Below, one piece after another: positions 1-64,000 of a stretch of DNA of 64,000 nucleotides. The position numbers were made by a program, and so were the translations under genes. Below the pieces are notes generated by a model, which saw nothing but the letters and a program-made list of their open reading frames with translations, was not told the origin of the DNA and made no database searches. Where the stretch lies: positions 198,651 to 262,650 of the IMG/VR virus record IMGVR_UViG_3300029267_004162; one strand, given 5' to 3'. Numbering within the stretch: the first letter of the stretch is position 1; each line of letters begins with the position of its first letter.

Positions 1-101
1 CAATCGGTCCCTTCCTTACTGTCATCTGTTTTGGGGGTATGACAAAGCAAAGACGCCGCGAAGATGCGCAACACACATTATGACACATAGCAAATCACCG
101 G

Positions 102-473
102 CTATTGTTCGTTACTACCTTCAACTCCGCGAGAGATACGTTCTGTTGTACGAATCTTCAGGTTCATCAAAGCAAGTTTAACACTCGTTAAAGCCTTCGC
201 GTTTGCTTCACAGGCGTATTTGCCTTGTTGAAACCCTTCTAAGCGGTCAATTACAACAGCCAATAGAGATTCATTTGTCAGACCGTTTGGACCGGCTTCT
301 TGAAGGGGACCGTGTTGGAAGTTAACGGTGACCCCCTGCTCTGGACTCATTTTAGGCCCCCAGTTTATATCGTACACATGACAAGCGTTTCCGGGACCGG
401 GTTCATCTATAACTTCAATAGCTATACTGTTTCGTTCTTCATCCGCTATGTGTGTGGTAATTGTCCGTGACAC
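102..473 (-). CDS. tad1: Tad1-family anti-Thoeris nucleotide-sponge protein
   Basis: 123 aa. GPGNACHVY...FQHGP...GLTNESLLAVVIDRLEGFQQGKYACEANAKALT...RTTERISRGVEGS follows the Tad1 pattern as I recall it (GPGGAYHEY...FQKG...[28 protein letters not shown]...R..RNVLGT). Confidence 0.8.
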   Translation of the reverse strand: MSRTITTHIADEERNSIAIEVIDEPGPGNACHVYDINWGPKMSPEQGVTVNFQHGPLQEAGPNGLTNESLLAVVIDRLEGFQQGKYACEANAKALTSVKLALMNLKIRTTERISRGVEGSNEQ

Positions 474-570
474 GACTCTTCTACCTCACCTTAAATGCCA
501 TTGTTAGATGATGGATCGTTCGTTCAAACTTAGCCATTATGGTCGTAGCCGCCAGCGATAAGCATTTGGT

Positions 571-1131
571 TCACTCCGGATCCGGTGGGGGTGAATTATT
601 AGGACGGGAAACAGGTGGTGGTACTGGCGGGGTTGGGGACTTGGGCAAGATGTTACCAAATCGTTTGGTCGGGGGGATAACGCTGTAAGCATCCAGGAAG
701 TCTATTCCTGTGCCATACAAATCCACGACAATCGCATAGGTCTCTGGATTTTCCTGTCGCCACTTACGCTTCAGTGACAGGGGTACGATCCAGAAATAAT
801 CCCTGTGATCTGCATTAACGGTAACAATTTGCATACCGTTAAAGAAGCTTCGAATGAAGAAACCGGGTGTTAATTTCTGGGGCCAGTCTTCCGGTGGGTT
901 TTTGGTGAGAGGTTTTATAGGTGTGGTGATGAAACACCCCCGAGGCTGGCCGGGTTCTGTTTCCTTGGTCACGTCTACTAACCAAAAGGCATTCTCTAAT
1001 TCTTTGATGCGGTGTTGGTTATCGTCTAACCAGATACGGTCTGGGACTGCGATTTTCCCCAGGGTGGCTGAACAAATGATGTTACCTTTTGTGGGGTTAT
1101 CATTGCGAAAAAACTTGATTACTGTTTTCAA
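571..1131 (-). CDS. hypothetical protein with Pro-rich C-terminus
   Basis: 186-aa ORF co-directional with its neighbours; no family recognised. Confidence 0.6.
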   Translation of the reverse strand: MKTVIKFFRNDNPTKGNIICSATLGKIAVPDRIWLDDNQHRIKELENAFWLVDVTKETEPGQPRGCFITTPIKPLTKNPPEDWPQKLTPGFFIRSFFNGMQIVTVNADHRDYFWIVPLSLKRKWRQENPETYAIVVDLYGTGIDFLDAYSVIPPTKRFGNILPKSPTPPVPPPVSRPNNSPPPDPE

Positions 1132-1140
1132 CGCGACACC

Positions 1141-1431
1141 TTACACTTTCAGAAGTGAATTTATGAATTCAGCAATTTCTTTTAACATTTCTAATAGCTG
1201 GCGAGAAGCAGAGGAATGGGCATCCTCTACGGAAGGCGAACTGGCTTCTGTGGTAATGAAATTATCTTGCCATATTTGGAGAGATAGTCTTACCTTATAA
1301 ACGAACCTATCTTTTTCTTTTTGTTGGCTAACGTTATACACCAGCTTCTTCTTTTTAGACAACTCCGTTGCGTCAACACCCTGAGTTTCCAAAAACCGCA
1401 TGACAAGATCTGGCCTGTACGCTCTCGCCAT
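1141..1431 (-). CDS. hypothetical protein
   Basis: 96-aa ORF tightly packed in the minus-strand operon. Confidence 0.6.
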   Translation of the reverse strand: MARAYRPDLVMRFLETQGVDATELSKKKKLVYNVSQQKEKDRFVYKVRLSLQIWQDNFITTEASSPSVEDAHSSASRQLLEMLKEIAEFINSLLKV

Positions 1432-1433
1432 AA

Positions 1434-2297
1434 CTAGATCCTATTCGTAGTGATATCTAGTATTTGAATGTCACCCACCAAAAGCAAATCCAGAATAGTG
1501 TTCGCTAGAGTGGGGGCTTGTTGACTGATTAGCGGTTGGATCTCAAACGAATCCACTGCTCCGGTACAACTAAAGGTTTGCACATACTCATAGTTGGGTA
1601 ACAATTCAATCTTTACTGTGCTACCTATAGATCCGATTACCCGAATACAAGCGGATTGGATAACACCCGCCAACCCGATCTGAATCTGGGCTCCACTGGT
1701 TTCATACACTGGACCAAAATCATTCACTACCAAAGTCAGATCGGTCGAAGAACTTAGGTGGTAATGGAAAGGCGGGATTTTCTTTTCCACCGCCTTGGCA
1801 GCATCAATCACGCTCAATTCTGTTGGTTGGACAATCCAATACCAGTCATCAGGGTCTGATCCAGAGAGCCATTGCATATGACCTATGACGAGGAACTCAT
1901 ACTCCGCCTCTAACAGGCCCAAATCTTGATAGGTCAAAATGTCCATGTTTTCATCAGACAGGAACCCTTCGACTATCATGTATTTGGATTCTGAGCTTCT
2001 TGTAGTGGTTCCTAGAATCGAGTAGGCCACAACCGTGAAGGAAGCAAGAGACCCTTTGCTGACAGTAGGCAACGGTAAAGTGATTAGTTGCTGTTCTTCG
2101 ATCACTTTACCAGAGGCATACATGTATTTGAATCCAACCGATTCAGAAGAGTGTACAACCAAAGTGCTGTTGTTGGTGTCTATCTGAATCGGTGGTGAAC
2201 GGTAGACACCTCTCGGAATGATGTGTTGCATCCAAGCATTTAGTTTGTTGAAGGGCATAGGGGATAAGAAATCCCACCATCTTAGTTGTTTAGCCAC
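1434..2297 (-). CDS. probable virion structural protein (baseplate/tail region)
   Basis: 287 aa, beta-rich. N-terminal W..P....LN....IIPRGVY resembles phage baseplate/tail-fibre N-termini; GTG start with AGGTAGGG upstream. Confidence 0.45.
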   Translation of the reverse strand: MAKQLRWWDFLSPMPFNKLNAWMQHIIPRGVYRSPPIQIDTNNSTLVVHSSESVGFKYMYASGKVIEEQQLITLPLPTVSKGSLASFTVVAYSILGTTTRSSESKYMIVEGFLSDENMDILTYQDLGLLEAEYEFLVIGHMQWLSGSDPDDWYWIVQPTELSVIDAAKAVEKKIPPFHYHLSSSTDLTLVVNDFGPVYETSGAQIQIGLAGVIQSACIRVIGSIGSTVKIELLPNYEYVQTFSCTGAVDSFEIQPLISQQAPTLANTILDLLLVGDIQILDITTNRI

Positions 2298-2448
2298 GGC
2301 TAACCCTACCTGTATTGGTTTTAACTGCTGGTGGTTGAATGGCCATATCCCATTTGGTTGGGGAGTACGAGGAAAGTAGTGTGGATCTTTGGGATAAACA
2401 AAGGTTGATACCCTCGGTCTAAGGGAGTGGGATAAACTCGTTTCTTTG

Positions 2449-4428
2449 TCATCCTGCGACCAAAGCCCAAAATGGGATTCTGGTAGTCAATGTGGTAATA
2501 CGAATATGAAAAACCTCATTGGCGTTCATATGAAGAATGGCTTCGCTGGGTAAAGTCCACCGTCTGTTTTGAACTCTGGCAGCGACTTGGGGGCAAGCGT
2601 CGGTAAGGGAAGTCTCCGGGGTACACGTATATTCTGTGGACCCGATACTGATTAGAACCTCCACATCAGTAGGACTGCGGAATTCTTGATCAGTGTTCAG
2701 AACGATGTATGGAGCGGAACCAACAGATTGAACTATCAATGGACGTGTTTGGTAAATTCCCCGAATCAGAGAGGTACTCTCTGGATCCCATTCACATCCA
2801 TTTCCACCCAACATAGGGTTGGTAGTGCAATCGAATAGGATGGTATCTTGGTCGTTGTGGAATTTCTGTTGCAGTGCAGAGATAATGGGGCGATCATCCT
2901 GTAACGATGCAATTCCACTGCCTCGGCTAGTTTTGATTGTGGCCAACCGTAGACCTGGGGGAGAAACTTCTTCGTTGAAAACGGCGAGGATGGTGTTGAT
3001 TGAAGGCCCACCTGTCCCAGAAATTGAGTCAACGCGAATCTTAGTTAGGGTCTTGAAAGTGTTGGTGCCTTCGACATACTGATCGGGGAAGTATCCTACA
3101 TGACTGGTGGGGGCTTCAGTCCATGCGCTAGAATCATTTAGGATAACCGTCTCAGATATGTTGGTACCAGAGGCATCAGTACCGGATAAGGTAACAACAA
3201 CATTGGCAGTAAAGGAATTAGTTTCCGCGATTCCAATTATCAATTTAGAGGGGAAGGGCAACTCAACGTTGACGGAAATGCCCTCCGGTACTTGAAAATC
3301 GGACAACAAAGCAACTTCTGTGGCCAAACTAGGTGTCAGTCGAGTTGTACCAGTTGAGTTGACAATGACTCCCATGTCCAAGGGGAAATGGACGAATTCT
3401 TTCGTGGAGTGAATCTGTTGAGTCAAATCAACGGCTGCTCCCTCCGAAATCACGACTTCTTTCTCGACAGGGGCTAACACTTCAAATTCTGTGGTTGTTC
3501 CGGGGATTGGTTTAACTTGACCCGCATACACAGTGGTATATTCGAATATGATATTGCTGCCCCCGGCGTGGAAAAACTGAACCTGTTTTTGAGAAGGCGC
3601 GAATGCAGAGTATTTTTCCACACCGCTCTCGGAAGTTTCGATGAAAGAGTTGGGGAAGTAGGACAGAGTGGCTTGTTTGAGGGCACCAACACTTTCGAAC
3701 TGGGTACTGGGGATAGTATCAGCAACTCGTTTTCCATGAAAATGTCTTTCCATGTTACCAACTACAATCCCATCACCGGTAATCAAATCCCAGAAACGCA
3801 AGTCATTTTTCAGGGTTAGGTCGTTGAAACTAATCGCATGCGGGTTAGAGGGTGTTTGTTCCCCCGTTCCCAAATCACTGCGGTGGGTGATATCAACCGG
3901 TGTAGCCCATCTGCGAATAGAAACTGTGTAAGACCCACTGAATTCAATTGTCCAAGAATCATCAGAGGCTATGTATGCCAAGACAGCGATTACTTCTTCA
4001 TTGGTTTCCTGGACATAGGAACCTATCGGAACTGTTTCGATTTCTCCGGTTCCAACGATCCGAGTTTTTATGATCTCATTGTAATCAGATAGCTGATCGT
4101 CCTGCTCTTCTTCAACAAATTTTGCTACCAGAAAATGATCGGCTTTGGTGCTGGGGAATGTGACCTCGGTAGTCTCAAATGAATGGAGGTTACCATTCTC
4201 AAACAGAACAGTCCCCGAGTGAACGATGACTCCCGTTAAAGACGGATTGGGTTCAACATAGAAGGGGCTTTCCAATTGAGGGACACTAGGATTATCCGGA
4301 TCGATGATTCCAGGAGTAGAGAACTCGGTGGTCCGATTGATTAATTCCCCCTCGATAGAAGATTGGAGAAAATGAATCAAGTCAGAAGTGACTCTGATCC
4401 CGACTTTTTGACAATTGATTCTATCCAC
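2449..4428 (-). CDS. probable virion structural protein (baseplate/tail)
   Basis: 659 aa, acidic, Thr/Ser/Gly-rich beta-type composition; lies in the late operon. Confidence 0.45.
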   Translation of the reverse strand: MDRINCQKVGIRVTSDLIHFLQSSIEGELINRTTEFSTPGIIDPDNPSVPQLESPFYVEPNPSLTGVIVHSGTVLFENGNLHSFETTEVTFPSTKADHFLVAKFVEEEQDDQLSDYNEIIKTRIVGTGEIETVPIGSYVQETNEEVIAVLAYIASDDSWTIEFSGSYTVSIRRWATPVDITHRSDLGTGEQTPSNPHAISFNDLTLKNDLRFWDLITGDGIVVGNMERHFHGKRVADTIPSTQFESVGALKQATLSYFPNSFIETSESGVEKYSAFAPSQKQVQFFHAGGSNIIFEYTTVYAGQVKPIPGTTTEFEVLAPVEKEVVISEGAAVDLTQQIHSTKEFVHFPLDMGVIVNSTGTTRLTPSLATEVALLSDFQVPEGISVNVELPFPSKLIIGIAETNSFTANVVVTLSGTDASGTNISETVILNDSSAWTEAPTSHVGYFPDQYVEGTNTFKTLTKIRVDSISGTGGPSINTILAVFNEEVSPPGLRLATIKTSRGSGIASLQDDRPIISALQQKFHNDQDTILFDCTTNPMLGGNGCEWDPESTSLIRGIYQTRPLIVQSVGSAPYIVLNTDQEFRSPTDVEVLISIGSTEYTCTPETSLTDACPQVAARVQNRRWTLPSEAILHMNANEVFHIRITTLTTRIPFWALVAG

Positions 4429-4439
4429 AATAAATCTGC

Positions 4440-4706
4440 CTATGTGAGTTTGTCCGACATATCATAAATCCGAATATCAGAGACAGCGAAATCGATAGCA
4501 TCTCCGACGATGTCCAGGTTTTCTCTAGTTACCCAATCGGAAAACTTGTGTTGTGTGTGGGCAATTTCATATCGAATGGTAGCACAAATGGGGTATCGTT
4601 TGGCTATCGCTTCGAGGATTATGCGTTTTGCATTTCTTTTTCCGCCTGCATCACAATAGAAAAGCCACCTGCACCCATCGTTTTCTGAGCAGTATCGTTT
4701 ATGCAA
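4440..4706 (-). CDS. hypothetical protein
   Basis: 88-aa ORF overlapping the upstream stop codon. Confidence 0.5.
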   Translation of the reverse strand: MHKRYCSENDGCRWLFYCDAGGKRNAKRIILEAIAKRYPICATIRYEIAHTQHKFSDWVTRENLDIVGDAIDFAVSDIRIYDMSDKLT

Positions 4707-5670
4707 TTTCTACTTCCAGTTGAGCAGGCTCGAAGTTTTCATATACCGCTTGCAACAAAATACGTCCTGGAATCCTGCCTCTCCCCTCATATGTGAAGGT
4801 GCCTATTTTACGGAGTTGTAAAATTTTGGGGTCTGAGGAGGTTACACTCAAAGGTATGGCATCTTGTCGGCCCGTTAAAACGAACTGGTGTTTGGTGCCA
4901 GTCAGAATAGACTGTGGGCCTGACCACATTGGGTTCCCGTCTAGCCCGAATTCGACAGGGACTTCGGTTATGGGGGCTTCACCCAGATTGACATAATCAA
5001 CTTGTTCGAAGAATAATTCCAGTGTTCTCTCTCCCCAATGAATCTGAGAGAAGGATGCGCGAACTTCCTCTCGACGATTGATAATGTCGCTGGGTTGAGT
5101 CATCTTGGGGAAACACAACTGCCAATTTTGTTGCGGGCTCAGGATTCTTCCCCCAAAGATCGCGGGGATGTATTTGGTGATTATGTTATCTGCTAGGTGG
5201 CCCAGATCTGCCATCACTGATCCGGAATGGGCTGTAGTGAACAGGATGCAATTGACCTTATAGGCACTACGAAAAGCCACCTGAGCCCTTTGGACTATGT
5301 GCCGGTTTCTTTCAAAACCAGTATTGAGATCCGGCTGTAACACAGGAATCCCCAGCACAAACTGAATAGCCGGGGTGATCTTCTCTATTTCCTGGTTGTG
5401 AACTCGGAATTGAATCTTGACTTCCCCCATGTTTTCATCTGCATCCGTAGCGTAATTTGCTAGGTTGGGATTGGCTTTGATGAAAGTTCGGTGTTTCCCA
5501 GATTTAGACAGGAATTCCCCGAACAGTTCCTCTAAGATAATCTTGAGGGTTGCTAGGGGTTTGCTCTGTCGAGGGGTATCTGCAACCAGTGCTTCAGTTT
5601 TACTCCGGGGAGTGTCGGAGAAAGGGATTTTGAATCTGGCAAGGTTGTACGGTGTTGCGTGACTAGCCAT
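4699..5670 (-). CDS. probable structural protein with C-terminal Ig-like segment
   Basis: 323 aa. C-terminal SVTSSDPKILQL...G...G...L.A.Y resembles a bacterial Ig-like (Big_2) fold. Confidence 0.4.
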   Translation of the reverse strand: MASHATPYNLARFKIPFSDTPRSKTEALVADTPRQSKPLATLKIILEELFGEFLSKSGKHRTFIKANPNLANYATDADENMGEVKIQFRVHNQEIEKITPAIQFVLGIPVLQPDLNTGFERNRHIVQRAQVAFRSAYKVNCILFTTAHSGSVMADLGHLADNIITKYIPAIFGGRILSPQQNWQLCFPKMTQPSDIINRREEVRASFSQIHWGERTLELFFEQVDYVNLGEAPITEVPVEFGLDGNPMWSGPQSILTGTKHQFVLTGRQDAIPLSVTSSDPKILQLRKIGTFTYEGRGRIPGRILLQAVYENFEPAQLEVEIA

Positions 5671-6301
5671 TCGTCGTGCTCTCGTTCGTTGGGTCAGGCC
5701 CCGACCATCCAGCGGTCGGCGTTAAGCCAACCCTAAACTCATGGAGGTTCTGTTCTAAAGCATGATCGCCTTCAATTCGATTTGCGTAATACAGCATGCA
5801 GGATGCGAAAAGTTCCAAAGGATTCCCCTCGTACGCAACGATGGACAAATCCTCATGACCCTTAAGCATGAGTTGCACGGCCCATTCTGAATCACAGTCC
5901 CCCTGGCTGTATTCGTTTTGTCTGCCAAAGTAGCTCCCCTGTTTTCCATAGACGATTTTGGCCACGCCATATTGTAGAAGCTGAGCGAAACAACGGTGAC
6001 AGGGGAATCCGGTCACATAGATAGTCGAACCTTCCAGATTGGACCCGTTGGCATTAGCAAAAGCGTTTTCTTCTGAATGGGTAGAGAAGTAGTATTTGTC
6101 CGGCCTCTTATCCCAAGGAATAAGATCATCTCGGCAACCTCGGGGTGCTCCATTATAGCCAAGGGTCAAGATACGATTTTTCTGATCAACGAACACACAC
6201 CCGTGTTTCGTATCTGGGTCGGGAGACCGCATGGCCACCAAAAAAGCCATCGTCATGAAATAATCGTCCCATCCAGGCTTGTCCGTGAATTTCTTATTCA
6301 T
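5663..6301 (-). CDS. dCMP deaminase
   Basis: WDDYFM..A.LVA.RS.DP.TKHG, LGYNG, HSEENA and PCHRC zinc-deaminase motifs. Confidence 0.92.
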   Translation of the reverse strand: MNKKFTDKPGWDDYFMTMAFLVAMRSPDPDTKHGCVFVDQKNRILTLGYNGAPRGCRDDLIPWDKRPDKYYFSTHSEENAFANANGSNLEGSTIYVTGFPCHRCFAQLLQYGVAKIVYGKQGSYFGRQNEYSQGDCDSEWAVQLMLKGHEDLSIVAYEGNPLELFASCMLYYANRIEGDHALEQNLHEFRVGLTPTAGWSGPDPTNESTTNG

Positions 6302-6624
6302 TGCGCAATTATCCTCTTGATCAACCTTGGTACTTCTTTTCGGGCGAAGACTACCAGTTTGTGAGAATCAACATGGAGAGATAGAAACACGTCCAGGCAA
6401 AGAAGCAACCAGATCAGGCTTTCCTCTATTCGCCACCCTCTTCGAAATGCTCTATAGCAAGAGATTGTTTGCGTTTCCGTGGGAAAGGCTTTGAAATTGG
6501 CCTTGAAGTGTTCCGTAAACTCTTGTAAATCTTGGCTTCCGATACTGTGATAGTAAGATTGTACACACCCCATCATCGGATTAGGTGATGTCGGTAGCGA
6601 AATCCTTGCTCTTGTCATTACCAT
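6298..6624 (-). CDS. hypothetical protein
   Basis: 108-aa ORF overlapping the dCMP deaminase start. Confidence 0.5.
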   Translation of the reverse strand: MVMTRARISLPTSPNPMMGCVQSYYHSIGSQDLQEFTEHFKANFKAFPTETQTISCYRAFRRGWRIEESLIWLLLCLDVFLSLHVDSHKLVVFARKEVPRLIKRIIAQ

Positions 6625-6647
6625 TTAGTTTGAGAAAGCACCCATTT

Positions 6648-7157
6648 CTATTTACCTGCACGAATTGATGACCCAATGACCCTAAGATTCTCTTGTTGAA
6701 CTTGAACTGCTTGTCTACTAGAAGTGAGGTCTTTTGATATCCTCTCGATCATTTCATACACCCCCCGCATTCTTTCCAAGAGAGTAAGGGGTTCTTTTAA
6801 AATACCCCACAAAGCGGCTTCTCTCGTTTCATTGTTCCGAAACTTAGTAAACGCTTCTTTGTCATAGATGTATGTTTTGGCGCGTTGGCAAAGAATGTTT
6901 ATTTCCGTATAAGCGATGGTTAGCCGGGAGTATACCAATCCAAGTCGAGACAATCTAGCGGCCCATTCTTGGATGGTTTGGTTGGCCCGGCGAATGGATT
7001 TCTTATTGGGGTCTAAAAGAGGAACGTCGATTTGACCATATCTAAGAATTTCACGTTGAATTTCTTCTATGTCAATTTTCTTAGATACACGTTCAACCCG
7101 TCCTATAATATTGGCGATCCGGGGGTCCACTCGAATAGAGTTTAGGGCATCTTGCAA
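6648..7157 (-). CDS. helical/coiled-coil protein, possibly a UvsY-like recombination mediator
   Basis: 169 aa, all-helical, with a K..NNETREAAL segment reminiscent of UvsY-like proteins; assignment uncertain. Confidence 0.35.
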   Translation of the reverse strand: MQDALNSIRVDPRIANIIGRVERVSKKIDIEEIQREILRYGQIDVPLLDPNKKSIRRANQTIQEWAARLSRLGLVYSRLTIAYTEINILCQRAKTYIYDKEAFTKFRNNETREAALWGILKEPLTLLERMRGVYEMIERISKDLTSSRQAVQVQQENLRVIGSSIRAGK

Positions 7158-7280
7158 GAGGGGCTCCTTATCTGCTGGTTTTATAACGAATGACTGCCTA
7201 ACCCCATTTTGTCTAGTCTAACTAGTTTCTGTTGGGTTTTTGTTAGGTAATAGGGGCTCTCCTTGACTTCTCAGGAGGTC

Positions 7281-7309
7281 TTGACAAACTGGCTGTTCTC
7301 TGCTATAGT
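7281..7309 (+). promoter_or_regulatory. sigma70-type promoter (extended -10)
   Basis: TTGACA (7281-7286), 17-bp spacer ending TGC, TATAGT (7304-7309). Confidence 0.75.
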
Positions 7310-7344
7310 AGATAATAGAGAGGGTTGAACCCCCATCTTGCGTA

Positions 7345-7373
7345 TTGACAAAACAACCCCGCCATGATATAAT
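7345..7373 (+). promoter_or_regulatory. consensus sigma70 promoter (extended -10)
   Basis: TTGACA (7345-7350), 17 bp, TG-n-TATAAT (7368-7373); AGGAGGT RBS at 7381 before ATG 7393. Confidence 0.9.
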
Positions 7374-7392
7374 GGGAATAAGGAGGTAGGAA

Positions 7393-7752
7393 ATGGCAAA
7401 ACCGATACGAAAGCGAAAGCAGCCCGCCCCGCGTGGGACATCATCAGAATTGTTACACATCTTGACACTCGTAGAAGCGCTGTCTAACACGGATCTTCGT
7501 CAATTACCAGAACTGGCGAACGGAGTCGTCAGAGAACAAATGGTCAACCGCTCTAAGGAATTGACCAGCTTTATACACCGCAAAGTGAAATGTCACTTCG
7601 AGGGTCGTAAAGAACTACTCGACGCGGAATTGATAGCGGTGGATTCCGAAACCGGGCGAGTGTTGGTGGCGTTTGACGAAGACAAAGCTACTGTTGGTTC
7701 TGAAGACGATGTGTACAAGGTTCCTTCCACATGGATAGAAACCGTTTTTTAA
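7393..7752 (+). CDS. hypothetical early protein (helical N-terminus plus SH3-like barrel)
   Basis: First ORF after the tandem promoters; strong RBS. Confidence 0.75.
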   Translation: MAKPIRKRKQPAPRGTSSELLHILTLVEALSNTDLRQLPELANGVVREQMVNRSKELTSFIHRKVKCHFEGRKELLDAELIAVDSETGRVLVAFDEDKATVGSEDDVYKVPSTWIETVF

Positions 7753-7765
7753 GGGAGGATTCGAG

Positions 7766-9031
7766 GTGGCAAAGAAAGTTACTATCCAAAGTATTCTTCC
7801 ATCAATCTCCAAATGGATGCGCCAGGAGTATAACGTCTTGTTTCGGGGAGACCATGGGGTAGGCAAGACATCCGTGATACTAGAAGCCGCGAGAGAAGTA
7901 GGTTTGCGGCTGAAGTATTACTCCGTTCCCACCATGGACCCCCAAACACAATTCATAGGGATACCCTATCCTGAAGAAGTGCCCGAGGAGCAAATTCTGC
8001 TCGCCTCCGCCATCAAAGCACTGGAGAAGATCAAAACCAAACACACCTCGTTCACACATTTGGCCAAGGCGCTGGGCTTAGTGAAAGGCACCCGTCAATT
8101 GCGGTTCATTCGTCCCCATGATGTGGACGATGCAGAGATTATCTTCTTTGATGAAATCGGGCGTGGTCACCCCCGGATTCTGAACGCCATGTTTGAGTTA
8201 ATCCAGTTCGGCTCTCTGAATGGGGAGAAACTTCCTAACTTGAAGATGATTTGGGCAGCCGGGAACTTTGGTCGAGATTATGACTCGGTTGAATTGGACC
8301 CGGCGTTGGAAGATAGGTTTCATATCCAGATTCAACTAGAAGCCAACCCTGATCGAAAGTGGATGACCGAAGTCGCTGGGATTACCCCAGAAATCTCTCA
8401 GGCTTTGGTTGAATGGTGGCGAACGCTTGCCCCTGATGCTAAACGCCTAGTCTCACCCCGGCGATTGGAATACATAGGTCGGCAGTATATGCAGGGCGTT
8501 CCCCCAGATCAAGCTCTTCCGCCAAATAGAGTACCAGTCGCAGCCCTGGATGAATTGCTGAAACAGATTTCTATCGTCCCGAGGGTCGTTCAGGCGTTAG
8601 CAACTCCAGCGGGATTCGGGGAGTTGCAGGCTGAGTTTCTAGACCAAGTAAAGGCCATGAAGCTTCGTAACCAAATTGAGGCTATGAAACCTAAGGATCG
8701 CAAACCGATTCTGGATGCGCTAGCTGTTTTGCCCAGTGAAGTGCTCTCTGGGATCATCAGGACTAATTCGGAGATCAAAACAGAGGTAGGAGAAAACATC
8801 GCCGATCTGCCTAATCTGCAACAAGCCCTAGACAAAACCGGAGATTTGGCGGGCATCACTAGTTCCATAACTGCCGATTACTCGGGTTTAATCACTGAGC
8901 CTTCCTGGTATTATGTCAGTCCAGGAGAGCGACACGGGGGTAAATTTGGTTGGAAAAACGGGGACACTGTCGTTCGGGATAAAGAAGAATGGAGGGCGAA
9001 CAGTGGCTCCGCAATTGCTAAACCAATTTGA
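7766..9031 (+). CDS. MoxR-like AAA+ ATPase
   Basis: Walker A GDHGVGKT, Walker B IFFDEIGR, WAAGN, LDPALEDRF arginine finger, SPRRLE sensor. Confidence 0.85.
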   Translation: MAKKVTIQSILPSISKWMRQEYNVLFRGDHGVGKTSVILEAAREVGLRLKYYSVPTMDPQTQFIGIPYPEEVPEEQILLASAIKALEKIKTKHTSFTHLAKALGLVKGTRQLRFIRPHDVDDAEIIFFDEIGRGHPRILNAMFELIQFGSLNGEKLPNLKMIWAAGNFGRDYDSVELDPALEDRFHIQIQLEANPDRKWMTEVAGITPEISQALVEWWRTLAPDAKRLVSPRRLEYIGRQYMQGVPPDQALPPNRVPVAALDELLKQISIVPRVVQALATPAGFGELQAEFLDQVKAMKLRNQIEAMKPKDRKPILDALAVLPSEVLSGIIRTNSEIKTEVGENIADLPNLQQALDKTGDLAGITSSITADYSGLITEPSWYYVSPGERHGGKFGWKNGDTVVRDKEEWRANSGSAIAKPI

Positions 9032-10268
9032 GCTGACCGAGAAATGGAATCGCGTAGTCGATATCATTGATTGTTCACACGCACTGGCGTGGTCATCTCA
9101 CCTCTACCGGATAGGGACTCCTTTGTGGACGACGTTAACCGAGACGGCCGCAGTGTCTCACAGTCCCAAACAAGGGCTGCAATTCATCTTTAACCCGCAA
9201 TTCATGTCTGGTCTCACTGATGTTCAGATAGCGTTCGTTGCCCTGCATGAGGCGTGTCACATTATGTTGGGGCATTGCCACAAGGTAAACTGGATTCGAG
9301 ACCACCACAGATGGAACATAGCTTGTGATATCGTGATTAACGAAATGCTGCTTCGCATGCCAACGTTTGGTGACGAGGGCAGGTCGTTGCAATCAGCATC
9401 TTTCAGGCCCCAGCTTTTGGCTAATAATGGTCTACCCCCTGGCGATTATACCGCCGAGCAGGTGTATGGGCTTCTTGGGGAGACCAATTTATCCAAAAAG
9501 AACACGTTGGACGATCACAAGTTCGGGGAAGATTCTGCTGGTGCGATTGGAGAAGCTATCGACAAACTGTTGGAGGATCCAACTTTTCGCAATCAGGTTG
9601 ACGAATTTTTGAGGGCCGGTAACACGTCATTGGGAAACGAGTTTCTTGTTCCTAGCAAGGCGCAGAATCTTGACAAGGAAAAATACCCTGTAGAGCAGTG
9701 GTTCAAGGACGCCGTTAGGACAGTAATGGGGGAAAGAACAAACGAGGTGTGGGGGCCAATGAATCCCAGGATAGCCGCATTTTGGCCGGATACTTATCTA
9801 CCTGTTGAGGCTGTAAGTTCGGGTCTTAAATACAGACTCCGAGTGTACATGGACACCAGTGGATCGATTGTCTCGGCCCGGTACCGGGGTGGGTATGATT
9901 TGTTGGAAAGGTTCAGTTTAGTTTTGGAAACTGTCCCCACCAACCACTTCGAAATGGAAGTATTCACGTTTGACACAGGGTGGAAGGTAGATCGCCCCTC
10001 TATGGGGGTTTATCCGCTTACGAAAGACCGTAACGGAAAATTTGTTTTCCGGGGCGGGGGAGGCACCTGTTTCAAACAATTAGAAAGACACTGCTTGTCT
10101 GGACTTCGTTATCCAGATTGCATAATGGTTTTAACAGATGGTATGGGTTCTCCAGTCGAGGTGAAATACCCAAATCGGTGGGTATGGCTTCTAACCAGAA
10201 AACCGTACCTTCAGTTGCCTGGGAAAGTTATTAATTTGCCTGTGCCTAAGCCGAGGCAGAGGCGATGA
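9003..10268 (+). CDS. VWA-like domain protein with N-terminal metallopeptidase (DUF2201-type)
   Basis: HEACH (HExxH), NIACD..IN, MDTSGS MIDAS, GGGGTCF, LTDG. Start moved to GTG 9003 after GGAGG; ORF track starts at 8913. Confidence 0.85.
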   Translation: MAPQLLNQFELTEKWNRVVDIIDCSHALAWSSHLYRIGTPLWTTLTETAAVSHSPKQGLQFIFNPQFMSGLTDVQIAFVALHEACHIMLGHCHKVNWIRDHHRWNIACDIVINEMLLRMPTFGDEGRSLQSASFRPQLLANNGLPPGDYTAEQVYGLLGETNLSKKNTLDDHKFGEDSAGAIGEAIDKLLEDPTFRNQVDEFLRAGNTSLGNEFLVPSKAQNLDKEKYPVEQWFKDAVRTVMGERTNEVWGPMNPRIAAFWPDTYLPVEAVSSGLKYRLRVYMDTSGSIVSARYRGGYDLLERFSLVLETVPTNHFEMEVFTFDTGWKVDRPSMGVYPLTKDRNGKFVFRGGGGTCFKQLERHCLSGLRYPDCIMVLTDGMGSPVEVKYPNRWVWLLTRKPYLQLPGKVINLPVPKPRQRR

Positions 10269-10293
10269 TTGTGGTTGGTTCGTTTATTCTTAT

Positions 10294-10965
<672 letters not shown>

Positions 10966-10982
10966 TTACTGGGAGAGGAACT

Positions 10983-11198
10983 ATGAAGGCCGGTACACCC
11001 CCAGAACGGGTGGCGGCGGAGGGCATTACTCTTTGTAAGAGTGTTAGGTGTCCCCTTCGTCAAAAATGTGACAGGTGGTCTGCGGGAGAGTTCCAGGAGC
11101 GAGAATGTACTTTCTACGTTCGTGATCCCTGCAATCTTCAGACCGGAAAATGTACTTTTTTTCTCGCGCGGGTGTCTCGCAAGGCGGAGGAGGTGTAA
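10983..11198 (+). CDS. small Cys-rich hypothetical protein
   Basis: 71 aa with six Cys; GGAGAGG RBS. Confidence 0.6.
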   Translation: MKAGTPPERVAAEGITLCKSVRCPLRQKCDRWSAGEFQERECTFYVRDPCNLQTGKCTFFLARVSRKAEEV

Positions 11199-11199
11199 A

Positions 11200-12294
11200 T
11201 TGCATGTCGCCCTGTCAGTAGCAGAATTGGCTCCTGTACTCCAGGTGTTGGTTAAATTTTCATCATCACGTCATCAGTTAATTGATATCAAGGCCAATTC
11301 AGGCATAACCACTATTGGCTGTGCGGATGGTGATTTTGCTACTTCGTTTCAGACGGATAAGTCGTTTATCCGCAACGAAGGGCAAGCGGCTGTTTCTTTT
11401 GACTCCTTTTACAAGATTATTGGGAGTTTACCCCGGGGTGGCGTGGTGGACCTTCACACGTTTGCTGATGTAATGGAGGTCCGGTCGAATGGCGTTGTGT
11501 TTACACTCCTTAAAGATGATTGTCCTGGTTCCTTCCCTCCAGAAACGGGCACTCACCCTTCTCTTAGGATACAAGGGGCCGTGCTTCGACACATGGTCCA
11601 ACAGGTCATATACGCCGCCGGTTCCGTGTGTTACCAAGGGCACCCACTTTGGGGAATACTCTGGCAACAGGAGTCCGAGCAGTTACAACTGGTCGCGACG
11701 GACACCAAACGCATAGCTCTGGCTTCTGGTACCCCCGTTGAGGGAAAGAAGTTGTCGGCTATCGTGCCTAAAAGGATCCTCGAAGTCTTCAGCGATATCG
11801 AAGGAGACGAGATCGCGGACGTTTTCTTTTATAAGGCGGGAGTTTCTATTCGGGTAGGGCCATATGAGTTCTCATCCCGTTTACTCCTGGGAGATTTCCC
11901 TGATTGGCAATCCAAGATTCCGGTGGGGAAAGCAAAAACTTATGCTACTTTTGATCGACTCCCCCTGTTGGAATCGTTGGTGTCTTTTAAGGCGGTGGGA
12001 GTAGACAATGGCGTTTTCGATTTTCGGGAAAACGGGACGACCATCGCGGGTGTTCTTATATCTGGTCCTGTTTCTGACTTCTGCCCTGTTTCTACAGAGA
12101 CGCCTGTTCACTTAGCGGGTGACGCTGTTGAAATCCTTCTGAACGTCAAATATCTTCGGGAGTTTGTTCAAGCCTTGGATGCTCCTAAAGTCGTGATTGG
12201 TTTGAGTGGTCCCAACAAGCCTATCACTGTTGGAAGTAATTTGATCGATATTATGGGAGTAATTGCTTCCTGCAATGCGGGTGAAGACGAATGA
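11200..12294 (+). CDS. dnaN: DNA polymerase III beta sliding clamp-like protein
   Basis: VATDTKRIA, SRLLLGDFPDW, LNVKYLREF and GPNKPI motifs of beta-clamps; probable TTG start at 11200 after GGAGG. Confidence 0.85.
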   Translation: MHVALSVAELAPVLQVLVKFSSSRHQLIDIKANSGITTIGCADGDFATSFQTDKSFIRNEGQAAVSFDSFYKIIGSLPRGGVVDLHTFADVMEVRSNGVVFTLLKDDCPGSFPPETGTHPSLRIQGAVLRHMVQQVIYAAGSVCYQGHPLWGILWQQESEQLQLVATDTKRIALASGTPVEGKKLSAIVPKRILEVFSDIEGDEIADVFFYKAGVSIRVGPYEFSSRLLLGDFPDWQSKIPVGKAKTYATFDRLPLLESLVSFKAVGVDNGVFDFRENGTTIAGVLISGPVSDFCPVSTETPVHLAGDAVEILLNVKYLREFVQALDAPKVVIGLSGPNKPITVGSNLIDIMGVIASCNAGEDE

Positions 12295-12743
12295 TCATCG
12301 CAAAATCGCAATCCATACAGGTCTCTAAGGAAATCCAGCTAGACTACGGTCACACGCTCCCCAATCACTTCAGTTATTGCAATCAGTTCCACGGCCATAG
12401 AGCTAGAGTAGTGGCTCATGTCGAAGGAGAAATCTGTACCAAGCCAGGAGACAGCAGTGAAGGCATGGTCATGGATTTCCGCTTCCTTAAACAAGCTCTC
12501 ATGTCTTTCGTCCACGATAAACTAGATCATGGGTTTGCTATTTGGAAAGACGACCCAGATAGGGATTTTATTATACGACGAAATGAACGGTTTATCATTA
12601 CCGATAAGCCCCCTACCGCAGAGTATCTTGCTCAGTGGGCCTTTGGACAATTGAATCCCCACATACCCAAAGGACTAACTCTGGTTTCGGTGGAGTGGTG
12701 GGAAACCCCAACTTCCTGTGCAACTTGTACAGCAAGAAATTGA
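12291..12743 (+). CDS. queD: 6-carboxy-5,6,7,8-tetrahydropterin synthase
   Basis: GHTL...YCNQFHGH, GMVMDF, LDHG, PTAEYLA and WETPTSCA motifs. Confidence 0.92.
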   Translation: MIIAKSQSIQVSKEIQLDYGHTLPNHFSYCNQFHGHRARVVAHVEGEICTKPGDSSEGMVMDFRFLKQALMSFVHDKLDHGFAIWKDDPDRDFIIRRNERFIITDKPPTAEYLAQWAFGQLNPHIPKGLTLVSVEWWETPTSCATCTARN

Positions 12744-12794
12744 GGGCTGGGCTTGGGTTCCCGAGAAAATTGGTGTATGATCGAGGAGTGAAGG

Positions 12795-13181
12795 ATGGCC
12801 GAAAAAGACCCCGTTTACTCGCTGAAAAGGGGCACCGGTCTGGACGGTGAACGCACTTGGCATGTTTGGATGGACATCGACGGGACTCGATTTCGTTTGG
12901 ACAGAGAGTTTACATCAAGGGAAGTTGAGACATATTTCGACATAGATGTGGATTCAAGGGTGACTCAAGAAGGTCATCGCCTTCTCCAGTTAGGTCTTAG
13001 CAAATCCGATGTGGCAAAACGTCTTCATTCAGAGGGTTACCCTTCAAAGACTTCCACCGGCATTCACGATTTCATTACCCACGGGTATGGGGAGTTGGAC
13101 TCCCATGGTTTTTGGGAATTCCCGCTTCCGGACGGGGAATTCGTGGGAGGGTTCGACGATTTTGATGGAGGAGAAAAGTGA
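12795..13181 (+). CDS. hypothetical protein
   Basis: 128-aa ORF within the operon. Confidence 0.6.
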   Translation: MAEKDPVYSLKRGTGLDGERTWHVWMDIDGTRFRLDREFTSREVETYFDIDVDSRVTQEGHRLLQLGLSKSDVAKRLHSEGYPSKTSTGIHDFITHGYGELDSHGFWEFPLPDGEFVGGFDDFDGGEK

Positions 13182-13438
13182 TGACAGATCAGGACATGAC
13201 AAAATGCCAGCGAGCGCTGTTAGCGGGGAAGTGGGTTCATGCTAATGGCGATGGTGCGGCGGTTATGCGTCGTATACACCCTGGGAAGACGGATCACCAT
13301 GAGTTTCAACTGAGTGCATCTTTCGAGAAACGACATTGGACACCCTCAACCAGATACACGTTCGGCGATTTCACCGACGACAAATTCACTGTCGTCGAGC
13401 CCGGAGAAAAGAATTGCCCTGCTTGTGGGCTGTCGTGA
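13178..13438 (+). CDS. hypothetical protein with C-terminal CxxC
   Basis: 86 aa; overlaps the upstream stop; GGAG RBS. Confidence 0.55.
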   Translation: MMTDQDMTKCQRALLAGKWVHANGDGAAVMRRIHPGKTDHHEFQLSASFEKRHWTPSTRYTFGDFTDDKFTVVEPGEKNCPACGLS

Positions 13439-13480
13439 AAGTTGTTTGTGCGTGGACTATGAAAACGGCGAGGAGAAACA

Positions 13481-13951
13481 ATGATGAAGAAGGGTGCGAA
13501 AATCGTCCCAGCAGAAACGGTTGCTATTCTAAGACAGTGGGCGGATAGGATACCCCAAAAAAGCGGGAATTACCAAAATGGCCTTGATGATGGTCAGACC
13601 TTATTAGCAACTTCAATACTAAAAGTTCTTGAACCCGTAGACAAGCAACCCCCCAAAGAAGAGCCACCCCCGTTCAGACCTGACCCAGATGAGCCAATCC
13701 CCAAGGCGGTGATGCAATCAGCCATTACTGCTTGGAAGGCTTGGATAGCTGCGGGCGCTCCAAAACACCGGCGTTTCTTTGATCCTCATTACCATCAGGT
13801 ATTGGAGGTGTCACAAGAACCCGATATACTGTATTTCAGATTTCAAACTCATGATAGCCCGGAGGGAGACATATGGTGCCGGGGTCACCTTCGTTTGTTG
13901 GGTGATAAGGATTTTGAATATCTGGATCACGTTTGGGAGCAGGATAAGTAA
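13481..13951 (+). CDS. hypothetical protein
   Basis: 156 aa; GAGGAG RBS. Confidence 0.6.
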   Translation: MMKKGAKIVPAETVAILRQWADRIPQKSGNYQNGLDDGQTLLATSILKVLEPVDKQPPKEEPPPFRPDPDEPIPKAVMQSAITAWKAWIAAGAPKHRRFFDPHYHQVLEVSQEPDILYFRFQTHDSPEGDIWCRGHLRLLGDKDFEYLDHVWEQDK

Positions 13952-13986
13952 GCGGGTTAGGAGAATCACATGCTAGTGAAAGGGCC

Positions 13987-14442
13987 ATGATCGAATTCCG
14001 ACAAGGAAATCTGTTCAAGTCTAAAGCCGATGTGTTGGTTAACGCGGTTAACTGTGTGGGGGTAATGGGGGCCGGGATAGCTCTTCAATTCAAACTTGCA
14101 TTTCCTTCTATGTTCAAAGCTTATCAGAGGGCGTGTAAGAGTAGCAGTATTCTTCCGGGTTCCGTTTGGGTGTGGGATCGCCCTCCAGTTCTATGTGTTG
14201 CTACTAAGCACCACTGGCGGGGTGTTTCTCGCATTGAATGGATCGTGTCGGGGATCAAGGAAATCGTCAACGTGATGGAACAGCACCCTTTGTGGAATTC
14301 GATCGCTGTTCCTTTACTGGGCTGTGGGTATGGGGGTCTTGATTGGGCGGTGGTTAAACCTCATATGGTTGATTTGCTGTCAGGAATAGATGCAGAGGTG
14401 TGGATTTACACTGGTAGAAAATCATGGCCAAAATCAAGCTAA
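13987..14442 (+). CDS. macrodomain ADP-ribose hydrolase (DarG-like)
   Basis: GNLF...LVNAVNCVGVMGAGIALQFK..FP, TKHHWR, IAVPLLGCGYGGLDW. Confidence 0.88.
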   Translation: MIEFRQGNLFKSKADVLVNAVNCVGVMGAGIALQFKLAFPSMFKAYQRACKSSSILPGSVWVWDRPPVLCVATKHHWRGVSRIEWIVSGIKEIVNVMEQHPLWNSIAVPLLGCGYGGLDWAVVKPHMVDLLSGIDAEVWIYTGRKSWPKSS

Positions 14443-16379
14443 ACAAACACCAAGTACAAGCCATCAAACACACCACGGGTCCTTGTCTGGTGGTTGCGGT
14501 CCCTGGGAGCGGAAAAACCAGATGTTTGACTTCTCGTGTAGCTAGGCTAATTAAACACGGTGAAGATCCGCGGGGGGTCCTTTGTTTGACTTTCACTAAC
14601 AAAGCCGCTCGTGAAATGATGGAGAGAACCGAACGGCGGTTGTCTAAGCAACAAGTCCGGGGGTTGCTCGTCTGTACATTCCACAAGCTGTGTGTCCTGG
14701 TCCTATCGAAGTATGGTAAATCCATTGGTCTCTCCTCGAATTTCACCATTTATGATAAAAAAGACCAGCAGAATGCTATCAAGCGGATTGCCCGGAAGAA
14801 CGGAATAGAGATTAACGATCCTGGGGCCTCTGTAATTGTGAGAGAAGTAGATTATGTTCGGGAGGAAATGCTTCCTTTTAAGGAACTCCATAACCGTCTC
14901 GACACACCCGATTTTGCCACAGTGGGGATGACCTACTTGGATTCGCTTCTTAAACTTGGTTGTGTTGATTTCAGTGGATTGTTGTATTTCGCTTGGCAGT
15001 TATTACAAACTAATAGTAGAGTCCGGAAAGCGTTGCAAGAGAAATTCTGCTTCATCTGTGTCGATGAAAGTCAAGACACCAATCGCATCCAATATGATCT
15101 AGTGTGTTCCTTGGGGGAACAGCACAAAAACGTTTACATGATTGGGGATCCAGATCAAAGTATCTATGGTTGGCGGGGAGCACGCCCGGATAACCTAGAC
15201 AAGTTTCAGATTCATTTCCCGGATTGCCGGGTGATCACTTTACCTGTGAATTATAGGTCAACGGCTGACATACTGGCTAAGTCCGAAGTTCTAATTCATA
15301 ACAACTCTGGTAGGGCTGGTGTTAAGCTAATTTCTAACAGGGGAGTGGGAGCCGAAGTTCAATATGCTGAATTCGAAGAGGGGGAGGGCCAGGCTAGAAG
15401 TATTGCTGGTACAATTAAACAGATGTTGGGTGCGGGGAAACGGCCCAAAGATTTTGCTGTTCTGTACAGAGTAAACCGGTCTTCACGCATAATAGAAACC
15501 ACTTTACGGCTAGCCGATCTTCCCTATCGGATAACTGGGGGTTTCAGTTTCTATGACCGCAAAGAAGTCAGAATGGCTCTGAGCTATTTGACTTTATTGG
15601 CCAATCCAAAGAATGGGATGGCCTTCGCTGAGGCCATCGCGGTACCTTCTCGACAGGTTGGCCCAGTGAAAATTGGAAAAGTGGAAAATTTCGCCGAGGC
15701 CCACACGGACGGTGATATACTGGCCGCGTGTTTGCGGGCCGATGAGATTCCTGGTTTAGGGAAGAATCCTGTAACTAATTTGAGGGCCTTTGCCCAGTTG
15801 TTGGCGAAACACCAGGAAGCTAAATACGATCTGCGAACCACCATGCACAGTGTGTTTAAAAAGTCAGGATTCTATGATTATTACGAAGGTCAGGGTGAAG
15901 AAGACGGGGTGGACCGTTTTGCCAATGTGGAAGAATTTGTGATTAGTTTAGACTCGTATGACTCAGCCGATGCTTATTTGAGGGACGCCAAGCTAACTTC
16001 TCCTGAGGATAAGGACGACCCAAATGTCATCACTCTCTCCACTATTCACTCTGCTAAGGGATTGGAGTGGCCCTGCGTGTTTTTGATCGACGTGGAGGAG
16101 GGGGTTCTTCCTTCCAGCCGGGCTTTAGCTGAAGGGGATGGGGAGGAAGATGATCAAGAAGAACGTCGACTAATGTATGTCGCTATGACTAGGGCTAAGG
16201 ATTGGTTACACATCAGTTCTCGGGCGACTATTCCTGATGGGAGAAAAAGGGATTCCGTTAGAGAAGTAGGTCCCAGTAGATTTCTGGGAGAAATTGGTCT
16301 GGTAGACATACAAGAACGTGCTCATGAGAGGAAACGCGCCCGCCGTGAAGAACGCAAATTTAGCACAGGCTGGGAATAA
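14424..16379 (+). CDS. UvrD/PcrA/Rep superfamily 1 helicase
   Basis: AVPGSGKT, TFTNKAA, VDESQD, GDPDQSIYGWRGA, NYRS, STIHSAKGLEW, EERRLMYVAMTRAK. Confidence 0.97.
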   Translation: MAKIKLNKHQVQAIKHTTGPCLVVAVPGSGKTRCLTSRVARLIKHGEDPRGVLCLTFTNKAAREMMERTERRLSKQQVRGLLVCTFHKLCVLVLSKYGKSIGLSSNFTIYDKKDQQNAIKRIARKNGIEINDPGASVIVREVDYVREEMLPFKELHNRLDTPDFATVGMTYLDSLLKLGCVDFSGLLYFAWQLLQTNSRVRKALQEKFCFICVDESQDTNRIQYDLVCSLGEQHKNVYMIGDPDQSIYGWRGARPDNLDKFQIHFPDCRVITLPVNYRSTADILAKSEVLIHNNSGRAGVKLISNRGVGAEVQYAEFEEGEGQARSIAGTIKQMLGAGKRPKDFAVLYRVNRSSRIIETTLRLADLPYRITGGFSFYDRKEVRMALSYLTLLANPKNGMAFAEAIAVPSRQVGPVKIGKVENFAEAHTDGDILAACLRADEIPGLGKNPVTNLRAFAQLLAKHQEAKYDLRTTMHSVFKKSGFYDYYEGQGEEDGVDRFANVEEFVISLDSYDSADAYLRDAKLTSPEDKDDPNVITLSTIHSAKGLEWPCVFLIDVEEGVLPSSRALAEGDGEEDDQEERRLMYVAMTRAKDWLHISSRATIPDGRKRDSVREVGPSRFLGEIGLVDIQERAHERKRARREERKFSTGWE

Positions 16380-16382
16380 CCT

Positions 16383-16700
16383 ATGTCTCGATCTACACAA
16401 TACATTGGCCTGACTGCCAAGGCGACCGCCTTTATCACAGCTCTTCCTAAGTTGGAAGAGAAGAACACCACTCTTGGAATGTTCGACGAAGAAGTTCCCC
16501 TAGGAGTATGGCAATCGCCCCTCCTTGGTAAACTTGTTGAGACCCTACAGGTTTCTCCCTGGAGCGGTGGCCCGCTACTTTTTACTTGCCTGTCTATTAA
16601 GTACGATGGGGGAGAAACTTCCATTTTTCAGTGGATAGCAGACCCAACCTTACAAGATCACCAAGAATTCGATTATGAATCAGGAGCATATTGGGTATGA
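16383..16700 (+). CDS. hypothetical protein
   Basis: 105-aa ORF between the helicase and polymerase genes. Confidence 0.6.
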   Translation: MSRSTQYIGLTAKATAFITALPKLEEKNTTLGMFDEEVPLGVWQSPLLGKLVETLQVSPWSGGPLLFTCLSIKYDGGETSIFQWIADPTLQDHQEFDYESGAYWV

Positions 16701-16706
16701 TGCGTC

Positions 16707-19634
16707 TTGAGTTTATTGTTAATTTTAAAGTCGAGGTGTAACTTGGGGCTATTAAAATCTGGTCCTAAACAGATGGGGCAAAGGTCTGAGGGTAAAGGCT
16801 ATAAAAGACAGGGGCGGGGTGGATTCCGTGGTGGCAGAGAAAACCCCTGGAATACTCCTTACCCCAAAGTTGATCTGACCAAATCCGGAAGGAAGCTCTA
16901 TCGAGAAAACCGACCCCGCCCAGCCAGGGACCCTGGTCGATTGGCGGGGGCACGCAACCCCAATATTCCAGCAGAATTCTATGCTCTTCCCGAGGAGTGT
17001 GTTACTACCATTATGTTTGTTGGTGACGCACCTGGGAAAGATGATGATTTAGCTAACCGAGTATTCCATGGTAGGGCAGGTCATTTACTTCGGTTCTGTA
17101 TCGAAAATTCCGATCAATCGGCTTATAACATCTATTTGACTAATGTAGTCAACACGATGCCGCCTATCGTAGAACACAATCCTGAGATTCCCACCGAGGA
17201 ATCTATTGAAAGTAACCGAGAGGCCCTACAACATGAGATCGAATTAGTAAGGCCCCGAGTTATCATAGCTCTTGGTCAAATAGCCGTGTCAGCCCTTATT
17301 GATGAAGAAGAGGGGGACAGGCTGGTTAACAAACGGGGGAATTTCTATCCGTGTAAATTTGACCCCGCTATTCGGGTTATGGCGACTTGGTCTCCTTCCA
17401 TGATTGTGAGGAACCCTCATCGGGGATCACAGTTGTTCCTTGACATAACAAAGGCATCAGCAAACACGGCCTTTGACATCTCTAAGATGAGAGAGCAGCC
17501 GGAGGTGAAGTGGGCTAAGACTTTGCCAGAACTACGAGAGGCTGTGGCAGAAGCATCCAAGGCCAAAGTCATGGCGTTTGACTTTGAAACAACCGGTCTA
17601 TCGAGGTGTCCGGGGGATAACGCCATAGTATCCCTGCATTGGTCAACCAATAGCACTGATTGTTGGGGAGTTCTGGTTGATCACCCGGATGCGGGGTGGA
17701 CGAAAAAACAGAAACCCAAAGTACGTCGTTTGCTCAAGGATCTCCTTCGAAACAAAGTTCCCAAAATCGCTCACAACGCCAAGTTTGACTTAGCCATCGC
17801 TCGGGGGTGTCTTGGAATTAGGGTGGCTCAATTCCAGTTCGATACTATGATTATGCAGTATCTTCTGGATGAGAATATTAACGACAAAACGCGGTCGGGT
17901 GGCCCCCCCATGTTTCGGTCTTCGCTAGACGCGATGGTCCAGTATTGGCTCGACTTTGTTGACCCAGATTGGGAAGCGGCAAAGGAACACCGCAGCAGTC
18001 TGATTCGGGTTCCAGGGAAGGATGTGATCTGGTATGGTTCTAAAGACGCCTGCTACACCCTACGTCTGTACAAACTACTGCGGAAGCTAATCGCTGCAAA
18101 AGACTCTGGTCTTCTCAAAACACCAATGGAGATCATGGCCAAACTGTCCTATTCCGTCTCAGAATTAGAGTCGGCTGGTCTGCCCTTTGATATGGATTTG
18201 GCTACAAAGCTTCTGGGTACAAGATGGGAAAACTCGCTTTCGAATCTCATCAACCGCCAAAGAGCGGATCTGTTCACAGATTCCAAAGTTGCCAAATTTA
18301 ACGAGCAGCTTAACGACGAGCAAGTCAAACCCACTCTGTTCAAAGTGTTAGACGACGAAAACGAACAACTGTTTGACCCAATGAAAACCCAGAAACACTT
18401 GGTCCCTTTCTATTATGAATTCCTGCGGTTGCAGCCCCCACCAGGAGCAGAAGAGGGAAAATTCCCCACTGGTAAGGATTTTGAAGAACACTACGGGGAA
18501 ATAGAAGTCGTTCGACAGATTAAGGAATACAAACAGGCCCACAAAATGCGGGGGTTCATCGAGAGTTTTGTGGACGCCGCTGCGATGAATACAGACGAAC
18601 GAATAAGGGCGTCTTTTCGCATTAACTCCACGGTTACTGGCCGGTTGTCTTGTACTGATCCTAATTTGCAACAGATACCGCGTGCTGAAAACGAGATTAA
18701 AACCTGGATAAAACGAATTGTGGCCGTTCCACCGGGGTGGGTTCTCATAGCAGCAGATTACTCGACTGCTGAAGTGAGAATTGGGGCCATAACGAGTAAA
18801 GATGATAAGATGGCTGCTGTGTTTAGGGCCATTAGTAAATTAAAGGCGAAATTCCGTAAGAAGCCCACCGCGAAATTATACGAGCGCATTTTTGTGGATG
18901 GGGAAGGCGACGCCCACAAACAGAATTATTCGCGGGTGTTTGGTATCCCGGTTGGTGAGGTTACCAAAGATCAGCGTACTGAAGCCAAGGGGATTACATT
19001 TGGTTGCATGTTCTCCGGTACCCCCGAGCACCAAATGGCTGGGAAACTTGGCATTCCAGTAGAAGAAGCTAAGATAAAGGTAGATGCTTTCCTTGGTCCC
19101 TTCATTAATCTAACCAAATTCCTCAAGCAGAATAACGCGGCCGCTGACAATGTGGGATTCGTGTACAGCTTGTTTGGACGTCGTCGAACTACGTATGGTG
19201 CGTGGTCTATCAAGAGTGAGCATACTCACGCCCGCAATCAATGTCAAAACTCTGGGATCCAGTCTACTGCCAGTGACGTTCAAATGCTAGCCGTGTATAA
19301 ATTCTGGCAGTACGTTTACACTCATGAAAAGGTTTGGCGAGCCGTTAACGTAGTCCATGACTCCATCTATTTTGTCGTTCCCAGAACAGAACTGAGAGAT
19401 GCTGTTGAGGTAATCGAAGATGTCATGCTCGATCCAGGGTTGGATCGGTACGGGATCGATAAAGAGTTTACGCCCTTGGAAGTGGACATGGAGATTGGTC
19501 TAAACGCCGCTGATACCATCACCTGGGATTTTACTACCCAGCACATGGATTTGATCGAAAAGTGGCTAGACGCTGGGGCTGATCGGGAGTGTAAACCAAA
19601 GAGTCCATTTGCTAAAAAGAAGAAGGAAGGTTGA
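16707..19634 (+). CDS. family A DNA polymerase with N-terminal uracil-DNA-glycosylase-like domain and 3'-5' exonuclease
   Basis: UDG-like FVGDAPG..D....F.G.AG; Exo motifs DFETTG, HNAKFD, YGSKDA; Pol motifs TGRLS..PNLQQIP, DYSTAEVR, R..AK...FG, VHDS. True start may be the internal ATG (MGQRSEG). Confidence 0.95.
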   Translation: MSLLLILKSRCNLGLLKSGPKQMGQRSEGKGYKRQGRGGFRGGRENPWNTPYPKVDLTKSGRKLYRENRPRPARDPGRLAGARNPNIPAEFYALPEECVTTIMFVGDAPGKDDDLANRVFHGRAGHLLRFCIENSDQSAYNIYLTNVVNTMPPIVEHNPEIPTEESIESNREALQHEIELVRPRVIIALGQIAVSALIDEEEGDRLVNKRGNFYPCKFDPAIRVMATWSPSMIVRNPHRGSQLFLDITKASANTAFDISKMREQPEVKWAKTLPELREAVAEASKAKVMAFDFETTGLSRCPGDNAIVSLHWSTNSTDCWGVLVDHPDAGWTKKQKPKVRRLLKDLLRNKVPKIAHNAKFDLAIARGCLGIRVAQFQFDTMIMQYLLDENINDKTRSGGPPMFRSSLDAMVQYWLDFVDPDWEAAKEHRSSLIRVPGKDVIWYGSKDACYTLRLYKLLRKLIAAKDSGLLKTPMEIMAKLSYSVSELESAGLPFDMDLATKLLGTRWENSLSNLINRQRADLFTDSKVAKFNEQLNDEQVKPTLFKVLDDENEQLFDPMKTQKHLVPFYYEFLRLQPPPGAEEGKFPTGKDFEEHYGEIEVVRQIKEYKQAHKMRGFIESFVDAAAMNTDERIRASFRINSTVTGRLSCTDPNLQQIPRAENEIKTWIKRIVAVPPGWVLIAADYSTAEVRIGAITSKDDKMAAVFRAISKLKAKFRKKPTAKLYERIFVDGEGDAHKQNYSRVFGIPVGEVTKDQRTEAKGITFGCMFSGTPEHQMAGKLGIPVEEAKIKVDAFLGPFINLTKFLKQNNAAADNVGFVYSLFGRRRTTYGAWSIKSEHTHARNQCQNSGIQSTASDVQMLAVYKFWQYVYTHEKVWRAVNVVHDSIYFVVPRTELRDAVEVIEDVMLDPGLDRYGIDKEFTPLEVDMEIGLNAADTITWDFTTQHMDLIEKWLDAGADRECKPKSPFAKKKKEG

Positions 19635-19635
19635 T

Positions 19636-19854
19636 ATGGAACCCATACTGATTGATCCTGAGATGGTTGAAACCCTGCGCGGTGAGGCGAAACGACCAGC
19701 GGAAGAAACCACACAACCGGGCGATGCCAGATTGACCGAAGCGTATCTCCGGGGGTACCAAAACGGGAGGCAAGACATGGCACAAGAAGTTTTGATAGTT
19801 GCCAGGCCCGATGTAGCACCTAAAAAGGACGACGACGATGATACTGTTGATTAA
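19636..19854 (+). CDS. hypothetical protein (AY.RGYQ.G motif)
   Basis: ATG at 19636 after GGAAGG; motif shared with 28985-29503. Confidence 0.55.
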   Translation: MEPILIDPEMVETLRGEAKRPAEETTQPGDARLTEAYLRGYQNGRQDMAQEVLIVARPDVAPKKDDDDDTVD

Positions 19855-19927
19855 ACCTTGGCAACGCTGGGCGGCGGTTATTGCTGGTGTGATTCTTGGA
19901 GGTCTAGTAGTATGGCTCATATCGTAA
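19838..19927 (+). CDS. small single-TM peptide (29 aa)
   Basis: Hand translation MILLIKPWQRWAAVIAGVILGGLVVWLIS; too short for the ORF track. Confidence 0.35.
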   Translation: MILLIKPWQRWAAVIAGVILGGLVVWLIS

Positions 19928-19985
19928 AGTGCCCTATTTGCAACGGCAGTGAGCCTGATCCGATGGCAGAAGAAGGAGAAGCCTC

Positions 19986-20240
19986 ATGACACACCCTGCA
20001 TTACAGGCTCTTTCTAGAGGGCCACGAAATGTGATGCGACGATTGTTAACCGGAGCCTCTTTACACATACAGCCCCTTGGGTATCGTCTTTTAGGCGACG
20101 GTCGTCCTCCATGGTGTGTCACCGATTGGTGTGTACGTGATCTGGTATCGCGAGGATTACTTTACACACCTACACTCAGAGCGTACCCAACTGCTCTCGC
20201 TAAGACTTTGCAAAAAGAATTAGTTGGTGGACTTCGTTAG
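19986..20240 (+). CDS. hypothetical protein
   Basis: 84 aa; AAGGAG RBS. Confidence 0.5.
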   Translation: MTHPALQALSRGPRNVMRRLLTGASLHIQPLGYRLLGDGRPPWCVTDWCVRDLVSRGLLYTPTLRAYPTALAKTLQKELVGGLR

Positions 20241-20262
20241 AAAGCCCAGAGGAATGTGAGTT

Positions 20263-20472
20263 ATGTCAACACCAATTGGTACCCTGCCAATTCTTAACGT
20301 CAAGGACCAAGAGCTAGTAGTACATGTAGCCGATGGCAAGTTATTTGTATCTACGGGTGGGGACATGTTGTTGGTTTATGACCAAGACACAAGCATAATC
20401 GCAAGGGGTTTGTCCCGTTCGTTGCGGGCCAGAGTTGCGTCATTCGTTAAATCCTTCTTTATTCATTGGTGA
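20263..20472 (+). CDS. hypothetical protein
   Basis: 69-aa ORF within the operon. Confidence 0.5.
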   Translation: MSTPIGTLPILNVKDQELVVHVADGKLFVSTGGDMLLVYDQDTSIIARGLSRSLRARVASFVKSFFIHW

Positions 20473-20478
20473 AGACGC

Positions 20479-20985
20479 GTGATCACATATTTGGACATGG
20501 ATGGCGTTATCGTTGACTTCAACAAGGGGGTATCGGATAAGTTTGGAGTAGATGTTACGGACGCGGACACCAGGGCTTTACATAAATTGATTGGGGTTAG
20601 TTCCACCCTTTTTTGGAAAACCCTCAATGAATCCAGTACGTGGTGGGCAGAGTTGGAACCCTATCCATGGTTGGAAGAACTAGTGGATTTGATCGAAAAA
20701 CGGGGTTCATGGTATCTTTGTACCGCTGCTGCCTCTCTTGCTGCTCTTCATGGCAGAGTTAGATGGATTAAGAGGATCTTCGGTTCTCAGTTTGATCGGT
20801 TTGTTTTTACTCGGCACAAACATCTGTTAGCTCGACCCCACACATTGCTGATTGATGACACGCCAAAACAGGTAGAGGATTTCAGTAGCGAAGAGGGGGC
20901 TAGAGCTGTGCTTTTTCCTCAGCCCTGGAATCAGGCCACTTATGACATCTCGGAATTTATGGATGTTTTGAGGGTAAGTCAATGA
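20479..20985 (+). CDS. 5'(3')-deoxyribonucleotidase, HAD family
   Basis: LDMDGVIVDF (DxD), KHLL and LLIDD motifs. Confidence 0.88.
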   Translation: MITYLDMDGVIVDFNKGVSDKFGVDVTDADTRALHKLIGVSSTLFWKTLNESSTWWAELEPYPWLEELVDLIEKRGSWYLCTAAASLAALHGRVRWIKRIFGSQFDRFVFTRHKHLLARPHTLLIDDTPKQVEDFSSEEGARAVLFPQPWNQATYDISEFMDVLRVSQ

Positions 20986-22058
20986 GTTCTCATGCGATTG
21001 AAGTCATAACCATTCCTAAGGTGAAAAAACACCCTAACGCGGATACCCTGGGGTTGGTCGATATTTGGGGTTGGTCCTGTTGTATACGGCTGAATGATTT
21101 TAAGGAAGGCGATTTAGCCGTCTATATTCCACCTGACTATATGGTACCTGATATTGAGGCATTTCAGTTCCTAAAGGACTCCAGTAGTGACCGATGGCGT
21201 CGGATTCGGGTACGTCGATTTCGCGGGATTTTGTCGCAGGGTTTAGTATGGTTTGCACCGGAGGGCACCAAAGAGGGTGATGATGTCATGGAACTGATGG
21301 GTATCACCCGCTACGAGCCGCCTCTTCCGACGAGTTTCAACACAGATAATGAAACTGGCCCACATGGTTACTACCCCAAGTATGATGTCGAGAATTACCG
21401 CCGCTATGGCAGCGGTATCTTTGTTGAGGGTGAAGAGATAGTAGTAACCGAGAAGATTCATGGTTGTAACGCTCGGTTTGTTTGTACTCTCCCCAAGTCA
21501 GATAAGACTTGGCCAGATGGTACTCCGATAGGTCCTTGTGACGCTGCCTTCCCCAACGAAAGTGAAACACTAAGGATGTTCTGTGGTAGTCGAACCAATT
21601 GGAAGAAAAAGGACGAAAAGAGTCCCTGGTGGCAAACCCTCCAACAAAATCCGGCTATCGAAACCTGGTGTCGCGCTCATCCTGGACTGGTCCTTTATGC
21701 TGAGGTGTACGGGCAGGTTCAGAGTCTCAAATATGGAGCAAATCGTAATCAGTTCTTTGTAGCAGTTTTTGATATACTTGATCTGGATGGGAATTGGTTA
21801 GAATTTGATGAAGCCTTCACCCTTGTTTCAGAGGTGCCGGGATTGAATTGGGCACCTGTGGTTTATCGGGGTCTCTGTAATGAGGAAGTTCTTGAGCTGG
21901 CGGAGGGGGACAGCCTTATCCCAGGGGCAAACCACCTTAGAGAAGGCGTGGTGGTTCAACCAATTAAAGAGAGACGCGATAATATGTGTGGTCGGGTAAA
22001 GCTCAAAATTGTGAGTAACCAATATCTCGAGGGTAAGAAAAGTCATAGGGGAGCTTAA
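20982..22058 (+). CDS. ATP-dependent RNA ligase (DRB0094/Rnl2-like family)
   Basis: N-terminal HPNADTL...GDLAVYIPPD...RG.LSQG domain; ligase motifs TEKIHG, EVYG, VFD, EGVVV, KLK. Confidence 0.92.
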   Translation: MSSHAIEVITIPKVKKHPNADTLGLVDIWGWSCCIRLNDFKEGDLAVYIPPDYMVPDIEAFQFLKDSSSDRWRRIRVRRFRGILSQGLVWFAPEGTKEGDDVMELMGITRYEPPLPTSFNTDNETGPHGYYPKYDVENYRRYGSGIFVEGEEIVVTEKIHGCNARFVCTLPKSDKTWPDGTPIGPCDAAFPNESETLRMFCGSRTNWKKKDEKSPWWQTLQQNPAIETWCRAHPGLVLYAEVYGQVQSLKYGANRNQFFVAVFDILDLDGNWLEFDEAFTLVSEVPGLNWAPVVYRGLCNEEVLELAEGDSLIPGANHLREGVVVQPIKERRDNMCGRVKLKIVSNQYLEGKKSHRGA

Positions 22059-22078
22059 CAAGCAGACGGATGTAGGGA

Positions 22079-22199
22079 ACGCCGCCGAATCCAGGCGTGA
22101 CAATCAGCAGAGCTGATCCGGTACCGGCGCGGGTATCGGGAGTGGTAAGGGTGAGGAATTCCGCCCGAGGCCCAAGCCCTTACCACTTATTTTCTTTTT
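22079..22199 (+). ncRNA. candidate structured RNA or terminator region (four consecutive hairpins)
   Basis: ACGCC/GGCGT, TCAGC/GCTGA, CCGGTACC/GGTATCGG and 11-bp AGTGGTAAGGG/CCCTTACCACT, followed by a T-rich tract. Confidence 0.4.
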
Positions 22200-22220
22200 A
22201 ATTCGTTAGGAAGGAATGAT

Positions 22221-22323
22221 GCTGTGGCTACATAGCGTGCTGGCTCGGCCACTGGAGAGCGGTATACCCGCCTGTAGGAAAACGAGTGCTGCTTGTACAG
22301 CCGGTAGGAGTCCGGCCCACAAC
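22221..22323 (+). ncRNA. candidate tRNA-like RNA
   Basis: GCTGTGG/CCACAAC acceptor-like stem stacked on a GCCGG-TAGGAGT-CCGGC T-arm-like hairpin; no canonical D or anticodon arms. Confidence 0.45.
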
Positions 22324-22396
22324 TTTAATGGAAGGAGTCACTCATTCGTTAGGAGAAGTAATGGGATTGTAGCTCAGTTGGTAGAGCAACGGCCTT

Positions 22397-23008
22397 CAGG
22401 AAAAATAGGAGCCTTCTGTGTGGAAGATCGAGAGGGTTGTCAGTGCCAGTCCTTACAGCTTCGCTGTTGTAAGGAAGCACCCTAGCTTATGCACATGATT
22501 ACGTGCCTATGCACAGGGTCGTCATGGAGAACATGATCGGTAGACTTCTCGATTCCGATGAAGTGGTTCATCAAGAACGGGAACAGGAAGGATAATCGAC
22601 CTAAGAATCTGGAACTCCTGTCTAACGCCGAACACGCTAGGAGACATGGATTTGACCAGAAACAAAAGTGGTGCGATTTCGTCTGTCCTATTGTGGTGAA
22701 TCGTTCTCAAGAAAACACAATCGAACTCACCTAGGGAAGGGGAGGGGAGATTGTACCTGCTGTAGCAGGTCTTGTGGAACCTCTTTCGCTAGAAAGAGAA
22801 ATCTTCAAAGTGCAACTGCAGAAGTGGAGAGTGCCATATCGGGGAACGTCGTAAGAGTGTACAAGAAGTATGCTCACGATAATCCCGAGGAAACCGTCTG
22901 ACGCGGGATCCGTAGAGGCCATACGCACTCAGCCTGAGATGGTTAAGAGATGGTCCAGCCGACAAGCCAGCCCTAGTGTTGGTGGTTATGGAAACATGAT
23001 GTCGGATG
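22397..23008 (+). mobile_element. group I intron (612 nt) in the tRNA anticodon, with a degenerate HNH ORF
   Basis: 5' exon ends in U and can pair with GGAGCC (22408-22413); terminal G at 23008; core-like ATATCGGGGAAC / AATCCCGAGG (P4), GTAGAGGCCATAC and AAGAGATGGTCC (P7 GGCCAT/ATGGTC). Confidence 0.82.
22418..22901 (+). pseudogene. frameshifted HNH homing endonuclease inside the intron
   Basis: Three frame changes (near 22484, 22572, 22689) join MWKIERVV...RKHP / YVPMHRVVMENMIGRLLDSDEVVH / KNGNRKDNRPKNLELLSNAEHARRH / CGESF...CCSRSC. Confidence 0.85.
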
Positions 23009-23060
23009 TTAAGCCGTGAGTCGTGGGTTCGAGCCCCACCAGTCCCAATTATAAATCTTC

Positions 23061-23133
23061 AGGACCGTAGCTCAGTGTGCAGAGCACCGCCCTCTTAAGG
23101 CGGGGGTCGCAGGTTCAAATCCTGCCGGTCCTA
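23061..23133 (+). tRNA. tRNA-Lys(CUU)
   Basis: AGGACCG/CGGTCCT, GCTC/GAGC, CCGCC-CTCTTAA-GGCGG, GCAGG-TTCAAAT-CCTGC; D-loop lacks the GG; no encoded CCA. Confidence 0.93.
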
Positions 23134-24690
23134 TTTGGGGTCATACGTCTTCTGGGGAATGTCATCCTGCGGTCTTGTCAAAATTGTAATGCCTCATTTG
23201 ATATTTCTGAAGCCGAGGTGGCTCGGGGGAGGGGGAAGTATTGTTCTCAAGCGTGTTATAAAGAGTCCTTCTTAGAGGAGAGGCTTTGTCAATGTGGAAC
23301 AAAGTTTAAAACCAAAAAGGGGAAACGGGGTCGTAAAACTTGTTCTAATCGGTGTGCAAAATCCAGAGTATTGAGCGAAGAAACTCGCGATAAAATTAGC
23401 AACACCTTATCTCGAGGAGAGCATCAGAAGAAGAGGGGGAAATACACCAAAAAATGTCACCGCTGTAAAACCTTATTCGAAACATACTCTTCTAAGAGCC
23501 GTCTTTGTGGGAGTTGTAAGCAATCTAAAAAATGCAAGGTCTGCAACCGGGATTTGGTCCAAAAAGAGTGCGTGTGGTGTAAAAAAGCAGTTAGCCAAAA
23601 GCCCTTACCTAAGCGGTGCCGCAATAAACGAGGGGCCAAGCTGTTGGTAGAAATCTTGAATCTAACTCAGGACAATAACCAACAGCTCTGTGAAGACTTG
23701 GGCGTGGATTTCGTAGTGGGGAAATTGGCTATTGAATACCAGAACCCAAAGTATCCCTATTCCACAGACAACGACCACGAGGATCAGTTGATGTCGCGGG
23801 GGTTTGTTCCTCATCCGATTAGTTGGAGTTTGGAGGGGGAACCTGATTCGAAAGAGCGTTTGCGGCTGGAAGCCGATATCATTGATTTTTGTGCGGCCAA
23901 CGATAATCCGTTTGTATTCACATACGACAAAATCGCTTTTCAAGACCAATACGCCCGTTTACAAAAGACTACTTCCCTTAAAGGCTTCTGCTATTGTAGA
24001 ACGGCCATGGAGTGGTACCACAAACATCTGTGGACAATGAAGACGTCCAGAGCCGAAGTTGATCCCATATCCTATTGGCGGTGCAACCCGGCGAAAATAA
24101 CCGCCAATAGAATAAAATACGCCAATTTGTCTCCAACTTCCCTACGTCGCTATTTTAAGCTTTTTGACATGGTTCCAACCATGTTCCAGGATTCATTAGG
24201 TAAGCGAATGGCCCTCATGGTTGACGGGCCGGAGATAGTGGACCCCTTTGCTGGTTTTGGTGGTCGAATGTTGGGGGCTTGTGCTATTGGGAAGACATAC
24301 ACTGGATTCGACATCAACCCCTGGACTTGTAGTGCTAACGTTATCATGGCTAAGGAAATGGGGCTAACCGGCGTACGTATTCATCACGCTGATTCTTCTC
24401 AGATGGATCCCGTTGAATGTGACGGAGTAATTACTAGTCCGCCTTTCTTCAACAAGGACGAATACGGGGATGGGGGCTATGATTCGCTTGAGCAATATCA
24501 ACGCGCGATTCATGAGACGTTCAAGCGAATCACTCTCCGGGACAAGGCCATCTTGGATTTCAAGCCGGTTCAGGGGTGTTCTTTAGATGATTTTGTCGCG
24601 GCCCTGCCGTATCGGGTCCAGAAGATAGAAGAAGTGAATTTCGGGGGGTTGGGCCGTAAATCTATACACCACTGGGTGGTGGCCTGCTAG
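23077..24690 (+). CDS. multidomain protein: Cys-rich Zn-finger repeats, NUMOD3-like motif, putative PD-(D/E)XK nuclease and amino-methyltransferase
   Basis: CxxC..F..CSxxC repeats; LSEETRDKISNTL; DFVVGKLAIEYQ; VDPFAGFGGRMLGA, FDINP, ITSPPFFNKDEY. The track start overlaps the tRNA, so the real start must be after 23133. Confidence 0.75.
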   Translation: MQSTALLRRGSQVQILPVLFGVIRLLGNVILRSCQNCNASFDISEAEVARGRGKYCSQACYKESFLEERLCQCGTKFKTKKGKRGRKTCSNRCAKSRVLSEETRDKISNTLSRGEHQKKRGKYTKKCHRCKTLFETYSSKSRLCGSCKQSKKCKVCNRDLVQKECVWCKKAVSQKPLPKRCRNKRGAKLLVEILNLTQDNNQQLCEDLGVDFVVGKLAIEYQNPKYPYSTDNDHEDQLMSRGFVPHPISWSLEGEPDSKERLRLEADIIDFCAANDNPFVFTYDKIAFQDQYARLQKTTSLKGFCYCRTAMEWYHKHLWTMKTSRAEVDPISYWRCNPAKITANRIKYANLSPTSLRRYFKLFDMVPTMFQDSLGKRMALMVDGPEIVDPFAGFGGRMLGACAIGKTYTGFDINPWTCSANVIMAKEMGLTGVRIHHADSSQMDPVECDGVITSPPFFNKDEYGDGGYDSLEQYQRAIHETFKRITLRDKAILDFKPVQGCSLDDFVAALPYRVQKIEEVNFGGLGRKSIHHWVVAC

Positions 24691-24712
24691 GTCTTGTTAG
24701 GTTTTTGTTGTA

Positions 24713-24742
24713 TTGACAGATACCCCCCTCTTATGGTATAAT
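24713..24742 (+). promoter_or_regulatory. sigma70-type promoter (extended -10)
   Basis: TTGACA (24713-24718), 18 bp, TG-n-TATAAT (24737-24742); flanks match the 7345 promoter. Confidence 0.85.
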
Positions 24743-24900
24743 GGAAATAGTGAAAGACATTTTATTAAGAGGTTTGGAACAGGTCGCAAGCCAAGCGGTA
24801 GTTCGGATGTCCGAGGATGTCCAGTCCTTGTTATCGACATTATGGACAAATCGATAACTTTCTGAGCTATTCGCTGTTCCCTAAAACCAGGAGGTGCAAT

Positions 24901-25812
24901 GTGTGTGGCCCTTATGGACACGCGTTCGTAAGTGAGATTCCCGTCCAAACACCGGATTTGGATGGTAACTTCGACGATGTTGAAGGAGATGGTGAAACGG
25001 GCAACCCAGTCCCTGTCGCTCCAGATAAAAACCTCCCTAGTGACGGGGCGGTGGGACTTGCGTTGGGAGATGAGCAAAAGAAGACCAGTCGGTCCGAAGC
25101 TGCTCGTAAAGCCTGGGAAACCAGAAAGAAACTGTATGGTCCCGGTGGACGAAAACCGAGATCACTGGTATTACCCAGTGGTCAGGTGTTCTTACCTGGG
25201 TACCCTGCTTTGAACAGTCATCATGAAATTCTTACCCGGCATTCTTTGTCTAATCAAAGACGAAGACGCAGGGCAGGATGGGTTCCATGTGGGCTCCATG
25301 TGCATGATGGTTCTCTGCTTCTTCAAAACAATCGTGGCCACTCCACCCTTCCTCTCGCTGATGTTGATATCAAATGTGCCGAGCAAAATTGGCTCACTAG
25401 TATGCGGGGTGGGGGATTGTGGGATTTCGTAGCGTTCCATGGTGGTCGTCTCCAAGACAAATGGGAATGGATGAAAGAATTCCACAGGTGGTTGGATTTG
25501 CCGTTTGTCTATGGGCAGCTCAAGGGTAGGGTCGCCAAAGACAACTATGTCAAGATGCTGGAACTCCAGGTTTATCTTGATGTCGTGCAAGGAATAACCA
25601 TGCCGGGGGCTGTGCTCTATACTCAGGCCCACATAAGGGGAGACATCTACGCAGAGTTAGATGAGGTGTGTAAAAAGCAAGACACACTGAAAGTGGTTCA
25701 GCAGAAATTGGCTAAAAGCATGATACAACTTTGGGGCCGCGATCCGATGGAAGCCGCTGACACTTTGGTAGATCACCCCAATGACTTTATTGGTGAGCAT
25801 GTTCTTAACTGA
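24901..25812 (+). CDS. hypothetical early protein
   Basis: In-frame GTG at 24901 follows AGGAGG (track start 24817); contains RSEAARKAWETRKK. Confidence 0.65.
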   Translation: MCGPYGHAFVSEIPVQTPDLDGNFDDVEGDGETGNPVPVAPDKNLPSDGAVGLALGDEQKKTSRSEAARKAWETRKKLYGPGGRKPRSLVLPSGQVFLPGYPALNSHHEILTRHSLSNQRRRRRAGWVPCGLHVHDGSLLLQNNRGHSTLPLADVDIKCAEQNWLTSMRGGGLWDFVAFHGGRLQDKWEWMKEFHRWLDLPFVYGQLKGRVAKDNYVKMLELQVYLDVVQGITMPGAVLYTQAHIRGDIYAELDEVCKKQDTLKVVQQKLAKSMIQLWGRDPMEAADTLVDHPNDFIGEHVLN

Positions 25813-25816
25813 CATT

Positions 25817-25980
25817 CGACGAGCGTGGGCGGGCAGTGTTTCCCCGGACACGTCTGCCCCCTCGTCGGACGAATCATTTACTTGGGGAGCAGGGTTGGCA
25901 TCACAAGCCCCTGCTCCCCACTCTTTTTCGCCTCGGGATAGAGTAGGGCATCCACGTACCTACCTCGCCCTGCTCTATCC
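25817..25980 (+). other. structured intergenic region, three strong hairpins (the middle one terminator-like)
   Basis: CGACGAG..GGGCAG/CTGCCC..CTCGTCG; 12-bp TGGGGAGCAGGG/CCCTGCTCCCCA followed by CTCTTTTT; 14-bp GGATAGAGTAGGGC/GCCCTGCTCTATCC. Confidence 0.6.
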
Positions 25981-25998
25981 CACCCCCCCCCTTCGGTA

Positions 25999-26547
25999 AT
26001 GGAAGTGACTCGGCCAATAAGAGAGGTACCGGAGATTCGCATGAAGATCAGTTTAAAATTAACAACTGCTAATTTGAGACGATTGACCCCGGATCAAGTG
26101 CAAACGTCTTTGAAAATGCTAGAAGCCCAAGCGGATCAGATTCGTAAGGATATGGATAGGAATCAAAGGCTACTGGGCCATCTAAACGATCAAATAGGGG
26201 ATTGTGTAAGTGTAGCTCGTTTACTCCGAGATATCGTGTGGATAGGAGAAAAACCTGTTGTTGTGGACTCCCGGCTGGATGAAACTTGTCTATCTAGTCC
26301 TTTTCCTCAGAATAAACGTTTCGGTATCGTGAGGAAAGACTGGAATGGACAGGGAGTAACGGGGTGGACTCTTGATATTTACTTCCCAAACACTCTTCAC
26401 GCGAATACGTGGCTGGGGCCGGGTTGGCGTCGAAAAGAAGCAATAGAATATGCCAAACATTGGGTTGTGAAAGATCGCGTTTTCTGTCGGCAATTCGCAA
26501 AAGATCATCCATCACTGACTGTCTTAAAATCACGTTCCAAAATGTAG
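25999..26547 (+). CDS. hypothetical protein with N-terminal coiled coil
   Basis: 182-aa ORF. Confidence 0.6.
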   Translation: MEVTRPIREVPEIRMKISLKLTTANLRRLTPDQVQTSLKMLEAQADQIRKDMDRNQRLLGHLNDQIGDCVSVARLLRDIVWIGEKPVVVDSRLDETCLSSPFPQNKRFGIVRKDWNGQGVTGWTLDIYFPNTLHANTWLGPGWRRKEAIEYAKHWVVKDRVFCRQFAKDHPSLTVLKSRSKM

Positions 26548-26701
26548 GACACCACAAGAAGCAGCAAACACGTGGGCAGCGTTACAAGAGGACTATGAGC
26601 GGCTGTCAGTTGGGAATTGTAATGATTGGCCTGTTGCTTGCCTTTGGGTCTAGGTTCATCGGGGCGATTGTGAGTGGACTACTTAATTAGGAGTAGGTGC
26701 G

Positions 26702-27217
26702 ATGAAACTACAAGTTGAGTTGGATGATACCAAAGAATTCACCGGGGGTTGGAGTATGGATCAAATCCCTGTTCTTTCGGCACTCCGCGCAGTCACTTTC
26801 GTGGATAAACTCAGTATCCTGGAATTCGGAACAGGAAAGAGCACTGAGCTTCTAGCAAAATTGCTCCGCGACAAGAGCGTTGACTACCGCTATGTTAGCT
26901 ATGAGAACGACCCCACCTTCGTGTGCCCGGATTCCTCAATAGAGACAATCTTCTGGGAAGTCTTTCCGGCTCAGATTGTTGACGGTATATTTGACCTCAT
27001 CATCAATGATGGCCCGAATGGGGTTAGACGAAAACTATGGTATGAGTTACATCGTAAAAATGTGAGGCCAGGGACGGTTCTGCTGCTGGACGGTTTTTAC
27101 CACTACGTAGAATTTTTGGAAGCCTTGGATTTGAACTACACCTATGAGATCCTCTCTGACCATGTAGCGAAAAGGGGAACTTGTTGGCGTGTGGTTAAGG
27201 TTCTGAGTGTGCGATGA
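26702..27217 (+). CDS. class I SAM-dependent methyltransferase-like protein
   Basis: ILEFGTGKST, SYEND, FDLIINDGP, PGTVLLLD. Confidence 0.8.
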   Translation: MKLQVELDDTKEFTGGWSMDQIPVLSALRAVTFVDKLSILEFGTGKSTELLAKLLRDKSVDYRYVSYENDPTFVCPDSSIETIFWEVFPAQIVDGIFDLIINDGPNGVRRKLWYELHRKNVRPGTVLLLDGFYHYVEFLEALDLNYTYEILSDHVAKRGTCWRVVKVLSVR

Positions 27218-27447
27218 GTTGCCAGGCCGCTTTTCAACCGGGTGATGAAGCGTACGCTTTTGATGGGTTTGCTTGGGTTCAGGCAGGCGGAGACCAACCC
27301 GACCAGAATCGCCAGTTTTGGAAGAAGGCAAGGGTGATAAAAACCAGCATCGACAGTTTGAATCGCTCTATTACAGATGTGGTTTTTCTTGACGAGAATC
27401 GTAGATCTTGTAATCACCTCTCTCATTCACTTAGGAGGCCCGCTTGA
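27214..27447 (+). CDS. hypothetical protein
   Basis: 77 aa; start and stop overlap both neighbours. Confidence 0.5.
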   Translation: MSCQAAFQPGDEAYAFDGFAWVQAGGDQPDQNRQFWKKARVIKTSIDSLNRSITDVVFLDENRRSCNHLSHSLRRPA

Positions 27448-27746
27448 AAACGAAAAAGAAAATGGAGACCTTGATTCCTCTTGGAGAACGGGTACTCATC
27501 CGGAAAGACGAGAACAGAACCACCACCAAAGGCGGAATTGAGTTACCTGGTTCTTTGGAAATTCCCACCCTAACTGGTCGGGTAGTAGAAATATCAGCCA
27601 AGGTAGACAGTGACCCCGACTACCCAATCAAGCAGTATGACAGGGTTCTTTTTAATCCGCAGAACGCGGTGCCTGTTGGATTCGAGGCCGATGACAGACT
27701 GATGGTGGTTCAGGTTCAGGATGTTGTGGCTGTTTTTACCAATTGA
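27444..27746 (+). CDS. groES: co-chaperonin GroES
   Basis: LIPLGERVLI...TTKGGIELP...GRVV...DRVLF...DVVAV. Confidence 0.92.
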   Translation: MKTKKKMETLIPLGERVLIRKDENRTTTKGGIELPGSLEIPTLTGRVVEISAKVDSDPDYPIKQYDRVLFNPQNAVPVGFEADDRLMVVQVQDVVAVFTN

Positions 27747-27840
27747 TCTAGGGGATCGAAATGGCAATCGTAAATTGCATACTATGGTCCTACTCACCAC
27801 AAATCTGTGCTTGTTTTCGTGTTTAGGTAGGAGGACACTC

Positions 27841-28509
27841 GTGTCACGGGAAACGTTAAGCGAACTATCACGATCCGCCATCCATGAGGAATTGGGAGTC
27901 TGCGCACGGGACCTGGTAGGTCGTCCTCACCAATTGCCGCCTGATTCACCTTTTCTGGCTATCCTGGAACGGGAGAATCTTTTGGTAGAGGAATTGCGCC
28001 GCCGTGGTCGTCTTGTGGCCAAGCCTGAATCTGACTGGAAATGGCCAAAAGATTCCTCTCAACACAGAGGGGTATTTGCTGCGACTAGGGAAAATTTAGT
28101 TGAGTTTCGGGTAAAATATGGCTTCGGTGTGAGTGGGGACTCTTGTTGTAACTGTGGTATTACCGTTAATCTGCCTGGGTGCCAAGCCGGGTGGTTTTGT
28201 CCGATCTGTGGTCATTTTACCTCTCAGAGTTTCAGTGATTGCCTTCCATTAATTGATGAGCCAACCTTTGGTCCCGATAAGGTTACCATTTTGACCGCCT
28301 GCAATGAGGCTAACTGGATTCAAGGTGAATGTGAAGCTGGTCGTCTTAGACCTAGTGGTGAAAATTTCCATGACTATTACGATTCATTGAAGCCTTACCT
28401 GGATCGGTTGAAACCTGGGGTCTATTGTGATAAAACACACGGGTTCAAATTTGATTTGGAGTATAGCCCTCAAGAGGAGAAGACATGTTCGCTTGGTGGA
28501 ATGATGTAG
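27841..28509 (+). CDS. hypothetical protein with Zn-ribbon (CxxC...CxxC)
   Basis: GTG at 27841 after AGGAGG; CCNCG...CPICG. Confidence 0.6.
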   Translation: MSRETLSELSRSAIHEELGVCARDLVGRPHQLPPDSPFLAILERENLLVEELRRRGRLVAKPESDWKWPKDSSQHRGVFAATRENLVEFRVKYGFGVSGDSCCNCGITVNLPGCQAGWFCPICGHFTSQSFSDCLPLIDEPTFGPDKVTILTACNEANWIQGECEAGRLRPSGENFHDYYDSLKPYLDRLKPGVYCDKTHGFKFDLEYSPQEEKTCSLGGMM

Positions 28510-28716
28510 CAACATGCGGTGATATCTGTGTTGGGATAGGCGGTACTCTTATCCGAGGGGTGTTTCGGTTTTACCGGAGGATAGAAAATCGTGGATGGAA
28601 GTGGCAATGACAAACGAATCGATAGCATTGGTAATTCGGCAGTCGGTAGGCTCGTAGTACAGGAGATAGACCGGCGGGGCATGACTCTACCGACTGAAGA
28701 AGGAGTGGAGAGGGAA

Positions 28717-28917
28717 ATGACAACGAAGCCACAAAATGATCTCTACCAAAAGGCGTTGGACTCCGTGCGAGCGTATGGCCATCCGAATGTTTGTCATCTT
28801 CAAGACCAGCTTAAGATTGGTTCCACAGACGCGCGGCGATTGATTAACCAAATGTTGAAGAAAGGAGACGTGGTGTGGGACGTCCGCGGCAATCTGAAGC
28901 TGCAACTGAAACCGTAA
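28717..28917 (+). CDS. stand-alone FtsK gamma-like winged-helix protein
   Basis: DLYQKALDSV.....V..LQ.QLKIG...ARRLI..M...G.V matches the FtsK-gamma pattern; ATG 28717 after GGAGAGG. Confidence 0.6.
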   Translation: MTTKPQNDLYQKALDSVRAYGHPNVCHLQDQLKIGSTDARRLINQMLKKGDVVWDVRGNLKLQLKP

Positions 28918-28984
28918 GGGTTATCACCAAGCACTGCTCGCATTATGGTAAAGCCACGGCGCAGGCCATAAATAGGAGAAGACA

Positions 28985-29503
28985 GTGACTGCCGCGAGAG
29001 TGATTCCGGGGAAAGCAGTCGATGTGTTAATTGCCAACAGCCGACGCGGACTCGTCCAACCTGCACCAGGCGACCTGGCGGAATCCGAGACCGCGTATGG
29101 TCGGGGGTACCAAGACGGAATGCGAGACCTGGCAATGAAGATTTTAACGATTGCTAATCCAGCTAAGGACTGGAGAGTAATGGCTGAGGTTGTAATGGTT
29201 TGTGTAGCTGACTCCTGTAAGAATCGGGGCGAGGCCAGCGAGGAAACTAACTGTCCGTTGTGTAGCAGAGAGATGATACAAATCCCTCGGACTTTTTATG
29301 ACGCGATCCATCACTCGACCCCACCCACCAAGGGTGTAACCGCAGAGACAGAGAAATTGCGGCAGATCAAGGAAGCGTGGGAGGCATCACGTGAGGCAGG
29401 CAAGCGAAGGGCAACCCACAACGCGGAATGTACTACTCATCGTCCCAGGACAGAGTTGGCGGGCGTGTTGCAGGAGATATTCGCCCCTGTCTCATCAGAT
29501 TAG
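28985..29503 (+). CDS. hypothetical protein
   Basis: 172 aa; AY.RGYQDG motif and a CPLC. Confidence 0.55.
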   Translation: MTAARVIPGKAVDVLIANSRRGLVQPAPGDLAESETAYGRGYQDGMRDLAMKILTIANPAKDWRVMAEVVMVCVADSCKNRGEASEETNCPLCSREMIQIPRTFYDAIHHSTPPTKGVTAETEKLRQIKEAWEASREAGKRRATHNAECTTHRPRTELAGVLQEIFAPVSSD

Positions 29504-29514
29504 GAGACGTGGAA

Positions 29515-30060
29515 ATGGTTCCGAATCAACTCTTCTTCACTCGTGGGGTGGGTAAGCACCACCACCCCCTGGAATCTTTTGAGGCTGCGTTGCGCGATGC
29601 GGGGGTTGCATTGTGCAATTTGGTGAAAGTATCGAGCATCTATCCACCTGGATGTAAGATCATCTCACGCCGAGCTGGGTTGGCGAAGCTCGTTCCCGGT
29701 CAAATAACCTATTGTGTTTTGGCTGAAACTCGTACCAACGAGCCCAATCGATTGGTTTCTGCCGGCATAGGACTTGCTGTACCCGCCAAGGGGGATCAGT
29801 ATGGTTACATTTCCGAGCATCACGGGTATGGACTCACCAAACTCAAGACGGCTGATTTCGTTGAGGACATGGCTGCTAGTATGTTGGCAACTACGCTTGG
29901 CATAGAGTTCAACGCCGACAGTGACTATGATGAACGCCGCGAAGTCTACAAGATGAGTGGTCAGATTGTCAAAACACGCGCCGTTGTGCAATCCACCGAG
30001 GGCGATAAGAATGGTAAATGGACCACAGTTGTGGCTGCGGCCGTCTTCCTTTTTGAATAA
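29515..30060 (+). CDS. pyruvoyl-dependent arginine decarboxylase
   Basis: MVPNQLFFTRGVG.H...LESFEAALRDAG....NLVKVSSIYPP (Ser-Ser autocleavage site), YGYISEHH, WTTVVAAAV. Confidence 0.9.
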   Translation: MVPNQLFFTRGVGKHHHPLESFEAALRDAGVALCNLVKVSSIYPPGCKIISRRAGLAKLVPGQITYCVLAETRTNEPNRLVSAGIGLAVPAKGDQYGYISEHHGYGLTKLKTADFVEDMAASMLATTLGIEFNADSDYDERREVYKMSGQIVKTRAVVQSTEGDKNGKWTTVVAAAVFLFE

Positions 30061-30071
30061 CCGGAGGCAAC

Positions 30072-30272
30072 ATGGATTTTTTGGACGCTTTAACTGAGAT
30101 GCGGAAAAATCCCGACGTTGAGTTTAGTGATGATGCAGGTCATCGTAATCGTCTCCATTCGGATGGTCGTTTGGAATACTTCGATAGAGGAAAGGGACAG
30201 TGGTGTGACAATCCAGACAGTTTCAACGGACTTTTACTGAATAACTGGCGGCCAATAAAGACCACAGAGTAA
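30072..30272 (+). CDS. small hypothetical protein (weak Tad2/DUF2829-like ends)
   Basis: MDFLDAL...LLLNNW; GGAGG RBS. Confidence 0.5.
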   Translation: MDFLDALTEMRKNPDVEFSDDAGHRNRLHSDGRLEYFDRGKGQWCDNPDSFNGLLLNNWRPIKTTE

Positions 30273-30344
30273 CCACGCCTAATTCGACCCCAAATAGTTT
30301 CCAAGGATTCCGGTCTGGCTGCGCGATAGTTTAGCCCTGATGGA

Positions 30345-30542
30345 GTGCGGCGTTCGTTGCACGGAGAGCATTTTATTCCGTCAGCGGAAGAAATGGTTTG
30401 GGCTGTTGTTAAGTTGATGGTCAAATCCAGGGATTTGTTGCCAGTGATTAAGTGGATGGCCGATGAGCACGAGCCGCCTGATGCTACAGAGACGTATATG
30501 TTGATTCCCCCGTATAGTCAGCCAAATAGCGATCACTGTTAG
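30345..30542 (+). CDS. hypothetical protein
   Basis: 65-aa ORF; start uncertain. Confidence 0.35.
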   Translation: MRRSLHGEHFIPSAEEMVWAVVKLMVKSRDLLPVIKWMADEHEPPDATETYMLIPPYSQPNSDHC

Positions 30543-30574
30543 TTTCTTGCTATTGCCTAGTAGGTGGAGATGTA

Positions 30575-30862
30575 ATGCTGCGTCGCGTGGAATTGAAGAC
30601 AGTAGTAAAGTTGTTGAATGAGCTGTTGGATATTGATCGGGAAGCTATTACCCGGTTGTTTGAACACCGCGAGCCATGTGTTGATCTTTTTGTTCAGCAC
30701 CCCAAAGTTGTTGTAAAAACTATTCCTGGTAGCTCGAAGCCGCATGTGGGCGTGTTGGGGATTATCAATGGGTTTTTCCGGGAGGGCCACGACCACGGTC
30801 CAATTGCTATGCGTTTGCGGCCGGACGGTCAGATTGGTGAGTTCTTGTTGTATTCTCGTTAA
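30575..30862 (+). CDS. hypothetical protein
   Basis: 95 aa; GGAG RBS. Confidence 0.6.
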   Translation: MLRRVELKTVVKLLNELLDIDREAITRLFEHREPCVDLFVQHPKVVVKTIPGSSKPHVGVLGIINGFFREGHDHGPIAMRLRPDGQIGEFLLYSR

Positions 30863-30874
30863 GTCGTAGTGGGT

Positions 30875-30902
30875 TTGACAACCGCTGACGAGGCGGTATT
30901 CT
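30875..30902 (+). promoter_or_regulatory. possible sigma70 promoter for the truncated tRNA
   Basis: TTGACA, 16 bp, TATTCT just upstream of 30915. Confidence 0.35.
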
Positions 30903-30914
30903 GCTTACTATTGT

Positions 30915-30968
30915 TGCGGAGTGGCGCAGTTGGTAGCGCGCTGGGTTCATAGCCCGGAGGTCGCAGGT
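30915..30968 (+). pseudogene. 3'-truncated tRNA-Met(CAU)
   Basis: TGCGGAG, GCGC/GCGC D-arm, CTGGG-TTCATAG-CCCGG, AGGTC, GCAGGT and then unrelated sequence; the T-loop and 3' acceptor strand are missing. Confidence 0.8.
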
Positions 30969-31020
30969 GGCGGCTGAGCGTTAGGATAAAGGGAAATCTC
31001 ATGTCACCTTTCCAAGCGGT

Positions 31021-31443
31021 GTGGATAGGGTTTCTGGTATGTATACTGGATGTAGTGTGAAGAACACTCTCTGTACGAATAATGAGTGTACTTTTTGCGG
31101 GGTTTGTTGTATCGCATTCCCCATCAAGAGTCTGGGAAAAGACTCCTTGACGGTCTGCACACATCTATATTGGGGGGATGGGGGATTCCGCTGTGATGAT
31201 TATGAGAATAGACCCCCGGAGTGTCGCGCTTTTCAGCCTTGTGTGGTTGGTGCGATGCGCGTGCTGGATTCACTTCTTTGCCAAATCGATCTTTGGTCCG
31301 ATGAAGTGTGGGTCACCCTGATGACTGGGATTAAAGCGGGTGGTGGATTGGATGTGAACCACCCGGAACTGCACCCCCTAATAGAACACTTTGATGCAAC
31401 CCAAATCAAACGGAAAGACAGGTTCCAAGAATTGACTAGATAG
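31021..31443 (+). CDS. YkgJ-family Cys-cluster (putative Fe-S) protein
   Basis: CTFCGVCC...CTHL...C..YENRPPECRAF. Confidence 0.8.
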   Translation: MDRVSGMYTGCSVKNTLCTNNECTFCGVCCIAFPIKSLGKDSLTVCTHLYWGDGGFRCDDYENRPPECRAFQPCVVGAMRVLDSLLCQIDLWSDEVWVTLMTGIKAGGGLDVNHPELHPLIEHFDATQIKRKDRFQELTR

Positions 31444-31606
31444 TGGCTCTTCGGTTCAACTTCTGTGGAGTGAGTACCCTTTCTTTGCGTAGATCGTTGA
31501 TAGCCTTAGCAACCTTCTCCCCCGCGCGAACCAACTCGCCCTTGCGATCCAATTCCTTGAGCCCCTTCACCACGTCTTCGGATATTTTCTTAGCATCTTT
31601 GGCCAT
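31436..31606 (-). CDS. small basic hypothetical protein (56 aa)
   Basis: Hand translation MAKDAKKISEDVVKGLKELDRKGELVRAGEKVAKAINDLRKERVLTPQKLNRRATI; too short for the ORF track. Confidence 0.5.
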   Translation of the reverse strand: MAKDAKKISEDVVKGLKELDRKGELVRAGEKVAKAINDLRKERVLTPQKLNRRATI

Positions 31607-31637
31607 GGTGTTACTTACGAGTGTTCGGGCAATCTAT

Positions 31638-34600
31638 TTAATCATCCACTTCCACCTCTTCTTCTTCCTCTACGTCTGCCTTTCGTTTGGCTTCCCAATT
31701 CAAAGTATAAACCTGTTTTAGTACGGTTTGGATTTCTGCTTGATTTTGCAGGAAGTATTTACCTGGTTTTCGTTCAGACCCTTCGATGTAATCCAGTATT
31801 TTAAGAACCAGGGTTTTGTTCGTTTTCTTGAGGTCTAGCCACAGGCTACGACGAACTAACTGGAATTTTGCGGCTCGTAGGATGGGTGCCGCTTGGGGGT
31901 CCAATTCATCACACAACAGTCCCGGTCGCCCGTTAAAAAGCGTAATGATCACGTATGCTTTGGGTTTCTTTTTCGCGGCGACCACTCGCCATTTACCCAA
32001 ATACTTTAATTGTTCTGTCAAGCCTACCCCACCCTCAGACGCCGTGGTACCAGTTACATCCCATAAGTCCAATTTAGTGGCTAGACGTTTTAGGACACTT
32101 TTAGCCCGTGCTTTTGTACCACACTCTAAGAACCAGTAGGGATCGGCGTTGTAAAATCTGTATTTGCCTCTCTTGAGCTTGGTTTTTCCTGCGGGTGCCC
32201 ACAGGTGGAACGATTCAGGGTAATTGACGATAGTCAAATCTAGTGTATCAGTTGTATCGTCCGGATCAGCCAACCCCTCACTGTCATGAGGTACGTCTTC
32301 ATAGGGGTCCCAATCGTAATTAGCCGATTGTCTGATTCGAGGCATTTCTGCCTTCTCGGAACCCTTGATAGCTTTTGGGGTAGTCTTTTTTTCTATCATC
32401 TTCGGACCGAAGAACTTCAATGCTACCTTTGCTTCCTCCTTCTGCTGCTCTTCCATGTCATGGAACCGTTCTGTATAAGGTGCCATGTCCTCTTCTGTTC
32501 GGAAGGTACTGATGTTGTCCAAGTTCATACCAAAGAGTGTAAATTCTGTGGTATCGGTGTAATCACTATCAACTTTTCGTTTTTCATGCAATTTCGTGAC
32601 CAACCGAGCGAATTTGGCCATATCCGCAGTCTTTCGAGCCAACAGAATATCAACTGAAACCCGGTTTTTCTGACCAGGACGGAAAACGCGGGCGAATGCT
32701 TGCTGCATGTCTCCTGGGTTCCAAACCATGCTATACAAGATGGCCCGACTGGCTACTTGTAAATTTAGCCCTTCTTTTAGGGATTGCATGACAGCTACTA
32801 GAACGGTTTTTTCTGGACTGGTTTGGAAAGTGGTGATATTGGCTTTGACACTCGCATCATAATACAGCATCTTCCCCTTAAATCTGCTGTGTTCCATAAT
32901 ATGACGGGCTTGACGTTTTTGTTCACAGAAAATAATGACCTTGCCTTTGCCATCACTACCAAAGTGTTTACCTAGTAACTCATCTACTTTTCCTACTTTA
33001 GGGGACACCATGTCCGCTTTTGCTAGAGATTTGGAAAATTTTTCACTGGTTGGATCATTGATATAACTATAGATCCTCGATAAACGAATGAGGATCTTAC
33101 TAGGGGCGAAATCCTTTCCTACATTCTCTGGATCGGCCTGAAATTCCTCCCACGCTGCTGCTAATTCGGGATCAGCCAGAATCTCTTTAACGACTGCTTT
33201 TTCAACAGCGACGTAGACTCTTTGTTGAGCGGTGGTAAAATCACAATAATGCACTTTTTGCTCTAATTTTGGAAGCATATGCCTCCAAGCACTCGACCGA
33301 ATACTAACCCCAGCTTCTTCGAGTAACGCTTGTCTAATCTTCTTCTGAGCATTGGGTTTCCACACGAGTACCTTGCTCGCGTCATGAACTGCGGCGTATC
33401 TGTTGCAAAATTGTTTGTAAGTACCAAAAATGGATGGGTCGAGGAGCCCAATAGTACCTACTAAATCAGTGGGGTTGTTGGAAATGATGGTGCCGGAAGC
33501 GACACGTTTGATGGGAACAGAGGAAAAAGCCTTACATGCTTGGTGTACATTGGTGGAGGGGTTTTTAGCTCGGTGGGCTTCATCGAAACTTACCATATCC
33601 ACACCAGCCGCCATCATGTCTTTAGGTCGGGTAAAATTTCGAACATACTTGGGTTTACCTGAAGCAGTAAATTCTCCAGTAGCTAATTCATAGTATTCAG
33701 TTGATAAGAATTCATAACTAGTAAGAACAATTGTATTCGGGGGAGCCTTTTTAATTTGTTCTAGAGCCTGTGCCCATGCGGTTTCTTTATCACCCCCCAT
33801 TTTATGATATGTTTCAGAATTAATTACTAAAACGTTTACTTGGCCTTTTGTCCAATTGTGGATTTCATCTTTTTGTTGTGGGATAAGGATATTGGGCATG
33901 ACGATGCATGGGCGAGTCGCTTTGCCTTTAGCTAGCATGTTTAAGGCATCGGCCAGCATCGTTAAAGTTTTACCACCACCAGTGTCTACGTCGAGAATGG
34001 CTGCATCAGTTTTGTCTAACACAGCCAGAGCATACGCCTGATGAGGCATAAAATTAACATCGGGTAAACTTGGGACAGTGGGGCAATCTTTAGGAGCAGC
34101 GGTAAGGCGCGTTTTTTTGTCGTTTTTAACTTCCTGCGTTAATTTTCCAAGGACTGCCGCATTTTCCATGAGAAGAGACCACAGGATAAACCGGGGGTGG
34201 AGGACAGATAAGCGGCCTATGTGGGCTTCGCCCGCCGCTTGGATGGTTTTAGGGGTGACTTTCTCGAATTTTCTAATAATCTCAAGAACAGAAGGCTTCC
34301 CGTCTTGAGCCCAGCCCGGTGTATTCCAAATCTTCGATGCGTAAATAACACCCGCATTAATATGCCAATCTACGAATTCTTGCGTGATTGTACACGCGGG
34401 GTCTTCGAATATCTTAATGATGTCCTTGCCGGTAACTGGCTGTGCTCCGGAGATATCTTCATATCTAGGTTTTCCTTCTCGGAGATACAAGAAATCCCCT
34501 TCAGCCATGTTACAATAGGCATAACCGCTCTCACCCTTTTCTATCATTGCGTGAAATTGTGCTAGGGTGATCCACCCGTCCCGAATTATAAAGCGTTTCC

Positions 34601-35033
34601 CATTTGACAACTTTATGGCTTTTGGGGGGCCAAATTTTTTACTGGTCTTGTCTAACCACCCGGCCAATTCTTCTACAACAGTGTCCTTTTTACTTTCAGG
34701 TGGTCCAGCAGACTGAAGTTCAGTCTTTTGATCCCATTCTTCTTCGTCTTTCCACAAGGATTCTGCTTCAGCTCTCCGCACTGCTTGTTCCGCATCAATG
34801 TGCAAACGTGCCCGCACGGCCTCAAATTTGGAAGGGCTTCGAGGAATCCGGGTCCAATCGGGATTGGGGAGAACGCCTTTTTGTTTGCAAAGCTGGATTA
34901 GCAAACGACATATGACAGGCCATTCTTCAGGTTCAAAATTGAGGAGAGTCCTCAAACCATACACGACCGGAAGATTAACCGGATTGAGTCGTTTGATGGC
35001 CTTGATAACACGAAGAGTCTGTTTATTGTTCAT
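31638..35033 (-). CDS. SWI2/SNF2-family helicase/ATPase
   Basis: DVDTGGGKT, VSFDEAH, ASGT, EGLNLQ.AS, WNP...QA.ARVFRPGQ. Confidence 0.9.
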   Translation of the reverse strand: MNNKQTLRVIKAIKRLNPVNLPVVYGLRTLLNFEPEEWPVICRLLIQLCKQKGVLPNPDWTRIPRSPSKFEAVRARLHIDAEQAVRRAEAESLWKDEEEWDQKTELQSAGPPESKKDTVVEELAGWLDKTSKKFGPPKAIKLSNGKRFIIRDGWITLAQFHAMIEKGESGYAYCNMAEGDFLYLREGKPRYEDISGAQPVTGKDIIKIFEDPACTITQEFVDWHINAGVIYASKIWNTPGWAQDGKPSVLEIIRKFEKVTPKTIQAAGEAHIGRLSVLHPRFILWSLLMENAAVLGKLTQEVKNDKKTRLTAAPKDCPTVPSLPDVNFMPHQAYALAVLDKTDAAILDVDTGGGKTLTMLADALNMLAKGKATRPCIVMPNILIPQQKDEIHNWTKGQVNVLVINSETYHKMGGDKETAWAQALEQIKKAPPNTIVLTSYEFLSTEYYELATGEFTASGKPKYVRNFTRPKDMMAAGVDMVSFDEAHRAKNPSTNVHQACKAFSSVPIKRVASGTIISNNPTDLVGTIGLLDPSIFGTYKQFCNRYAAVHDASKVLVWKPNAQKKIRQALLEEAGVSIRSSAWRHMLPKLEQKVHYCDFTTAQQRVYVAVEKAVVKEILADPELAAAWEEFQADPENVGKDFAPSKILIRLSRIYSYINDPTSEKFSKSLAKADMVSPKVGKVDELLGKHFGSDGKGKVIIFCEQKRQARHIMEHSRFKGKMLYYDASVKANITTFQTSPEKTVLVAVMQSLKEGLNLQVASRAILYSMVWNPGDMQQAFARVFRPGQKNRVSVDILLARKTADMAKFARLVTKLHEKRKVDSDYTDTTEFTLFGMNLDNISTFRTEEDMAPYTERFHDMEEQQKEEAKVALKFFGPKMIEKKTTPKAIKGSEKAEMPRIRQSANYDWDPYEDVPHDSEGLADPDDTTDTLDLTIVNYPESFHLWAPAGKTKLKRGKYRFYNADPYWFLECGTKARAKSVLKRLATKLDLWDVTGTTASEGGVGLTEQLKYLGKWRVVAAKKKPKAYVIITLFNGRPGLLCDELDPQAAPILRAAKFQLVRRSLWLDLKKTNKTLVLKILDYIEGSERKPGKYFLQNQAEIQTVLKQVYTLNWEAKRKADVEEEEEVEVDD

Positions 35034-35082
35034 GTGCGATCTACCTATATTCTGCTGTGGCGTCGGATCTTGTGGGTTCGGT

Positions 35083-36063
35083 TCATTTCTTGTCTAATGT
35101 TGTTAGACTTTCAGTAAAAGTCGGGGTTTTACCGAGGACACCCTTTTCTATAATGTAATGGTCACCCACCCTAGTGCTGTATTGTTTAACGAATTCAGGA
35201 CTCATCTTACCGTAAATTTGTCTAAGGATAGTGGGGTACCTTTGATCAAACTTCGCTTCACGCTCACTATAATCATCTCGCAGCAATTCCACGGCGGATA
35301 GAATCTTGTTACTACCACGAAAAGTGATGGGAGCATCAATACGAAGGTTGAGAAAACCAGTGTCTCCCTTTACTTCTTGAACTTTTACGAACCAACGCAT
35401 CTTTTTGATTAAGTTGGCTAGCATTCTCCGAAGAAGGGACGTAAAATGTTGTTCTTTGGAGAATTCTCTTTCCCCAGCAGAATGAGGAGGATATCGTGTG
35501 GCGTGAGCGACGCGTTCTCTCCAGTATTCCCATAGATAATTTGTGACGTGGGGGCGCAAGGCTTTCCAGCGCTTGTCTGAAAAGCTCTTAGCAAACTTGG
35601 TTTTGTGAATACCATCCCCCCGACCAGTAGCGCGGTAATCCAATGTAGCGCGAAAGTGATCTGCTGCTCGTCGGATGATTTTCTTGACCACCCGAGGATT
35701 TTTGTTTAACTCCAGTACCCAATAATTGGTAAGCTCAACCAATTTCAGCGAAGGGGCTAAGGCATCATGTGGCATGGGTAAGTTATCTTCATCCGGCAAA
35801 GCTGTTTTGGTTTCAACCTGAACTTCAAAGATAACAGGAGTACCACCAGATTTTTCTACCGCTCGATTGGCACTACTGTAAGCGGTGAACCAATTAAACG
35901 TTAGGTAAGTCCCGGAGTAAGACCCCTTCCATATATATTCTTTTTGATCCCATACTTTTGTTTGAGGGTTGACCACAAATCCTTCACGTAGAATACGCCG
36001 TGCAGCGCGGGATGATGTCCCGTGCCAAACCCGTTTGCGGGTTGATTGTAAGTGGAAGGCCAT
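35083..36063 (-). CDS. ADP-ribosyltransferase-fold protein
   Basis: WHGTS....ILREGF...GTYLT..W..A...A......PVIFEV matches the N-terminal strands of H-Y-type ARTs. Confidence 0.6.
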   Translation of the reverse strand: MAFHLQSTRKRVWHGTSSRAARRILREGFVVNPQTKVWDQKEYIWKGSYSGTYLTFNWFTAYSSANRAVEKSGGTPVIFEVQVETKTALPDEDNLPMPHDALAPSLKLVELTNYWVLELNKNPRVVKKIIRRAADHFRATLDYRATGRGDGIHKTKFAKSFSDKRWKALRPHVTNYLWEYWRERVAHATRYPPHSAGEREFSKEQHFTSLLRRMLANLIKKMRWFVKVQEVKGDTGFLNLRIDAPITFRGSNKILSAVELLRDDYSEREAKFDQRYPTILRQIYGKMSPEFVKQYSTRVGDHYIIEKGVLGKTPTFTESLTTLDKK

Positions 36064-36090
36064 AGTCTAACCTCAGTGAAACCAAATACA

Positions 36091-36129
36091 TTAAGTCCCC
36101 CCCTTCTTTTCACGGAAGAGGGGACTTAA
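36091..36129. terminator. hairpin downstream of the tail sheath gene
   Basis: TTAAGTCCCC/GGGGACTTAA inverted repeat with inner CTTC/GAAG pairing. Confidence 0.7.
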
Positions 36130-36147
36130 TTAGCCTGAGGAAAGAAC

Positions 36148-38796
36148 TTAGCTAGACGATTTGAACGCATTCACATCGACTGAGTAAACACCGAACACTC
36201 GTTTGATCGCATAACGCAGTACGAACCAGTATTGTACGTGGTACAACGTAGGATCGACTTCATCCCGGAAGACAATGATATCCGAGTTGGGGTCTAAGTC
36301 ACGGGAAGTAGCAGTCGATACCCCGGCTGAGGCATCATCACTGTATGGAGCAATGATTTGTCGGGATACGAGGACTCTCAACAGACCTGCCAAAGCAGCC
36401 CGAATCAAGAACACACCATGTTCTACGCTCATGGGGACGACACCGATTACCAAACGGTCTAGTTCCCGACGGATGTATTTGGTACAGAATTGCTTCTGTG
36501 CCATGGCGTTGATTTCGTGATAGTCCGGAGCAGAGAAGTCTATGGTTTGGGTATCAATGATACGGTTAAAACCATTCTTTCTTTCCAGGAAGGAATAGCC
36601 CACACCACCGATTCGACGCTGCTCTTCTTCATCAAAATTCTGAAGATCATCATAACCAGGAATGATCTTCCTCAATTCCGTTTCATGCGGCATATCAAAA
36701 CTAGCCCGCAAGGCGGCCATCGCTCCAGCAATGAAGGAGCCATCCAACGTTACACGAGCAATGGTTCTGTCTTCCTGATAGAAACTTCTCTTTGCCCAGT
36801 TGTTGGCCATCAAAACGAAGAGACCACGAGGTTGGTCACCATAGACCTGGAAGGTATCAGAGAAGCTGACGAGTGTGCCCTCTTCATCATTACTAAAACC
36901 GATCTCGGTTCCAACAGGGAAACCAACCCAAGCCAAGGACTCTTTGCCTTCGAATGGATCATTACGTTCGATCATAACCTGGTAAAGAGTATCACGAACA
37001 CCATGGTTACCAAGGACCACAAGGTCAGTAATCTCCTTGTTATACCGGGCTGAGTTGATGGCATTGCGATAGTCAATGTTATTGTATGTCCCATCACCAT
37101 CGAGATCCTGTACCTGGATAAAGGCACAAGTCCCAAGGAAGCCAAAACTCTCATATGCGTGATCCAACATCACGGAGAGGTGATTTTCTGAAGTGGGATA
37201 ACCAATCTCATCACGCCAGGTATCCCGAGTCACAAACGTGACAGCGTTGTAGGCTTCATCTGGTCGGGTGTACTGGACGGTAAGATAGTAACCCTGGCCT
37301 GGTTCTGGTGCATTGCGGTAGCTGTAATCCGCACGAACATCGACTCCAGGATCAGATGAGAACGAGATGTATGGGGTTCCACTGATCCAGCTAAACGGGA
37401 TAGGAGCGCCTGTATCAGCGTTGTATACCCCCATGACATCGGTCAACTGGGTTTCACTGACAAAGAGGTAAAAGGTTCGGCGAGTGCCAACGACTGAACC
37501 TGCGTGGTCATAGAAGATGTCCCCCGAAGTAATAATCTCACTGGTCTCTCGTTCCATGTCCCAGTTAAGACTGTCAGTGTTAATGGCGTCCAATTCAAAT
37601 TCATCAGACGGATCAAAATCTTCCAGATCAGAGAAGGCCAGATAAACACCATTTTCTAGTGGGATACGGTCTCTGGGGTACTGCACACTGTTGATTGTGG
37701 TGTTGTAGTAATCAACGACGAATACGCCACTGGCACCCTGCGGGTCGTCTGACCACCAGGAAATATCCAGGACTGATTTGGGTGAGATGGCAATCACGAT
37801 GAGGATGGTTTCACCATTATTGAAGTTGGACAGATCACTGAAGGAACAATAGAGTCCCGTACCTGCTACGACTTCAACATTCTCATTGGTGGTATTGGTA
37901 ATGGCAACTGCTGGTCCCGTGTGTAGGCCAGATGGGGTGACATCGAATTCTGGACCACCGGAAGGACCAACCAATTGGAAATTGGAAATTGTCAGGGTTA
38001 GCGTACCAGCAGTACCTCCAGTATAATCGGAGGGATCATCAATAACCATGTCACCACCACCGGTAGTAACATATGTTAGGCCACTGGTGAATAATGGGGT
38101 ACTAACGGTAGTTTCGTTTTCTACTAGTACGGTGTATTTCCGAGTCACACCCTTGTACTTGCTGTCTGGGTGTAGGGCCAAGACAGGCTCAGGGATTCGG
38201 GCAGTGAATGGCTCAGGACCGATTCGGCCAGGACCAATCAATTCTGTGATAACCTCAAAGTCAATGTCTTCCTCATAAGTCCGAGTATTGGGATTCCTAC
38301 CGACTCTTAGGATGCGTTCGGTTCCAGTGATTTCAGCAATCTGACCATACCGGTCTGGGACCTCGACTGCTGTACTCTGGTAATCTATGTAATAGTTGGC
38401 GGTTTGATCAAATCCCTCACTACTTAGTTGCAGGATTCGAAGATCACCACTGACATCCTCAAGGAAGGTGTAGAAGCGAGGATCAATTTCTTCTTGCTCA
38501 GTTAGTCCCTTGTATAGCCGAATTCGATTGCTTTCACCGGTGAAGCGGGTGTCAACTGGGAAATCAAGAACGGCTCGATAGGGAGCGGTAGAAGTAACAA
38601 AAGCCACATATTCGGCTTGAACGAATGAACGATCAAGTGGGAAATCCTGAAGCAACCGGCTTTCCCAACCCCTGCCAATGTAGCATGGGATGCGGGGAAT
38701 GTCTAAGCTAGCTACTGGTCGAGGAATATAAACCTGACCAATGTAGACGCCTGGTTTCACATAGCGAGTGGTTGTTAAACGATAATCAATAGCCAC
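36148..38796 (-). CDS. contractile tail sheath protein
   Basis: N-terminal RYVKPGVYIG and C-terminal sheath-like region (DGSFIAGAMAA...F.LRYAIKRVFG); GTG start at 38796 with AGGAG RBS. Confidence 0.8.
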   Translation of the reverse strand: MAIDYRLTTTRYVKPGVYIGQVYIPRPVASLDIPRIPCYIGRGWESRLLQDFPLDRSFVQAEYVAFVTSTAPYRAVLDFPVDTRFTGESNRIRLYKGLTEQEEIDPRFYTFLEDVSGDLRILQLSSEGFDQTANYYIDYQSTAVEVPDRYGQIAEITGTERILRVGRNPNTRTYEEDIDFEVITELIGPGRIGPEPFTARIPEPVLALHPDSKYKGVTRKYTVLVENETTVSTPLFTSGLTYVTTGGGDMVIDDPSDYTGGTAGTLTLTISNFQLVGPSGGPEFDVTPSGLHTGPAVAITNTTNENVEVVAGTGLYCSFSDLSNFNNGETILIVIAISPKSVLDISWWSDDPQGASGVFVVDYYNTTINSVQYPRDRIPLENGVYLAFSDLEDFDPSDEFELDAINTDSLNWDMERETSEIITSGDIFYDHAGSVVGTRRTFYLFVSETQLTDVMGVYNADTGAPIPFSWISGTPYISFSSDPGVDVRADYSYRNAPEPGQGYYLTVQYTRPDEAYNAVTFVTRDTWRDEIGYPTSENHLSVMLDHAYESFGFLGTCAFIQVQDLDGDGTYNNIDYRNAINSARYNKEITDLVVLGNHGVRDTLYQVMIERNDPFEGKESLAWVGFPVGTEIGFSNDEEGTLVSFSDTFQVYGDQPRGLFVLMANNWAKRSFYQEDRTIARVTLDGSFIAGAMAALRASFDMPHETELRKIIPGYDDLQNFDEEEQRRIGGVGYSFLERKNGFNRIIDTQTIDFSAPDYHEINAMAQKQFCTKYIRRELDRLVIGVVPMSVEHGVFLIRAALAGLLRVLVSRQIIAPYSDDASAGVSTATSRDLDPNSDIIVFRDEVDPTLYHVQYWFVLRYAIKRVFGVYSVDVNAFKSSS

Positions 38797-38936
38797 AGTA
38801 TTCTCCTGGGAGGGTTTCGTTATTAAAGAGCCTTCACTTCTATTCAAAAACTTTGCTTGGTGAAGGAAAAAAGAAGAATTCGTCAAAAAGGAAAGATTGT
38901 TTTTCCACCTCTAAAAAGTATTGGAGAGGTATTGCC

Positions 38937-41108
38937 TTGGACGGAATAACACTAAGAGAATATCAAAAACCAGCCTTGTCTGAGCTGTTACGGGAAATGG
39001 ACAAAGCTTTTGCTTCAAAAGGTCCCTCTTTCGTCGGGTTGGAGGGTTCAACAGGGTCGGGGAAAACCATCGTCTCTTTGGTCGCTGTTTTTCGACACAT
39101 TAGGACTTTACCGCCTGAGGGGAGGCCACGGGTATACGCTTTTGTGCGTACTCGTTCTCAGATGCAATCTTTTCTTCGAGATTGCACTCTTGTTGGAATA
39201 CCAGCAATTGGGCTACCTTCTAAATCCACGTGTTGTCCAAATGATGTGACTAAAGAATTGGAAGATCCAACCGAGCTTTACAATCAGATTAACACGGCAG
39301 AAGAAGAAATTCCCGAAGCCAAATCTGAAGGAGCAAAGAGGGGGCTTCGAAAAAGCAAAGGACACAGCGGTGAGCGACAGCGGTTGCTGGACAGAATAGA
39401 AGACACAGTGGATGGCCGCTGTGTCACGTGCCCTATGAATCCCCTCTTTTATGAGTCGTATCGAGAAAACACTGATTCGGAGTTTAAGAAGAAACACGCG
39501 AAACGCTTGGGAGCCTTGGAAGAGTACGACCAGCAATTTGGGGTACGTACTCACGGTCTAAGTGCCAGGTTCGTTGAAATCCTGAAAGACCTTCAGGATC
39601 TGGATCAAGCTCGTGAGAATTTCAAAAAGGAATTCCCATATGCCTGTCCATATCCCCTTGTAAAAGCGGTTTTGAAAAACTATCCCCTTATCATTCTGAC
39701 ATACCCTTATATCCTGAATCACAGCATCCGGGAGCTGATGTTCAACGAGAGATTCCTTGGTAATCCCTCCATAGTCATTATGGACGAAGCTCACCACATG
39801 GACCAAATCAAGGATAACTCTAATCACACTCTGTCCGTGTATATTCTGAAAAGATTATCCGCAGCGTACCGCAAAGGCAAAAGCCAGATTCCAGCCTCTA
39901 TTGCTGGACGCTGTGGTCGGATGGTTCAGACCATTGATTTTGTTTTGGATAGGTGGCAGAATTTCAAAGGAAGAGGATCGCAACGGCTTACACCCCAACA
40001 TTTCACTCAATTGTTTGGGGATGTCAACAAAGTTCTGACGACATGCGAGTATTTTAGGGCCGTCTTTATATTCATCTCCACTTTCAAAGATAAACAACTT
40101 TCACACAAGGGTACCCTTGACAATCAAGATAGGGGTCTGTTACGAACCCTGACTTCAATTGCAACCTTTGGTAAGCTCGTCTGGACGATAGCCGAGTCTT
40201 TAGCCAGAACCCACCCCAAGTTCGGGGCCACGGTGCAGGTAGCGCATTTGGCTAAAATGGATATAGATCCTGCTCTTGTCTCTTCAGGAAGGGCGATGGA
40301 TAAAGGGCATCACATTCGTTCGTATTGTGATTTTGAACGCCAAGCCCTCTCAGTCCAATCCTTAGATTACAGTCCTGACATCGCTAGAGCCTTCAAGGCT
40401 ACCTCGGTCGTGCTGATGTTAAGTGGAACTCTACCCAGTCCTGCTTCATTCCGGTATTTATTTGGCATCTCTCCCGCCTTAGTAAAAATGAACGCAAAAG
40501 TGGGGGCATCATCGGTGCTAAAGGTTCAAGGGGTGACAAGTAAGTGGGGTGATCGGGGGGACAAAACGTATAGAACTTATGGGGACATCGTTCAAGAACT
40601 GCACAAGCAAGCTGCTCGTAATACACTGGTCGTTTTCACTTCAAACGCGTTCATGAATGCCTGCGCTAGGTTTATGCCGCCAGTGGCGTGGTACGAAACA
40701 AATCAGACCACAACTGATTTGTTAGAAGCTCTGCGGGTTAGAAAAAAGCCAAACATCTATTGTATCGTAGCAGGGTCCAGACTATCTGAAGGAGTTGAAT
40801 TCGTTAATGAAGAGGGACTAAGTTATTTTGATGTATCAGTCATCTGTGGGATTCCTCTTCCCCCGCCCACTCCCATGACTGATGACCAAACAGAATACCT
40901 TCAGATTAAGAAGAGAGTGTCGGCGGGAGTAGCACGAGAACTACTATCTTTTGAGGTAGGATATCAAAAAGTTCGTCAAGCCTTTGGTCGATGTGTTCGA
41001 GGCCCCAAAGATAGTGTGCAGGTCTTTTTGGCCGATGATAGGTATATTTCCTGGCGGTTTTGGAAGAATAAATTTCCGGTTGGTCATCTAACCTGGGAAC
41101 AAGACTGA
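38937..41108 (+). CDS. XPD/Rad3/DinG-family SF2 helicase with Fe-S cysteines
   Basis: LEGSTGSGKT, RT.SQ, C..C..CPY, MDEAH, LSGTL, SEGVEF, QAFGRCVRG..D; probable TTG start at 38937. Confidence 0.9.
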   Translation: MDGITLREYQKPALSELLREMDKAFASKGPSFVGLEGSTGSGKTIVSLVAVFRHIRTLPPEGRPRVYAFVRTRSQMQSFLRDCTLVGIPAIGLPSKSTCCPNDVTKELEDPTELYNQINTAEEEIPEAKSEGAKRGLRKSKGHSGERQRLLDRIEDTVDGRCVTCPMNPLFYESYRENTDSEFKKKHAKRLGALEEYDQQFGVRTHGLSARFVEILKDLQDLDQARENFKKEFPYACPYPLVKAVLKNYPLIILTYPYILNHSIRELMFNERFLGNPSIVIMDEAHHMDQIKDNSNHTLSVYILKRLSAAYRKGKSQIPASIAGRCGRMVQTIDFVLDRWQNFKGRGSQRLTPQHFTQLFGDVNKVLTTCEYFRAVFIFISTFKDKQLSHKGTLDNQDRGLLRTLTSIATFGKLVWTIAESLARTHPKFGATVQVAHLAKMDIDPALVSSGRAMDKGHHIRSYCDFERQALSVQSLDYSPDIARAFKATSVVLMLSGTLPSPASFRYLFGISPALVKMNAKVGASSVLKVQGVTSKWGDRGDKTYRTYGDIVQELHKQAARNTLVVFTSNAFMNACARFMPPVAWYETNQTTTDLLEALRVRKKPNIYCIVAGSRLSEGVEFVNEEGLSYFDVSVICGIPLPPPTPMTDDQTEYLQIKKRVSAGVARELLSFEVGYQKVRQAFGRCVRGPKDSVQVFLADDRYISWRFWKNKFPVGHLTWEQD

Positions 41109-41116
41109 GGTGTATT

Positions 41117-41722
41117 TTGCGCAAGCCTGATTTTGAAGCATACCTATTAGAACTCAACTGTCTTAGCCATCGTAGGATAGTTTTCTTAGGCCGGGGTGTA
41201 AATGATGACGAGGAATCCGGGGTGGATACAGAGATGGTTAGGAAAGCCTCCCTGGCTCTTCTCGAACTAGATGCCGCAGAAGAAAAACCCATAGGGATTT
41301 TGATTCACAGTTTTGGTGGAGATGTGCTGGCGGGGTATAGCCTGTTTGATCTAATCTCAGGTTGTAGGAGTCATGTTACCACAGTGGTGTGTGGTGCTGC
41401 GTGTTCTGCTGCTAGTTTCTTTATGCAAGCCGCCGACGAGCGCGTGATAACCCCCAATTCTTGGTTGATGCTTCATGACGGTTTTTATTCCATGTCTGAC
41501 ATGAAAAAGAAAGACGCCATGGAGACGATACGGGTGTACAAAGAGTGGTCAGACCAGTTTGCTCGTGTATACATGGAGAAGATGGGGTTGTCCCTTTCTC
41601 GCGTAAAGAAGATTTTGGAAAATGATAAATGGATCGGGGCTAAAGAAGCAATCGAAATGAAATTAGTTGACCGAATCGCTCCAACCTGGAAAGACGCTTT
41701 GCCAACGGCCTATACTGGGTAA
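41117..41722 (+). CDS. clpP: ClpP-like serine protease
   Basis: IHSFGGDVLAG, ACSAAS (catalytic Ser), MLHD (His), DKWIGAKEA. Confidence 0.85.
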   Translation: MRKPDFEAYLLELNCLSHRRIVFLGRGVNDDEESGVDTEMVRKASLALLELDAAEEKPIGILIHSFGGDVLAGYSLFDLISGCRSHVTTVVCGAACSAASFFMQAADERVITPNSWLMLHDGFYSMSDMKKKDAMETIRVYKEWSDQFARVYMEKMGLSLSRVKKILENDKWIGAKEAIEMKLVDRIAPTWKDALPTAYTG

Positions 41723-42650
41723 CTTGATGAGCATTCGAACTCAGACAGAAATTTGGCGTAGGCTAAATGAGCTTAGGTTCGACACCGCTAAGGCTCAGGA
41801 GACTCGAAAAGATTACGTCTTCCGATGTTGTTTTCACAAGGAAAACACACCATCTCTCTATGTGAATAAAGAAAAGGGTTTCTTCTTTTGTTTTGGTTGT
41901 GGCGAAAAGGGGTCTTTCGATAAACTAGTTCGTCATTTGGGGGGCGACGTTAAGGAAAGAAAAAAGCACACGGCTGAACAAGAAATACACCAACTTCTTG
42001 AAACGGTTAGCCCGCAAAAAGACCTAAAAAGGGTCACATATGGAATGTGTTTGAGCCCCGTCACATTTGAGTGGAGAGGGTTTAGCCCCGGTTTCTTAGG
42101 GGAAATGGGTTGTAAACTGTGGGAACAAGATGTTTCGCGGGGAACGATAGTCAAGTACATCCCAAGAATTCATATGCCCATTGAGATGAAGGGAATTCGA
42201 TATGGCTATGCTGCTTGTATGGTTAACAGGAGTAACGCAACCGAAGTCGAGACATACAAAAAGATACTGTATAATTCTGGGTTGAAGATGTCCGCCCTAT
42301 TCATGGGGTTTGATCGATTGAAACCCAACCGAGAAATTGTTCTGGTAGAAGGACCAGTTGATTGGTTGCGGATGAAACAGTACGGGTTTAACGTGGTCTC
42401 CATACTAGGGACTACCGGATGGTCTCCAGGGAAAGCTACCTCTCTGTTGGCGAAATCTCCCAGAAAAATCTTCATATGTATGGACGGAGACAAAGCAGGC
42501 AGGAAAGCAGGCAGGATTATCCTTAATTCGTTATCAAAGTATCCTGTCCCAGCAAAGGAAATCAGGTTGCCAGAGAAAGAAGACCCAGATAGTGTGCGAC
42601 CTGATTTTTGGGCTGAAATGATCGGAGAGATCAAGAAGGTGAGAAAATGA
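41667..42650 (+). CDS. DNA primase (CHC2 zinc finger plus TOPRIM)
   Basis: CCFHKENTPS, FCFGCG, VEGPVD, MDGDKAG. Confidence 0.9.
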   Translation: MTESLQPGKTLCQRPILGNLMSIRTQTEIWRRLNELRFDTAKAQETRKDYVFRCCFHKENTPSLYVNKEKGFFFCFGCGEKGSFDKLVRHLGGDVKERKKHTAEQEIHQLLETVSPQKDLKRVTYGMCLSPVTFEWRGFSPGFLGEMGCKLWEQDVSRGTIVKYIPRIHMPIEMKGIRYGYAACMVNRSNATEVETYKKILYNSGLKMSALFMGFDRLKPNREIVLVEGPVDWLRMKQYGFNVVSILGTTGWSPGKATSLLAKSPRKIFICMDGDKAGRKAGRIILNSLSKYPVPAKEIRLPEKEDPDSVRPDFWAEMIGEIKKVRK

Positions 42651-43009
42651 AAGTCACGAAAGCTTTTTGTAACTTGACTGGACAAGAGTTATCTCACGGA
42701 GTAAGTTTCGATTCTGGTGAGTCTCACTGGGATTTTCGAGAGGATTTTGGAGCTTTGTTGTTGGCGACCATGGGTGGGCCTCATGAAGTGTCGCTTTTTA
42801 GTCGGGCGATACAACTTTTAGCCGAAGCCGAAATCAAGGTTACGATTGTGGGTTTTCAAATTAATCGGATTCGTAATGCCAAGGAATTAACAGTCATGGT
42901 ACCGAAGGAGGAATTCTCTCACGCACTTGACATTTGCAAAGAAAAAACTGTACCTGTTGTTGGTCATGAAGACACATTTTTGGAATTCGTTGAAAGTCTA
43001 CTAATCTAG
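42647..43009 (+). CDS. hypothetical protein
   Basis: 120 aa; overlaps the primase stop. Confidence 0.6.
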   Translation: MKVTKAFCNLTGQELSHGVSFDSGESHWDFREDFGALLLATMGGPHEVSLFSRAIQLLAEAEIKVTIVGFQINRIRNAKELTVMVPKEEFSHALDICKEKTVPVVGHEDTFLEFVESLLI

Positions 43010-43018
43010 GAGCAGATC

Positions 43019-43342
43019 ATGGCGAAGAAAGAACAACCAAAACCCCGGACCAAAACTCAATTAGTCTCGGAGATCGCTGAACGGGTGGGCTATACTAAGG
43101 CTGAAGTAAGGGCGGTTTTTGAAGCTATTCAAGAGATTATTGCTGAGGATTTGTCACCCAAGGGGCCGGAATCATTTAACTTGTATGGCATATTGAAGAT
43201 CAATGTGAAACACACTCCGGCGATGCCCGAACGTCCAGGTGTGAATCCTGGCACTGGGGAACCCACTACTTATCGTGCCAAACCCGCAGGGAAGAAAATT
43301 AAGATTCGTCCTCTGAAACCTCTTAAGGATGCATTGGTCTAG
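43019..43342 (+). CDS. HU/IHF-family DNA-binding protein
   Basis: TKTQLVSEIAE..G.TK..V, GILKI, RPGVNPGTGE. Confidence 0.93.
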   Translation: MAKKEQPKPRTKTQLVSEIAERVGYTKAEVRAVFEAIQEIIAEDLSPKGPESFNLYGILKINVKHTPAMPERPGVNPGTGEPTTYRAKPAGKKIKIRPLKPLKDALV

Positions 43343-43358
43343 TGTCTTCCTTTCCTTG

Positions 43359-43389
43359 CGCCCCGTAGTCCCACTGGGGCTGCGGGGTG
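43359..43389 (+). terminator. 14-bp hairpin after the HU gene
   Basis: CGCCCCGTAGTCCC-ACT-GGGGCTGCGGGGTG with GU pairs, followed by TTT. Confidence 0.55.
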
Positions 43390-44373
43390 TTTGAATTAGC
43401 TGAGGATGAATTGGCAAGATTACCCCAATTTTTACAGGACATCGCGACTCAGTTGGAACACCTTTGGAAAGAGGGACAGGCGGTTCCCACTTTTCCTCAG
43501 TCTCGGATGTCTCGACAACCCTTTTGTCCCCGAGCCATGTATTATGATTTCAACGATAAAACCGCAGAAGCTGAATTCTCTTGGTCTAGTGACCTGATTC
43601 TTTCCGTTGGGACAGCCATCCACGAGGTTATGCAGAGGTGGATTCCTCTAAAGATCGAGACCTTCGGGAATTGGGTATGTGATGGAGGAAACTCCCCCAG
43701 ATCAGGATGCGGGTACAAAACGAAGGAACCTGTTTGGCACAAGGGATTGTGCCCCAAGTGTAAGCGAGAGATGCTCACCTATGTGGAGCTTGAGTTTCGG
43801 GACAAAAGACTAGGCCAAGTGTTCCAGGACGGGGACCAATGGATTGAACACCCTCACACCGGGCATTGCGATGGAGTTTGGCGGTGGGAAGATCTGATCA
43901 TTCTTGTAGATTACAAGACGACTACTCCAGAGAGTCTGAAATTCATGTGTGGTTATCCCTCATACTCTCACCAGACACAGACTACAATCTACGCGGAAAA
44001 ACTGCTAGCTCAGTACAATCTCAAAACTGATTTTATCGTTGTTTTTTACATCAATAGAGATGTCAGCACCAGACGGTTCAATTGGGAGTTGATGTGTCTT
44101 GAACCAGACTGGGCATTGTATGAAACCTATGCACGGGCAATTGAATATGGGTGGAAGTGCATTCGGAACAACAAGGTACCGCGATGGGGAATCTGTCATT
44201 CAACAGCTAACACCTACTTCTGCCCGCATACAGACAGATGTTTTGCGAATTGTGATAGTCCGGCTAGCCGAAACTCAAAGGTAGCCGACATTCTCAGTGG
44301 TGGGGAATCGGAGGGTCTGAGTGACGCCCTAGGGAAATGGGATCTTGGGGGTGGAGATAACTCGGGATACTAA
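43387..44373 (+). CDS. Cas4-like PD-(D/E)XK exonuclease
   Basis: FCPR, GTAIH, GHCDG, VDYKT, QT.IY and C-terminal C......CP....C. Confidence 0.8.
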   Translation: MFELAEDELARLPQFLQDIATQLEHLWKEGQAVPTFPQSRMSRQPFCPRAMYYDFNDKTAEAEFSWSSDLILSVGTAIHEVMQRWIPLKIETFGNWVCDGGNSPRSGCGYKTKEPVWHKGLCPKCKREMLTYVELEFRDKRLGQVFQDGDQWIEHPHTGHCDGVWRWEDLIILVDYKTTTPESLKFMCGYPSYSHQTQTTIYAEKLLAQYNLKTDFIVVFYINRDVSTRRFNWELMCLEPDWALYETYARAIEYGWKCIRNNKVPRWGICHSTANTYFCPHTDRCFANCDSPASRNSKVADILSGGESEGLSDALGKWDLGGGDNSGY

Positions 44374-44580
44374 AATGAAAACTGAGCCTTTTCAAAATCA
44401 ACTTGTCGCGGTTGGTACTGTTCAAACACTAACGCAACATTGTGTTGTCTGCCCGGGGTGTCATAGGCGAGGCCCTCTTCGTAGTACGATTGCGGCGGCG
44501 TGGCGCGCGGCAGACTTACGGGGTTGGGCCGAAATGTGAAGAGAAGAAAGATGTAGTGTTCGCGGCGAAAGGATTGACTG

Positions 44581-44868
44581 ATGAAACAAACACAGGAAAT
44601 TGATCGGTGCGGCTCTTTGGAAATGCCCCGGTATAGGTGTTACAAAACAGTACACGCTTTGAAGCTGGCGGCGGTACAATTGGCCGCAGACGGGGCGACT
44701 GCTGTGCTAACGCCATGCGAAGATCGTTACGCGCCTTTCGAGGTGCCCGGCGAGTATATCGACAAGCACAATCCCCAACCCGGCGGCTACTACGTCGTTT
44801 ACGCGGACGGCTACAAGTCGTTCAGCCCTGCCGAGGCGTTCGAGGCCGGATACGTCTTGGAGGAGTAA
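44581..44868 (+). CDS. conserved small phage protein (GYYV.Y.DGY.S.SP..FE.GY family)
   Basis: MPRYRCYKTVHALK...PQPGGYYVVYADGYKSFSPAEAFEAGY. Confidence 0.75.
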   Translation: MKQTQEIDRCGSLEMPRYRCYKTVHALKLAAVQLAADGATAVLTPCEDRYAPFEVPGEYIDKHNPQPGGYYVVYADGYKSFSPAEAFEAGYVLEE

Positions 44869-44920
44869 ATCATGGGTCTGCTACTAATCGCCCGAACCAC
44901 TGGAACCATTTGGAATACGA

Positions 44921-45325
44921 ATGAAAACTGAACGGACATTGGTCATACTGAAACCTGATTGCATACGTCGTCATCTGATAGGTCAAGTGATAGACCGTCT
45001 TGAGAGAGGTGGGTTGTGTATTGAATTCTTACGTCTTACCACCCTGCCCCGTTTTGTGGTCGAAGAGCATTATGCTGAACACGAAAAGAAACCCTTCTTT
45101 CAAGACTTGGTAACCTTCCTGGTGTCGGGACCAGTCATTGTGATGATGCTCTCCGGCGTCCGAGCCGTTTCGATTGTCAGGAAACTAGTCGGAGACACTG
45201 ATAGTGATTTTGCTAGTCCTGGAACCATCCGGGGAGATTGGGGAATGGGGATGCAGAATCTGATTCACGCAAGTAGTTCTGTGGAAGCCGCTGAGAAAGA
45301 GCTTGCCATTTTGAGTGTGTGTTGA
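44921..45325 (+). CDS. ndk: nucleoside diphosphate kinase
   Basis: ERTLVILKPD, HYAEH.KPFF, SGPV, PGTIRGD, NLIHAS. Confidence 0.95.
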   Translation: MKTERTLVILKPDCIRRHLIGQVIDRLERGGLCIEFLRLTTLPRFVVEEHYAEHEKKPFFQDLVTFLVSGPVIVMMLSGVRAVSIVRKLVGDTDSDFASPGTIRGDWGMGMQNLIHASSSVEAAEKELAILSVC

Positions 45326-45342
45326 CTAGTGAGTAATATGAG

Positions 45343-45633
45343 ATGGACGGACCACAAAAAGCTGTAGCCATTTATCACCAAGTACAGGAAATGCTGGCCT
45401 TAATTCGTCAGGTCAGAAATAGTACCAGGGTTGATAAACTATTCGTTGGGCTGGGGGTATTTCGTCTTTTGGGATTTATCGCTAATAATTCCAAAGTGGA
45501 TTTGGAACGTCCGAAAGTGTATTACCAATTTAGAACAACACGCATCGAAAATGCGGATGATTTTCTTAGTGTGGTGGAAGAATACTGTAATAAAATATGT
45601 GATCAACTTGTGATTGACATATCTCCAGGCTAG
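45343..45633 (+). CDS. hypothetical protein
   Basis: 96-aa ORF. Confidence 0.55.
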   Translation: MDGPQKAVAIYHQVQEMLALIRQVRNSTRVDKLFVGLGVFRLLGFIANNSKVDLERPKVYYQFRTTRIENADDFLSVVEEYCNKICDQLVIDISPG

Positions 45634-46747
45634 GAGTAAGAGATTGGCTAAGAAGAAAAAACCCGCAGTTATTAGTTCAGATGGGTTTGCGGATTTGGTT
45701 GATCAGGCTGCTGGGCAAATTAGCACCGAGATCAAGCTCTTAAACATCCAAGAAGCTAAGATACAAACCGTCAATTCAAAAACTGGTTTGCCCTCCGGAG
45801 TGTTGATGATCGACCTCCTGTTGTATGGGGGCCTTCCCAATGGAAAATTTGCTTCTATCCACGGGGAGACGGGATCAGGTAAGACCACCTTTGCAAATTT
45901 GATGATGGGGGCAGCACACGCACAGAAGCGCCCGGTTCTGTATGTTGATGCGGAACAAGCGAGAGACAATCCCTATCTGAAAAAGTTCAAGGTGAAGTTC
46001 AACAACAAGGATCTCTTTCAGTACGCTTTGCCGGTGACTGGTGAAGGAGCCTTCAAGCTGATAAAGAGGGTGTTAGAGAATTGGCCTGATGACAAACAAC
46101 CTGGCCCTCTGATAGTGCTGGACAGTTTTAAGGCTCTTACCCCTCGGGTTCGTACCGAAGACGAGGATAGTGAAAAACCCGCCTTGCATGCTCGTATGGC
46201 TTCTAAGTGGTTGGGAGATATCAAAAATTCAGTGGGGCTAAAAAACGCCATATTCCTGATGATTAATCAACGACGATTGAACATTATGGCATCCTACGGT
46301 AATCCCATTATAGAACCTGGTGGGGAAGCCGTGTTGTTGACCCCTGATATTCGCATCATGTCATCAGCTATAGGTCGAGGAAAAGCGCCAGAAACTGGGT
46401 TTATTGATTGTCGTTTGAGGTTGGTTAAATCCCGACATTGTCCACCGTTTAGGATGGTGGATGCTCGTCTGAATATAGGAATGGGGTTTGATCCGCTGTG
46501 GGATACCTGGCAGTATTTATTGGCTACAGATCAAGCGGAGGTGGTGGGTGGTAGATACGCTATTTGGTGGGAAGGGAAAGAACCGGCGAAATCTTATCGA
46601 TATTCGGACGGGGCATTTCGGGAACTTCTAATGCAGACCCGTGTTCAATGTCGGAAACAACTTGAAACCGGAGAGTTTAAGGGCCTCTATGAGGCGCAGT
46701 ATTTCTCTGATAAAGACATTGAACAAGCCGTAGAAAATGAAGATTAA
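45614..46747 (+). CDS. RecA/UvsX-like recombinase
   Basis: PSG...IDL..GGLP.G, GETGSGKTT, VDAE, IVLDS, INQ.R, PGGEA. Confidence 0.92.
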   Translation: MTYLQARSKRLAKKKKPAVISSDGFADLVDQAAGQISTEIKLLNIQEAKIQTVNSKTGLPSGVLMIDLLLYGGLPNGKFASIHGETGSGKTTFANLMMGAAHAQKRPVLYVDAEQARDNPYLKKFKVKFNNKDLFQYALPVTGEGAFKLIKRVLENWPDDKQPGPLIVLDSFKALTPRVRTEDEDSEKPALHARMASKWLGDIKNSVGLKNAIFLMINQRRLNIMASYGNPIIEPGGEAVLLTPDIRIMSSAIGRGKAPETGFIDCRLRLVKSRHCPPFRMVDARLNIGMGFDPLWDTWQYLLATDQAEVVGGRYAIWWEGKEPAKSYRYSDGAFRELLMQTRVQCRKQLETGEFKGLYEAQYFSDKDIEQAVENED

Positions 46748-47040
46748 AACGCACTTTCCTCTTCGTCCTCTTCGTCCTCTTCTAACATACTGATGATGGC
46801 GTTTCGGGATTCTTGAAGGCCAGCCAAGGTCATGTCATTTATAGTTGCTTTTAGACAGTCAAAACAACAGCCAACTAGGCCCCTTTTCAAGGGATACCCA
46901 TGATCGGCGGATTCTTCATCATATAATGTAATCTCGGCCGCAGCCCATCCAAGAGGTAGTTCATCTTCAGTCGCAGTTGTTACGCTTTTGTCACAGTGGG
47001 GGTTGTCACAAGTGTAAACGAAACGGTAATCAACGCCCAT
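46744..47040 (-). CDS. hypothetical Zn-binding protein with acidic tail
   Basis: CDNPHC...CCFDC; convergent with the RecA-like gene. Confidence 0.6.
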   Translation of the reverse strand: MGVDYRFVYTCDNPHCDKSVTTATEDELPLGWAAAEITLYDEESADHGYPLKRGLVGCCFDCLKATINDMTLAGLQESRNAIISMLEEDEEDEEESAF

Positions 47041-47561
47041 TTGCTTTCTCCTGTGTAATTCCCCTCCTCCCTTCTTCTTACGGATTTGTTGTTGTGTTCA
47101 AGACCCTTCTGGTATTACTAGCTCTACAAAACGCCTCGATCATGGTAGTTCATGTAGAGGGGATATGTGAGGGTTCGAATAAGGTTGAACCAATCGTAGG
47201 AAACTTGTTGCCTCATTTTTCTCCTCAATACGTACTAACTGAGCGGAATGCCCCCGTAGGATTACATAACATACGTGAACAAGGATTTGTTGTAGTCGTT
47301 GGGGGTTATCTTAGGGCGTGCTATTCTAACGCTCTTCAAAAGTTGTTAGAAAATTCCGCTGGAGATTCACTGGGTCTAATTATTCCCATGCGAGCAGTGT
47401 ATCATGGGACCAATAGAACTCTGTATGAATATTACGTGGATAACCTCAAAAGGGATAACACCCTGCTTACTAGTTACATCAAGGAAGTAATCGAAGAGGC
47501 GGGGTTCACGAATTCCGAAATCCTGGTGTTGGGAGAAATCGTTATAATTTGGGAGAGATAG
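46977..47561 (+). CDS. hypothetical protein, possible isochorismatase/cysteine-hydrolase fold
   Basis: VVVVGGYLRACY resembles the catalytic-Cys loop; true start probably downstream of 47040. Confidence 0.35.
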   Translation: MLRFCHSGGCHKCKRNGNQRPFAFSCVIPLLPSSYGFVVVFKTLLVLLALQNASIMVVHVEGICEGSNKVEPIVGNLLPHFSPQYVLTERNAPVGLHNIREQGFVVVVGGYLRACYSNALQKLLENSAGDSLGLIIPMRAVYHGTNRTLYEYYVDNLKRDNTLLTSYIKEVIEEAGFTNSEILVLGEIVIIWER

Positions 47562-47564
47562 AAG

Positions 47565-47876
47565 ATGAATACCCAGTATGTGAAAAGACAATCCACCGTT
47601 ATCGAGGCTTTTCAACTAACGAGAGAAACTCGCAGGTCTAATGCGGATTGGCCAAGTTGGATGAACAAGGCTTGGAACTTACCTCGTCGTAAAACAAACT
47701 CTTTGTATCCTACGATTCCTAATACTAGCACCGGTATACTATCGGTCATGACACAAACTGGGGAACACCGTGTGTCCTTCGGTGATTGGATCATTCGGGA
47801 TGATGAAGGGAACCTGGAAAAATGTGGGAACCACATTTTTGAACTGACTTACAAAAGAGTCGAGTCCGATGCCTAA
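47565..47876 (+). CDS. conserved small phage protein (VIEA...GDWII...IFE.TY family)
   Basis: YVKRQSTVIEAFQ...GDWIIRDDEGNLEKC..HIFELTY. Confidence 0.75.
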   Translation: MNTQYVKRQSTVIEAFQLTRETRRSNADWPSWMNKAWNLPRRKTNSLYPTIPNTSTGILSVMTQTGEHRVSFGDWIIRDDEGNLEKCGNHIFELTYKRVESDA

Positions 47877-48228
47877 AAGAAATCGCAAATCGCTCGTTAA
47901 CAGTTTGTTGCGACCTAAGATTGTATGGGAAGAAGCCAAAACTGGTAGGGCCAAGTGTACTAATAAAGCGTGTGGGAAACCCATAGTTCAGTTTTCTGCT
48001 AGACTGGTGGCCTATCAATTCAATAAATTTTCCGGACGTGATCAACAGGTGTTTTATTGTGAGGAATGCGGAAAGAAGTTATTCGATAATACAATCGCTC
48101 AGTTAAAAAAGATTAAGAAGGCCGGAAAAATTCTTAGAAAACAAAGCAAGTGGCTTTCTGATTCTTATTTGACGGAGACGGGTTGGGAGTTGGTAGAAGC
48201 GTCATTGGAATTTGGTGGGCTGGATTGA
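47869..48228 (+). CDS. PARP-type zinc-finger-like protein
   Basis: EEAKTGRAKC...CGKPI....RL...FYCEEC versus the zf-PARP pattern EYAKSGRAKC..C...I....R...WxHxxC. Confidence 0.55.
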   Translation: MPKRNRKSLVNSLLRPKIVWEEAKTGRAKCTNKACGKPIVQFSARLVAYQFNKFSGRDQQVFYCEECGKKLFDNTIAQLKKIKKAGKILRKQSKWLSDSYLTETGWELVEASLEFGGLD

Positions 48229-48242
48229 CTGGAGGTGCTGAT

Positions 48243-48683
48243 ATGTTTAAGCGGATACAGTTTTGGATGGTGCTGGAATACGTCTTTTTGTTGATCTGTG
48301 TTCTTTTCGCGGCTATAATCACAGGACAAATCCTGGGTGAATGGGTAGGAGCCGTTTCTCTGACAGACACCGCTTTGTTGGGTTTGTTTAATATGATGGT
48401 GGCGATCTATTGTCGGCTCAATCGACTAAAGGAAGTACATACTGAACTGACTCGTCTTAGGGCTGCTGCACCCGATCTCTTGGAAGCGTGCAAAAAGACT
48501 GTGGCGTCATGTTTCGGGTGTAATGGTAATGGGATGCGAGCGAGACCAGGACTTGAATCATGGCATACAGAAAACGGTGCTGTGCCTCCTGAAGATTCCG
48601 AATTTCCATGTCCTACTTGTAGTCTCGCTCGTACCGCAATCGCCAAGGCTACGGGAACCACCGTTAGTGAGCCTAAAGACTGA
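48243..48683 (+). CDS. membrane-anchored hypothetical protein
   Basis: Two hydrophobic helices, AAAPDLLEAC motif, two CxxC pairs; ATG after GGAGG. Confidence 0.6.
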   Translation: MFKRIQFWMVLEYVFLLICVLFAAIITGQILGEWVGAVSLTDTALLGLFNMMVAIYCRLNRLKEVHTELTRLRAAAPDLLEACKKTVASCFGCNGNGMRARPGLESWHTENGAVPPEDSEFPCPTCSLARTAIAKATGTTVSEPKD

Positions 48684-48689
48684 ATATGA

Positions 48690-49049
48690 ATGATCACCAC
48701 GATGTATCTTTGGGGCGGAGGTTGGATAATGAGTATAGAAGGAGTTATGAAGCAAGCCGTAGAACAGGGTTGGCTTCGACCCGGCACAACAGTATTCGCA
48801 ATAAAAGAACTAACTAAAGACTGGTGGGTGACAACAGTCCCTCAAAAACTTACCGGAATATTTCTCCATGCTGCCCTAGACAAACTCGGAGGTTTGCAGA
48901 TTCAGTGTCAGTACCAGTTTGGGGAACGACAAGTTTATAACCATAAGGATTTATTTCCAGATTTCTCCGCAGCACAAGAAGAATGCAATAATCGCAATGG
49001 GGCGATAATAGGGGTAGGTCTTTCTTCGATGGATGATGATGAGGAGTAA
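48690..49049 (+). CDS. hypothetical protein
   Basis: 119-aa ORF. Confidence 0.5.
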   Translation: MITTMYLWGGGWIMSIEGVMKQAVEQGWLRPGTTVFAIKELTKDWWVTTVPQKLTGIFLHAALDKLGGLQIQCQYQFGERQVYNHKDLFPDFSAAQEECNNRNGAIIGVGLSSMDDDEE

Positions 49050-49054
49050 ATGGG

Positions 49055-49705
49055 ATGACAGGGCCAAAACAAGTTACTTGCAGTATTTGCGGAGAAACTG
49101 TCTTCAAGGCTCGGACTGCTCATGTAGGAAATGGTGAGCGGGCTTGTAAAGAACATGAGGGGGTAGTTGACAAAGCTAATCAGGTTCAGATCCAACAGCA
49201 AGAAACACTTCGGAAATCAAGAAAGCCAAAGACGAAGCCGGATCGAACACGGGACTTCAAGAAGGAACTGGTATGCATGACTTGCGGCCAAGAGAGTGTA
49301 AAGGTTTCTGACATTCTTTCCGAAGTCCTGGTAATAAGTAAGAAAATGGAGATGGGGGGTGAACCCATTAACCTGTTACTTAACCCCGCTAAGGTAATAA
49401 ATGAAGCTAGAAAGTCTTTTGGCGAAAAGAAGCCCATGTACGTTTTCACGAAGGATGAATTAACTGCAGACCAGTGGCAGAGGGTTAAGAAGAATGCTGG
49501 TCACCTTCGAGAAGTTCTCGACCTCTTTGGGGTTATCGGGGTATGTGTAGAGTGTTGTACGAAACTGGATCTCCCCGATAAACTGCAACAAATTGAACAA
49601 CCTTCTTTAGAGACCTTATCGTTAATGGGGGCCATGATGGAAGAACCCTTCAGGCAAGAGGTGGAGCGGAGAGCGGAGGCGGAGGCGGAGGCGGAGGCGG
49701 ACTAA
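49055..49705 (+). CDS. hypothetical Zn-finger protein
   Basis: CSIC...C..H, CMTC, CVEC. Confidence 0.6.
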   Translation: MTGPKQVTCSICGETVFKARTAHVGNGERACKEHEGVVDKANQVQIQQQETLRKSRKPKTKPDRTRDFKKELVCMTCGQESVKVSDILSEVLVISKKMEMGGEPINLLLNPAKVINEARKSFGEKKPMYVFTKDELTADQWQRVKKNAGHLREVLDLFGVIGVCVECCTKLDLPDKLQQIEQPSLETLSLMGAMMEEPFRQEVERRAEAEAEAEAD

Positions 49706-49708
49706 TAT

Positions 49709-50107
49709 ATGCCTACGATGCCCAAATCTTGGCGAGGTAAGCCTCTTAGGACCCCAATAGGGCGTGTCTTAGAAATAGCTATTGAAGAGGCCCTGAAGAG
49801 CGAAGTTAAACGATCCAAGCACAGTGCTTTAGGTTTAGACAGTCGGTTAAGGAATGTTCTTTCTAGGACTCATAACACACGAGTTTTTGGTTACAAGAAC
49901 AAATGGACTCTTCATGCCGAAGAACGGCTGCTAGCAAAGATCAGAGAACCACTCCACACCATGTTAATATGCCGGGTTATGGGAAATCGGTCTTTTGGTA
50001 ACAGCAAACCATGTCCAAGGTGTATGCAATTACTCCAGGAATCGGGAGTAAAACGAGTGATTTTTTGGCAAGGTGGGGTTTGGACCAGTCTTCTTTTACT
50101 TCGTTAA
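49709..50107 (+). CDS. cytidine/deoxycytidylate-deaminase-like protein
   Basis: HAEE...SKPCPRC...GVKRVIF. Confidence 0.8.
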   Translation: MPTMPKSWRGKPLRTPIGRVLEIAIEEALKSEVKRSKHSALGLDSRLRNVLSRTHNTRVFGYKNKWTLHAEERLLAKIREPLHTMLICRVMGNRSFGNSKPCPRCMQLLQESGVKRVIFWQGGVWTSLLLLR

Positions 50108-50538
50108 AAAAGAGGATTTTTGTACAAAAAGGACTGGTTATGGGTGCTTCATCTACCACTTACCTCTGCGAGTTTACACCTGAACAAATGCGCGTCATAC
50201 GCGTAGCCCTGGATTGTTTTTCGCGGATAGGCATGGGTCAACTGAGCGCGGCGGTCGACCACTTATCGCAGAATAATCGGCTCTCCTCCAAGAATGTTAA
50301 TGATCTGCGTGAACAACTAAAACAGTTAGAGCCTTTGGCCACAGGTTTGCCCTACACCGGCCATTTGGGTATTACCAATTCAACCATCGGGGAAGACCAT
50401 AAGATGGCCTGGGATATCATGCAAACACTGCGTCATTGTCAAGCATGGGAGGAACACCCTGGGGGTGGCTGGTCCGTTGATTTCGATAAACCAATGAAAA
50501 CGTCTACGTGTCCTTTACCGAAAGTGCAAGTAAAGTAA
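50011..50538 (+). CDS. hypothetical protein
   Basis: ORF; true start probably the ATG near 50141. Confidence 0.55.
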   Translation: MSKVYAITPGIGSKTSDFLARWGLDQSSFTSLKKRIFVQKGLVMGASSTTYLCEFTPEQMRVIRVALDCFSRIGMGQLSAAVDHLSQNNRLSSKNVNDLREQLKQLEPLATGLPYTGHLGITNSTIGEDHKMAWDIMQTLRHCQAWEEHPGGGWSVDFDKPMKTSTCPLPKVQVK

Positions 50539-50548
50539 GGAGAACCTT

Positions 50549-50947
50549 TTGCCAGGTCAACAACAGCAACAATTGTCTATCGATCCGCAGCAGTTAATTC
50601 AAGGAATGGTTATATCGCCATTTCAGGCTTTGATTTTAAGAGCCATGTTTGAACAATGTTTCCCCGAGGAAGCTGATCGTGCGAAAAGAACGGAAGCGAT
50701 AAAGGGAGTCATCACACTAGGTTTGGATAATACATTCAAGCAGATGCGTGCTGATTCCAACCTATCTCACATGGTGATTGACGGGTCTTTGTCGAAGATG
50801 GAAGAAATGGCAAAACACGCCTGTGCTTCCATATGCGACGATTTCACTAAATTGCCTGATTTGAATGAAGCAGCTCAGGCGGCGACCGAGGAAACCGAAG
50901 CGGAAACCGAGTCTAAGTCTGGTCCCAAATTAGTATTGGAGGAGTAA
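50549..50947 (+). CDS. hypothetical protein
   Basis: 132 aa; AAGGAG RBS, TTG start. Confidence 0.6.
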   Translation: MPGQQQQQLSIDPQQLIQGMVISPFQALILRAMFEQCFPEEADRAKRTEAIKGVITLGLDNTFKQMRADSNLSHMVIDGSLSKMEEMAKHACASICDDFTKLPDLNEAAQAATEETEAETESKSGPKLVLEE

Positions 50948-50993
50948 CATCGCTACCGCTACTGAGAAAAAGAAAAAACCGATAGCTAAGAAA

Positions 50994-51536
50994 ATGGAAA
51001 CAAGGCTAACAGAAGTTGAGGAACAGGTTCAAAATTTACGCGATCAAGTGTTAACGCTCTCAAGAAAACTGAATCGGGTGGATCGGAAGGCTACCGGAAA
51101 GAAGAGTGGTAGGGGTGTTGTGCTTGATATCACTGTTGAAGAACTGCAAAATCATATTCAGCAATTGGCTGAGAAATCGTCTCTAACTGATAGATATTTG
51201 AGGTATCATGAGTATCTGCCAGTTGAAGAAGTCCCCAAATGGCAAGTTGAAGAGCAAGTTACGGCTAAGAAAGAGATAACAAAACTGGCCAACCGCCATC
51301 GATTAGCCACTAAACTCCCATATACCGCAGAACAATTGGCTGCAATGCCCATTAAGGATTTAGTATCAGTTATGGGCTTAGTCGGTAGTAACCCCTTCAA
51401 TTGTAAACCAGCTAATCGCATTAAAGAGGTGCTTGGCCTTCAAGATGCGTTTGACTTTGAGAAATGGGAAAAATCTGTTTTTGAAGTCGAGTGGGAAGAG
51501 GAAGAGGACGAGGACGAGGACGAGGAAGAATCGTGA
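50994..51536 (+). CDS. hypothetical protein with coiled coil and acidic tail
   Basis: 180 aa ending EEEEDEDEDEEES. Confidence 0.65.
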   Translation: METRLTEVEEQVQNLRDQVLTLSRKLNRVDRKATGKKSGRGVVLDITVEELQNHIQQLAEKSSLTDRYLRYHEYLPVEEVPKWQVEEQVTAKKEITKLANRHRLATKLPYTAEQLAAMPIKDLVSVMGLVGSNPFNCKPANRIKEVLGLQDAFDFEKWEKSVFEVEWEEEEDEDEDEEES

Positions 51537-51805
51537 TACCACGCCATCCAGTATCAAAAGTAGAATTCAACGCGGTATTGGATAGATTTGCGGCTATTTT
51601 GGGGGGATCGCAAGCTCTAGGGATTGAACCTTCAATGAATGCCGTTGTACGTGCGACTAAAATCATAATAAAGCTATGGATATCAGGGGTTCAAAGTCGC
51701 TGGGAAGATGAGGAGATTTTGAAGGAGCAGATAGGATTTTTACAAGATGAACCGGGCCATTTCGTATTCGTGGAAGGGGGTAGTCATGCCACCACCAGTT
51801 TATGA
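51533..51805 (+). CDS. hypothetical protein
   Basis: GTG overlaps the upstream stop; MIPRHPVSKVEF... Confidence 0.45.
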   Translation: MIPRHPVSKVEFNAVLDRFAAILGGSQALGIEPSMNAVVRATKIIIKLWISGVQSRWEDEEILKEQIGFLQDEPGHFVFVEGGSHATTSL

Positions 51806-52715
51806 ACCGGAGCATTGGGATGAAAGTCTTTGGGGAGAAGAGGATCATCCACCACCCACGATTCCACAGTTGGGAGCAATAGGCCCAGGAGTAAAGGGAT
51901 ACCAGAAGTTGGACTTCGGGGATGACCTGTGCCAAGGAGAATGTACTTGTTGTATTCTTCAACCTATCCTTACTTCAACCGAAGCGAACCATTTTACTCG
52001 TAAAGTCTCTCTTACAGAGAACTTGTGGAAGGCTCCAGTTGATTGCCCCCATTTAACTGGGGCGACGGCTGCTTGTACTGGATGCAGTGCTGGAGTGCTG
52101 AAGCCTATAGATTGTGAATGTTATCCTTTAGTTCCTCAACCTTCTGGGATCGTAGCTGATCCGGGTTGTCCTCAAGCTTGGCGTGCGGCTAAAATGTTCT
52201 ACAAGGAATGGCCCAGTCGCCGGCTAGTGAAGAGCGTGATCAGTTGTATCCAATGGGCGAATCTCCCCGAATTTGCTGAATACGCCCAATTTCACGCTGA
52301 CTTGGAAAAAGAGGAATACACCCCCTTCTCTCCCTCGTTACCCTGGTATGAAGCCGCTGCCTTTGTGAGGTATTTTACTTCGCCAGGAAAAAGAGTGCTT
52401 CTCCCTGAAATTCCGGGCAAGCGCAGTCAAGATTTGAAACACCCTGTTCTTAGTCGTTGCCCAGTATGGGTAGTAGAAAATGGGTGGGCTCAACTCTGGT
52501 GGACCGAATTGGAAGACACCATTTATCAAGCGTATCTACCATCGGGGTGGACCGGAGCTTGTTCCCTGGAAGAATTGCAGGGCTACATAAAAGATGACCC
52601 CTTTATCTCGGGATTGGAAACTGGTACTCTTGATTCGGGAGTAGAGAAGCTAGTAACCGGGCGAATTGGCGCGGCTATTCAGGATATGGACCAAGGTCTG
52701 GGTTTGATTTCTTAA
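51747..52715 (+). CDS. YkgJ-like CxxxCxCC (putative Fe-S) protein with C-terminal extension
   Basis: CQGECTCC...CPHL...C...KPIDCECYPL; likely start at MPPPVY. Confidence 0.6.
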   Translation: MNRAISYSWKGVVMPPPVYEPEHWDESLWGEEDHPPPTIPQLGAIGPGVKGYQKLDFGDDLCQGECTCCILQPILTSTEANHFTRKVSLTENLWKAPVDCPHLTGATAACTGCSAGVLKPIDCECYPLVPQPSGIVADPGCPQAWRAAKMFYKEWPSRRLVKSVISCIQWANLPEFAEYAQFHADLEKEEYTPFSPSLPWYEAAAFVRYFTSPGKRVLLPEIPGKRSQDLKHPVLSRCPVWVVENGWAQLWWTELEDTIYQAYLPSGWTGACSLEELQGYIKDDPFISGLETGTLDSGVEKLVTGRIGAAIQDMDQGLGLIS

Positions 52716-52721
52716 CAGGAC

Positions 52722-54353
52722 ATGTCAATGCGAGTTATCACCATTGAGGATTATCACAAAAATTGGCTAGGGTCTGATGACTATCGCTATTGGATACACC
52801 AGTCCTGTGAAGATTTGGGATACTACGATGGTGAAGAAGTTAGACCGGAGCATGACCCTGATGTTCTAACTCGATTAATTCGACGAGAAATGACGTGGCT
52901 TAAATCAAAACGCACCAAAGCCATTTTGGTTGAGCTTGATCACCGATGTCACGCTGTTTTATGTACTGAGGGGTGGTTTGAAGAGAGGAAATGGGAACCG
53001 TCGGGTTATTACATGGTAGCTGGTTTTTTACCGACGTGTACACCTGATGTATTAGCTCATCCTGAAGTGATAAAACACATTCCCGTTCCGTTTGAAACAT
53101 GGGGTCAGTCTCCATTTTGGCGGTTGCACGACGAATCCCTTCCTATTCCTACTGATAAATGGGGATTGGTAAAGATACCAGAGTCTTGGGATGTGTACCT
53201 TACGACTGTAAAAAAGAAAGCTCGCCAAACTATCCGGAAACTGTTAAAGGCTAATTCCGGTTTGAAATTTGAGGGTGTTTCTTTTGATACAGCAAAAGAA
53301 GCTTATCTGGGCATGCGGGATGTTTTTAAAGCTCGTTGGACATACGGGGAAAGTTCTAAAGCGAACGCGTTTTCCGTTTATGAAACCGGGTTATTAGAAT
53401 ATTTGCCTGGAATGCAATACCATTTGGTTCTAGATGGAAACGACGGAGACAGGGTTCTTGGTGTCAACACCTCATTGACCAATATTCTTCATAATTGTCT
53501 TTGTGACCACGCTTTTATCCGGGATTTAGACCATCCCGTTATGACTGATAACAAAAGATACGTTGGGAGTTGGGTCGTTTGTAAGATGATCCAATTGGCG
53601 ATCACAAAACAATTTGAGTGGTACGACCCAGGTTATGGAGAAGAAGCAGGGGCCGCATATAAACGGAAGTTTAACAACCATCACACCACATACCCAGTAT
53701 TTAGCATTTTTCCTTCGTGGGAAAACGTACCCTTAATTTATTTTCTTCCCGTTTGTGTGGAAGGAAAATTTTATCTGGGCGATCGGACGACTACTTTTGC
53801 AGAAAAACTGCTTGAAACCCGAGAAAGGTTCTGTGACAGAGTCTCTCCCGAGGTGCGGAGCCGATTGTTATTCAGCAACGCGCGATCTGATTCGTCGATT
53901 CCCACCAAAACGCAGACGGCCTATCGACACACTTATCAAAACCACTTCAGGGAGATAGTGGATTTCGTAAAAACCCTATATTGCACAGGAAAGCTGGATT
54001 TTGAAACGGATTTCGTAATCCATCTGGGTTGTCGGGATGGTCAAGCGGTTATGGAATTGCGAGCTTGTGGAATAGAAGCTTATGGGATGGATTTACCCGA
54101 ATGGCTAGCCATGGGTACTCCGGAATTCATCAGAGAATTCGCTTTGGACGGAGATTGGAAAATGGATCCGATCTCAGCGCCCGTTCTCTTGTGCTGGGAT
54201 TTAGCCGAAGAGAAGAACATGGAGATCATTAAGGCTGTGGGACAAAGGGTTGTTTCTCATTTGGTTACCTTCTATGACGATATTGATCAGTTAGTAGCCC
54301 CATTAACTGATTGTGGTCTGGTACGAGGTGATGGGATATGGACCGTCAAATAG
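52722..54353 (+). CDS. Fem/CelD-like tandem GNAT (Acetyltransf_6-type) fused to a class I methyltransferase-like domain
   Basis: WDVYLTTVKKKARQTIRK...GSWVV.KMIQ.A...YDPGYG...YKRKF; C-terminal VIHLGCRDG....G.EAYGMD. Confidence 0.65.
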   Translation: MSMRVITIEDYHKNWLGSDDYRYWIHQSCEDLGYYDGEEVRPEHDPDVLTRLIRREMTWLKSKRTKAILVELDHRCHAVLCTEGWFEERKWEPSGYYMVAGFLPTCTPDVLAHPEVIKHIPVPFETWGQSPFWRLHDESLPIPTDKWGLVKIPESWDVYLTTVKKKARQTIRKLLKANSGLKFEGVSFDTAKEAYLGMRDVFKARWTYGESSKANAFSVYETGLLEYLPGMQYHLVLDGNDGDRVLGVNTSLTNILHNCLCDHAFIRDLDHPVMTDNKRYVGSWVVCKMIQLAITKQFEWYDPGYGEEAGAAYKRKFNNHHTTYPVFSIFPSWENVPLIYFLPVCVEGKFYLGDRTTTFAEKLLETRERFCDRVSPEVRSRLLFSNARSDSSIPTKTQTAYRHTYQNHFREIVDFVKTLYCTGKLDFETDFVIHLGCRDGQAVMELRACGIEAYGMDLPEWLAMGTPEFIREFALDGDWKMDPISAPVLLCWDLAEEKNMEIIKAVGQRVVSHLVTFYDDIDQLVAPLTDCGLVRGDGIWTVK

Positions 54354-54976
54354 ACAAGCGATTTGAACAAGCCTATTTTGATACCTATTGCGATGGGAAA
54401 CCCTACTATAAAACTCTCTCCGCTCATTTGTTTGGCTTTAATTGGTTGGTTTTTTATCTGTGTCTAGCTTTTAATAAACCGAAAGAGGACATGGTAAATT
54501 GGCTTCGTGGAAAGTCACTGCTGGATGCAGGATGCGCCTTTGGTCATGTTGTCCATGATTTCTCAGAAGCCGGGGTTCTCGCTTGCGGGTATGATTGTGC
54601 TGAGTACGCCATTACCAATAGCCTCCCCTCAGTACAAGAAGACGTTTGGTTGGGTGACTCGGTTGATGTACTTCCTAACTTTCGGGAGAATTCATTCGAT
54701 ATCGTTTTCTCCAACAGTTTTCAATACGCTCGTTCTGATGAAGAACTGGCTTTGTTTCTAAGTGAATCCCAAAGAATAAGTCGCTACTTCACCTTCATCA
54801 TTACGGCTACTCCTGACTCCGAAGACCATGGTAGACCCTTAGCTAATGATACTCCATATTCCGTCTGGATTAGTCGAGCGGAATGGGAAAAGAAACTGAA
54901 AGACGCGGGTTTCCAAGAGGTTATTTTTGTTGACCTTTTACCATTTGCGGCTTTCAACCAGATTCCGGAGGTGTAG
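54338..54976 (+). CDS. class I SAM-dependent methyltransferase
   Basis: LLDAGCAFG, GYDCAEYAI, SFDIV. Confidence 0.85.
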   Translation: MDRQIDKRFEQAYFDTYCDGKPYYKTLSAHLFGFNWLVFYLCLAFNKPKEDMVNWLRGKSLLDAGCAFGHVVHDFSEAGVLACGYDCAEYAITNSLPSVQEDVWLGDSVDVLPNFRENSFDIVFSNSFQYARSDEELALFLSESQRISRYFTFIITATPDSEDHGRPLANDTPYSVWISRAEWEKKLKDAGFQEVIFVDLLPFAAFNQIPEV

Positions 54977-55943
54977 TTTGATTTCGGATGGGGTGCTTAC
55001 TTCAATAAGACCTGATCTATCAGGGGTTAAACGAGCGACCGATTTGTTGACCTATGATATTGCTGGGGAGGAACACCTTGCCCGTCCATTGTATCTTGTT
55101 CATTGGTCCGGGGTGTATCCAGTTTCGCAATTTCTGGGGGTGTTGTCTCTCCCTAGTGCAAGATTAATAGATTACTTTTTGGACAACATCCACGCTCTAA
55201 ATAGTTTAGTTAGCATCGCCAAAAGAAACAGTTTGGATTATTCTTTCGTCTATCAGCCTCTTTCTGTTGACGACACCCCTGTTCGTCATAATGAGGGGGA
55301 TGAGGGAGACAAGTTCCGTCATTGGTATTTCCCTGCTCTCGGTTGGGAAACGTATCTAACATCCAGGGTTTCTAAAACTAGAAAGAAAATCCGGAGGTAC
55401 ATACGAGCGGCTGTGGGGTATGAAGTTCAGGTTTTTGTCAATCAATGGCCGGAGCCTCAACGACCTGTTGATGAAATGTGGGAATTATGTTTACAAAAAT
55501 ACCCCGATTCCTATGAAACGATGGCGGAGCGAGGAGAAATAGGTCATCTTCGTACGTATTTCTCAGCGATAATGGAGAGTGTTGGCACCAACACGCCTGT
55601 ATTCGCCTTCACTTTCTTATTCAAAGATGGCCAATTTGTCGCCGGGGGTTTAGTTCATTACATGACTGTCTTTGGGGAAAAATGGGGGCAATTGATTTTG
55701 GCGATCAGTAAATTTGCTGAGTACCCTGATTCAGGGAACGTTTTAGTTAGTTTGATGTTAAAACAAATTTTAGACGGGGGTTTCGGTGTTCATTACCAAA
55801 CCGACGATTTACCTTGGAAAGAAACGTTGTGGGGTATGTATCCTTTACCCGTGTTTAATATGTGTACTGAACCTGGGTACACAGCCCTTATTGAAGGTAG
55901 AGAAGTAGAATCGTGGGATTATTCCATTAAGGAATATGTGTAA
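54927..55943 (+). CDS. Fem/CelD-like GNAT (Acetyltransf_6-type), paralogous to 52722
   Basis: WETYLTSRVSKTRKKIRR...FKDGQFVAG...SGNVLV.LML....G...WK..W. Confidence 0.6.
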   Translation: MLTFYHLRLSTRFRRCSLISDGVLTSIRPDLSGVKRATDLLTYDIAGEEHLARPLYLVHWSGVYPVSQFLGVLSLPSARLIDYFLDNIHALNSLVSIAKRNSLDYSFVYQPLSVDDTPVRHNEGDEGDKFRHWYFPALGWETYLTSRVSKTRKKIRRYIRAAVGYEVQVFVNQWPEPQRPVDEMWELCLQKYPDSYETMAERGEIGHLRTYFSAIMESVGTNTPVFAFTFLFKDGQFVAGGLVHYMTVFGEKWGQLILAISKFAEYPDSGNVLVSLMLKQILDGGFGVHYQTDDLPWKETLWGMYPLPVFNMCTEPGYTALIEGREVESWDYSIKEYV

Positions 55944-56422
55944 TGCTTCTTCAAGCTACTATTAACGATACACCGGTAGTTGAAAGGCTTGAGAGGGCAG
56001 CCTTTCGAGCCCAATATCATGAACCCGAGAAATATATCAAAAGAATCCTGACCAAGTCAGGATTCGGATGGATTTATCTACAGAGATATGGGGGGTTTAC
56101 TCTTCCTTCGTATCCAGCTTCTCCCTGGGGGGCGGTTGGGTATGTCTTGGGTGAATTTCGATCTGTTAAAAAGGCTCCTGTTTGTCAATTGTTCTCAATA
56201 GGAATCCTCAAATCTTATCGAAATGAGGGTATCGCAGATGAATTGATGAATAAGTTTGAGGAGTCCGCGAGAAAAGAAACGGAAGACATGGTTCTCCAGG
56301 TCAATGTTAAGAACATCGCTGCTCTTAGGATGTATCAAAAGAGAGGATACGTGGTTGACCGATACTTGCCCGATTTTTATTCTGGGGGCGAACACGCTCA
56401 TCAAATGCGTTTGATCCGCTGA
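55943..56422 (+). CDS. RimI-like GNAT acetyltransferase
   Basis: SIGILKSYRNEGIA, LQVNVKNIAALRMYQKRGY......FY..GEHA..M. Confidence 0.88.
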   Translation: MLLQATINDTPVVERLERAAFRAQYHEPEKYIKRILTKSGFGWIYLQRYGGFTLPSYPASPWGAVGYVLGEFRSVKKAPVCQLFSIGILKSYRNEGIADELMNKFEESARKETEDMVLQVNVKNIAALRMYQKRGYVVDRYLPDFYSGGEHAHQMRLIR

Positions 56423-56469
56423 TCTGCTTGAAGTAGAGGCGGACACACACTCTATCAAAGGAGCATACT

Positions 56470-56886
56470 GTGATAACCCAGAAAGACGACCTAGCCAAGC
56501 AAATTACTGCCCTCACCCCCATGGGTGATTCCCAAGAAGTTGATTCCGTCAATCTACCTGCTGTTATTGATGGGATATGGGGTAATGTAGAAACTTTGGT
56601 TGAGAAGTGGAAGGCAGACAAACCTGACGGTGTCATGGGCTTTACTTCTTTTATCTTTGATTCAACCGCTGAACTGATGGGCCTCTTTGATGATGTAACG
56701 GCTTTTATTGGTGTGGAAGATCGAAAGATTTTGGTTGCGGATACCGTTCGCTACATCTACGGGAAGGTTGATCCTGACCTGCCGTGGATTCCAGAGCCTT
56801 TTGAGTCCAAGTTGGAAGCTTATATCATGGACAATATTTGGCCTGCCGTTGTGAATGTACTCTTTGCTCGTTTTGCTAAGAAATAA
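56470..56886 (+). CDS. hypothetical protein
   Basis: 138 aa; GGAG RBS. Confidence 0.65.
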   Translation: MITQKDDLAKQITALTPMGDSQEVDSVNLPAVIDGIWGNVETLVEKWKADKPDGVMGFTSFIFDSTAELMGLFDDVTAFIGVEDRKILVADTVRYIYGKVDPDLPWIPEPFESKLEAYIMDNIWPAVVNVLFARFAKK

Positions 56887-56896
56887 CAGGTCTACC

Positions 56897-56932
56897 TCAT
56901 CCGGCACCCCAATTGATGGTGGTGCCGGATGA
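56897..56932. other. perfect 12-bp inverted repeat (hairpin)
   Basis: TCATCCGGCACC/GGTGCCGGATGA; no clear U-tract. Confidence 0.6.
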
Positions 56933-56953
56933 AGTCCCAATCGGAGGTAACAA

Positions 56954-57430
56954 GTGAAAATAGTCATCTATCCTGATAACATCCTCCGCGTCCCTTGTAC
57001 ACTTGTGGCAGGTCGATTGGTTTCAGACGACATAATTGATCCTATGCTGGCGTTGGCAGGGAAGTTGAAAGCCGCTGGGTTGGCTGCTCCCCAGGTTGGT
57101 ATAAGCGAATCCTTCTTTTTGGCTAAGACAGAAAAAGACTTCGAACTCTTTGTCAATCCCGTCATTACCCCCACTTCTTCATTACAAACAATTGGCCCGG
57201 AGGGGTGTCTCTCCTTTCCTGGAGTAGTAGTTGAAGTTCCTCGTTACACAGAAGTCCGTGTGGAATACACGGATCGAGTTGGCGAATTTCAAACAGTGGT
57301 GTTATCTGGAACAGCAGCTCGTATCATTCAACACGAAAATGATCATCTTCTAGGTAAATTGATAATCGATCATATGAGTTGTTCAGCCAAGATGTTCAAT
57401 TCGGCACTAAAGCGTCTAAAGAGAAAGTAA
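56954..57430 (+). CDS. def: peptide deformylase
   Basis: GLAAPQVG, EGCLSFPG, QHENDHLLG. Confidence 0.95.
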   Translation: MKIVIYPDNILRVPCTLVAGRLVSDDIIDPMLALAGKLKAAGLAAPQVGISESFFLAKTEKDFELFVNPVITPTSSLQTIGPEGCLSFPGVVVEVPRYTEVRVEYTDRVGEFQTVVLSGTAARIIQHENDHLLGKLIIDHMSCSAKMFNSALKRLKRK

Positions 57431-57439
57431 AGGGTAGTA

Positions 57440-57553
57440 ATGCACATAAGAACAGCGGTACCTCTTTGGTTATTCTCTGTTGTCACATGGATTGCAGCAG
57501 CAATTGCGTTCGCTGCGGGTTATTTTGTTAGGGGAATTATGGATGGTTCTTGA
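57440..57553 (+). CDS. small single-TM peptide (37 aa)
   Basis: Hand translation MHIRTAVPLWLFSVVTWIAAAIAFAAGYFVRGIMDGS. Confidence 0.35.
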   Translation: MHIRTAVPLWLFSVVTWIAAAIAFAAGYFVRGIMDGS

Positions 57554-57606
57554 GAAATAGGGGCCGTCGACTTCTTACTGACGGCGGTTGGTGTGGCAAT
57601 TGAAGT

Positions 57607-57678
57607 AGCCCCGTAGTTCAGTGGCAGAACGCAAGGCTTTGATCCTTGAAGTCGCAGGTTCGAATCCTGCCGGGGCTT
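57607..57678 (+). tRNA. tRNA-Gln(UUG)
   Basis: AGCCCCG/CGGGGCT, GTTC/GAAC, CAAGG-CTTTGAT-CCTTG, GCAGG-TTCGAAT-CCTGC. Confidence 0.93.
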
Positions 57679-57691
57679 TGGAGAAATAACA

Positions 57692-58594
57692 ATGGATATA
57701 GATGCAGCGTCTTACACCCCTAAAGACATTCCCAAGTATTTTCGGGTAGCCTTTGATTTCTTACCAATTAGTGACAACCCCCCGACTACTGTAAAACAAT
57801 TATCTCAGATGAAGCTAGTGGGAGTCAAGGGAATTAGTTCCGCTGGGACCATAGCCATGAATTGGTTTGGAGTCGCTCGGGACGGTATGCTGGCTATGCC
57901 AGGTGCAAAGCTGATTACCCTAAATAAGCTCTCACGAATTATGTATGACAACCCCAAGTATCTGATGCAGGATAACATGGCGGCTTTGAAACGCCTGTTT
58001 GCTGGTCAGGACACGGCTGGGGTTATTCATCGGGTGATGGAATACGCCGCCGCCATGGCCAAGAAAAAACTGGGGCGAGCTGATATTCATCATGCCATGC
58101 AGTATTCAGCGGTGTGGCAATCATTAGCTTCTGTAGCTCGTAAGCAATCCACCAAATTCAATACCGCTGAAAAACTAGCTCGTTGGGTTATGGCCTCCAT
58201 CCCTGAGGCTGTTACTTCCTATCATCGAGATGATCTATTGAAAGTAGATTACAAAATCTGGCTGCGTATGATAATCGAGGGATTGGGAGAGGTTGGTCGG
58301 GTGTATTCAGACGAGGAAGAATGGGTTATCAAAGGTGAGACTTTGAAGATTCCGCCCCGTTCTACCCTATACATCATGTATCCTAAAGCCACTAAAGAAC
58401 ACATAGAGATGTGGGCTGATCCCAAGCAGCGAGATTTCATGCGATATACTGGCGGGGCGCATATTATGGAACGACGAGAAAGAGTAGATGAGCTAATAAA
58501 AAAGTTTGGGTTAACTCGTAAGTTCATCACCAGGAAGGTTGATCCCCAAAAGTTTGATCGACAGCGAGCTAAATATCTTACCAATAGGTCATGA
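57692..58594 (+). CDS. hypothetical protein
   Basis: 300 aa; GGAG RBS. Confidence 0.7.
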   Translation: MDIDAASYTPKDIPKYFRVAFDFLPISDNPPTTVKQLSQMKLVGVKGISSAGTIAMNWFGVARDGMLAMPGAKLITLNKLSRIMYDNPKYLMQDNMAALKRLFAGQDTAGVIHRVMEYAAAMAKKKLGRADIHHAMQYSAVWQSLASVARKQSTKFNTAEKLARWVMASIPEAVTSYHRDDLLKVDYKIWLRMIIEGLGEVGRVYSDEEEWVIKGETLKIPPRSTLYIMYPKATKEHIEMWADPKQRDFMRYTGGAHIMERRERVDELIKKFGLTRKFITRKVDPQKFDRQRAKYLTNRS

Positions 58595-58818
58595 TTAAAC
58601 TCGCGGTATTGTGTCTGATTCTGGTTTGTTTCTTGGGTTGTTCTGTAGGACGACTTACTTTTGGTCCACCTTCTGAGAGAAAATGGTCTGATTTGGAAAC
58701 GGACTTCGATCTGTTAGAATTGAGAATCCAAAAGAACAGCCGCATTCTTTTGGGATTGGAACAACAGGGTCAGAGGCGGGATTGTCAACTACGATTGTAC
58801 TTGGAATTACGAGGGTAA
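58591..58818 (+). CDS. putative lipoprotein
   Basis: Signal peptide with lipobox FLGC followed by a coiled coil. Confidence 0.55.
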   Translation: MIKLAVLCLILVCFLGCSVGRLTFGPPSERKWSDLETDFDLLELRIQKNSRILLGLEQQGQRRDCQLRLYLELRG

Positions 58819-58825
58819 TACCATT

Positions 58826-59152
58826 ATGCCTAAAATGCGTACACCATCGGATACTAACAAGTTGAAATTACGATTTGAGATGGGGCCGGACGGAAAAATG
58901 CGGTTGACTGTCTCAGTCGTTGATTTTCCTGAGTCCACTTCGGTACTCGTCACCACCATAGTGGGGATGGGGGCGCGTCTTGTACTGTTACATCTTCAGC
59001 AAAACGTGAAGGATTGGCAAGAAACTGACGGAGGGTGGGAACGAATTTGGACTAAAGCGGGAATAAGGGAATTCTTGGCACACCAGCTTTTATCGGGAGG
59101 AGACCCCAGCGTAAACAGTCATTACGCAGTTAGTTTGTTGCACGTATTGTAG
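58826..59152 (+). CDS. hypothetical protein
   Basis: 108-aa ORF. Confidence 0.55.
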   Translation: MPKMRTPSDTNKLKLRFEMGPDGKMRLTVSVVDFPESTSVLVTTIVGMGARLVLLHLQQNVKDWQETDGGWERIWTKAGIREFLAHQLLSGGDPSVNSHYAVSLLHVL

Positions 59153-59166
59153 GAGGAGGAGAACTG

Positions 59167-60045
59167 ATGAACACGCTGACGGTTGTCGAGAGGGTGGAAG
59201 CTTTGTGTCAAGATGTCTGCCACCGCCCACAACATGTCTTTATAGCAGAACCAGATCTAGACTTAATTGAACAACTACGCAAAGTAGAGGAGTCGCCTAA
59301 GCAAGACCCGTTTCCTACTTCGATGACTTCTTCTGATGATAAGCTTTTGTTTTGGGTATTCTACGAGTTGTTGGCTGGATCGGTCAACTATTGTTATTGG
59401 GTAGGAAAATCTGAGGTTCGTCCTGGAGGTAGTAGAGCCAGTAAAATGTACGCTTTACTGGATCAGATTTTCGTGGAGGCTCGACAGGACAATACTTCCA
59501 AAAGCCGTATCATTTCGTCTTTTAACCAGGTACTACTAAAGGAAGGCTTTCCTCTTGTAGAGAAGAGATGTCGTCATACCCAAGAAATTACTCCCGAACT
59601 ATGCCAACATGTCTATGAATGTCTGCAACGAGGGGCCTGGGACAACTGCCTTCAAGCTGTCATCACGGCTTGCCCAGGATACGCAGACGATCCTTTTCTG
59701 AAAAGATTGTTCCTGGTCTTCATGCAACTCCACCGTAGGACAAGTCAATTTACTGATATGATGCGGTCTCACGTTCTGGTTCCCGCCGATTATCACGTGC
59801 CCAAGGTGTTGAGGGCTTTGAAAATACTCAGTTACTCAGATGAATTAGGCCATTTGGTGGCGAATTCAATGCCAATTCCATCCGGTTCTTCAATGGAGTG
59901 TGAAATTCGGGCCTCAACTATCTTAGCTTGTCAGCAGTTAGCACTTCAGGCTGGAGTATCGGTGGAACAAGTTGATCGATATTTATGGTATAACAAGTCC
60001 CGATATTCGGCCAATTTTCATCTAACGGTTACCTCGCACTATTAG
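59167..60045 (+). CDS. queuosine-salvage glycosylase/hydrolase-like protein (DUF2419/QNG1 family)
   Basis: NYCYW, DPFLKR, PADYHVPKVLRAL.ILSYS..L...GSSMECEIRASTI.AC...VDRYLW. Confidence 0.8.
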   Translation: MNTLTVVERVEALCQDVCHRPQHVFIAEPDLDLIEQLRKVEESPKQDPFPTSMTSSDDKLLFWVFYELLAGSVNYCYWVGKSEVRPGGSRASKMYALLDQIFVEARQDNTSKSRIISSFNQVLLKEGFPLVEKRCRHTQEITPELCQHVYECLQRGAWDNCLQAVITACPGYADDPFLKRLFLVFMQLHRRTSQFTDMMRSHVLVPADYHVPKVLRALKILSYSDELGHLVANSMPIPSGSSMECEIRASTILACQQLALQAGVSVEQVDRYLWYNKSRYSANFHLTVTSHY

Positions 60046-60054
60046 GATGATTCA

Positions 60055-60231
60055 ATGAATCCAGACCATGAATCATTGCTCGATGATTTGCTAGCTGATG
60101 AGGATACTGGCTTCACTGGTTGGGAACTTGATTTTCTCGACAGTTTGGATAAGGTGCGCAGCCGTCCCCTGAGTGAAAAACAAGCGGGTGTATTGTATAA
60201 GCTCGCGCGCAGGGCGGGGCTGCTCGACTAA
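60055..60231 (+). CDS. small hypothetical protein (58 aa, WE.DFL...LSEKQ motif)
   Basis: Hand translation; too short for the ORF track. Confidence 0.55.
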   Translation: MNPDHESLLDDLLADEDTGFTGWELDFLDSLDKVRSRPLSEKQAGVLYKLARRAGLLD

Positions 60232-60241
60232 GGAGATACAC

Positions 60242-60517
60242 GTGCCGACCGTTGATGAAGTAGTACAACAAAAAATCGAGCAAGTCTTGGTGGAAAAAGG
60301 TGTCTGCGATAAGGACACGGCACAAGAGATAGCTCTCGCTCTACTTGTATTAGAGCGAGAGGTATTCAACGCAGACATCGAAGCAATGAGGGCTGACATT
60401 CGGAAGCAAGCAGAACGTCAAGATCGATTGTGGAATCACATTTTTGCAGTGACACCTCCTAAGTCCTCTCTTTGGAAGCGTTTATGGGGATCGTTAGTAA
60501 AGAAGAAAGGAATTTAG
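60242..60517 (+). CDS. hypothetical protein
   Basis: GTG after AAGGAG; coiled coil. Confidence 0.55.
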   Translation: MPTVDEVVQQKIEQVLVEKGVCDKDTAQEIALALLVLEREVFNADIEAMRADIRKQAERQDRLWNHIFAVTPPKSSLWKRLWGSLVKKKGI

Positions 60518-60518
60518 G

Positions 60519-60746
60519 ATGTCTGAGTCGTCAATACCAAAAATTGAGCTGTCTGAGTCAGACTTTGCAGGGATCAGATCGCAAATTGAGAAAGTCGCTG
60601 ATCCTATAATTAAGGAGATTTTGACCAAGCTGGTAGACAACCAAGAAGTCGCGATGAACAACACCGCTCGATTCGTTGCTATCGTAACTCGACTAGTTGA
60701 TGTAATTGATGTAGTGGAAAAAGTGGCTAGGAAAACGGCGGACTAG
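60519..60746 (+). CDS. hypothetical protein
   Basis: 75 aa, helical. Confidence 0.55.
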   Translation: MSESSIPKIELSESDFAGIRSQIEKVADPIIKEILTKLVDNQEVAMNNTARFVAIVTRLVDVIDVVEKVARKTAD

Positions 60747-60750
60747 GTAG

Positions 60751-61188
60751 ATGGAAGAATACGTGAAAATCATGGCTCACGTGGAGGGCGAGGCAGAACC
60801 TCGTCAGTTTTCTGCTGTGCGGGATGCCGTTGATTATGCTAAAACGTACCACCCTCGTGTTACTACCATCCATGGTTGGAAACAGCACAAAGGCAGACTG
60901 TTCATAGCAGCGACCTGGGTTTGGCCTACCTTGGAATACTCCAGTGTTACTCATTATCCCTACTCTGGAGAGTATAAGAAAGAATTCGCTTGGTTGGAAC
61001 GACAATTGGCATGTCGCTATGCAGGACAAAATTCTTCTACCAAAAGAGTTAAGCGGGAGAGACGCCACATTCGATGCTTGATTTCTCATGCAGTATTCGT
61101 TTGGGATAACACATGTGGACACCGCCCTTCTCTTCATGGAATTATGGTTAATGCTTTGAATGATGCTTGTTGGCGTTTGCAAAGGTAG
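60751..61188 (+). CDS. hypothetical protein
   Basis: 145-aa ORF. Confidence 0.55.
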   Translation: MEEYVKIMAHVEGEAEPRQFSAVRDAVDYAKTYHPRVTTIHGWKQHKGRLFIAATWVWPTLEYSSVTHYPYSGEYKKEFAWLERQLACRYAGQNSSTKRVKRERRHIRCLISHAVFVWDNTCGHRPSLHGIMVNALNDACWRLQR

Positions 61189-61195
61189 GTGATAC

Positions 61196-61867
61196 TTGTC
61201 GTCAGACAAAATAAACATTCCCGCTGAAGCTATTGAACAATTCGGTGATGACACTCTCCCCAACCAGTTAAAAGTCTGGGAGATGATTCAAGAGGGAACT
61301 CTTCACCCTGAGGATTCAGAGGATGACCTTGCCTCTGGTACCACCATCGAAGAGATTAACCAACTCGTTAACCTTTACTCTCTTATCCCCTCTGATAATG
61401 GGCTTGTTCCAATTGCTCTCGCCCGATTTCCTGTTCTGTATAATTACAACTGGCTTTCTCAGAATTCGAAAGCTACTAAACTGATGGAACAATGGGGGTA
61501 CCTTCATGATGAAATAGCCGGAATTTATCTAATTATCCGCAATATGAAGATGGTTCTGATTAGCACGGCTTGGCTTAATTTCATTGCTTTGACGCTGGCC
61601 GGCGGTGAAAGCTATACACTGGCCGAATCAAATGATGTTTCAATCAAATGGAACGAAGAAGGAGGCAATAAAACCGGGAGGGTTTTGGATTGGTTAAAAG
61701 AGAACGTTTTATCCCTAGGTGATTGTGTTTTGTTCAATCAATTCCGTTCGCGGTTTTGGAATAGCGGCTACTATTGTGTAGTTGTTATGCCAGAAGGGGA
61801 AGCCGATTTGTTGTATGCGGCTGGGATCGAATCTCGTGCTATAGCTAATTGGCAATACTGTAGGTAA
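61196..61867 (+). CDS. hypothetical protein
   Basis: 223-aa ORF. Confidence 0.65.
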   Translation: MSSDKINIPAEAIEQFGDDTLPNQLKVWEMIQEGTLHPEDSEDDLASGTTIEEINQLVNLYSLIPSDNGLVPIALARFPVLYNYNWLSQNSKATKLMEQWGYLHDEIAGIYLIIRNMKMVLISTAWLNFIALTLAGGESYTLAESNDVSIKWNEEGGNKTGRVLDWLKENVLSLGDCVLFNQFRSRFWNSGYYCVVVMPEGEADLLYAAGIESRAIANWQYCR

Positions 61868-61878
61868 GGAAGAGGGTC

Positions 61879-62667
61879 ATGGCGAAGACAACCCGGATTT
61901 TGAAGGGCATGGAGTGGGAAGACATAAGACAACTCCTAATTAATGAGGAGATGACCGCTGCATCAGGGCAAAATCGAGAATCGGAAATCGATTCTGATGT
62001 AAACACTTTGATTGGTTCCAGTCAAGCGGTAATTAAACCGCAGGCGGTTTGTGTTACTAATCAAGTAGAGAAGGAATTCCAAAAAAGAGAACAAAACCCC
62101 GCTCGGATTCAGAAAATCACCGCTGATTTCAAAACAAAGAATAAGACGATGCGGTCTTATTTGCTAGCTCCTGTAATTCGTGCTCCAATAGTCTTTACTC
62201 GTGGGGTTTTGGATTGCCTTCCCAATCATCCTTATATGAAGGATTGGGAATTCGGTTGGGAGGGTAAAGTAGCCTATGCCAGGCGGGCTATTGTTGTGGG
62301 GTGTTGGGATAAATACTATCAAACTATTGCGAGTGAGGCAGACTGGAACGGGGATATCGAAGATTCCATGGCTATAGCCAGGGCATTTGAAGTTATCGAA
62401 ATGGATAATTGGACTACTGCTCAAGATTTGTTGGTCCAAACTTATTTTGATAAACACATTTTGCCCCGAAAGAAGAAAACCATTCGGTTGACTCCGGTTG
62501 AAAGGGTGAAAACAAAATTGTATTTGGGAGCCGGAACCGGATTTAACGCAATGTGTCCAGGAGTGGAAGACTTTTATTGGTCATTAGCTTTCCCCACTTG
62601 TATTCGGGCCAACGCTACGTTGGAAACCGAAAGAAGATCTTTAGATTTTGTTTTTATGGTGGCATAG
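61879..62667 (+). CDS. hypothetical protein
   Basis: 262-aa ORF. Confidence 0.7.
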   Translation: MAKTTRILKGMEWEDIRQLLINEEMTAASGQNRESEIDSDVNTLIGSSQAVIKPQAVCVTNQVEKEFQKREQNPARIQKITADFKTKNKTMRSYLLAPVIRAPIVFTRGVLDCLPNHPYMKDWEFGWEGKVAYARRAIVVGCWDKYYQTIASEADWNGDIEDSMAIARAFEVIEMDNWTTAQDLLVQTYFDKHILPRKKKTIRLTPVERVKTKLYLGAGTGFNAMCPGVEDFYWSLAFPTCIRANATLETERRSLDFVFMVA

Positions 62668-63038
62668 TGGATCATCCTTGGGAAGTAGTCTCTTATCAAT
62701 CCGGTACTTGTATTGTAACCAATAACGCACCAAATACTCCCCATTTTGGTTTGGGTGCCGCCCGTGACGGGGATGAACATCGCTTGGGTGAAGCTCTAGC
62801 TAAATTCCTCAATGATGACCAGGGGAGTGAGACATCGCCTGTAAAAGATTTCCAGCGTGTTAATGAGGAGAAGCTGGTCTCTGCTAACGGAAGAACTTTT
62901 GTGGAGGCAAGAGGCCCTTTTTATGATGAAGATCCGCCCGCTTGTAACTGGAAGACTTGTATGAAAGCAAGTTCTTTAGATGCTAGGGCGAGGTTGATTG
63001 ATACGGTACATTTACGGCCAACTCTGGTCGTGGGTTAA
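62553..63038 (+). CDS. hypothetical protein
   Basis: ORF; true start probably the GTG near 62667. Confidence 0.55.
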   Translation: MSRSGRLLLVISFPHLYSGQRYVGNRKKIFRFCFYGGIVDHPWEVVSYQSGTCIVTNNAPNTPHFGLGAARDGDEHRLGEALAKFLNDDQGSETSPVKDFQRVNEEKLVSANGRTFVEARGPFYDEDPPACNWKTCMKASSLDARARLIDTVHLRPTLVVG

Positions 63039-63056
63039 CTTGAAAGAAGGTGTAGT

Positions 63057-64000
<944 letters not shown>

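What the first reader, a model, noticed from the sequence alone, without database searches (positions are those of the whole stretch)
22201..22354. tRNA-like RNA with the same leader as the adjacent real tRNA
Seen: 22221-22323 closes with an acceptor-like stem (GCTGTGG/CCACAAC, one mismatch) stacked on a 5-bp/7-nt T-arm-like hairpin (GCCGG TAGGAGT CCGGC). The interior has TGGC/GCCA, GCGG/CCGC and TGTA..CGAG/CTTG..TACA helices instead of D and anticodon arms. An 11-nt repeat, ATTCGTTAGGA, lies 20 nt before this element (22201) and 19 nt before tRNA-Lys (22344). Inference: it is processed like a tRNA but is not a decoder. It could be a tRNA mimic or decoy (compare Y-RNA-like or T4/T5 small stable RNAs) acting against anticodon nucleases or tRNA-sensing defences.
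Basis: partly seen in the sequence, partly recalled or inferred. Interest (0 to 1): 0.62.

Follow-up and report, generated by a model that had tools for sequence, protein, structure and literature searches.

The report
Unproven tRNA-like spacer beside phage tRNAs
A 103-base non-coding stretch in a giant phage's lysine-tRNA cluster can be drawn with a tRNA-like end and shares its upstream leader with two real tRNA genes, but folding statistics, RNA-family searches and a complete lack of relatives leave it an unproven candidate small RNA.

Summary
The window belongs to a 262,650-bp orphan jumbo phage. Element X (22221-22323) lies between an RNA ligase terminator and two tRNA-Lys genes.

New here:
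- The "adjacent real tRNA" is tRNA-Lys(UUU), split between U34 and U35 by a 612-nt intervening sequence with a decayed HNH endonuclease gene.
- The leader core ATTCGTTA also sits 18 nt upstream of a third RNA gene, tRNA-Met(CAU), 76 kb away. The leader is therefore a real tRNA-associated signal.
- Under strict criteria X is the only acceptor-plus-GC-rich-T-arm site in the genome. Shuffles give 0.1-0.6.

Against the tRNA-like fold:
- No Rfam match, and MFE z = -0.95.
- Acceptor-stem pair probability is 0.15 alone and 0.02-0.03 with flanks, against 0.95-0.99 for four genuine tRNAs of the same phage.
- X shows no similarity to any tRNA.

Covariation and expression could not be tested. All copies found are identical, the nearest DNA polymerase relative is 27% identical, and no RNA run was listed.

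Verdict: a plausible but unproven tRNA-cluster small RNA. The decoy function is speculation.

The parts
20982..22058 (+). RNA ligase gene (DRB0094/Rnl-type, PF09414), immediately upstream of the non-coding gap
   Evidence: PHROG 968 E=1.9e-39. TIGR02306 at 134 bits, below its 151-bit cut-off. Pfam PF09414/PF21189.
22062..22200 (+). Strongly structured 3' region of the ligase transcript: four hairpins, the last (22140-22188) followed by a U-tract, which looks like an intrinsic terminator
   Evidence: MFE -57.1 kcal/mol, z = -3.22, 0 of 200 shuffles as stable. Hairpin coordinates. The simple terminator scan missed it because the apical region exceeds its loop limit.
22201..22220 (+). Leader copy 1: ATTCGTTAGGA (22201-22211) plus 9 nt that end at the first base of X
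   Evidence: Aligned with copy 2, 16 of 19 positions are identical with one indel, and all differences lie in the last 9 nt.
22221..22323 (+). Element X, the candidate 103-nt non-decoding RNA. Closing stem 22221-22227/22317-22323; interior either one long imperfect arm (MFE) or three short hairpins (reader)
   Evidence: No Rfam family. No gene called here by JGI or ENA annotation of identical contigs.
22219..22238 (+). Competing local hairpin (8 bp, loop GCUA) that sequesters the 5' strand of the proposed acceptor stem
   Evidence: It appears in the MFE of every construct that includes flanks.
22300..22316 (+). T-arm-like hairpin GCCGG-UAGGAGU-CCGGC. The loop has U at position 1 and A at position 5 but lacks the UUC(R)A consensus, and it carries an AGGAG (Shine-Dalgarno-like) motif
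   Evidence: Pair probability 0.45-0.8 depending on context. It is the only hairpin with a TAGGAGT loop and a stem of at least 5 bp in the genome.
22344..22362 (+). Leader copy 2: ATTCGTTAGGA plus 8 nt that end at the first base of tRNA-Lys(UUU)
22363..22396 (+). tRNA-Lys(UUU) 5' exon, running through U34
   Evidence: ARAGORN with introns allowed. Uninterrupted relatives L020/L021. The joined exons give a 73-nt tRNA-Lys(ttt) that is 66/73 identical to Planctomycetota tRNA-Lys.
22397..23008 (+). 612-nt intervening sequence in the anticodon. U precedes the 5' junction, G is the last base, and an internal GGAGCC (22408-22413) can pair with the exon end. It carries a decayed HNH homing-endonuclease gene in at least three frame pieces
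   Evidence: HNH PHROG hits E=1.2e-8 (22558-22731), 2.2e-5 (22491-22592) and about 1e-2 (22668-22898) in different frames. The 3' part is structured, z = -2.33. There is no Rfam group I hit even at E<=10, so the intron class is inferred, not shown.
23009..23047 (+). tRNA-Lys(UUU) 3' exon (U35 to A73); no encoded CCA
23061..23133 (+). tRNA-Lys(CUU), 13 nt after the first tRNA and without the leader motif
   Evidence: ARAGORN. Rfam tRNA 71.5 bits.
23218..24690 (+). 490-aa protein downstream of the tRNAs. Its C-terminal third weakly resembles the Trm-G10/Trm11-type methyltransferase family TIGR01177; function open
   Evidence: TIGR01177 E=3.6e-6, 26.5 bits, far below cut-off. Weak PHROG 'DNA methyltransferase' match.

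Best explanation
X is most likely a non-decoding spacer RNA of the phage's lysine-tRNA transcription unit.

Inferred steps, none shown:
1. X is transcribed together with tRNA-Lys(UUU) and tRNA-Lys(CUU) downstream of the RNA-ligase terminator.
2. Its 5' end is set by the same leader-dependent step that serves tRNA-Lys(UUU) and tRNA-Met. This would be either a cut within or next to ATTCGTTA followed by RNase P trimming at -1/+1, or initiation just downstream of the motif.
3. Once freed from its flanks, X can close into an acceptor/T-arm-like minihelix carrying one long imperfect arm. That would allow RNase P and RNase Z to release an RNA of about 103 nt.

X cannot decode. What the free RNA does is unknown. 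A role as a processing or punctuation element, or as a stable by-product like the T4 tRNA-region small RNAs, is more economical than a decoy role.
For: - X lies in a 304-nt gene-free gap in a gene-dense phage, directly upstream of two tRNAs.
- The leader core ATTCGTTA stands at -20, -19 and -18 from X, tRNA-Lys(UUU) and tRNA-Met(CAU). It has only 15 copies in 525 kb of strand.
- The two local leaders are identical over 11 nt and diverge only in the following 9 nt. X itself has no similarity to the tRNA or the intron. The leader therefore looks either maintained or separately placed in front of an unrelated body.
- X and tRNA-Lys(UUU) share U(-1)/G(+1), and a U-rich trailer follows X's closing stem.
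- X is the only site in the genome with an all-G:C 5-bp/7-nt hairpin stacked on a 7-bp Watson-Crick stem with at most 1 mismatch (shuffles 0.6, or 0.1 with a U...A loop). A slightly looser scan recovers three real tRNAs plus X and one truncated tRNA, against 0.7 expected.
- The MFE of the isolated 103 nt keeps the acceptor (5 bp) and the T-arm.
Against: - Fold stability is not better than shuffles: z = -0.95, with 29 of 200 shuffles as stable.
- Acceptor pair probability is 0.15 alone and 0.02-0.03 with 10-30 nt flanks, against 0.95-0.99 for four genuine tRNAs and 0.76-0.77 for two aberrant tRNA-like sequences of the same genome.
- A competing 8-bp hairpin (22219-22238) takes the 5' strand of the acceptor stem.
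- There is a C2.A71 mismatch, the T-loop lacks the UUC consensus, and there is no D-loop partner.
- No Rfam family matches, including the tRNA clan and YrlA.
- There are no homologues, so no covariation. No RNA run was listed.
- At tRNA-Met the leader core overlaps the last codons of a small ORF, so it need not be a dedicated RNA signal.
Confidence: 0.35

Rival explanations
1. X is non-functional spacer DNA. The closing stem and hairpin are chance pairings in a GC-rich stretch. The duplicated leader is a by-product of a rearrangement or insertion next to the tRNA-Lys leader, so only the leader and the tRNAs are functional.
For: - z = -0.95.
- The acceptor stem has low probability and several near-isoenergetic folds compete.
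- 0.1-0.6 equally good acceptor/T-arm sites are expected per shuffled genome, and about 15 chance 11-mer local repeats per genome.
- No family match and no homologue.
- The locus shows decay elsewhere: a homing-endonuclease gene broken in at least three frames, a truncated tRNA at c136803-136868 and an aberrant one at 20421-20513.
Against: - A 160-nt useless spacer is unusual in a compact phage.
- The perfect 11-nt leader next to a diverged 9-nt tail suggests constraint on both copies. My estimate for such clustering of the differences is p about 0.03.
- X is the only strict hit in the genome, and it lies within 150 nt of a tRNA.
Confidence: 0.32
2. The 22201-22362 region is a protein- or ribosome-binding leader RNA rather than a tRNA mimic. 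Its repeated UAGGA(G/A) motifs, one of them displayed in the 7-nt hairpin loop, would bind a GGA-recognising factor. Candidates are a CsrA/Rsm-type protein, the 30S anti-Shine-Dalgarno sequence, or a RegB-like GGAG-specific nuclease. Binding would control or titrate something during infection.
For: - TAGGA occurs 4 times in 163 nt (expected 0.13), AGGA 6 times (0.79) and AGGAG 3 times (0.17).
- This is the densest TAGGA cluster on either strand of the genome.
- One motif sits in a stable hairpin loop.
- T4 RegB cuts GGAG when the GGA triplet is unpaired (PMC3014915).
Against: - Two of the four TAGGA copies belong to the duplicated leader and are not independent.
- The tRNA-Met leader copy lacks the AGGA part.
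- No Csr/Rsm family match is significant: RsmY E=4.2, and over the tRNA rather than X.
- The host is unknown. tRNA similarity points to Planctomycetota, and I did not test whether a CsrA-type protein occurs there.
- No binding protein was identified in the phage.
Confidence: 0.12
3. X is a decayed tRNA gene: a pseudogene left from a duplicated leader-plus-tRNA unit.
For: - The leader is duplicated.
- Acceptor and T-arm remnants sit in the right order and spacing relative to the leader.
- The phage carries other degenerate tRNA-like genes.
- ARAGORN at 60% threshold can force a long-variable-arm cloverleaf on 22237-22324.
Against: - No tRNA covariance-model hit even at E<=10, whereas the truncated tRNA at c136803 still scores 33.4 bits.
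- No residual similarity to tRNA-Lys or to anything else nearby.
- At 103 nt, X is 30 nt longer than a tRNA.
- A leader this well preserved (16/19) is hard to reconcile with a body decayed beyond recognition.
Confidence: 0.1
4. X is the 5' part of a small protein gene: the ORF 22216-22485 (89 aa), with ATG preceded by AGGAAGGA.
For: An open frame of 89 codons starts at an ATG behind a Shine-Dalgarno-like motif.
Against: - The frame runs through leader 2, the tRNA-Lys 5' exon and the start of the intervening sequence, where it merges with a fragment of the dead HNH gene.
- No PHROG match.
- Neither the JGI nor the ENA gene calls on identical contigs include it.
Confidence: 0.03

Closest known systems
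Phage T4 RNAC and RNAD (species 1 and 2 RNAs) of the T4 tRNA gene region
   Same: Small non-decoding RNAs encoded among phage tRNA genes, with no known role (PMC3014915). From my own recollection of the older T4 literature, not checked here, they are cut out of tRNA precursors by tRNA-processing enzymes.
   Different: There is no sequence relationship: blastn of X against 50,697 phage records found nothing. The T4 RNAs are demonstrated stable transcripts. X has no expression data.
t-elements of plant mitochondria (tRNA-like processing signals)
   Same: Non-canonical tRNA-like folds built around an acceptor stem and T-arm, cut by RNase P and RNase Z, sometimes released as stable small RNAs that receive CCA nucleotides (PMC1920247).
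   Different: t-elements keep the conserved GGTTCRANYCC T-arm and have mapped ends. X has GCCGG-UAGGAGU-CCGGC and no mapped ends. They come from a different domain of life.
Bacterial Y RNA-like YrlA (Rfam RF02553), partner of Ro/Rsr, also noted in some jumbo phages
   Same: A non-decoding RNA with a tRNA-like module, linked to RNA repair genes. Jumbo phages with a TROVE protein and RNA ligases are described in PMC7824862.
   Different: The YrlA model scores 15.5 bits (E=6.4, gathering 69), and over 22275-22418 rather than X. No Ro/TROVE gene was identified near X.
Canonical tRNA / tRNA clan (RF00005, tmRNA)
   Same: A 7-bp closing stem stacked on a 5-bp/7-nt hairpin, a leader shared with real tRNAs, and no encoded CCA, like every tRNA of this phage.
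   Different: No D arm, no anticodon arm, no UUC in the T-loop, no covariance-model hit, and ARAGORN is negative at normal thresholds.
L012:1079-1155, a tRNA-like non-decoder in an unrelated viral contig (IMGVR_UViG_3300021180_000040; identical in L003)
   Same: An identical 17-nt T-arm (GCCGG-TAGGAGT-CCGGC) directly followed by the 3' strand of a 7-bp closing stem. It is intergenic and has no anticodon loop.
   Different: It folds convincingly as a four-arm cloverleaf (z = -3.40, MFE 63% of the ensemble). It is 77 nt, not next to tRNAs, and shares no other sequence with X. The shared 17-mer is compatible with chance: most of the more than 120 metagenome hits lie in coding or otherwise unrelated sequence.

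Membership tests
tRNA (Rfam RF00005) | Covariance-model score at or above the gathering threshold (29 bits) | tested here: not met
   No tRNA hit on 22221-22323, even in E<=10 mode on a 1.4-kb slice. Genuine tRNAs of the phage score 60-73 bits, and even the truncated tRNA-like c136803 scores 33.
tRNA (Rfam RF00005) | Cloverleaf with D arm and a 7-nt anticodon loop | tested here: not met
   ARAGORN default, intron and mitochondrial modes are negative. At 60% threshold it gives only a 2-nt 'anticodon' model with 5 of 7 acceptor pairs.
tRNA-like processing elements (t-element type) | Acceptor stem coaxial with a T-arm of 5 bp and a 7-nt loop | tested here: inconclusive
   It can be drawn (6 of 7 and 5 of 5 pairs) and is unique in the genome under strict rules. 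Mean acceptor pair probability is only 0.15, or 0.02-0.03 with flanks.
tRNA-like processing elements (t-element type) | Conserved T-arm sequence GGTTCRANYCC | tested here: not met
   The sequence is CCGGTAGGAGTCCGG. Only the U...A positions of the T-loop motif are kept.
tRNA-like processing elements (t-element type) | Transcript ends coinciding with the element's ends; non-templated C/CCA at the 3' end | not testable with these tools
   No RNA run was listed for this sequence.
Phage tRNA-region small stable RNAs (T4 RNAC/RNAD kind) | Encoded within a phage tRNA gene cluster, non-decoding | tested here: met
   X lies 40 nt upstream of tRNA-Lys(UUU), which is followed by tRNA-Lys(CUU).
Phage tRNA-region small stable RNAs (T4 RNAC/RNAD kind) | Sequence homology to the T4 RNAs | tested here: not met
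   blastn of 22195-22345 against the phage record collection at E<=10 found no match.
YrlA / Y RNA-like (RF02553) | Covariance-model score at or above gathering (69 bits) | tested here: not met
   15.5 bits, E=6.4, and offset onto the neighbouring tRNA.
YrlA / Y RNA-like (RF02553) | Ro/TROVE (Rsr) protein encoded nearby | not tested
   Neighbouring ORFs from 19986 to 28509 gave no such match in PHROGs or NCBIfam. The rest of the genome was not screened for TROVE.
Group I intron (for the 612-nt insertion in the adjacent tRNA-Lys) | Rfam Intron_gpI core (P3-P9) | tested here: not met
   No hit at E<=10, on either the 1.4-kb slice or the 3' 371 nt alone.
Group I intron (for the 612-nt insertion in the adjacent tRNA-Lys) | U before the 5' splice site paired to G of an internal guide; terminal G; homing-endonuclease ORF | tested here: met
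   The junctions read ...CTT|CAGG...GGATG|TTAA. GGAGCC at 22408-22413 can pair with exon GGCCUU, with U.G at the junction (sequence). HNH fragments are present. The joined exons give a canonical tRNA-Lys(UUU).

The most novel reading that the evidence does not exclude
X is an expressed, RNase P/Z-processed tRNA mimic with a non-canonical AGGAG-bearing T-loop. In this reading the phage makes it alongside its own two tRNA-Lys genes and an RNA ligase, to occupy or mislead a host tRNA-directed defence such as a tRNA-Lys anticodon nuclease of the PrrC/RloC or PARIS type. That would make the locus a three-part counter-defence island of decoy, replacement tRNAs and repair ligase.
Probability: 0.06. 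Interest if true: 0.75.

Novelty: new member of a known kind. Interest (0 to 1): 0.3.

Why it matters
If X is a real processed RNA, it adds an example from an uncultured jumbo phage to the small, still unexplained class of non-decoding RNAs embedded in phage tRNA clusters (T4 RNAC/RNAD). It would sit in a telling context: an RNA ligase, two lysine tRNAs, and one of those tRNAs interrupted exactly in the anticodon. That would make it a natural test case for whether such RNAs act in the conflict over tRNA-Lys between phages and anticodon nucleases.

As it stands, the firmer results are contextual:
- a tRNA-Lys(UUU) gene split by a 612-nt intervening sequence with a dead homing-endonuclease gene;
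- a short leader motif shared by three RNA genes of the phage.

Tried and rejected
**RNA-family and tRNA searches**
- Rfam in gathering and E<=10 modes found nothing for X.
- ARAGORN in default, intron, mitochondrial, tmRNA and relaxed modes found nothing credible.

**Search for relatives**
- Relatives were sought through the RNA ligase, the downstream 496-aa ORF and the DNA polymerase in viral contigs. Only the same phage came back, at 100% identity.
- Nine contigs carry the identical ligase. The two fetched are base-for-base identical over 7 kb.
- The ligase's best relatives (54% identity) show no synteny. The DNA polymerase's best relative is 27% identical. Covariation analysis is therefore impossible for now.
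- blastn of X against phage records found no match.

**The 17-nt T-arm elsewhere**
- It has 12 exact matches in viral contigs and more than 120 in metagenome contigs. None has further similarity to X. Closing-stem complementarity is at about the chance rate (13 of 111, against about 10 expected, with G-U allowed), and several hits are coding.
- The one convincing look-alike (L012/L003) is itself an orphan.

**Other tests**
- Paralogue or antisense targets of X within the genome: only chance-level 11-16-mers.
- Similarity of X to the tRNA-Lys exons, the intervening sequence or the upstream structured region: none.
- Sigma-70-type promoter on the + strand between 21800 and 23400: none.
- Expression: no RNA run was listed.

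**Readings considered and dropped**
- X as a small mobile insertion with an 11-bp target duplication and the 'acceptor' as terminal inverted repeats. The inverted repeats are only 7 bp, do not sit at the ends, and a third leader copy exists elsewhere.
- A hammerhead or other small ribozyme. There are no Rfam hits and no core motifs, even though the same 17-nt hairpin forms stem I of a hammerhead in L007/L010/L014.

Full report
**Setting**

The window is bases 198651-262650 of a 262,650-bp IMG/VR virus record of 46.6% G+C. It is a jumbo phage with no close relatives. The RNA ligase next to the finding has a best relative at 54% identity, and the DNA polymerase 2.6 kb upstream has one at 27%. 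Every other contig that carries these genes is the same phage at 100% nucleotide identity.

The local order on the + strand is:
- RNA ligase, 20982-22058;
- a strongly structured 140 nt ending in a terminator-like hairpin and U-tract, 22062-22200 (z = -3.22);
- leader copy 1, 22201-22220;
- element X, 22221-22323;
- a 20-nt spacer;
- leader copy 2, 22344-22362;
- tRNA-Lys(UUU);
- tRNA-Lys(CUU), 23061-23133;
- a 490-aa protein with a weak methyltransferase-like C-terminus.

Gene callers on identical contigs place no gene between 22058 and 23077.

**The adjacent tRNA**

The tRNA that starts at 22363 is real but split. ARAGORN finds it only when introns are allowed, and Rfam gives a sub-threshold partial hit. 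Uninterrupted relatives in other viral contigs read ...ACGGCCTTTTAAGCCGT.... More than 120 bacterial genomes carry the same 36-nt core.

Joining 22363-22396 to 23009-23047 gives a 73-nt tRNA-Lys(UUU). It is 66/73 identical to Planctomycetota tRNA-Lys.

The 612 nt in between (22397-23008) follow a U and end in G. An internal GGAGCC can pair with the exon end. The insert carries HNH endonuclease fragments in at least three different frames, so that gene is dead.

These features fit a group I-type intron with a decayed homing-endonuclease gene. Rfam's group I model gives no hit, so the class and the splicing are inferred.

**Checking the observation**

Two questions remain: whether they exceed chance, and whether they form the proposed structure.

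- The bare pattern (a 5-bp/7-nt hairpin followed by a 7-bp closing stem, G-U allowed, one mismatch) occurs at about 360 sites in this genome.
- At the quality actually seen in X (five G:C pairs in the hairpin, Watson-Crick closing stem with one mismatch, total length 60-130), X is the only site on either strand. Dinucleotide shuffles give 0.6 per genome, or 0.1 if the loop must carry U at position 1 and A at position 5.
- A slightly looser version recovers three genuine tRNAs, X and one truncated tRNA, against 0.7 expected. The scan therefore does pick tRNA-like objects.
- X lies within 150 nt of a tRNA, so the arrangement is unlikely to be pure chance. My estimate is on the order of 1e-2.

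**The leader**

An exact 11-mer repeated within 300 nt is expected about 15 times per genome, so the repeat alone proves little. Three further observations make it meaningful:

1. The similarity extends to the first base of both RNAs. Sixteen of 19 aligned positions are identical, and all differences fall in the last nine.
2. X and tRNA-Lys(UUU) both have U at -1 and G at +1.
3. The core ATTCGTTA also lies 18 nt upstream of tRNA-Met(CAU) at genome position c144392-144465. That matches the -20 and -19 positions at X and tRNA-Lys. With 15 copies of the 8-mer in the genome, I estimate the chance of such placement before one of the other tRNAs at about 1e-3.

At tRNA-Met the motif overlaps the last codons of a small ORF. 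It is therefore more likely a processing site or a compact initiation signal than a conventional promoter, and no sigma-70-like promoter is predicted here.

X has no detectable similarity to the tRNA, to the intervening sequence or to the upstream region. A recent duplication of a whole leader-plus-tRNA unit does not explain the arrangement. The leader stands in front of an unrelated body.

**The fold**

- The 103-nt MFE (-39.7 kcal/mol) is not more stable than shuffles: z = -0.95, with 29 of 200 as good. It represents 7% of the ensemble.
The MFE replaces the three interior hairpins by one long imperfect arm and keeps 5 bp of the closing stem plus the T-arm.
- Mean pair probability of the closing stem is 0.15 for X alone and 0.02-0.03 with 10-30 nt of flank. 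The same calculation gives 0.95-0.99 for four genuine tRNAs of this phage, and 0.76-0.77 for two aberrant tRNA-like sequences.
- With flanks present, an 8-bp hairpin (22219-22238) captures the 5' strand of the stem.
- The T-arm hairpin is moderately supported (0.45-0.8).
- The loop UAGGAGU keeps only the U...A of the T-loop motif.

**Families and relatives**

Rfam has nothing for X at gathering thresholds or at E<=10. The only overlapping entry is a meaningless YrlA alignment of 15.5 bits. blastn against 50,697 phage records finds nothing.

Exact searches for the 17-nt T-arm returned 12 viral and more than 120 metagenomic sites. None shares further sequence with X. The frequency of closing-stem complementarity is about what chance predicts, and some hits are inside long ORFs.

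One hit is interesting in itself. L012:1079-1155 (identical in L003) is an intergenic 77-nt cloverleaf with a 4-nt 'anticodon' loop and the identical T-arm, at z = -3.40. It too is an orphan and cannot be shown to be homologous to X.

No RNA sequencing run was listed for the locus.

**Other readings**

- *Motif cluster.* The region is the densest cluster of TAGGA in the genome: four in 163 nt, against 0.13 expected. AGGA and AGGAG are also enriched. This allows a rival in which the RNA binds a GGA-recognising protein or the ribosome. However, two of the four motifs are the duplicated leader, and the tRNA-Met leader lacks them.
- *Small ORF.* An 89-codon ORF starts at 22216 behind a Shine-Dalgarno-like motif. 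It runs through the tRNA exon into the dead HNH gene and has no support.
- *tRNA pseudogene.* This is hard to square with a well-kept leader and a body that scores nothing against the tRNA model. The phage's truncated tRNA at c136803-136868 still scores 33.4 bits.

**Conclusion**

I rank a co-transcribed, leader-dependent, non-decoding spacer RNA first (0.35). It may be released through a marginal acceptor/T-arm minihelix. Non-functional spacer comes almost level (0.32).

The decoy idea fits the neighbourhood of RNA ligase plus two tRNA-Lys genes. RNA repair and tRNA supplementation as jumbo-phage counter-defences are reviewed in PMC7824862. No feature of X itself supports the idea.

The closest known kinds are the T4 tRNA-region small RNAs RNAC/RNAD, whose roles are still unknown (PMC3014915), and tRNA-like t-elements that serve as RNase P/Z signals (PMC1920247). 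X meets the positional criterion of the first. It fails the sequence criteria of the second and of the tRNA and YrlA families.

Noticed in passing
window 22363-23047: tRNA-Lys(UUU) is interrupted between U34 and U35 by a 612-nt intervening sequence (22397-23008). The insert has group I-like boundaries and an HNH homing-endonuclease gene broken into at least three frame pieces. Default ARAGORN and Rfam gathering mode both miss the gene, and Rfam's group I model does not match.
   Followed up: yes
G000:C1:144476-144483 (minus strand), outside the window: A third copy of the leader core ATTCGTTA lies 18 nt upstream of tRNA-Met(CAU) (c144392-144465). It overlaps the last codons (W-I-R-Y-stop) of a small upstream ORF.
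   Followed up: partly
window 22062-22200: The 140 nt after the RNA ligase stop codon form four stable hairpins (z = -3.22). The last is a 49-nt terminator-like hairpin with a U-tract. There is a weak, sub-threshold resemblance to the Rfam cow-rumen-4 motif (24.4 bits, E=0.26) over 22139-22219.
   Followed up: partly
G000:C1:136802-136868 (minus strand), outside the window: A 66-67-nt tRNA-like gene with a canonical acceptor, D arm and GTGGG-TTCGAGT-CCCAC T-arm, but only 16 nt where the anticodon arm and variable loop should be. Rfam tRNA scores 33.4 bits, above gathering. It is either a genuine non-decoding tRNA-like RNA or a truncated tRNA.
   Followed up: partly
G000:C1:20421-20513 (plus strand), outside the window: A 93-nt tRNA-like sequence with a canonical T-arm and a 7-bp 'anticodon' stem capped by a 20-nt loop. 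ARAGORN calls it tRNA-Met(cat) with a 15-nt intron. Rfam's tRNA model does not match it.
   Followed up: partly
L012:1079-1155 (same in L003), IMGVR_UViG_3300021180_000040: An intergenic 77-nt cloverleaf-like RNA in an unrelated viral contig. It has a 7-bp acceptor, a D-like arm, a 6-bp arm with a 4-nt loop (no anticodon) and a T-arm identical to X's 17-mer. z = -3.40. No Rfam match and no relatives found.
   Followed up: partly
L007:~340-420, L010:~8960-9050, L014:~3030-3110: Three viral contigs carry a hammerhead-ribozyme-like core (CUGAUGA...GAAAC...GUC) in which the same GCCGG-UAGGAGU-CCGGC hairpin forms stem I. This was recognised by eye from the flanks and not checked with Rfam.
   Followed up: no
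window 22201-22362: This is the densest TAGGA cluster in the whole genome: four copies in 163 nt against 0.13 expected. AGGA occurs 6 times and AGGAG 3 times.
   Followed up: partly
window 23218-24690: The 490-aa protein directly after the tRNAs has a C-terminal third that weakly matches the Trm-G10/Trm11-type methyltransferase family TIGR01177 (E=3.6e-6, far below cut-off). It could be an RNA- or DNA-modifying enzyme.
   Followed up: no
window 63774-64000 and genome start (G000:C1:1-~300): An imperfect (GAGGAC)n / 42-nt-period purine-rich tandem repeat lies at both ends of the linear record. It is probably one acidic-repeat coding region split by the arbitrary start of a circularly permuted assembly.
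   Followed up: no
window 16707-19634: The DNA polymerase is a UDG-exonuclease-PolA fusion (PF03167, PF01612, PF00476). Its nearest relative among 5.8 billion proteins is only 27% identical, so this phage lineage is essentially unsampled.
   Followed up: partly

What the first reader, a model, noticed from the sequence alone, without database searches (positions are those of the whole stretch)
22363..23047. Phage tRNA-Lys(UUU) split inside its anticodon by a group I intron
Seen: the 5' half (22363-22396, ending ...ACGGC-CTT) and 3' half (23009-23047, TTAA-GCCGT...) rebuild a complete Lys(UUU) cloverleaf when 612 nt are removed. The insert has a U.G splice-site pairing with GGAGCC, P4- and P7-like core elements and a terminal G, placing it after the wobble base (34/35). 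Known: bacterial tRNA group I introns are described mainly for Leu, fMet, Arg and a few others, and phage group I introns mostly sit in protein genes. tRNA-Lys(UUU) is a target of host anticodon nucleases (PrrC, PARIS AriB). Inference: this is a rare intron site in a phage tRNA. The precursor lacks an intact anticodon loop until spliced, which could time the supply of, or shield, a replacement tRNA-Lys.
Basis: partly seen in the sequence, partly recalled or inferred. Interest (0 to 1): 0.8.

Follow-up and report, generated by a model that had tools for sequence, protein, structure and literature searches.

The report
Self-splicing intron inside phage tRNA-Lys
A lysine tRNA gene of a 262-kb phage is split in its anticodon by a group I (self-splicing type) intron that carries a broken homing-endonuclease gene; it belongs to a large intron family that normally sits in bacterial and phage tRNA-Arg genes, and matters mainly because introns in phage tRNA genes were thought not to occur.

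Summary
Bases 22363-22396 and 23009-23047 are the two halves of one tRNA, and removing the 612 nt between them gives a perfect cloverleaf.

The insert is a group I intron of the bacterial tRNA (IC3-like) kind.
- A covariance model built from 43 relatives, without the window, matches 22826-23013 at 160 bits (E = 3e-48).
- Helices P3, P4, P5, P6, P8 and P9 are supported by compensatory changes: 97% of cells are paired and 25 pairs changed on both sides.
- The terminal G (23008) is invariant in the family alignment.
- Rfam's own model misses the window. It finds an ORF-less relative only below its cut-off (39.6 bits, E = 8e-9).

- About 480 nt of the insert is an HNH homing-endonuclease gene in the P2 loop, broken by three frameshifts.
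- Nearly all of roughly 190 relatives sit at the same position in tRNA-Arg(UCU). The Lys site is therefore most likely a secondary jump to a look-alike target.
- ARAGORN calls the gene Asn(GUU). The invariant terminal G and the tRNA body argue for Lys(UUU).

Lys at 34/35 is already catalogued in bacteria in a 2020 preprint. I found no report for phage tRNA genes. The "timing or shielding" idea has no support. Splicing itself is untested.

The parts
22363..22396 (+). 5' exon: tRNA positions 1-34 (acceptor GGGAUUG, D arm, anticodon stem ACGGC, then C32 U33 U34)
   Evidence: The body lacks the A20 (GGAUA D loop) that all Arg(UCU) hosts of this intron family carry. With the anticodon masked, its closest tRNAs are Lys.
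22397..23008 (+). Group I intron, 612 nt, IC3-like
   Evidence: Its relative L006 is hit full length by RF00028, E = 8e-9.
22394..22411 (+). P1: C22394-U22396 plus C22397 paired with G22408-G22411. U22396.G22409 is the wobble pair at the 5' splice site. The loop is 22398-22407.
   Evidence: Read from the sequence. CUU|Y with GGAG is kept across 44 family members. The register is the same as in the curated Arg.3Ug and Lys.3Ug rows of the Williams alignment.
22413..22420 (+). P2 5' strand (CUUCUGUG); it contains the GUG start codon (22418-22420) of the endonuclease ORF
   Evidence: Pairs with 22817-22824. The partner strands change together in relatives: GUUCUAUG/CAUAGAAC, GUUUCGUG/CACGGAAC, CCUCUUGUG/CACAAGAGG.
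22418..22901 (+). HNH homing-endonuclease pseudogene in the P2 loop, readable in three frames (22418-22498, 22503-22595, 22558-22734, 22668-22901)
   Evidence: Pfam HNH_3 27.9 bits against a cut-off of 24.8, plus PHROG HNH families. The pieces align in order to the intact 156-aa ORF of L048. Deletions of 2, 2 and 1 nt lie after 22489, 22575 and 22689.
22817..22824 (+). P2 3' strand (UGCAGAAG)
22826..23008 (+). Catalytic core: P3 22829-34/22925-30; P4 22839-44/22883-88; P5 22849-52/22876-79; P6 22889-91/22909-11; P6a 22894-96/22904-06; P8 22931-34/22941-44; P9.0 22959-63/23001-05; P9a 22966-71/22978-83; P9b 22986-90/22995-99 with a GAAA loop
   Evidence: All 42 modelled pairs are standard pairs in the window.
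22915..22956 (+). P7 pseudoknot: G22915, bulged A22916 and G22917-A22921, paired with U22951-C22956. It is preceded by J8/7 AAGAGA (22945-22950).
   Evidence: Read from the sequence. It is invariant in my set because the set was collected with this motif. It matches the GAGACUA...UAGUCC of classical IC3 rows, with U-A replaced by C-G.
23008..23008 (+). Terminal G of the intron (omega G), which defines the 3' splice site
   Evidence: An invariant column in 45 of 45 aligned family members
23009..23047 (+). 3' exon: tRNA positions 35-73 (U35 U36 A37 A38, stem GCCGU, T arm, acceptor CAGUCCC, discriminator A)
   Evidence: The first exon base is U here and in L021, and C in the 43 other rows.

Best explanation
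The locus is a tRNA-Lys(UUU) gene of a jumbo phage, interrupted between U34 and U35 by a group I intron of the IC3-like family that lives in bacterial and phage tRNA genes.

Inferred mechanism, from the known chemistry of the class:
- The precursor folds into P1-P9, and the anticodon stem ACGGC/GCCGU holds the two exons together.
- Free guanosine attacks after U22396, which sits in a U.G wobble pair with G22409.
- G23008 then takes the guanosine site, and the exons are joined to give the loop CUUUUAA.

The intron once moved as DNA by means of an HNH homing endonuclease encoded in its P2 loop. The ribosome-binding AGGAG of that gene is the internal guide sequence, and its start codon lies inside the P2 stem. 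The gene is now dead, with three frameshifts, while the ribozyme core is fully intact. That is the pattern expected when selection keeps splicing, and hence the tRNA, but no longer keeps mobility.

The intron's relatives sit almost exclusively in tRNA-Arg(UCU). The anticodon arm of the window tRNA (AACGGCCTT^TTAAGCCGTG) differs from that of some Arg(UCU) hosts only at position 35. The presence in tRNA-Lys is therefore best explained by ectopic homing into a look-alike target.

Shown: anatomy, family membership, covariation, decay of the ORF. Inferred: that the intron still splices, the direction of the jump, and that the product is charged with lysine.
For: - The split cloverleaf is real.
- The covariance model built without the window scores 159.9 bits, E = 2.8e-48. 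This lies in the upper part of the 20-170 bit range of 40 non-seed matches.
- Covariation: 97.1% of cells are paired and 25 pairs have changes on both sides. The score is 0.512 against 0.166 in shuffles (0 of 500 reach it) and at most 0.075 when the partners are slid.
- The terminal G is invariant in 45 of 45 rows. All 42 modelled pairs are standard pairs in the window.
- RF00028 matches the ORF-less relative L006 over its full length, 39.6 bits, E = 8e-9.
- The HNH pieces match an intact homologue in order, and the frameshifts are mapped. Identity to L048 is 78% in the core and 55% in the ORF.
- Census: of 189 interrupted tRNAs carrying the motif, nearly all are Arg(UCU) with the junction CCUU|..G|CUAAG. 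Only the window phage gives TTAAG.
- In the tree, the window falls in a clade (support 89/96) of viral and metagenome introns, all in Arg(UCU) where the host gene is visible.
- L149 and L031 have the same anticodon arm as the window apart from C35.
- Lys identity: the body is nearest to Lys tRNAs, the discriminator is A73, there is no A20, and tRNA-Lys(CUU) lies 13 nt downstream. An unrelated phage array has Lys(UUU) with the identical anticodon arm followed by Lys(CUU).
Against: - There is no RNA evidence. No RNA run could be listed, so splicing is not shown.
- RF00028 does not hit the window at any threshold. None of 12 loci with relatives reaches its curated cut-off.
- P1 has only 4 bp, and I see no P10.
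- P7 could not show covariation, because my set was collected with the P7 motif.
- ARAGORN places the junction one base to the left and calls the gene Asn(GUU).
- The direction Arg to Lys rests on numbers and on tree position. I did no rooted test.
- The set of relatives is biased by the exact pattern used to find them.
Confidence: 0.78

Rival explanations
1. The gene is tRNA-Asn(GUU). On this reading the intron is 22396-23007, the 5' exon ends in CCU, and the 3' exon begins with GUUAA. This is how ARAGORN draws it.
For: ARAGORN in intron mode reports tRNA-Asn(gtt) with the intron at 'ggcct-Intron-gttaa'. The cloverleaf is equally perfect.
Against: - The intron would end in U. The G at 23008 lies in a column that is G in 45 of 45 family members and directly precedes the exon in the Arg(UCU) hosts. 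There, moving it into the exon would give an impossible Ser(GCU) with a short variable arm and an Arg-type D loop.
- The discriminator is A. By general knowledge, bacterial Asn tRNAs carry G73.
- With the anticodon masked, the best Asn match scores 19 against 43.5 for Lys, although only 2 Asn genes were in the sample.
- Full-length matches of both halves in annotated phage records are mostly tRNA-Lys and none is Asn.
Confidence: 0.05
2. The locus is dead. The intron can no longer splice, or the tRNA is no longer used, so this is a disrupted tRNA pseudogene decaying together with its endonuclease gene.
For: The endonuclease ORF has three frameshifts. There is no RNA evidence. P1 is short. In the related loci L008 and L010 the flanking tRNA halves no longer give a cloverleaf.
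Against: - The ribozyme core shows no decay. All modelled pairs are standard pairs and every invariant base is kept.
- Its model score is above the median of non-seed members.
- Both exon halves still form a flawless cloverleaf.
- The ORF has diverged much more than the core, 55% against 78% identity to L048.
- The sequence is identical in contigs from four samples.
Confidence: 0.12
3. The intron has been put to use. Keeping the anticodon loop split until splicing delays or protects the supply of a phage tRNA-Lys(UUU) that replaces host tRNA-Lys cut by anticodon nucleases such as PrrC or PARIS AriB.
For: Context only. An RNA ligase gene (20982-22058, PF09414 plus an OB fold) lies 305 nt upstream, and a second Lys tRNA (CUU) lies 13 nt downstream. 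By general knowledge, tRNA-Lys(UUU) is a target of such nucleases.
Against: - The spliced product has the ordinary loop CUUUUAA and would be as cleavable as the host tRNA.
- The same intron family sits in Arg(UCU), Leu(UAA) and Glu(UUC) genes of many bacteria and phages, so its presence needs no Lys-specific reason.
- The decayed endonuclease gene fits the usual life cycle of a selfish intron.
- Nothing in the sequence points to regulated splicing.
Confidence: 0.07

Closest known systems
[quoted passage not shown]
   Same: The same ribozyme lineage: one covariance model covers both, and the P7 motif GAGGCCA...UGGUCC, J8/7, P9.0 and the terminal G lie in register. The insertion point is the same, after U34, with the same guide pairing CUU|Y with GGAG.
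   Different: The host gene here is a Lys-type tRNA (U35, no A20, a different acceptor stem). The genome is a phage. This copy carries a decayed HNH gene.
'Lys.3Ug' class of bacterial tRNA-Lys introns (seed row Mle24.Lys.3Ug in the same preprint)
   Same: The same tRNA isotype, the same position (CUU/...g/UUAA), and the same kind of ribozyme.
   Different: A different intron lineage, judged from the seed row. Its P4 is UGCUGG/UCAGCA and its P7 is CAGAGACUA...UAGUCC, against UCGGGG/UCCCGA and GUAGAGGCCA...UGGUCC here. That points to an independent insertion. The known class is bacterial, not phage.
Cyanobacterial and plastid tRNA-Leu(UAA) intron, and the Azoarcus tRNA-Ile intron (subgroup IC3)
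   Same: The position is 34/35 (for Leu). The core is compact, with P2, P5, P6, P8 and P9 hairpins and GNRA loops, and no P5abc. By established knowledge of the Anabaena intron, the exons are held by the anticodon stem rather than by P10. Model R1 hits Leu(UAA) introns in my loci over their full length at 50-95 bits.
   Different: Those introns have no ORF. Their P7 is GACUA/UAGUC. They sit in cellular genomes.
Phage group I introns with homing endonucleases (T4 td/I-TevI, SPO1 I-HmuI, Twort I-TwoI)
   Same: A self-splicing intron combined with a homing endonuclease in a peripheral loop of a phage genome. The HNH type is shared with I-HmuI and I-TwoI. This comparison rests on general knowledge.
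   Different: Those are IA-type introns in protein-coding genes. The 2014 review states that all phage introns known then were in protein genes. Here the host gene is a tRNA and the ribozyme is of the bacterial tRNA type.

Membership tests
Group I intron | The 5' exon ends in U, and that U forms a U.G wobble pair with the internal guide sequence (P1) | tested here: met
   U22396.G22409 lies within the 4-bp pairing CUUC/GGAG. CUU|Y with GGAG is kept in 44 family members. The register matches the curated rows.
Group I intron | The intron ends in G (omega G) | tested here: met
   G23008 lies in a column that is invariant in 45 of 45 rows.
Group I intron | A conserved core of P3-P4-P5-P6 and P7-P3'-P8-P7', with P3 and P7 forming a pseudoknot, supported by covariation | tested here: met
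   P3 has 5 of 6 pairs changed on both sides; P4 2 of 6; P6/P6a 5 of 6; P8 3 of 4; P9.0 3 of 5; P9 5 of 5. Overall 97.1% of cells are paired, no shuffle (0 of 500) reaches the observed score, and the slid controls reach at most 0.075. P7 itself is invariant in my set by construction.
Group I intron | A guanosine-binding P7 with a bulged A, and an A-rich J8/7 | tested here: met
   G(A)GGCCA at 22915-22921 pairs with UGGUCC at 22951-22956, and J8/7 is AAGAGA. This is read from sequence only and compared with classical IC3 rows.
Group I intron | A match to Rfam RF00028 at its gathering score (50 bits) | tested here: not met
   There is no hit on the window at the gathering score or at E up to 10, even when the core is given alone. 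The relative L006 scores 39.6 bits, E = 8e-9. None of 12 loci with relatives reaches the gathering score. The Williams preprint notes that the model has no bacterial seed sequences.
Group I intron | Self-splicing with guanosine and Mg2+ | not testable with these tools
   No RNA run could be listed. Only DNA runs hold the locus.
tRNA-Lys(UUU) | A canonical cloverleaf with anticodon UUU after removal of the intron | tested here: met
   ARAGORN calls the spliced sequence tRNA-Lys(ttt). This depends on the splice sites, which are set by U-1 and omega G.
tRNA-Lys(UUU) | A Lys-type body and discriminator A73; charging by LysRS | tested here: inconclusive
   A73 is present. The nearest bodies are Lys, but some close matches are Ala or Ile tRNAs. 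Charging is not testable here.
Intron-encoded HNH homing endonuclease | An HNH domain | tested here: met
   PF13392 HNH_3 scores 27.9 bits against a cut-off of 24.8 on the piece 22558-22731. PHROG HNH families match on three pieces.
Intron-encoded HNH homing endonuclease | An intact open reading frame | tested here: not met
   There are three frameshifting deletions relative to the intact 156-aa ORF of L048, and the second falls inside the HH motif.

The most novel reading that the evidence does not exclude
The window phage and at least five other large viral contigs (L006, L008, L010, L012, L013) carry a clade of IC3-type group I introns, many with an HNH gene in P2, that circulates among tRNA genes of big phages. 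This clade has switched host tRNA: Arg(UCU) to Lys(UUU) here, and Glu(UUC) in L013. That would be the first documented group I introns in phage tRNA genes. It would contradict the textbook statement that phage introns sit only in protein-coding genes.
Probability: 0.55. Interest if true: 0.55.

Novelty: new member of a known kind. Interest (0 to 1): 0.5.

Why it matters
[quoted passage not shown] A 2014 review singled out their absence from phage tRNA genes as a puzzle.

This locus and its relatives show that such introns do occur in the tRNA arrays of large phages. They belong to the same lineage as introns in bacterial tRNA-Arg(UCU). A homing-endonuclease-bearing intron can also move to a different isoacceptor whose anticodon arm looks alike.

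There is a practical point too. Standard annotation (ARAGORN by default, Rfam at its cut-off) misses the gene altogether. With intron search switched on, ARAGORN names the wrong amino acid. Counts of phage tRNAs are therefore likely to be too low, and sometimes wrong.

None of this changes how group I introns are thought to work.

Tried and rejected
- **Hand-folding the 5' part.** I first tried to fold 22420-22520 by hand as P2-P6. This was wrong: the intact homologue in L008 showed that the stretch is the N-terminus of the HNH ORF.
- **Rfam RF00028 on the window.** No hit at the gathering score, none at E up to 10 on 851 nt, and none on the 206-nt core alone.
- **Phage GenBank records.** No near match. 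Distant matches were only ordinary tRNAs. The best hits to the two halves in Vibrio phages proved to be uninterrupted Ala and Ile tRNAs.
- **RNA runs.** None could be listed. The one read-laying run on four DNA runs showed the locus unchanged and relatives of the 3' core. It also showed exact 22396/23009 joints that are probably other organisms' tRNA-Lys genes, since they have 28-nt sides at 80% likeness.
- **Chance hits of the DNA patterns:** L007, L009, L011, L014, L016, L259.
- **A second Lys case.** L021 has a 3' exon beginning TTAAT, but its 5' exon lies outside the stored DNA. Two further viral scans found nothing more.
- **The 11-mer ATTCGTTAGGA**, repeated at 22201 and 22344, is no more frequent than chance in the window. 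The 140 nt between the two copies fold no better than shuffles, z = -0.5. The promoter and terminator scan showed nothing above background.

Full report
**The observation**

- Bases 22363-22396 are GGGATTG-TA-GCTC-AGTTGGTA-GAGC-A-ACGGC-CTT.
- Bases 23009-23047 are TTAA-GCCGT-GAGTC-GTGGG-TTCGAGC-CCCAC-CAGTCCC-A.
- Between them lie 612 nt that begin with C and end with G.

ARAGORN in its default mode and Rfam at its curated (gathering) cut-off see only tRNA-Lys(CUU) at 23061-23133 and tRNA-Gln at 57607-57678. With intron search switched on in a script, ARAGORN finds the split gene. The joined halves give a flawless cloverleaf.

**The genome**

The stretch is identical in two IMG/VR viral contigs of 262 kb and 93 kb, and in a 262-kb JGI contig. 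It lies in a replication module:
- UvrD-type helicase;
- family A DNA polymerase with a UDG-like N-terminus;
- processivity factor;
- UvsX-like recombinase;
- RNA ligase.

Four DNA runs from sediment and seawater hold it unchanged.

**What the insert is made of**

Rfam's group I model gave nothing on the window, even at E up to 10. My first hand-fold of the 5' part was wrong.

The key came from relatives, found by scanning collections for exact motifs of the 3' part.
- In L008 the same element carries an intact ORF. It reads MWKIEKII...HHKNGDRFDNRIENLE...CPNCKKLF...CSKSCGTSF and starts about 20 nt after the junction.
- The window has the same ORF from GTG 22418, but in pieces. Pfam HNH_3 and PHROG HNH families match three frames. 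The pieces align in order to the intact 156-aa ORF of L048.
- Against L048 the window lacks 2 nt after 22489, 2 nt after 22575 (inside the HH motif) and 1 nt after 22689.
- In L006 the ORF is absent, and a 270-nt intron remains in a tRNA-Arg(UCU) gene. There RF00028 matches from end to end at 39.6 bits, E = 8e-9, below its cut-off of 50.

**Structure**

I aligned the stretch from P3 to five bases past the 3' splice site for the window and 44 non-identical relatives (A1). On a structure with P3, P4, P5, P6/P6a, the P7 pseudoknot, P8, P9.0 and P9:
- 97.1% of cells are standard pairs;
- 25 pairs show changes on both sides;
- the covariation score is 0.512, against 0.166 in shuffles (0 of 500 reach it) and at most 0.075 when the partners are slid.

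P7 cannot vary in this set, because the set was collected with the P7 motif. It does match the classical GAGACUA...UAGUCC, with one U-A replaced by C-G.

A covariance model built from 43 relatives without the window (A3, R1) hits 22826-23013 at 159.9 bits, E = 2.8e-48. That is the only hit in the 64 kb. The score lies in the upper part of the range seen for 40 non-seed matches. All 42 modelled pairs are standard pairs in the window.

P1 is CUU|C paired with GGAG, with U22396.G22409 at the splice site. The curated Arg.3Ug and Lys.3Ug rows of the Williams alignment use the same register.

P2 (22413-20 with 22817-24) closes around the ORF. Its two strands change together in relatives. The AGGAG of the guide sequence doubles as the Shine-Dalgarno sequence of the ORF, and the start codon lies in the P2 stem. 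The last 25 or so codons overlap P2' to P6.

I see no P10. The anticodon stem presumably holds the exons together, as is established for the Anabaena tRNA-Leu intron.

**Lys or Asn**

ARAGORN slides the junction one base and calls Asn(GUU), with an intron that ends in U. Four points argue against this.
- The G at 23008 sits in a column that is G in all 45 rows. In the Arg hosts it must belong to the intron, because otherwise they would read Ser(GCU) despite an Arg-type D loop and a short variable arm.
- The discriminator is A.
- With the anticodon masked, the nearest tRNAs in my sample are Lys. Full-length matches of both halves in annotated phage records are mostly Lys and never Asn.
- The next gene is Lys(CUU). 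An unrelated phage array has Lys(UUU) with the identical anticodon arm, followed by Lys(CUU).

I take Lys(UUU) as about 90% likely.

**Where the intron came from**

The motif GTAGAGGCCATACG...TGGTCC hit at least 120 metagenome contigs and at least 120 bacterial genome contigs. The genomes include Acidobacteriota, Chloroflexota, Bacteroidota, giant sulfur bacteria and others.

Among 189 interrupted tRNAs that hold the motif, nearly all are Arg(UCU) with the junction CCUU|...G|CUAAG. A few are Leu(UAA), and one viral contig has Glu(UUC). Only the window phage gives TTAAG.

The Arg hosts all carry GGAUA (A20) in the D loop. The window tRNA does not. It is therefore a different tRNA, not an Arg gene with a mutated anticodon.

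In a maximum-likelihood tree of the core, the window falls in a clade of viral and metagenome sequences (support 89/96). These sit in Arg(UCU) wherever the host gene is visible.

The anticodon arm of the window tRNA equals that of the Arg(UCU) genes in L149 and L031 except at position 35. The simplest account is that an HNH-driven intron of tRNA-Arg(UCU) homed into a look-alike site in tRNA-Lys(UUU). After that the endonuclease gene decayed while the ribozyme was kept: identity to L048 is 78% in the core and 55% in the ORF.

**Comparison with the literature**

[quoted passage not shown] Its seed alignment includes Arg.3Ug, Lys.3Ug and Lys.4Ug. Lys at 34/35 is therefore not new in bacteria.
- The Lys.3Ug seed has different P4 and P7 sequences from the window intron, which suggests a separate lineage.
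- Six searches of the paper library found no report of a group I intron in a phage tRNA gene. This is absence in that library, not proof.

**Function**

Nothing supports the idea that the intron times or shields the tRNA.
- The spliced loop is the ordinary CUUUUAA.
- The family lives in several tRNA types in many organisms.
- The dead endonuclease gene fits the usual cycle of a selfish intron.

The neighbourhood is still worth noting: an RNA ligase 305 nt upstream and two Lys tRNAs side by side.

**Verdict**

It is a new member of a known kind. It is of moderate interest as an example, apparently unreported, of group I introns in phage tRNA genes, and as a case of host-tRNA switching. Splicing itself remains to be shown.

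Noticed in passing
window 20982-22058 (+), with 23061-23133 (+): An RNA ligase gene (N-terminal PHA02142 OB fold plus PF09414; PHROG 'RNA ligase') ends 305 nt upstream of the split tRNA-Lys(UUU). An intact tRNA-Lys(CUU) follows 13 nt downstream. A ligase next to two Lys tRNAs recalls the T4 repair of PrrC-cut tRNA-Lys. No kinase/phosphatase partner was looked for beyond the NT5C-like ORF at 20479-20985.
   Followed up: partly
L008 950-2150 (-) and the identical L010: The same intron with an intact HNH ORF lies in 217-kb and 111-kb viral contigs. The flanking 'exons' do not give a cloverleaf with ARAGORN intron search. An upstream HTH-like ORF reads in frame through the 5' half into the HNH ORF. 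This may be a decayed host tRNA or an intron copied to a new place together with exon flanks.
   Followed up: partly
L035 10895-11357 (-), also L088: Two neighbouring tRNA genes each hold a 194-195-nt ORF-less intron of the same subfamily. ARAGORN reads Thr(CGU) and Thr(UGU) with introns ending in U. The terminal-G register would give anticodons CUU and UUU with the intron at 35/36. The second gene has a long variable arm.
   Followed up: partly
L021 1-400 (+): This is the only other family member whose 3' exon starts with TTAA (U35). Its 3' half looks like the Arg hosts. The 5' exon lies beyond the stored DNA, so the isotype is open.
   Followed up: partly
L013 (+), about 400-700: A 64-kb viral contig has an ORF-less intron of the same family in a tRNA-Glu(UUC) gene. 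It is spliced after U35 (GGUUUU|C...G|CAUCC), with a clean 6-bp P1 GGUUUU/GGAACC.
   Followed up: partly
window 23137-24690 (+): A large ORF lies directly after tRNA-Lys(CUU). It has several CxxC...CSxxC zinc-ribbon repeats like the C-terminal half of the intron's HNH protein (weak PHROG 1271 match). It also has a C-terminal methyltransferase-like part with an SPPF motif (weak PF01555 match).
   Followed up: no
window 22396/23009 joint in DNA runs X1, X2, X4: Contigs from the same samples join 22396 to 23009 exactly (depth about 4.6, 28-nt sides, 80% likeness). These are uninterrupted tRNA genes reading CTT|TTAA. They are probably other organisms' tRNA-Lys(UUU), but an intron-less allele cannot be excluded. 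Other contigs carry the intron's 3' core at about 87% identity.
   Followed up: partly
window 8913-10268 (+): A free-standing 451-aa ORF matches a PHROG HNH endonuclease family (E = 6e-31). The phage therefore carries further homing-endonuclease-like genes.
   Followed up: no

What the first reader, a model, noticed from the sequence alone, without database searches (positions are those of the whole stretch)
23077..24690. Zn-finger/NUMOD3/endonuclease/DNA-methyltransferase fusion next to the tRNAs
Seen: three CxxC..F..CSxxC repeats (the same motif as the C-terminus of the intron HNH), a NUMOD3-like LSEETRDKIS motif, a D..V...AIEY nuclease-like motif and a full amino-methyltransferase (DPFAGFGG...SPPF). 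There is no canonical in-frame start right after the tRNA, but GGGGA-ATG-TC at 23159 is one base out of frame with the coding VILRSC. Inference: a homing-endonuclease-like mobile gene fused to, or inserted in, a methyltransferase. This gives a self-protecting cut-and-methylate unit resembling a one-gene restriction-modification or phage-competition element, possibly inactivated at its start.
Basis: partly seen in the sequence, partly recalled or inferred. Interest (0 to 1): 0.62.

Follow-up and report, generated by a model that had tools for sequence, protein, structure and literature searches.

The report
Decayed homing-endonuclease/DNA-methyltransferase fusion beside tRNA
A jumbo-phage gene directly behind a tRNA fuses a homing-endonuclease-like half (zinc ribbons plus a Vsr-type nuclease fold, here apparently dead and without a normal start codon) to an intact DNA amino-methyltransferase, and belongs to a large viral family of such nuclease-methyltransferase fusions for which I found no published description.

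Summary
In one frame, 23161-24690 (+) encodes four Cys4 zinc ribbons, a NUMOD3-like helix, a Vsr/I-Bth0305I-like nuclease fold and a complete amino-methyltransferase module (DPFAGFGG then SPPF; model pLDDT 94). It is a true fusion: six relatives at 35-50% identity are single ORFs with the same domain order.

The interpretation needs three changes.

1. In this phage the nuclease half has decayed. Only 5 of 15 family-conserved positions survive, the general-base His is Tyr, and 14 residues are deleted. The methyltransferase half keeps 52 of 57.

2. No ATG/GTG/TTG start lies between the tRNA and the first zinc knuckle. The ATG at 23159 sits one base off, as if one G of an ancestral ATG-GTC had been lost. 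Six assemblies agree on the sequence.

3. The methyltransferase is a permuted relative of N6/N4 DNA methylases. Its nearest solved folds are tRNA m2G enzymes (Trm11), so an RNA substrate is not excluded.

- All six relatives of this subtype sit directly beside a tRNA-Met gene.
- The same methyltransferase module is fused in hundreds of viral proteins to Vsr-like (DUF7487), LAGLIDADG, DUF723 or HTH modules.

The most likely reading is a degenerating homing-endonuclease/methyltransferase element of which only the methyltransferase is still under selection.

The parts
23061..23133 (+). tRNA-Lys(CTT), directly upstream. The listed ORF start (GTG 23077) lies inside it.
   Evidence: ARAGORN; Rfam tRNA 71.5 bits.
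23154..23169 (+). Start region. SD-like GGGGA 23154-58; ATG 23159-61 lies one base ahead of the coding frame; in-frame GTC 23161, ATC 23164 and CTG 23167. No in-frame ATG/GTG/TTG comes before the first zinc knuckle.
   Evidence: Sequence. Relative P0002 begins MVIQNC, aligned to window N-VILRSC. SD energy is -5.5 for ATC/CTG against a median of -4.2 for ORF starts and -2.4 for random positions. There are no differences or indels in four assemblies, and a second IMG/VR contig is identical.
23161..24690 (+). Coding frame of the fusion protein: 509 codons from Val 23161, stop TAG 24688-24690.
   Evidence: There is a single copy in the 262,650-bp virus record.
23176..23355 (+). Zinc ribbons 1 and 2 (CxxC..CxxxC; CxC..CxxxC).
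   Evidence: Cys columns are invariant among relatives. The model shows beta-hairpins at pLDDT 84-93.
23371..23418 (+). NUMOD3-like helix (LSEETRDKISNTLSRG).
   Evidence: Helix 73-84 in the model. The column pattern R.LS.E is shared with relatives. Pfam NUMOD3 is not reached here but is hit in 3 of 75 distant kin.
23455..23580 (+). Zinc ribbons 3 and 4 (CxxC..CxxC twice).
   Evidence: Sequence; invariant Cys columns C134, C137, C146, C149 of alignment A1.
23608..23898 (+). Vsr / I-Bth0305I-like (EDxHD-type) nuclease fold, degenerate. Asp183 is kept (23707-09). Tyr198 (23752-54) stands where relatives have His. A 14-residue segment is deleted.
   Evidence: VIA-align: Vsr 1cw0 Z 7.6, DUF559-like 3hrl Z 7.3, I-Bth0305I 3r3p Z 6.9. 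Family profile against PDB: 3r3p is the top hit, E 0.0047. Only 5 of 15 conserved columns are kept.
23779..23793 (+). First in-frame ATG (23791, Met211), preceded by GAGGA (23779-83). It is a possible internal start that would give a 299-aa methyltransferase-only product.
   Evidence: Sequence; SD energy -5.9. This is inference only.
23929..24216 (+). Helical N-terminal subdomain of the methyltransferase module, conserved across the whole superfamily.
   Evidence: Alignment A2; model helices 17-112. Whole-module structural matches to viral clusters have TM 0.79-0.89.
24217..24687 (+). Rossmann-fold catalytic core. Motif I DPFAGFGG is at 24241-24264 and motif IV SPPF at 24436-24447, with I before IV.
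   Evidence: pLDDT 94.2. Trm11 Z 18.5. The profile matches an N4C DNA methyltransferase (8s9m) at E 1.2e-10, in permuted order. 52 of 57 family-conserved columns are kept.

Best explanation
This is a free-standing homing-endonuclease-type gene fused in one reading frame to a DNA amino-methyltransferase. It is lodged directly behind a tRNA gene of a 262-kb phage.

The protein in order:
- an N-terminal half of four zinc ribbons, a NUMOD3-like helix and a Vsr/EDxHD-type nuclease fold, which is the architecture of I-Bth0305I-type homing endonucleases;
- a C-terminal 260-residue module that is an autonomous methyltransferase. It is a relative of the N6/N4 DNA methylases with motif I ahead of motif IV. 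The TSPPF motif favours N4-cytosine.

In intact relatives the nuclease half probably cuts DNA of competing phages near tRNA genes and so spreads the gene. The methyltransferase either marks the carrier's own DNA against that cut or serves as useful anti-restriction cargo.

In this phage the endonuclease half is in decay: the active-site His and Glu are lost, a segment is deleted, one zinc knuckle is shortened, and the ATG is displaced by a one-base loss. The methyltransferase half is still under purifying selection. If a product is made, it starts at a weak non-canonical codon (ATC 23164 or CTG 23167) or at the internal ATG 23791. Either way it acts only as a methyltransferase.

Shown: the domain folds, the fusion, the decay asymmetry, the start anomaly, the tRNA adjacency and the superfamily architectures. 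Inferred: the DNA substrate, N4C, homing, expression, and any coupling between cutting and methylation.
For: - Fusion and order: relatives P0002, P0003, P0005, P0009, P0011 and the L007 ORF are single ORFs with the same layout.
- Nuclease fold: Vsr Z 7.6, DUF559-like 3hrl Z 7.3 and I-Bth0305I Z 6.9 are among the four best rows (the other is a mitoribosomal chain, Z 7.3). The family profile hits I-Bth0305I first, E 0.0047. The architecture and catalytic residues of that family come from PMC3239194.
- Decay asymmetry: the nuclease domain keeps 5 of 15 conserved columns. The methyltransferase module keeps 52 of 57, and all five changes are conservative.
- Methyltransferase: model pLDDT 94.2. Relatives P0010, P0011, P0012 and P0014 pass Pfam's N6_N4_Mtase gathering score. 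45 of 75 distant kin hit the same family. Whole-module structural kin are viral clusters auto-named DNA methylase, including ParB_N fusions.
- Coupling to nucleases: the module is fused to DUF7487 (which holds a Vsr-like motif), to LAGLIDADG_2, to DUF723 and to HTH modules.
- Niche: 6 of 6 loci of this subtype have tRNA-Met(CAT) beside the start, five of them 9-45 nt upstream on the same strand. Distant kin with other N-termini are not beside tRNAs, so the adjacency follows the endonuclease module and not the methyltransferase. Precedent: T4 SegB in the tRNA cluster (PMC2330249).
- Start: six assemblies are identical.
Against: - The nearest solved structures are tRNA m2G methyltransferases: Trm11, TrmN and Trm14 at Z 17.2-18.5, against 14.9 for the next row. 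The gene also neighbours tRNAs and an RNA ligase. An RNA substrate is therefore not excluded.
- The window's own protein is below Pfam's cut-off for N6_N4_Mtase (16.9 against 26.7 bits).
- The Z scores for the nuclease fold are middling.
- I found no endonuclease-free 'empty site' relative, so mobility is not demonstrated.
- No RNA data were available, and only contigs rather than raw reads could be laid.
- A 1.5-kb frame without a stop and without a start could equally be a very recent pseudogene.
Confidence: 0.6

Rival explanations
1. It is a tRNA-modifying enzyme. A Trm11-like exocyclic-amine (m2G-type) methyltransferase is brought to phage tRNAs by zinc-ribbon RNA-binding modules. It is co-transcribed with the tRNA it modifies, perhaps to protect that tRNA from host anticodon nucleases.
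For: The best solved-structure matches are tRNA m2G enzymes: Z 17.2-18.5, colinear, and about 3 Z units above the rest. aTrm11 is the best single-sequence PDB hit. All six close relatives sit beside tRNA-Met. The neighbours here are two tRNA-Lys genes and an RNA ligase.
Against: There is no THUMP or other known tRNA-binding domain. TIGR01177 scores 26 bits against a cut-off of 316. The N-terminal modules are those of DNA homing endonucleases. Kin with the same methyltransferase module but LAGLIDADG, DUF7487 or NUMOD3 N-termini are not beside tRNAs. Relatives pass Pfam's DNA-methylase threshold. The whole-module structural kin include ParB_N-DNA methylase fusions.
Confidence: 0.13
2. The gene is an active one-gene cut-and-methylate (restriction-modification-like or phage-competition) unit in this phage, and it is translated full-length.
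For: Nuclease fold and methyltransferase lie in one chain. The same pairing recurs with different nuclease types across the superfamily. An SD-like GGGGA lies 5-8 nt before in-frame ATC/CTG. The whole 509-codon frame is open.
Against: The catalytic His (the position of I-Bth0305I H213, whose Ala mutant was used as catalytically inactivated; PMC3239194) is Tyr. Two conserved Glu are lost, 14 residues are deleted, and only 5 of 15 conserved positions are kept. There is no canonical start.
Confidence: 0.1
3. It is a recently dead pseudogene. Loss of one G at the ATG abolished translation, and no product of any kind is made.
For: The ATG is one base out of frame exactly where relative P0002 reads M-V-I. 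The gene-finder's GTG 23218 has no SD (energy -0.2) and would cut the first zinc ribbon. No promoter-like site lies between the tRNA and the gene. The neighbouring intron HNH gene is also broken.
Against: 1.5 kb remains open, and 52 of 57 conserved methyltransferase positions are intact. Two usable alternatives exist: ATC/CTG with an SD, and ATG 23791 with GAGGA.
Confidence: 0.17

Closest known systems
EDxHD-family homing endonucleases (I-Bth0305I of Bacillus phage 0305phi8-36; phage Hef)
   Same: N-terminal modular DNA-binding part with NUMOD-type motifs, followed by a Vsr-like nuclease domain. It is the top sequence-profile hit in PDB (E 0.0047) and among the four best structural matches (Z 6.9). 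It is phage-borne and selfish (PMC3239194).
   Different: Here there are four zinc ribbons and a C-terminal methyltransferase. The gene is free-standing behind a tRNA instead of inside an intron or intein. In this copy the His and Glu of the composite motif are replaced.
Beta-class N6/N4 DNA amino-methyltransferases (Pfam PF01555; M.PvuII, N4C methyltransferase 8s9m)
   Same: The motif sequences match: P..F..lA...DPF.G.G and TSPP(F/Y). Profile E is 1.2e-10. Several relatives pass Pfam's threshold.
   Different: The order is circularly permuted, with motif I before motif IV. The window protein itself is below the Pfam cut-off. It also has an extra conserved helical subdomain in front of the core.
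THUMP-linked tRNA m2G methyltransferases (aTrm11, TrmN, Trm14)
   Same: Best solved-structure match of the catalytic core, with the same motif order (Z 17.2-18.5, rmsd 2.2-2.9 over 160-171 residues).
   Different: No THUMP domain is present. Sequence identity is 12-18%. The N-terminal modules are of DNA-endonuclease type. Whole-module matches to viral 'DNA methylase' clusters are far better (TM 0.79-0.89 against 0.50).
Type IIG / IIC single-chain restriction-modification enzymes (e.g. MmeI, BpuSI; from general knowledge)
   Same: A nuclease domain and an amino-methyltransferase in one polypeptide. Cutting and protective methylation could share one DNA-recognition part.
   Different: Those have a canonical PD-(D/E)xK nuclease, a gamma-class N6A methyltransferase and a C-terminal TRD, and they are bacterial defence genes. 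Here the nuclease is Vsr-type, with homing-endonuclease DNA-binding modules, and the genes are viral. PADLOC gives only weak methyltransferase hits.
T4 SegB, a free-standing GIY-YIG homing endonuclease in the tRNA gene cluster (PMC2330249)
   Same: The genomic niche: a selfish endonuclease gene lodged among phage tRNA genes.
   Different: The nuclease family differs, and SegB has no methyltransferase.
ShiLan element, an HNH endonuclease inserted in frame in a phage DNA methylase (PMC11855218), and GIY-YIG/COG4123 N-methyltransferase fusions (PMC1564403)
   Same: A homing-type nuclease and a methyltransferase read as one protein.
   Different: ShiLan is an insertion inside the methylase, and the GIY-YIG fusions are bacterial. 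Neither has a Vsr-like nuclease or this methyltransferase family.

Membership tests
EDxHD (I-Bth0305I-type) homing endonucleases | Vsr-like nuclease fold | tested here: met
   Residues 149-250: Vsr 1cw0 Z 7.6 (96 aligned, rmsd 3.3), 3hrl Z 7.3, 3r3p Z 6.9. Family profile against PDB: 3r3p E 0.0047. The Z scores are middling, but Vsr-type nucleases head the list.
EDxHD (I-Bth0305I-type) homing endonucleases | Conserved composite catalytic motif (Glu, Asp = Vsr D51, His = Vsr H69, Asp = Vsr D97) | tested here: not met
   The window keeps Asp183 but has Gly181 for Glu and Tyr198 for His, and the RD..K segment is altered or deleted. Seven of nine relatives keep all of these residues. Residue roles are from PMC3239194.
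EDxHD (I-Bth0305I-type) homing endonucleases | N-terminal NUMOD-type DNA-binding modules | tested here: inconclusive
   LSEETRDKIS forms a helix and the columns are shared with relatives. Pfam NUMOD3 gives no hit on this protein, although 3 of 75 distant kin hit it.
EDxHD (I-Bth0305I-type) homing endonucleases | Site-specific cleavage and homing (presence/absence among related genomes) | not testable with these tools
   Only identical copies of this phage were found, so no empty-site relative is available.
Pfam PF01555 N6_N4 DNA methylase (beta class) | Score above Pfam's gathering threshold | tested here: not met
   The window scores 16.9 bits against 26.7. Relatives P0010 (31.0), P0011 (36.9), P0012 (33.2) and P0014 (32.1) pass.
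Pfam PF01555 N6_N4 DNA methylase (beta class) | AdoMet motif I (FxGxG) and catalytic motif IV ((D/N/S)PP(Y/F)) | tested here: met
   DPFAGFGG at 24241-64 and SPPF at 24436-47. D121, G125, R129, Y140 and P188 are invariant in 53 sequences.
Pfam PF01555 N6_N4 DNA methylase (beta class) | Beta order of motifs (IV...TRD...X, I) | tested here: not met
   Motif I precedes motif IV. The profile aligns to 8s9m in two pieces in swapped order.
Pfam PF01555 N6_N4 DNA methylase (beta class) | Methylation of DNA (m4C or m6A) | not testable with these tools
   No methylome or long-read data were available.
Trm11/TrmN/Trm14 tRNA m2G methyltransferases | Catalytic Rossmann core with the same motif order | tested here: met
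   Z 18.5, 17.7, 17.5 and 17.2; Foldseek E 3e-8.
Trm11/TrmN/Trm14 tRNA m2G methyltransferases | N-terminal THUMP (tRNA-binding) domain and the family score | tested here: not met
   Pfam finds no THUMP domain. TIGR01177 scores 26.4 bits against a cut-off of 316.55.
Single-chain (Type IIG/IIC-like) restriction-modification enzymes | Nuclease and methyltransferase in one polypeptide | tested here: met
Single-chain (Type IIG/IIC-like) restriction-modification enzymes | Active nuclease whose cut is blocked by the enzyme's own methylation | not testable with these tools
   The sequence predicts a dead nuclease in this copy. Coupling in intact relatives is untested.

The most novel reading that the evidence does not exclude
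The family (here a decayed member) is an undescribed class of viral single-chain 'homing restriction-modification' enzymes. A long-target homing-type nuclease (Vsr-like, or LAGLIDADG in a sister group) is permanently coupled to a methyltransferase that imprints immunity on the carrier genome. One subfamily is aimed at tRNA-Met gene regions of competing phages.
Probability: 0.3. Interest if true: 0.8.

Novelty: new variant of a known kind. Interest (0 to 1): 0.55.

Why it matters
Homing endonucleases are thought to escape self-cutting by disrupting or diverging their own target. Restriction enzymes do it by methylation. A large virus-only family that joins homing-type nucleases of at least two unrelated folds to one methyltransferase module would link the two strategies.

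The family is substantial. The representative search gave 739 hits. At least 98 of the top 150 carry an N-terminal extension of 190 or more residues. Several Atlas clusters hold more than 50 members each.

If the halves are coupled, these proteins would be ready-made long-target nuclease/methylase pairs for study. The strict placement of one subfamily behind tRNA-Met genes points to a testable target.

For this particular phage the practical message is smaller. The annotation should read 'DNA methyltransferase with degenerate N-terminal homing-endonuclease-like region, start uncertain', not an active nuclease.

Tried and rejected
- Assembly error at the start: rejected as far as contigs can show. 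Four Logan assemblies from three studies, at depth 20-26, show no difference or indel over 22300-24800. A second IMG/VR contig is 100% identical over 20001-27000. These may not be independent of the source sample, and raw reads were not available.
- GTG 23077 as the start: rejected, because it lies inside the tRNA.
- Two ORFs joined by error: rejected, because relatives are single ORFs.
- Zinc motif 'same as the intron HNH C-terminus': only a pattern resemblance, BLASTP E 4.7.
- Stand-alone relatives of the N-terminal half: none found by word search.
- Cultured phage genomes: only weak methyltransferase-core matches.
- Foldseek against PDB with the N-terminal model: nothing at E <= 0.001. Only VIA-align and the profile search found the Vsr family.
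- Pfam on the nuclease domains alone: only marginal DUF2726, DUF559 and RAP hits.
- Profile of the nuclease domains alone (A5) against PDB: nothing meaningful.
- Synteny search for an endonuclease-free allele using both flanking genes: only the same phage came back.
- Source names for kin: all 'hypothetical protein'.
- Literature: no paper holds 'DUF7487', and no paper describing this fusion type turned up.
- Rfam group I intron model on the split tRNA: no hit.
- An immediate -1 slip after AUG 23159 would reproduce M-V-I, but I know of no such mechanism, so I did not adopt it.
Full report
**Where it lies.** The window is the last 64 kb of a 262,650-bp virus record that CheckV rates complete, with 46.6% G+C. 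The reported ORF 23077..24690 begins inside tRNA-Lys(CTT) 23061-23133, so real coding can start only after 23133.

Upstream lie three things:
- an RNA ligase gene (20982-22058, Pfam RNA_ligase plus the PHA02142 OB domain);
- an NT5C-like nucleotidase gene;
- a second tRNA, Lys(UUU), split by a 612-nt insert (5' exon 22363-22396, 3' exon 23009-23049) that carries frameshifted remnants of an HNH endonuclease.

A perfect sigma-70 consensus promoter follows the gene at 24713-24742. No promoter-like site lies between the tRNAs and the gene.

**The observation.** Residue numbers count from Val at 23161. The frame holds:
- four Cys4 zinc ribbons (23176-23256, 23287-23355, 23455-23517, 23533-23580);
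- the NUMOD3-like helix LSEETRDKIS (23371-23400);
- a nuclease-like stretch around GVDF..LAIEY (23701-23739);
- methyltransferase motifs DPFAGFGG (24241-24264) and SPPF (24436-24447).

The ATG at 23159 is one base ahead of the coding frame. The in-frame codons there are GTC, ATC and CTG. Relative P0002 starts M-V-I-Q-N-C where the window reads N-V-I-L-R-S-C. That fits the loss of one G from an ancestral ATG-GTC.

Four Logan assemblies of sediment and seawater metagenomes (three studies, contigs of about 40 kb, depth 20-26) show no difference or indel over 22300-24800. A second IMG/VR contig is identical over 7 kb. These may share the source sample. Only contigs could be laid, so rare variants are not excluded.

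**The methyltransferase half.** Family scans on the window protein are weak:
- Pfam N6_N4_Mtase, 16.9 bits against a cut-off of 26.7;
- TIGR01177 (Trm11-like), 26 bits against 316;
- phrog_12517 (function unknown), E 7.6e-8.

The exhaustive representative search with the C-terminal 269 residues gave 739 proteins at E <= 1e-3. Fourteen of them are at E <= 1e-30, followed by a gap to E about 1e-14. Four of the close relatives pass Pfam's own threshold for N6_N4_Mtase, and 45 of 75 distant kin hit that family.

A 53-sequence alignment shows invariant D121, G125, R129, Y140 and P188. Its profile matches an N4-cytosine DNA methyltransferase (8s9m) at E 1.2e-10, but in two pieces in swapped order. 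It matches archaeal Trm11 colinearly at E 1.2e-8.

The AlphaFold model (pLDDT 94.2) is a helical subdomain followed by a Rossmann core. Its best solved-structure matches are the tRNA m2G enzymes Trm11, TrmN and Trm14, at Z 17.2-18.5 against 14.9 for the next row. Matches over the whole module are much better in viral libraries:
- Pithovirus and phage proteins auto-named N4C DNA methyltransferase (TM 0.64-0.75);
- Atlas clusters, all viral, at TM 0.79-0.89.

I therefore read the module as a permuted relative of the N6/N4 DNA methylases. The Thr-Ser-Pro-Pro-Phe motif is the type seen in N4C enzymes; that point rests on general knowledge and on the 8s9m and 1boo alignments. An RNA substrate is not excluded.

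**The endonuclease-like half.** A model of residues 1-250 (pLDDT 76) gave nothing significant with Foldseek. VIA-align placed residues 149-250 on Vsr endonuclease (Z 7.6), a DUF559-like protein (Z 7.3), two RAP-type modules (a Toxoplasma mitoribosomal chain at Z 7.3, which I take to be RAP-type, and FASTKD4) and the catalytic domain of the homing endonuclease I-Bth0305I (Z 6.9). The profile of the N-terminal halves of the family hits I-Bth0305I first in PDB (E 0.0047).

I-Bth0305I defines the EDxHD family: NUMOD-type DNA-binding modules followed by a Vsr-like nuclease. Its catalytic residues are Asp196 (Vsr D51), His213 (Vsr H69, the general base) and Asp222 (PMC3239194).

Relatives of the window protein keep the corresponding pattern: a Glu in the SK.E helix, E-I-D, E-Y-x-G-x-W-H and R-D-x-x-K. 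The window protein does not. It has G-V-D and I-E-Y-Q-N-P-K-Y, lacks 14 residues after that, and has lost the helix Glu.

In numbers, 5 of 15 family-conserved columns survive in the nuclease domain, against 52 of 57 in the methyltransferase module, where all five changes are conservative. One zinc knuckle is CxC instead of CxxC. A second relative, P0010, shows the same kind of nuclease decay with an intact methyltransferase.

**Family context.** All relatives lie on phage-like contigs. In six of six loci of the zinc-ribbon/Vsr subtype a tRNA-Met(CAT) gene is the immediate neighbour of the start. In five of them it sits 9-45 nt upstream on the same strand:

| Locus | Position of tRNA-Met(CAT) relative to the gene start |
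|---|---|
| L002 | 18 nt upstream, same strand |
| L004 | 9 nt upstream, same strand |
| L005 | 31 nt upstream, same strand |
| L006 | 44 nt upstream, same strand |
| L007 | about 14 nt upstream, same strand, once the truncated gene call is corrected |
| L001 | opposite strand, 91 nt upstream |

The tRNAs themselves are only about 55% identical, so this is not one recent cassette. Relatives with other N-termini (DUF723 repeats, GNAT) sit among T4-like structural genes. Distant kin with LAGLIDADG, DUF7487 or NUMOD3 N-termini are not beside tRNAs. The adjacency therefore follows the endonuclease-like module and not the methyltransferase. That argues for DNA-level targeting, as with T4 SegB in the tRNA cluster (PMC2330249), over a tRNA-modifying function.

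In this phage other genes also start right after tRNAs, so co-transcription with tRNAs is a general habit here.

**The superfamily.** Of 75 distant kin, 24 carry DUF7487, 13 carry LAGLIDADG_2, many carry HTH domains and 3 carry NUMOD3. DUF7487-type members contain a Vsr-like D-F...x-D-G-x-F-H motif ahead of the methyltransferase. Atlas clusters of more than 50 members each, all viral, pair the same module with DUF7487, DUF723, LAGLIDADG or ParB_N, or carry it alone at about 300-350 aa.

The existence of the module on its own suggests that it is an autonomous enzyme. Its repeated pairing with nucleases of different folds suggests a functional link. Neither point is tested. No source gives these proteins a name, and my literature searches found no description of this fusion type. 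The nearest published ideas are an HNH element inserted in a phage methylase (PMC11855218) and bacterial GIY-YIG/N-methyltransferase fusions (PMC1564403).

**Expression.** There are four candidate starts:

| Candidate | Position | Shine-Dalgarno | Duplex energy | Product |
|---|---|---|---|---|
| ATC | 23164 | GGGGA, 5 nt upstream | -5.5 | near full length |
| CTG | 23167 | GGGGA, 8 nt upstream | -5.5 | near full length |
| GTG (the gene-finder's choice) | 23218 | none | -0.2 | lacks half of the first zinc ribbon |
| ATG, first in frame | 23791 | GAGGA, 7 nt upstream | -5.9 | 299-aa methyltransferase only |

For comparison, the median energy is -4.2 for ORF starts of this genome and -2.4 for random positions. 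The last product has the size of the stand-alone forms. These values are suggestive at best. No RNA run holds the sequence.

**Verdict.** The gene is a member of a large viral family of homing-endonuclease-like/methyltransferase fusions for which I found no published description. In this phage it is a decaying copy: the nuclease is predicted dead and the start is displaced, while the methyltransferase is conserved. The 'self-protecting cut-and-methylate' mechanism remains a reasonable hypothesis for intact relatives, but it is not supported for this copy.

Noticed in passing
window 22363-23049 (+): A tRNA-Lys(UUU) gene is split in the anticodon loop by a 612-nt insert (22397-23008). The insert carries remnants of an HNH endonuclease in three different frames (22558-22734, 22668-22901, and DEVVH just upstream), so that gene is broken. 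ARAGORN misses the tRNA, and Rfam finds only the 5' half weakly and no group I intron model. Intron-less look-alike tRNAs in the metagenomes join exactly at 22396/23009.
   Followed up: partly
window 20479-22058 (+): An NT5C-like 5'-nucleotidase and an RNA ligase (RNA_ligase plus the PHA02142 OB domain) lie directly upstream of the two tRNA-Lys genes. This arrangement recalls phage tRNA-repair counter-measures against anticodon nucleases that cut tRNA-Lys.
   Followed up: no
window 24713-24742 (+); second copy at G000:C1:156778: There is a perfect extended sigma-70 consensus promoter (TTGACA, 18 nt, TG-n-TATAAT) just after the gene. A near-identical copy of about 38 nt lies elsewhere in the genome.
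   Followed up: partly
window 57607-57692 (+); G000:C1:143816-144465 (-): Other genes of this phage also begin 14 nt or less after a tRNA: tRNA-Gln followed by the ORF at 57692, and tRNA-Met followed by a small zinc-ribbon ORF. This suggests that tRNAs are used as 5' processing points of mRNAs.
   Followed up: no
G000:C1:20421-20513 and 198241-198330: ARAGORN reports a 93-nt tRNA-like gene with a four-base anticodon (cata) and a 90-nt tRNA-Asn just upstream of the window. Both are unusually long and might also hold inserts.
   Followed up: no
L004 7394-8065; L002 327-2912: In relatives' loci the fusion gene sits inside tRNA clusters. In L002 the order is tRNA-Met, the gene, tRNA-Ile(TAT), tRNA-Arg. 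In L004 a TilS-like ATP_bind_3 gene lies nearby.
   Followed up: no
L008 845-5404: In a T4-like contig, two DUF723/DUF4379 repeat proteins (464 and 568 aa) stand directly before a GNAT-methyltransferase fusion (P0007) behind the major capsid gene. This is another variant architecture of the same methyltransferase module.
   Followed up: no
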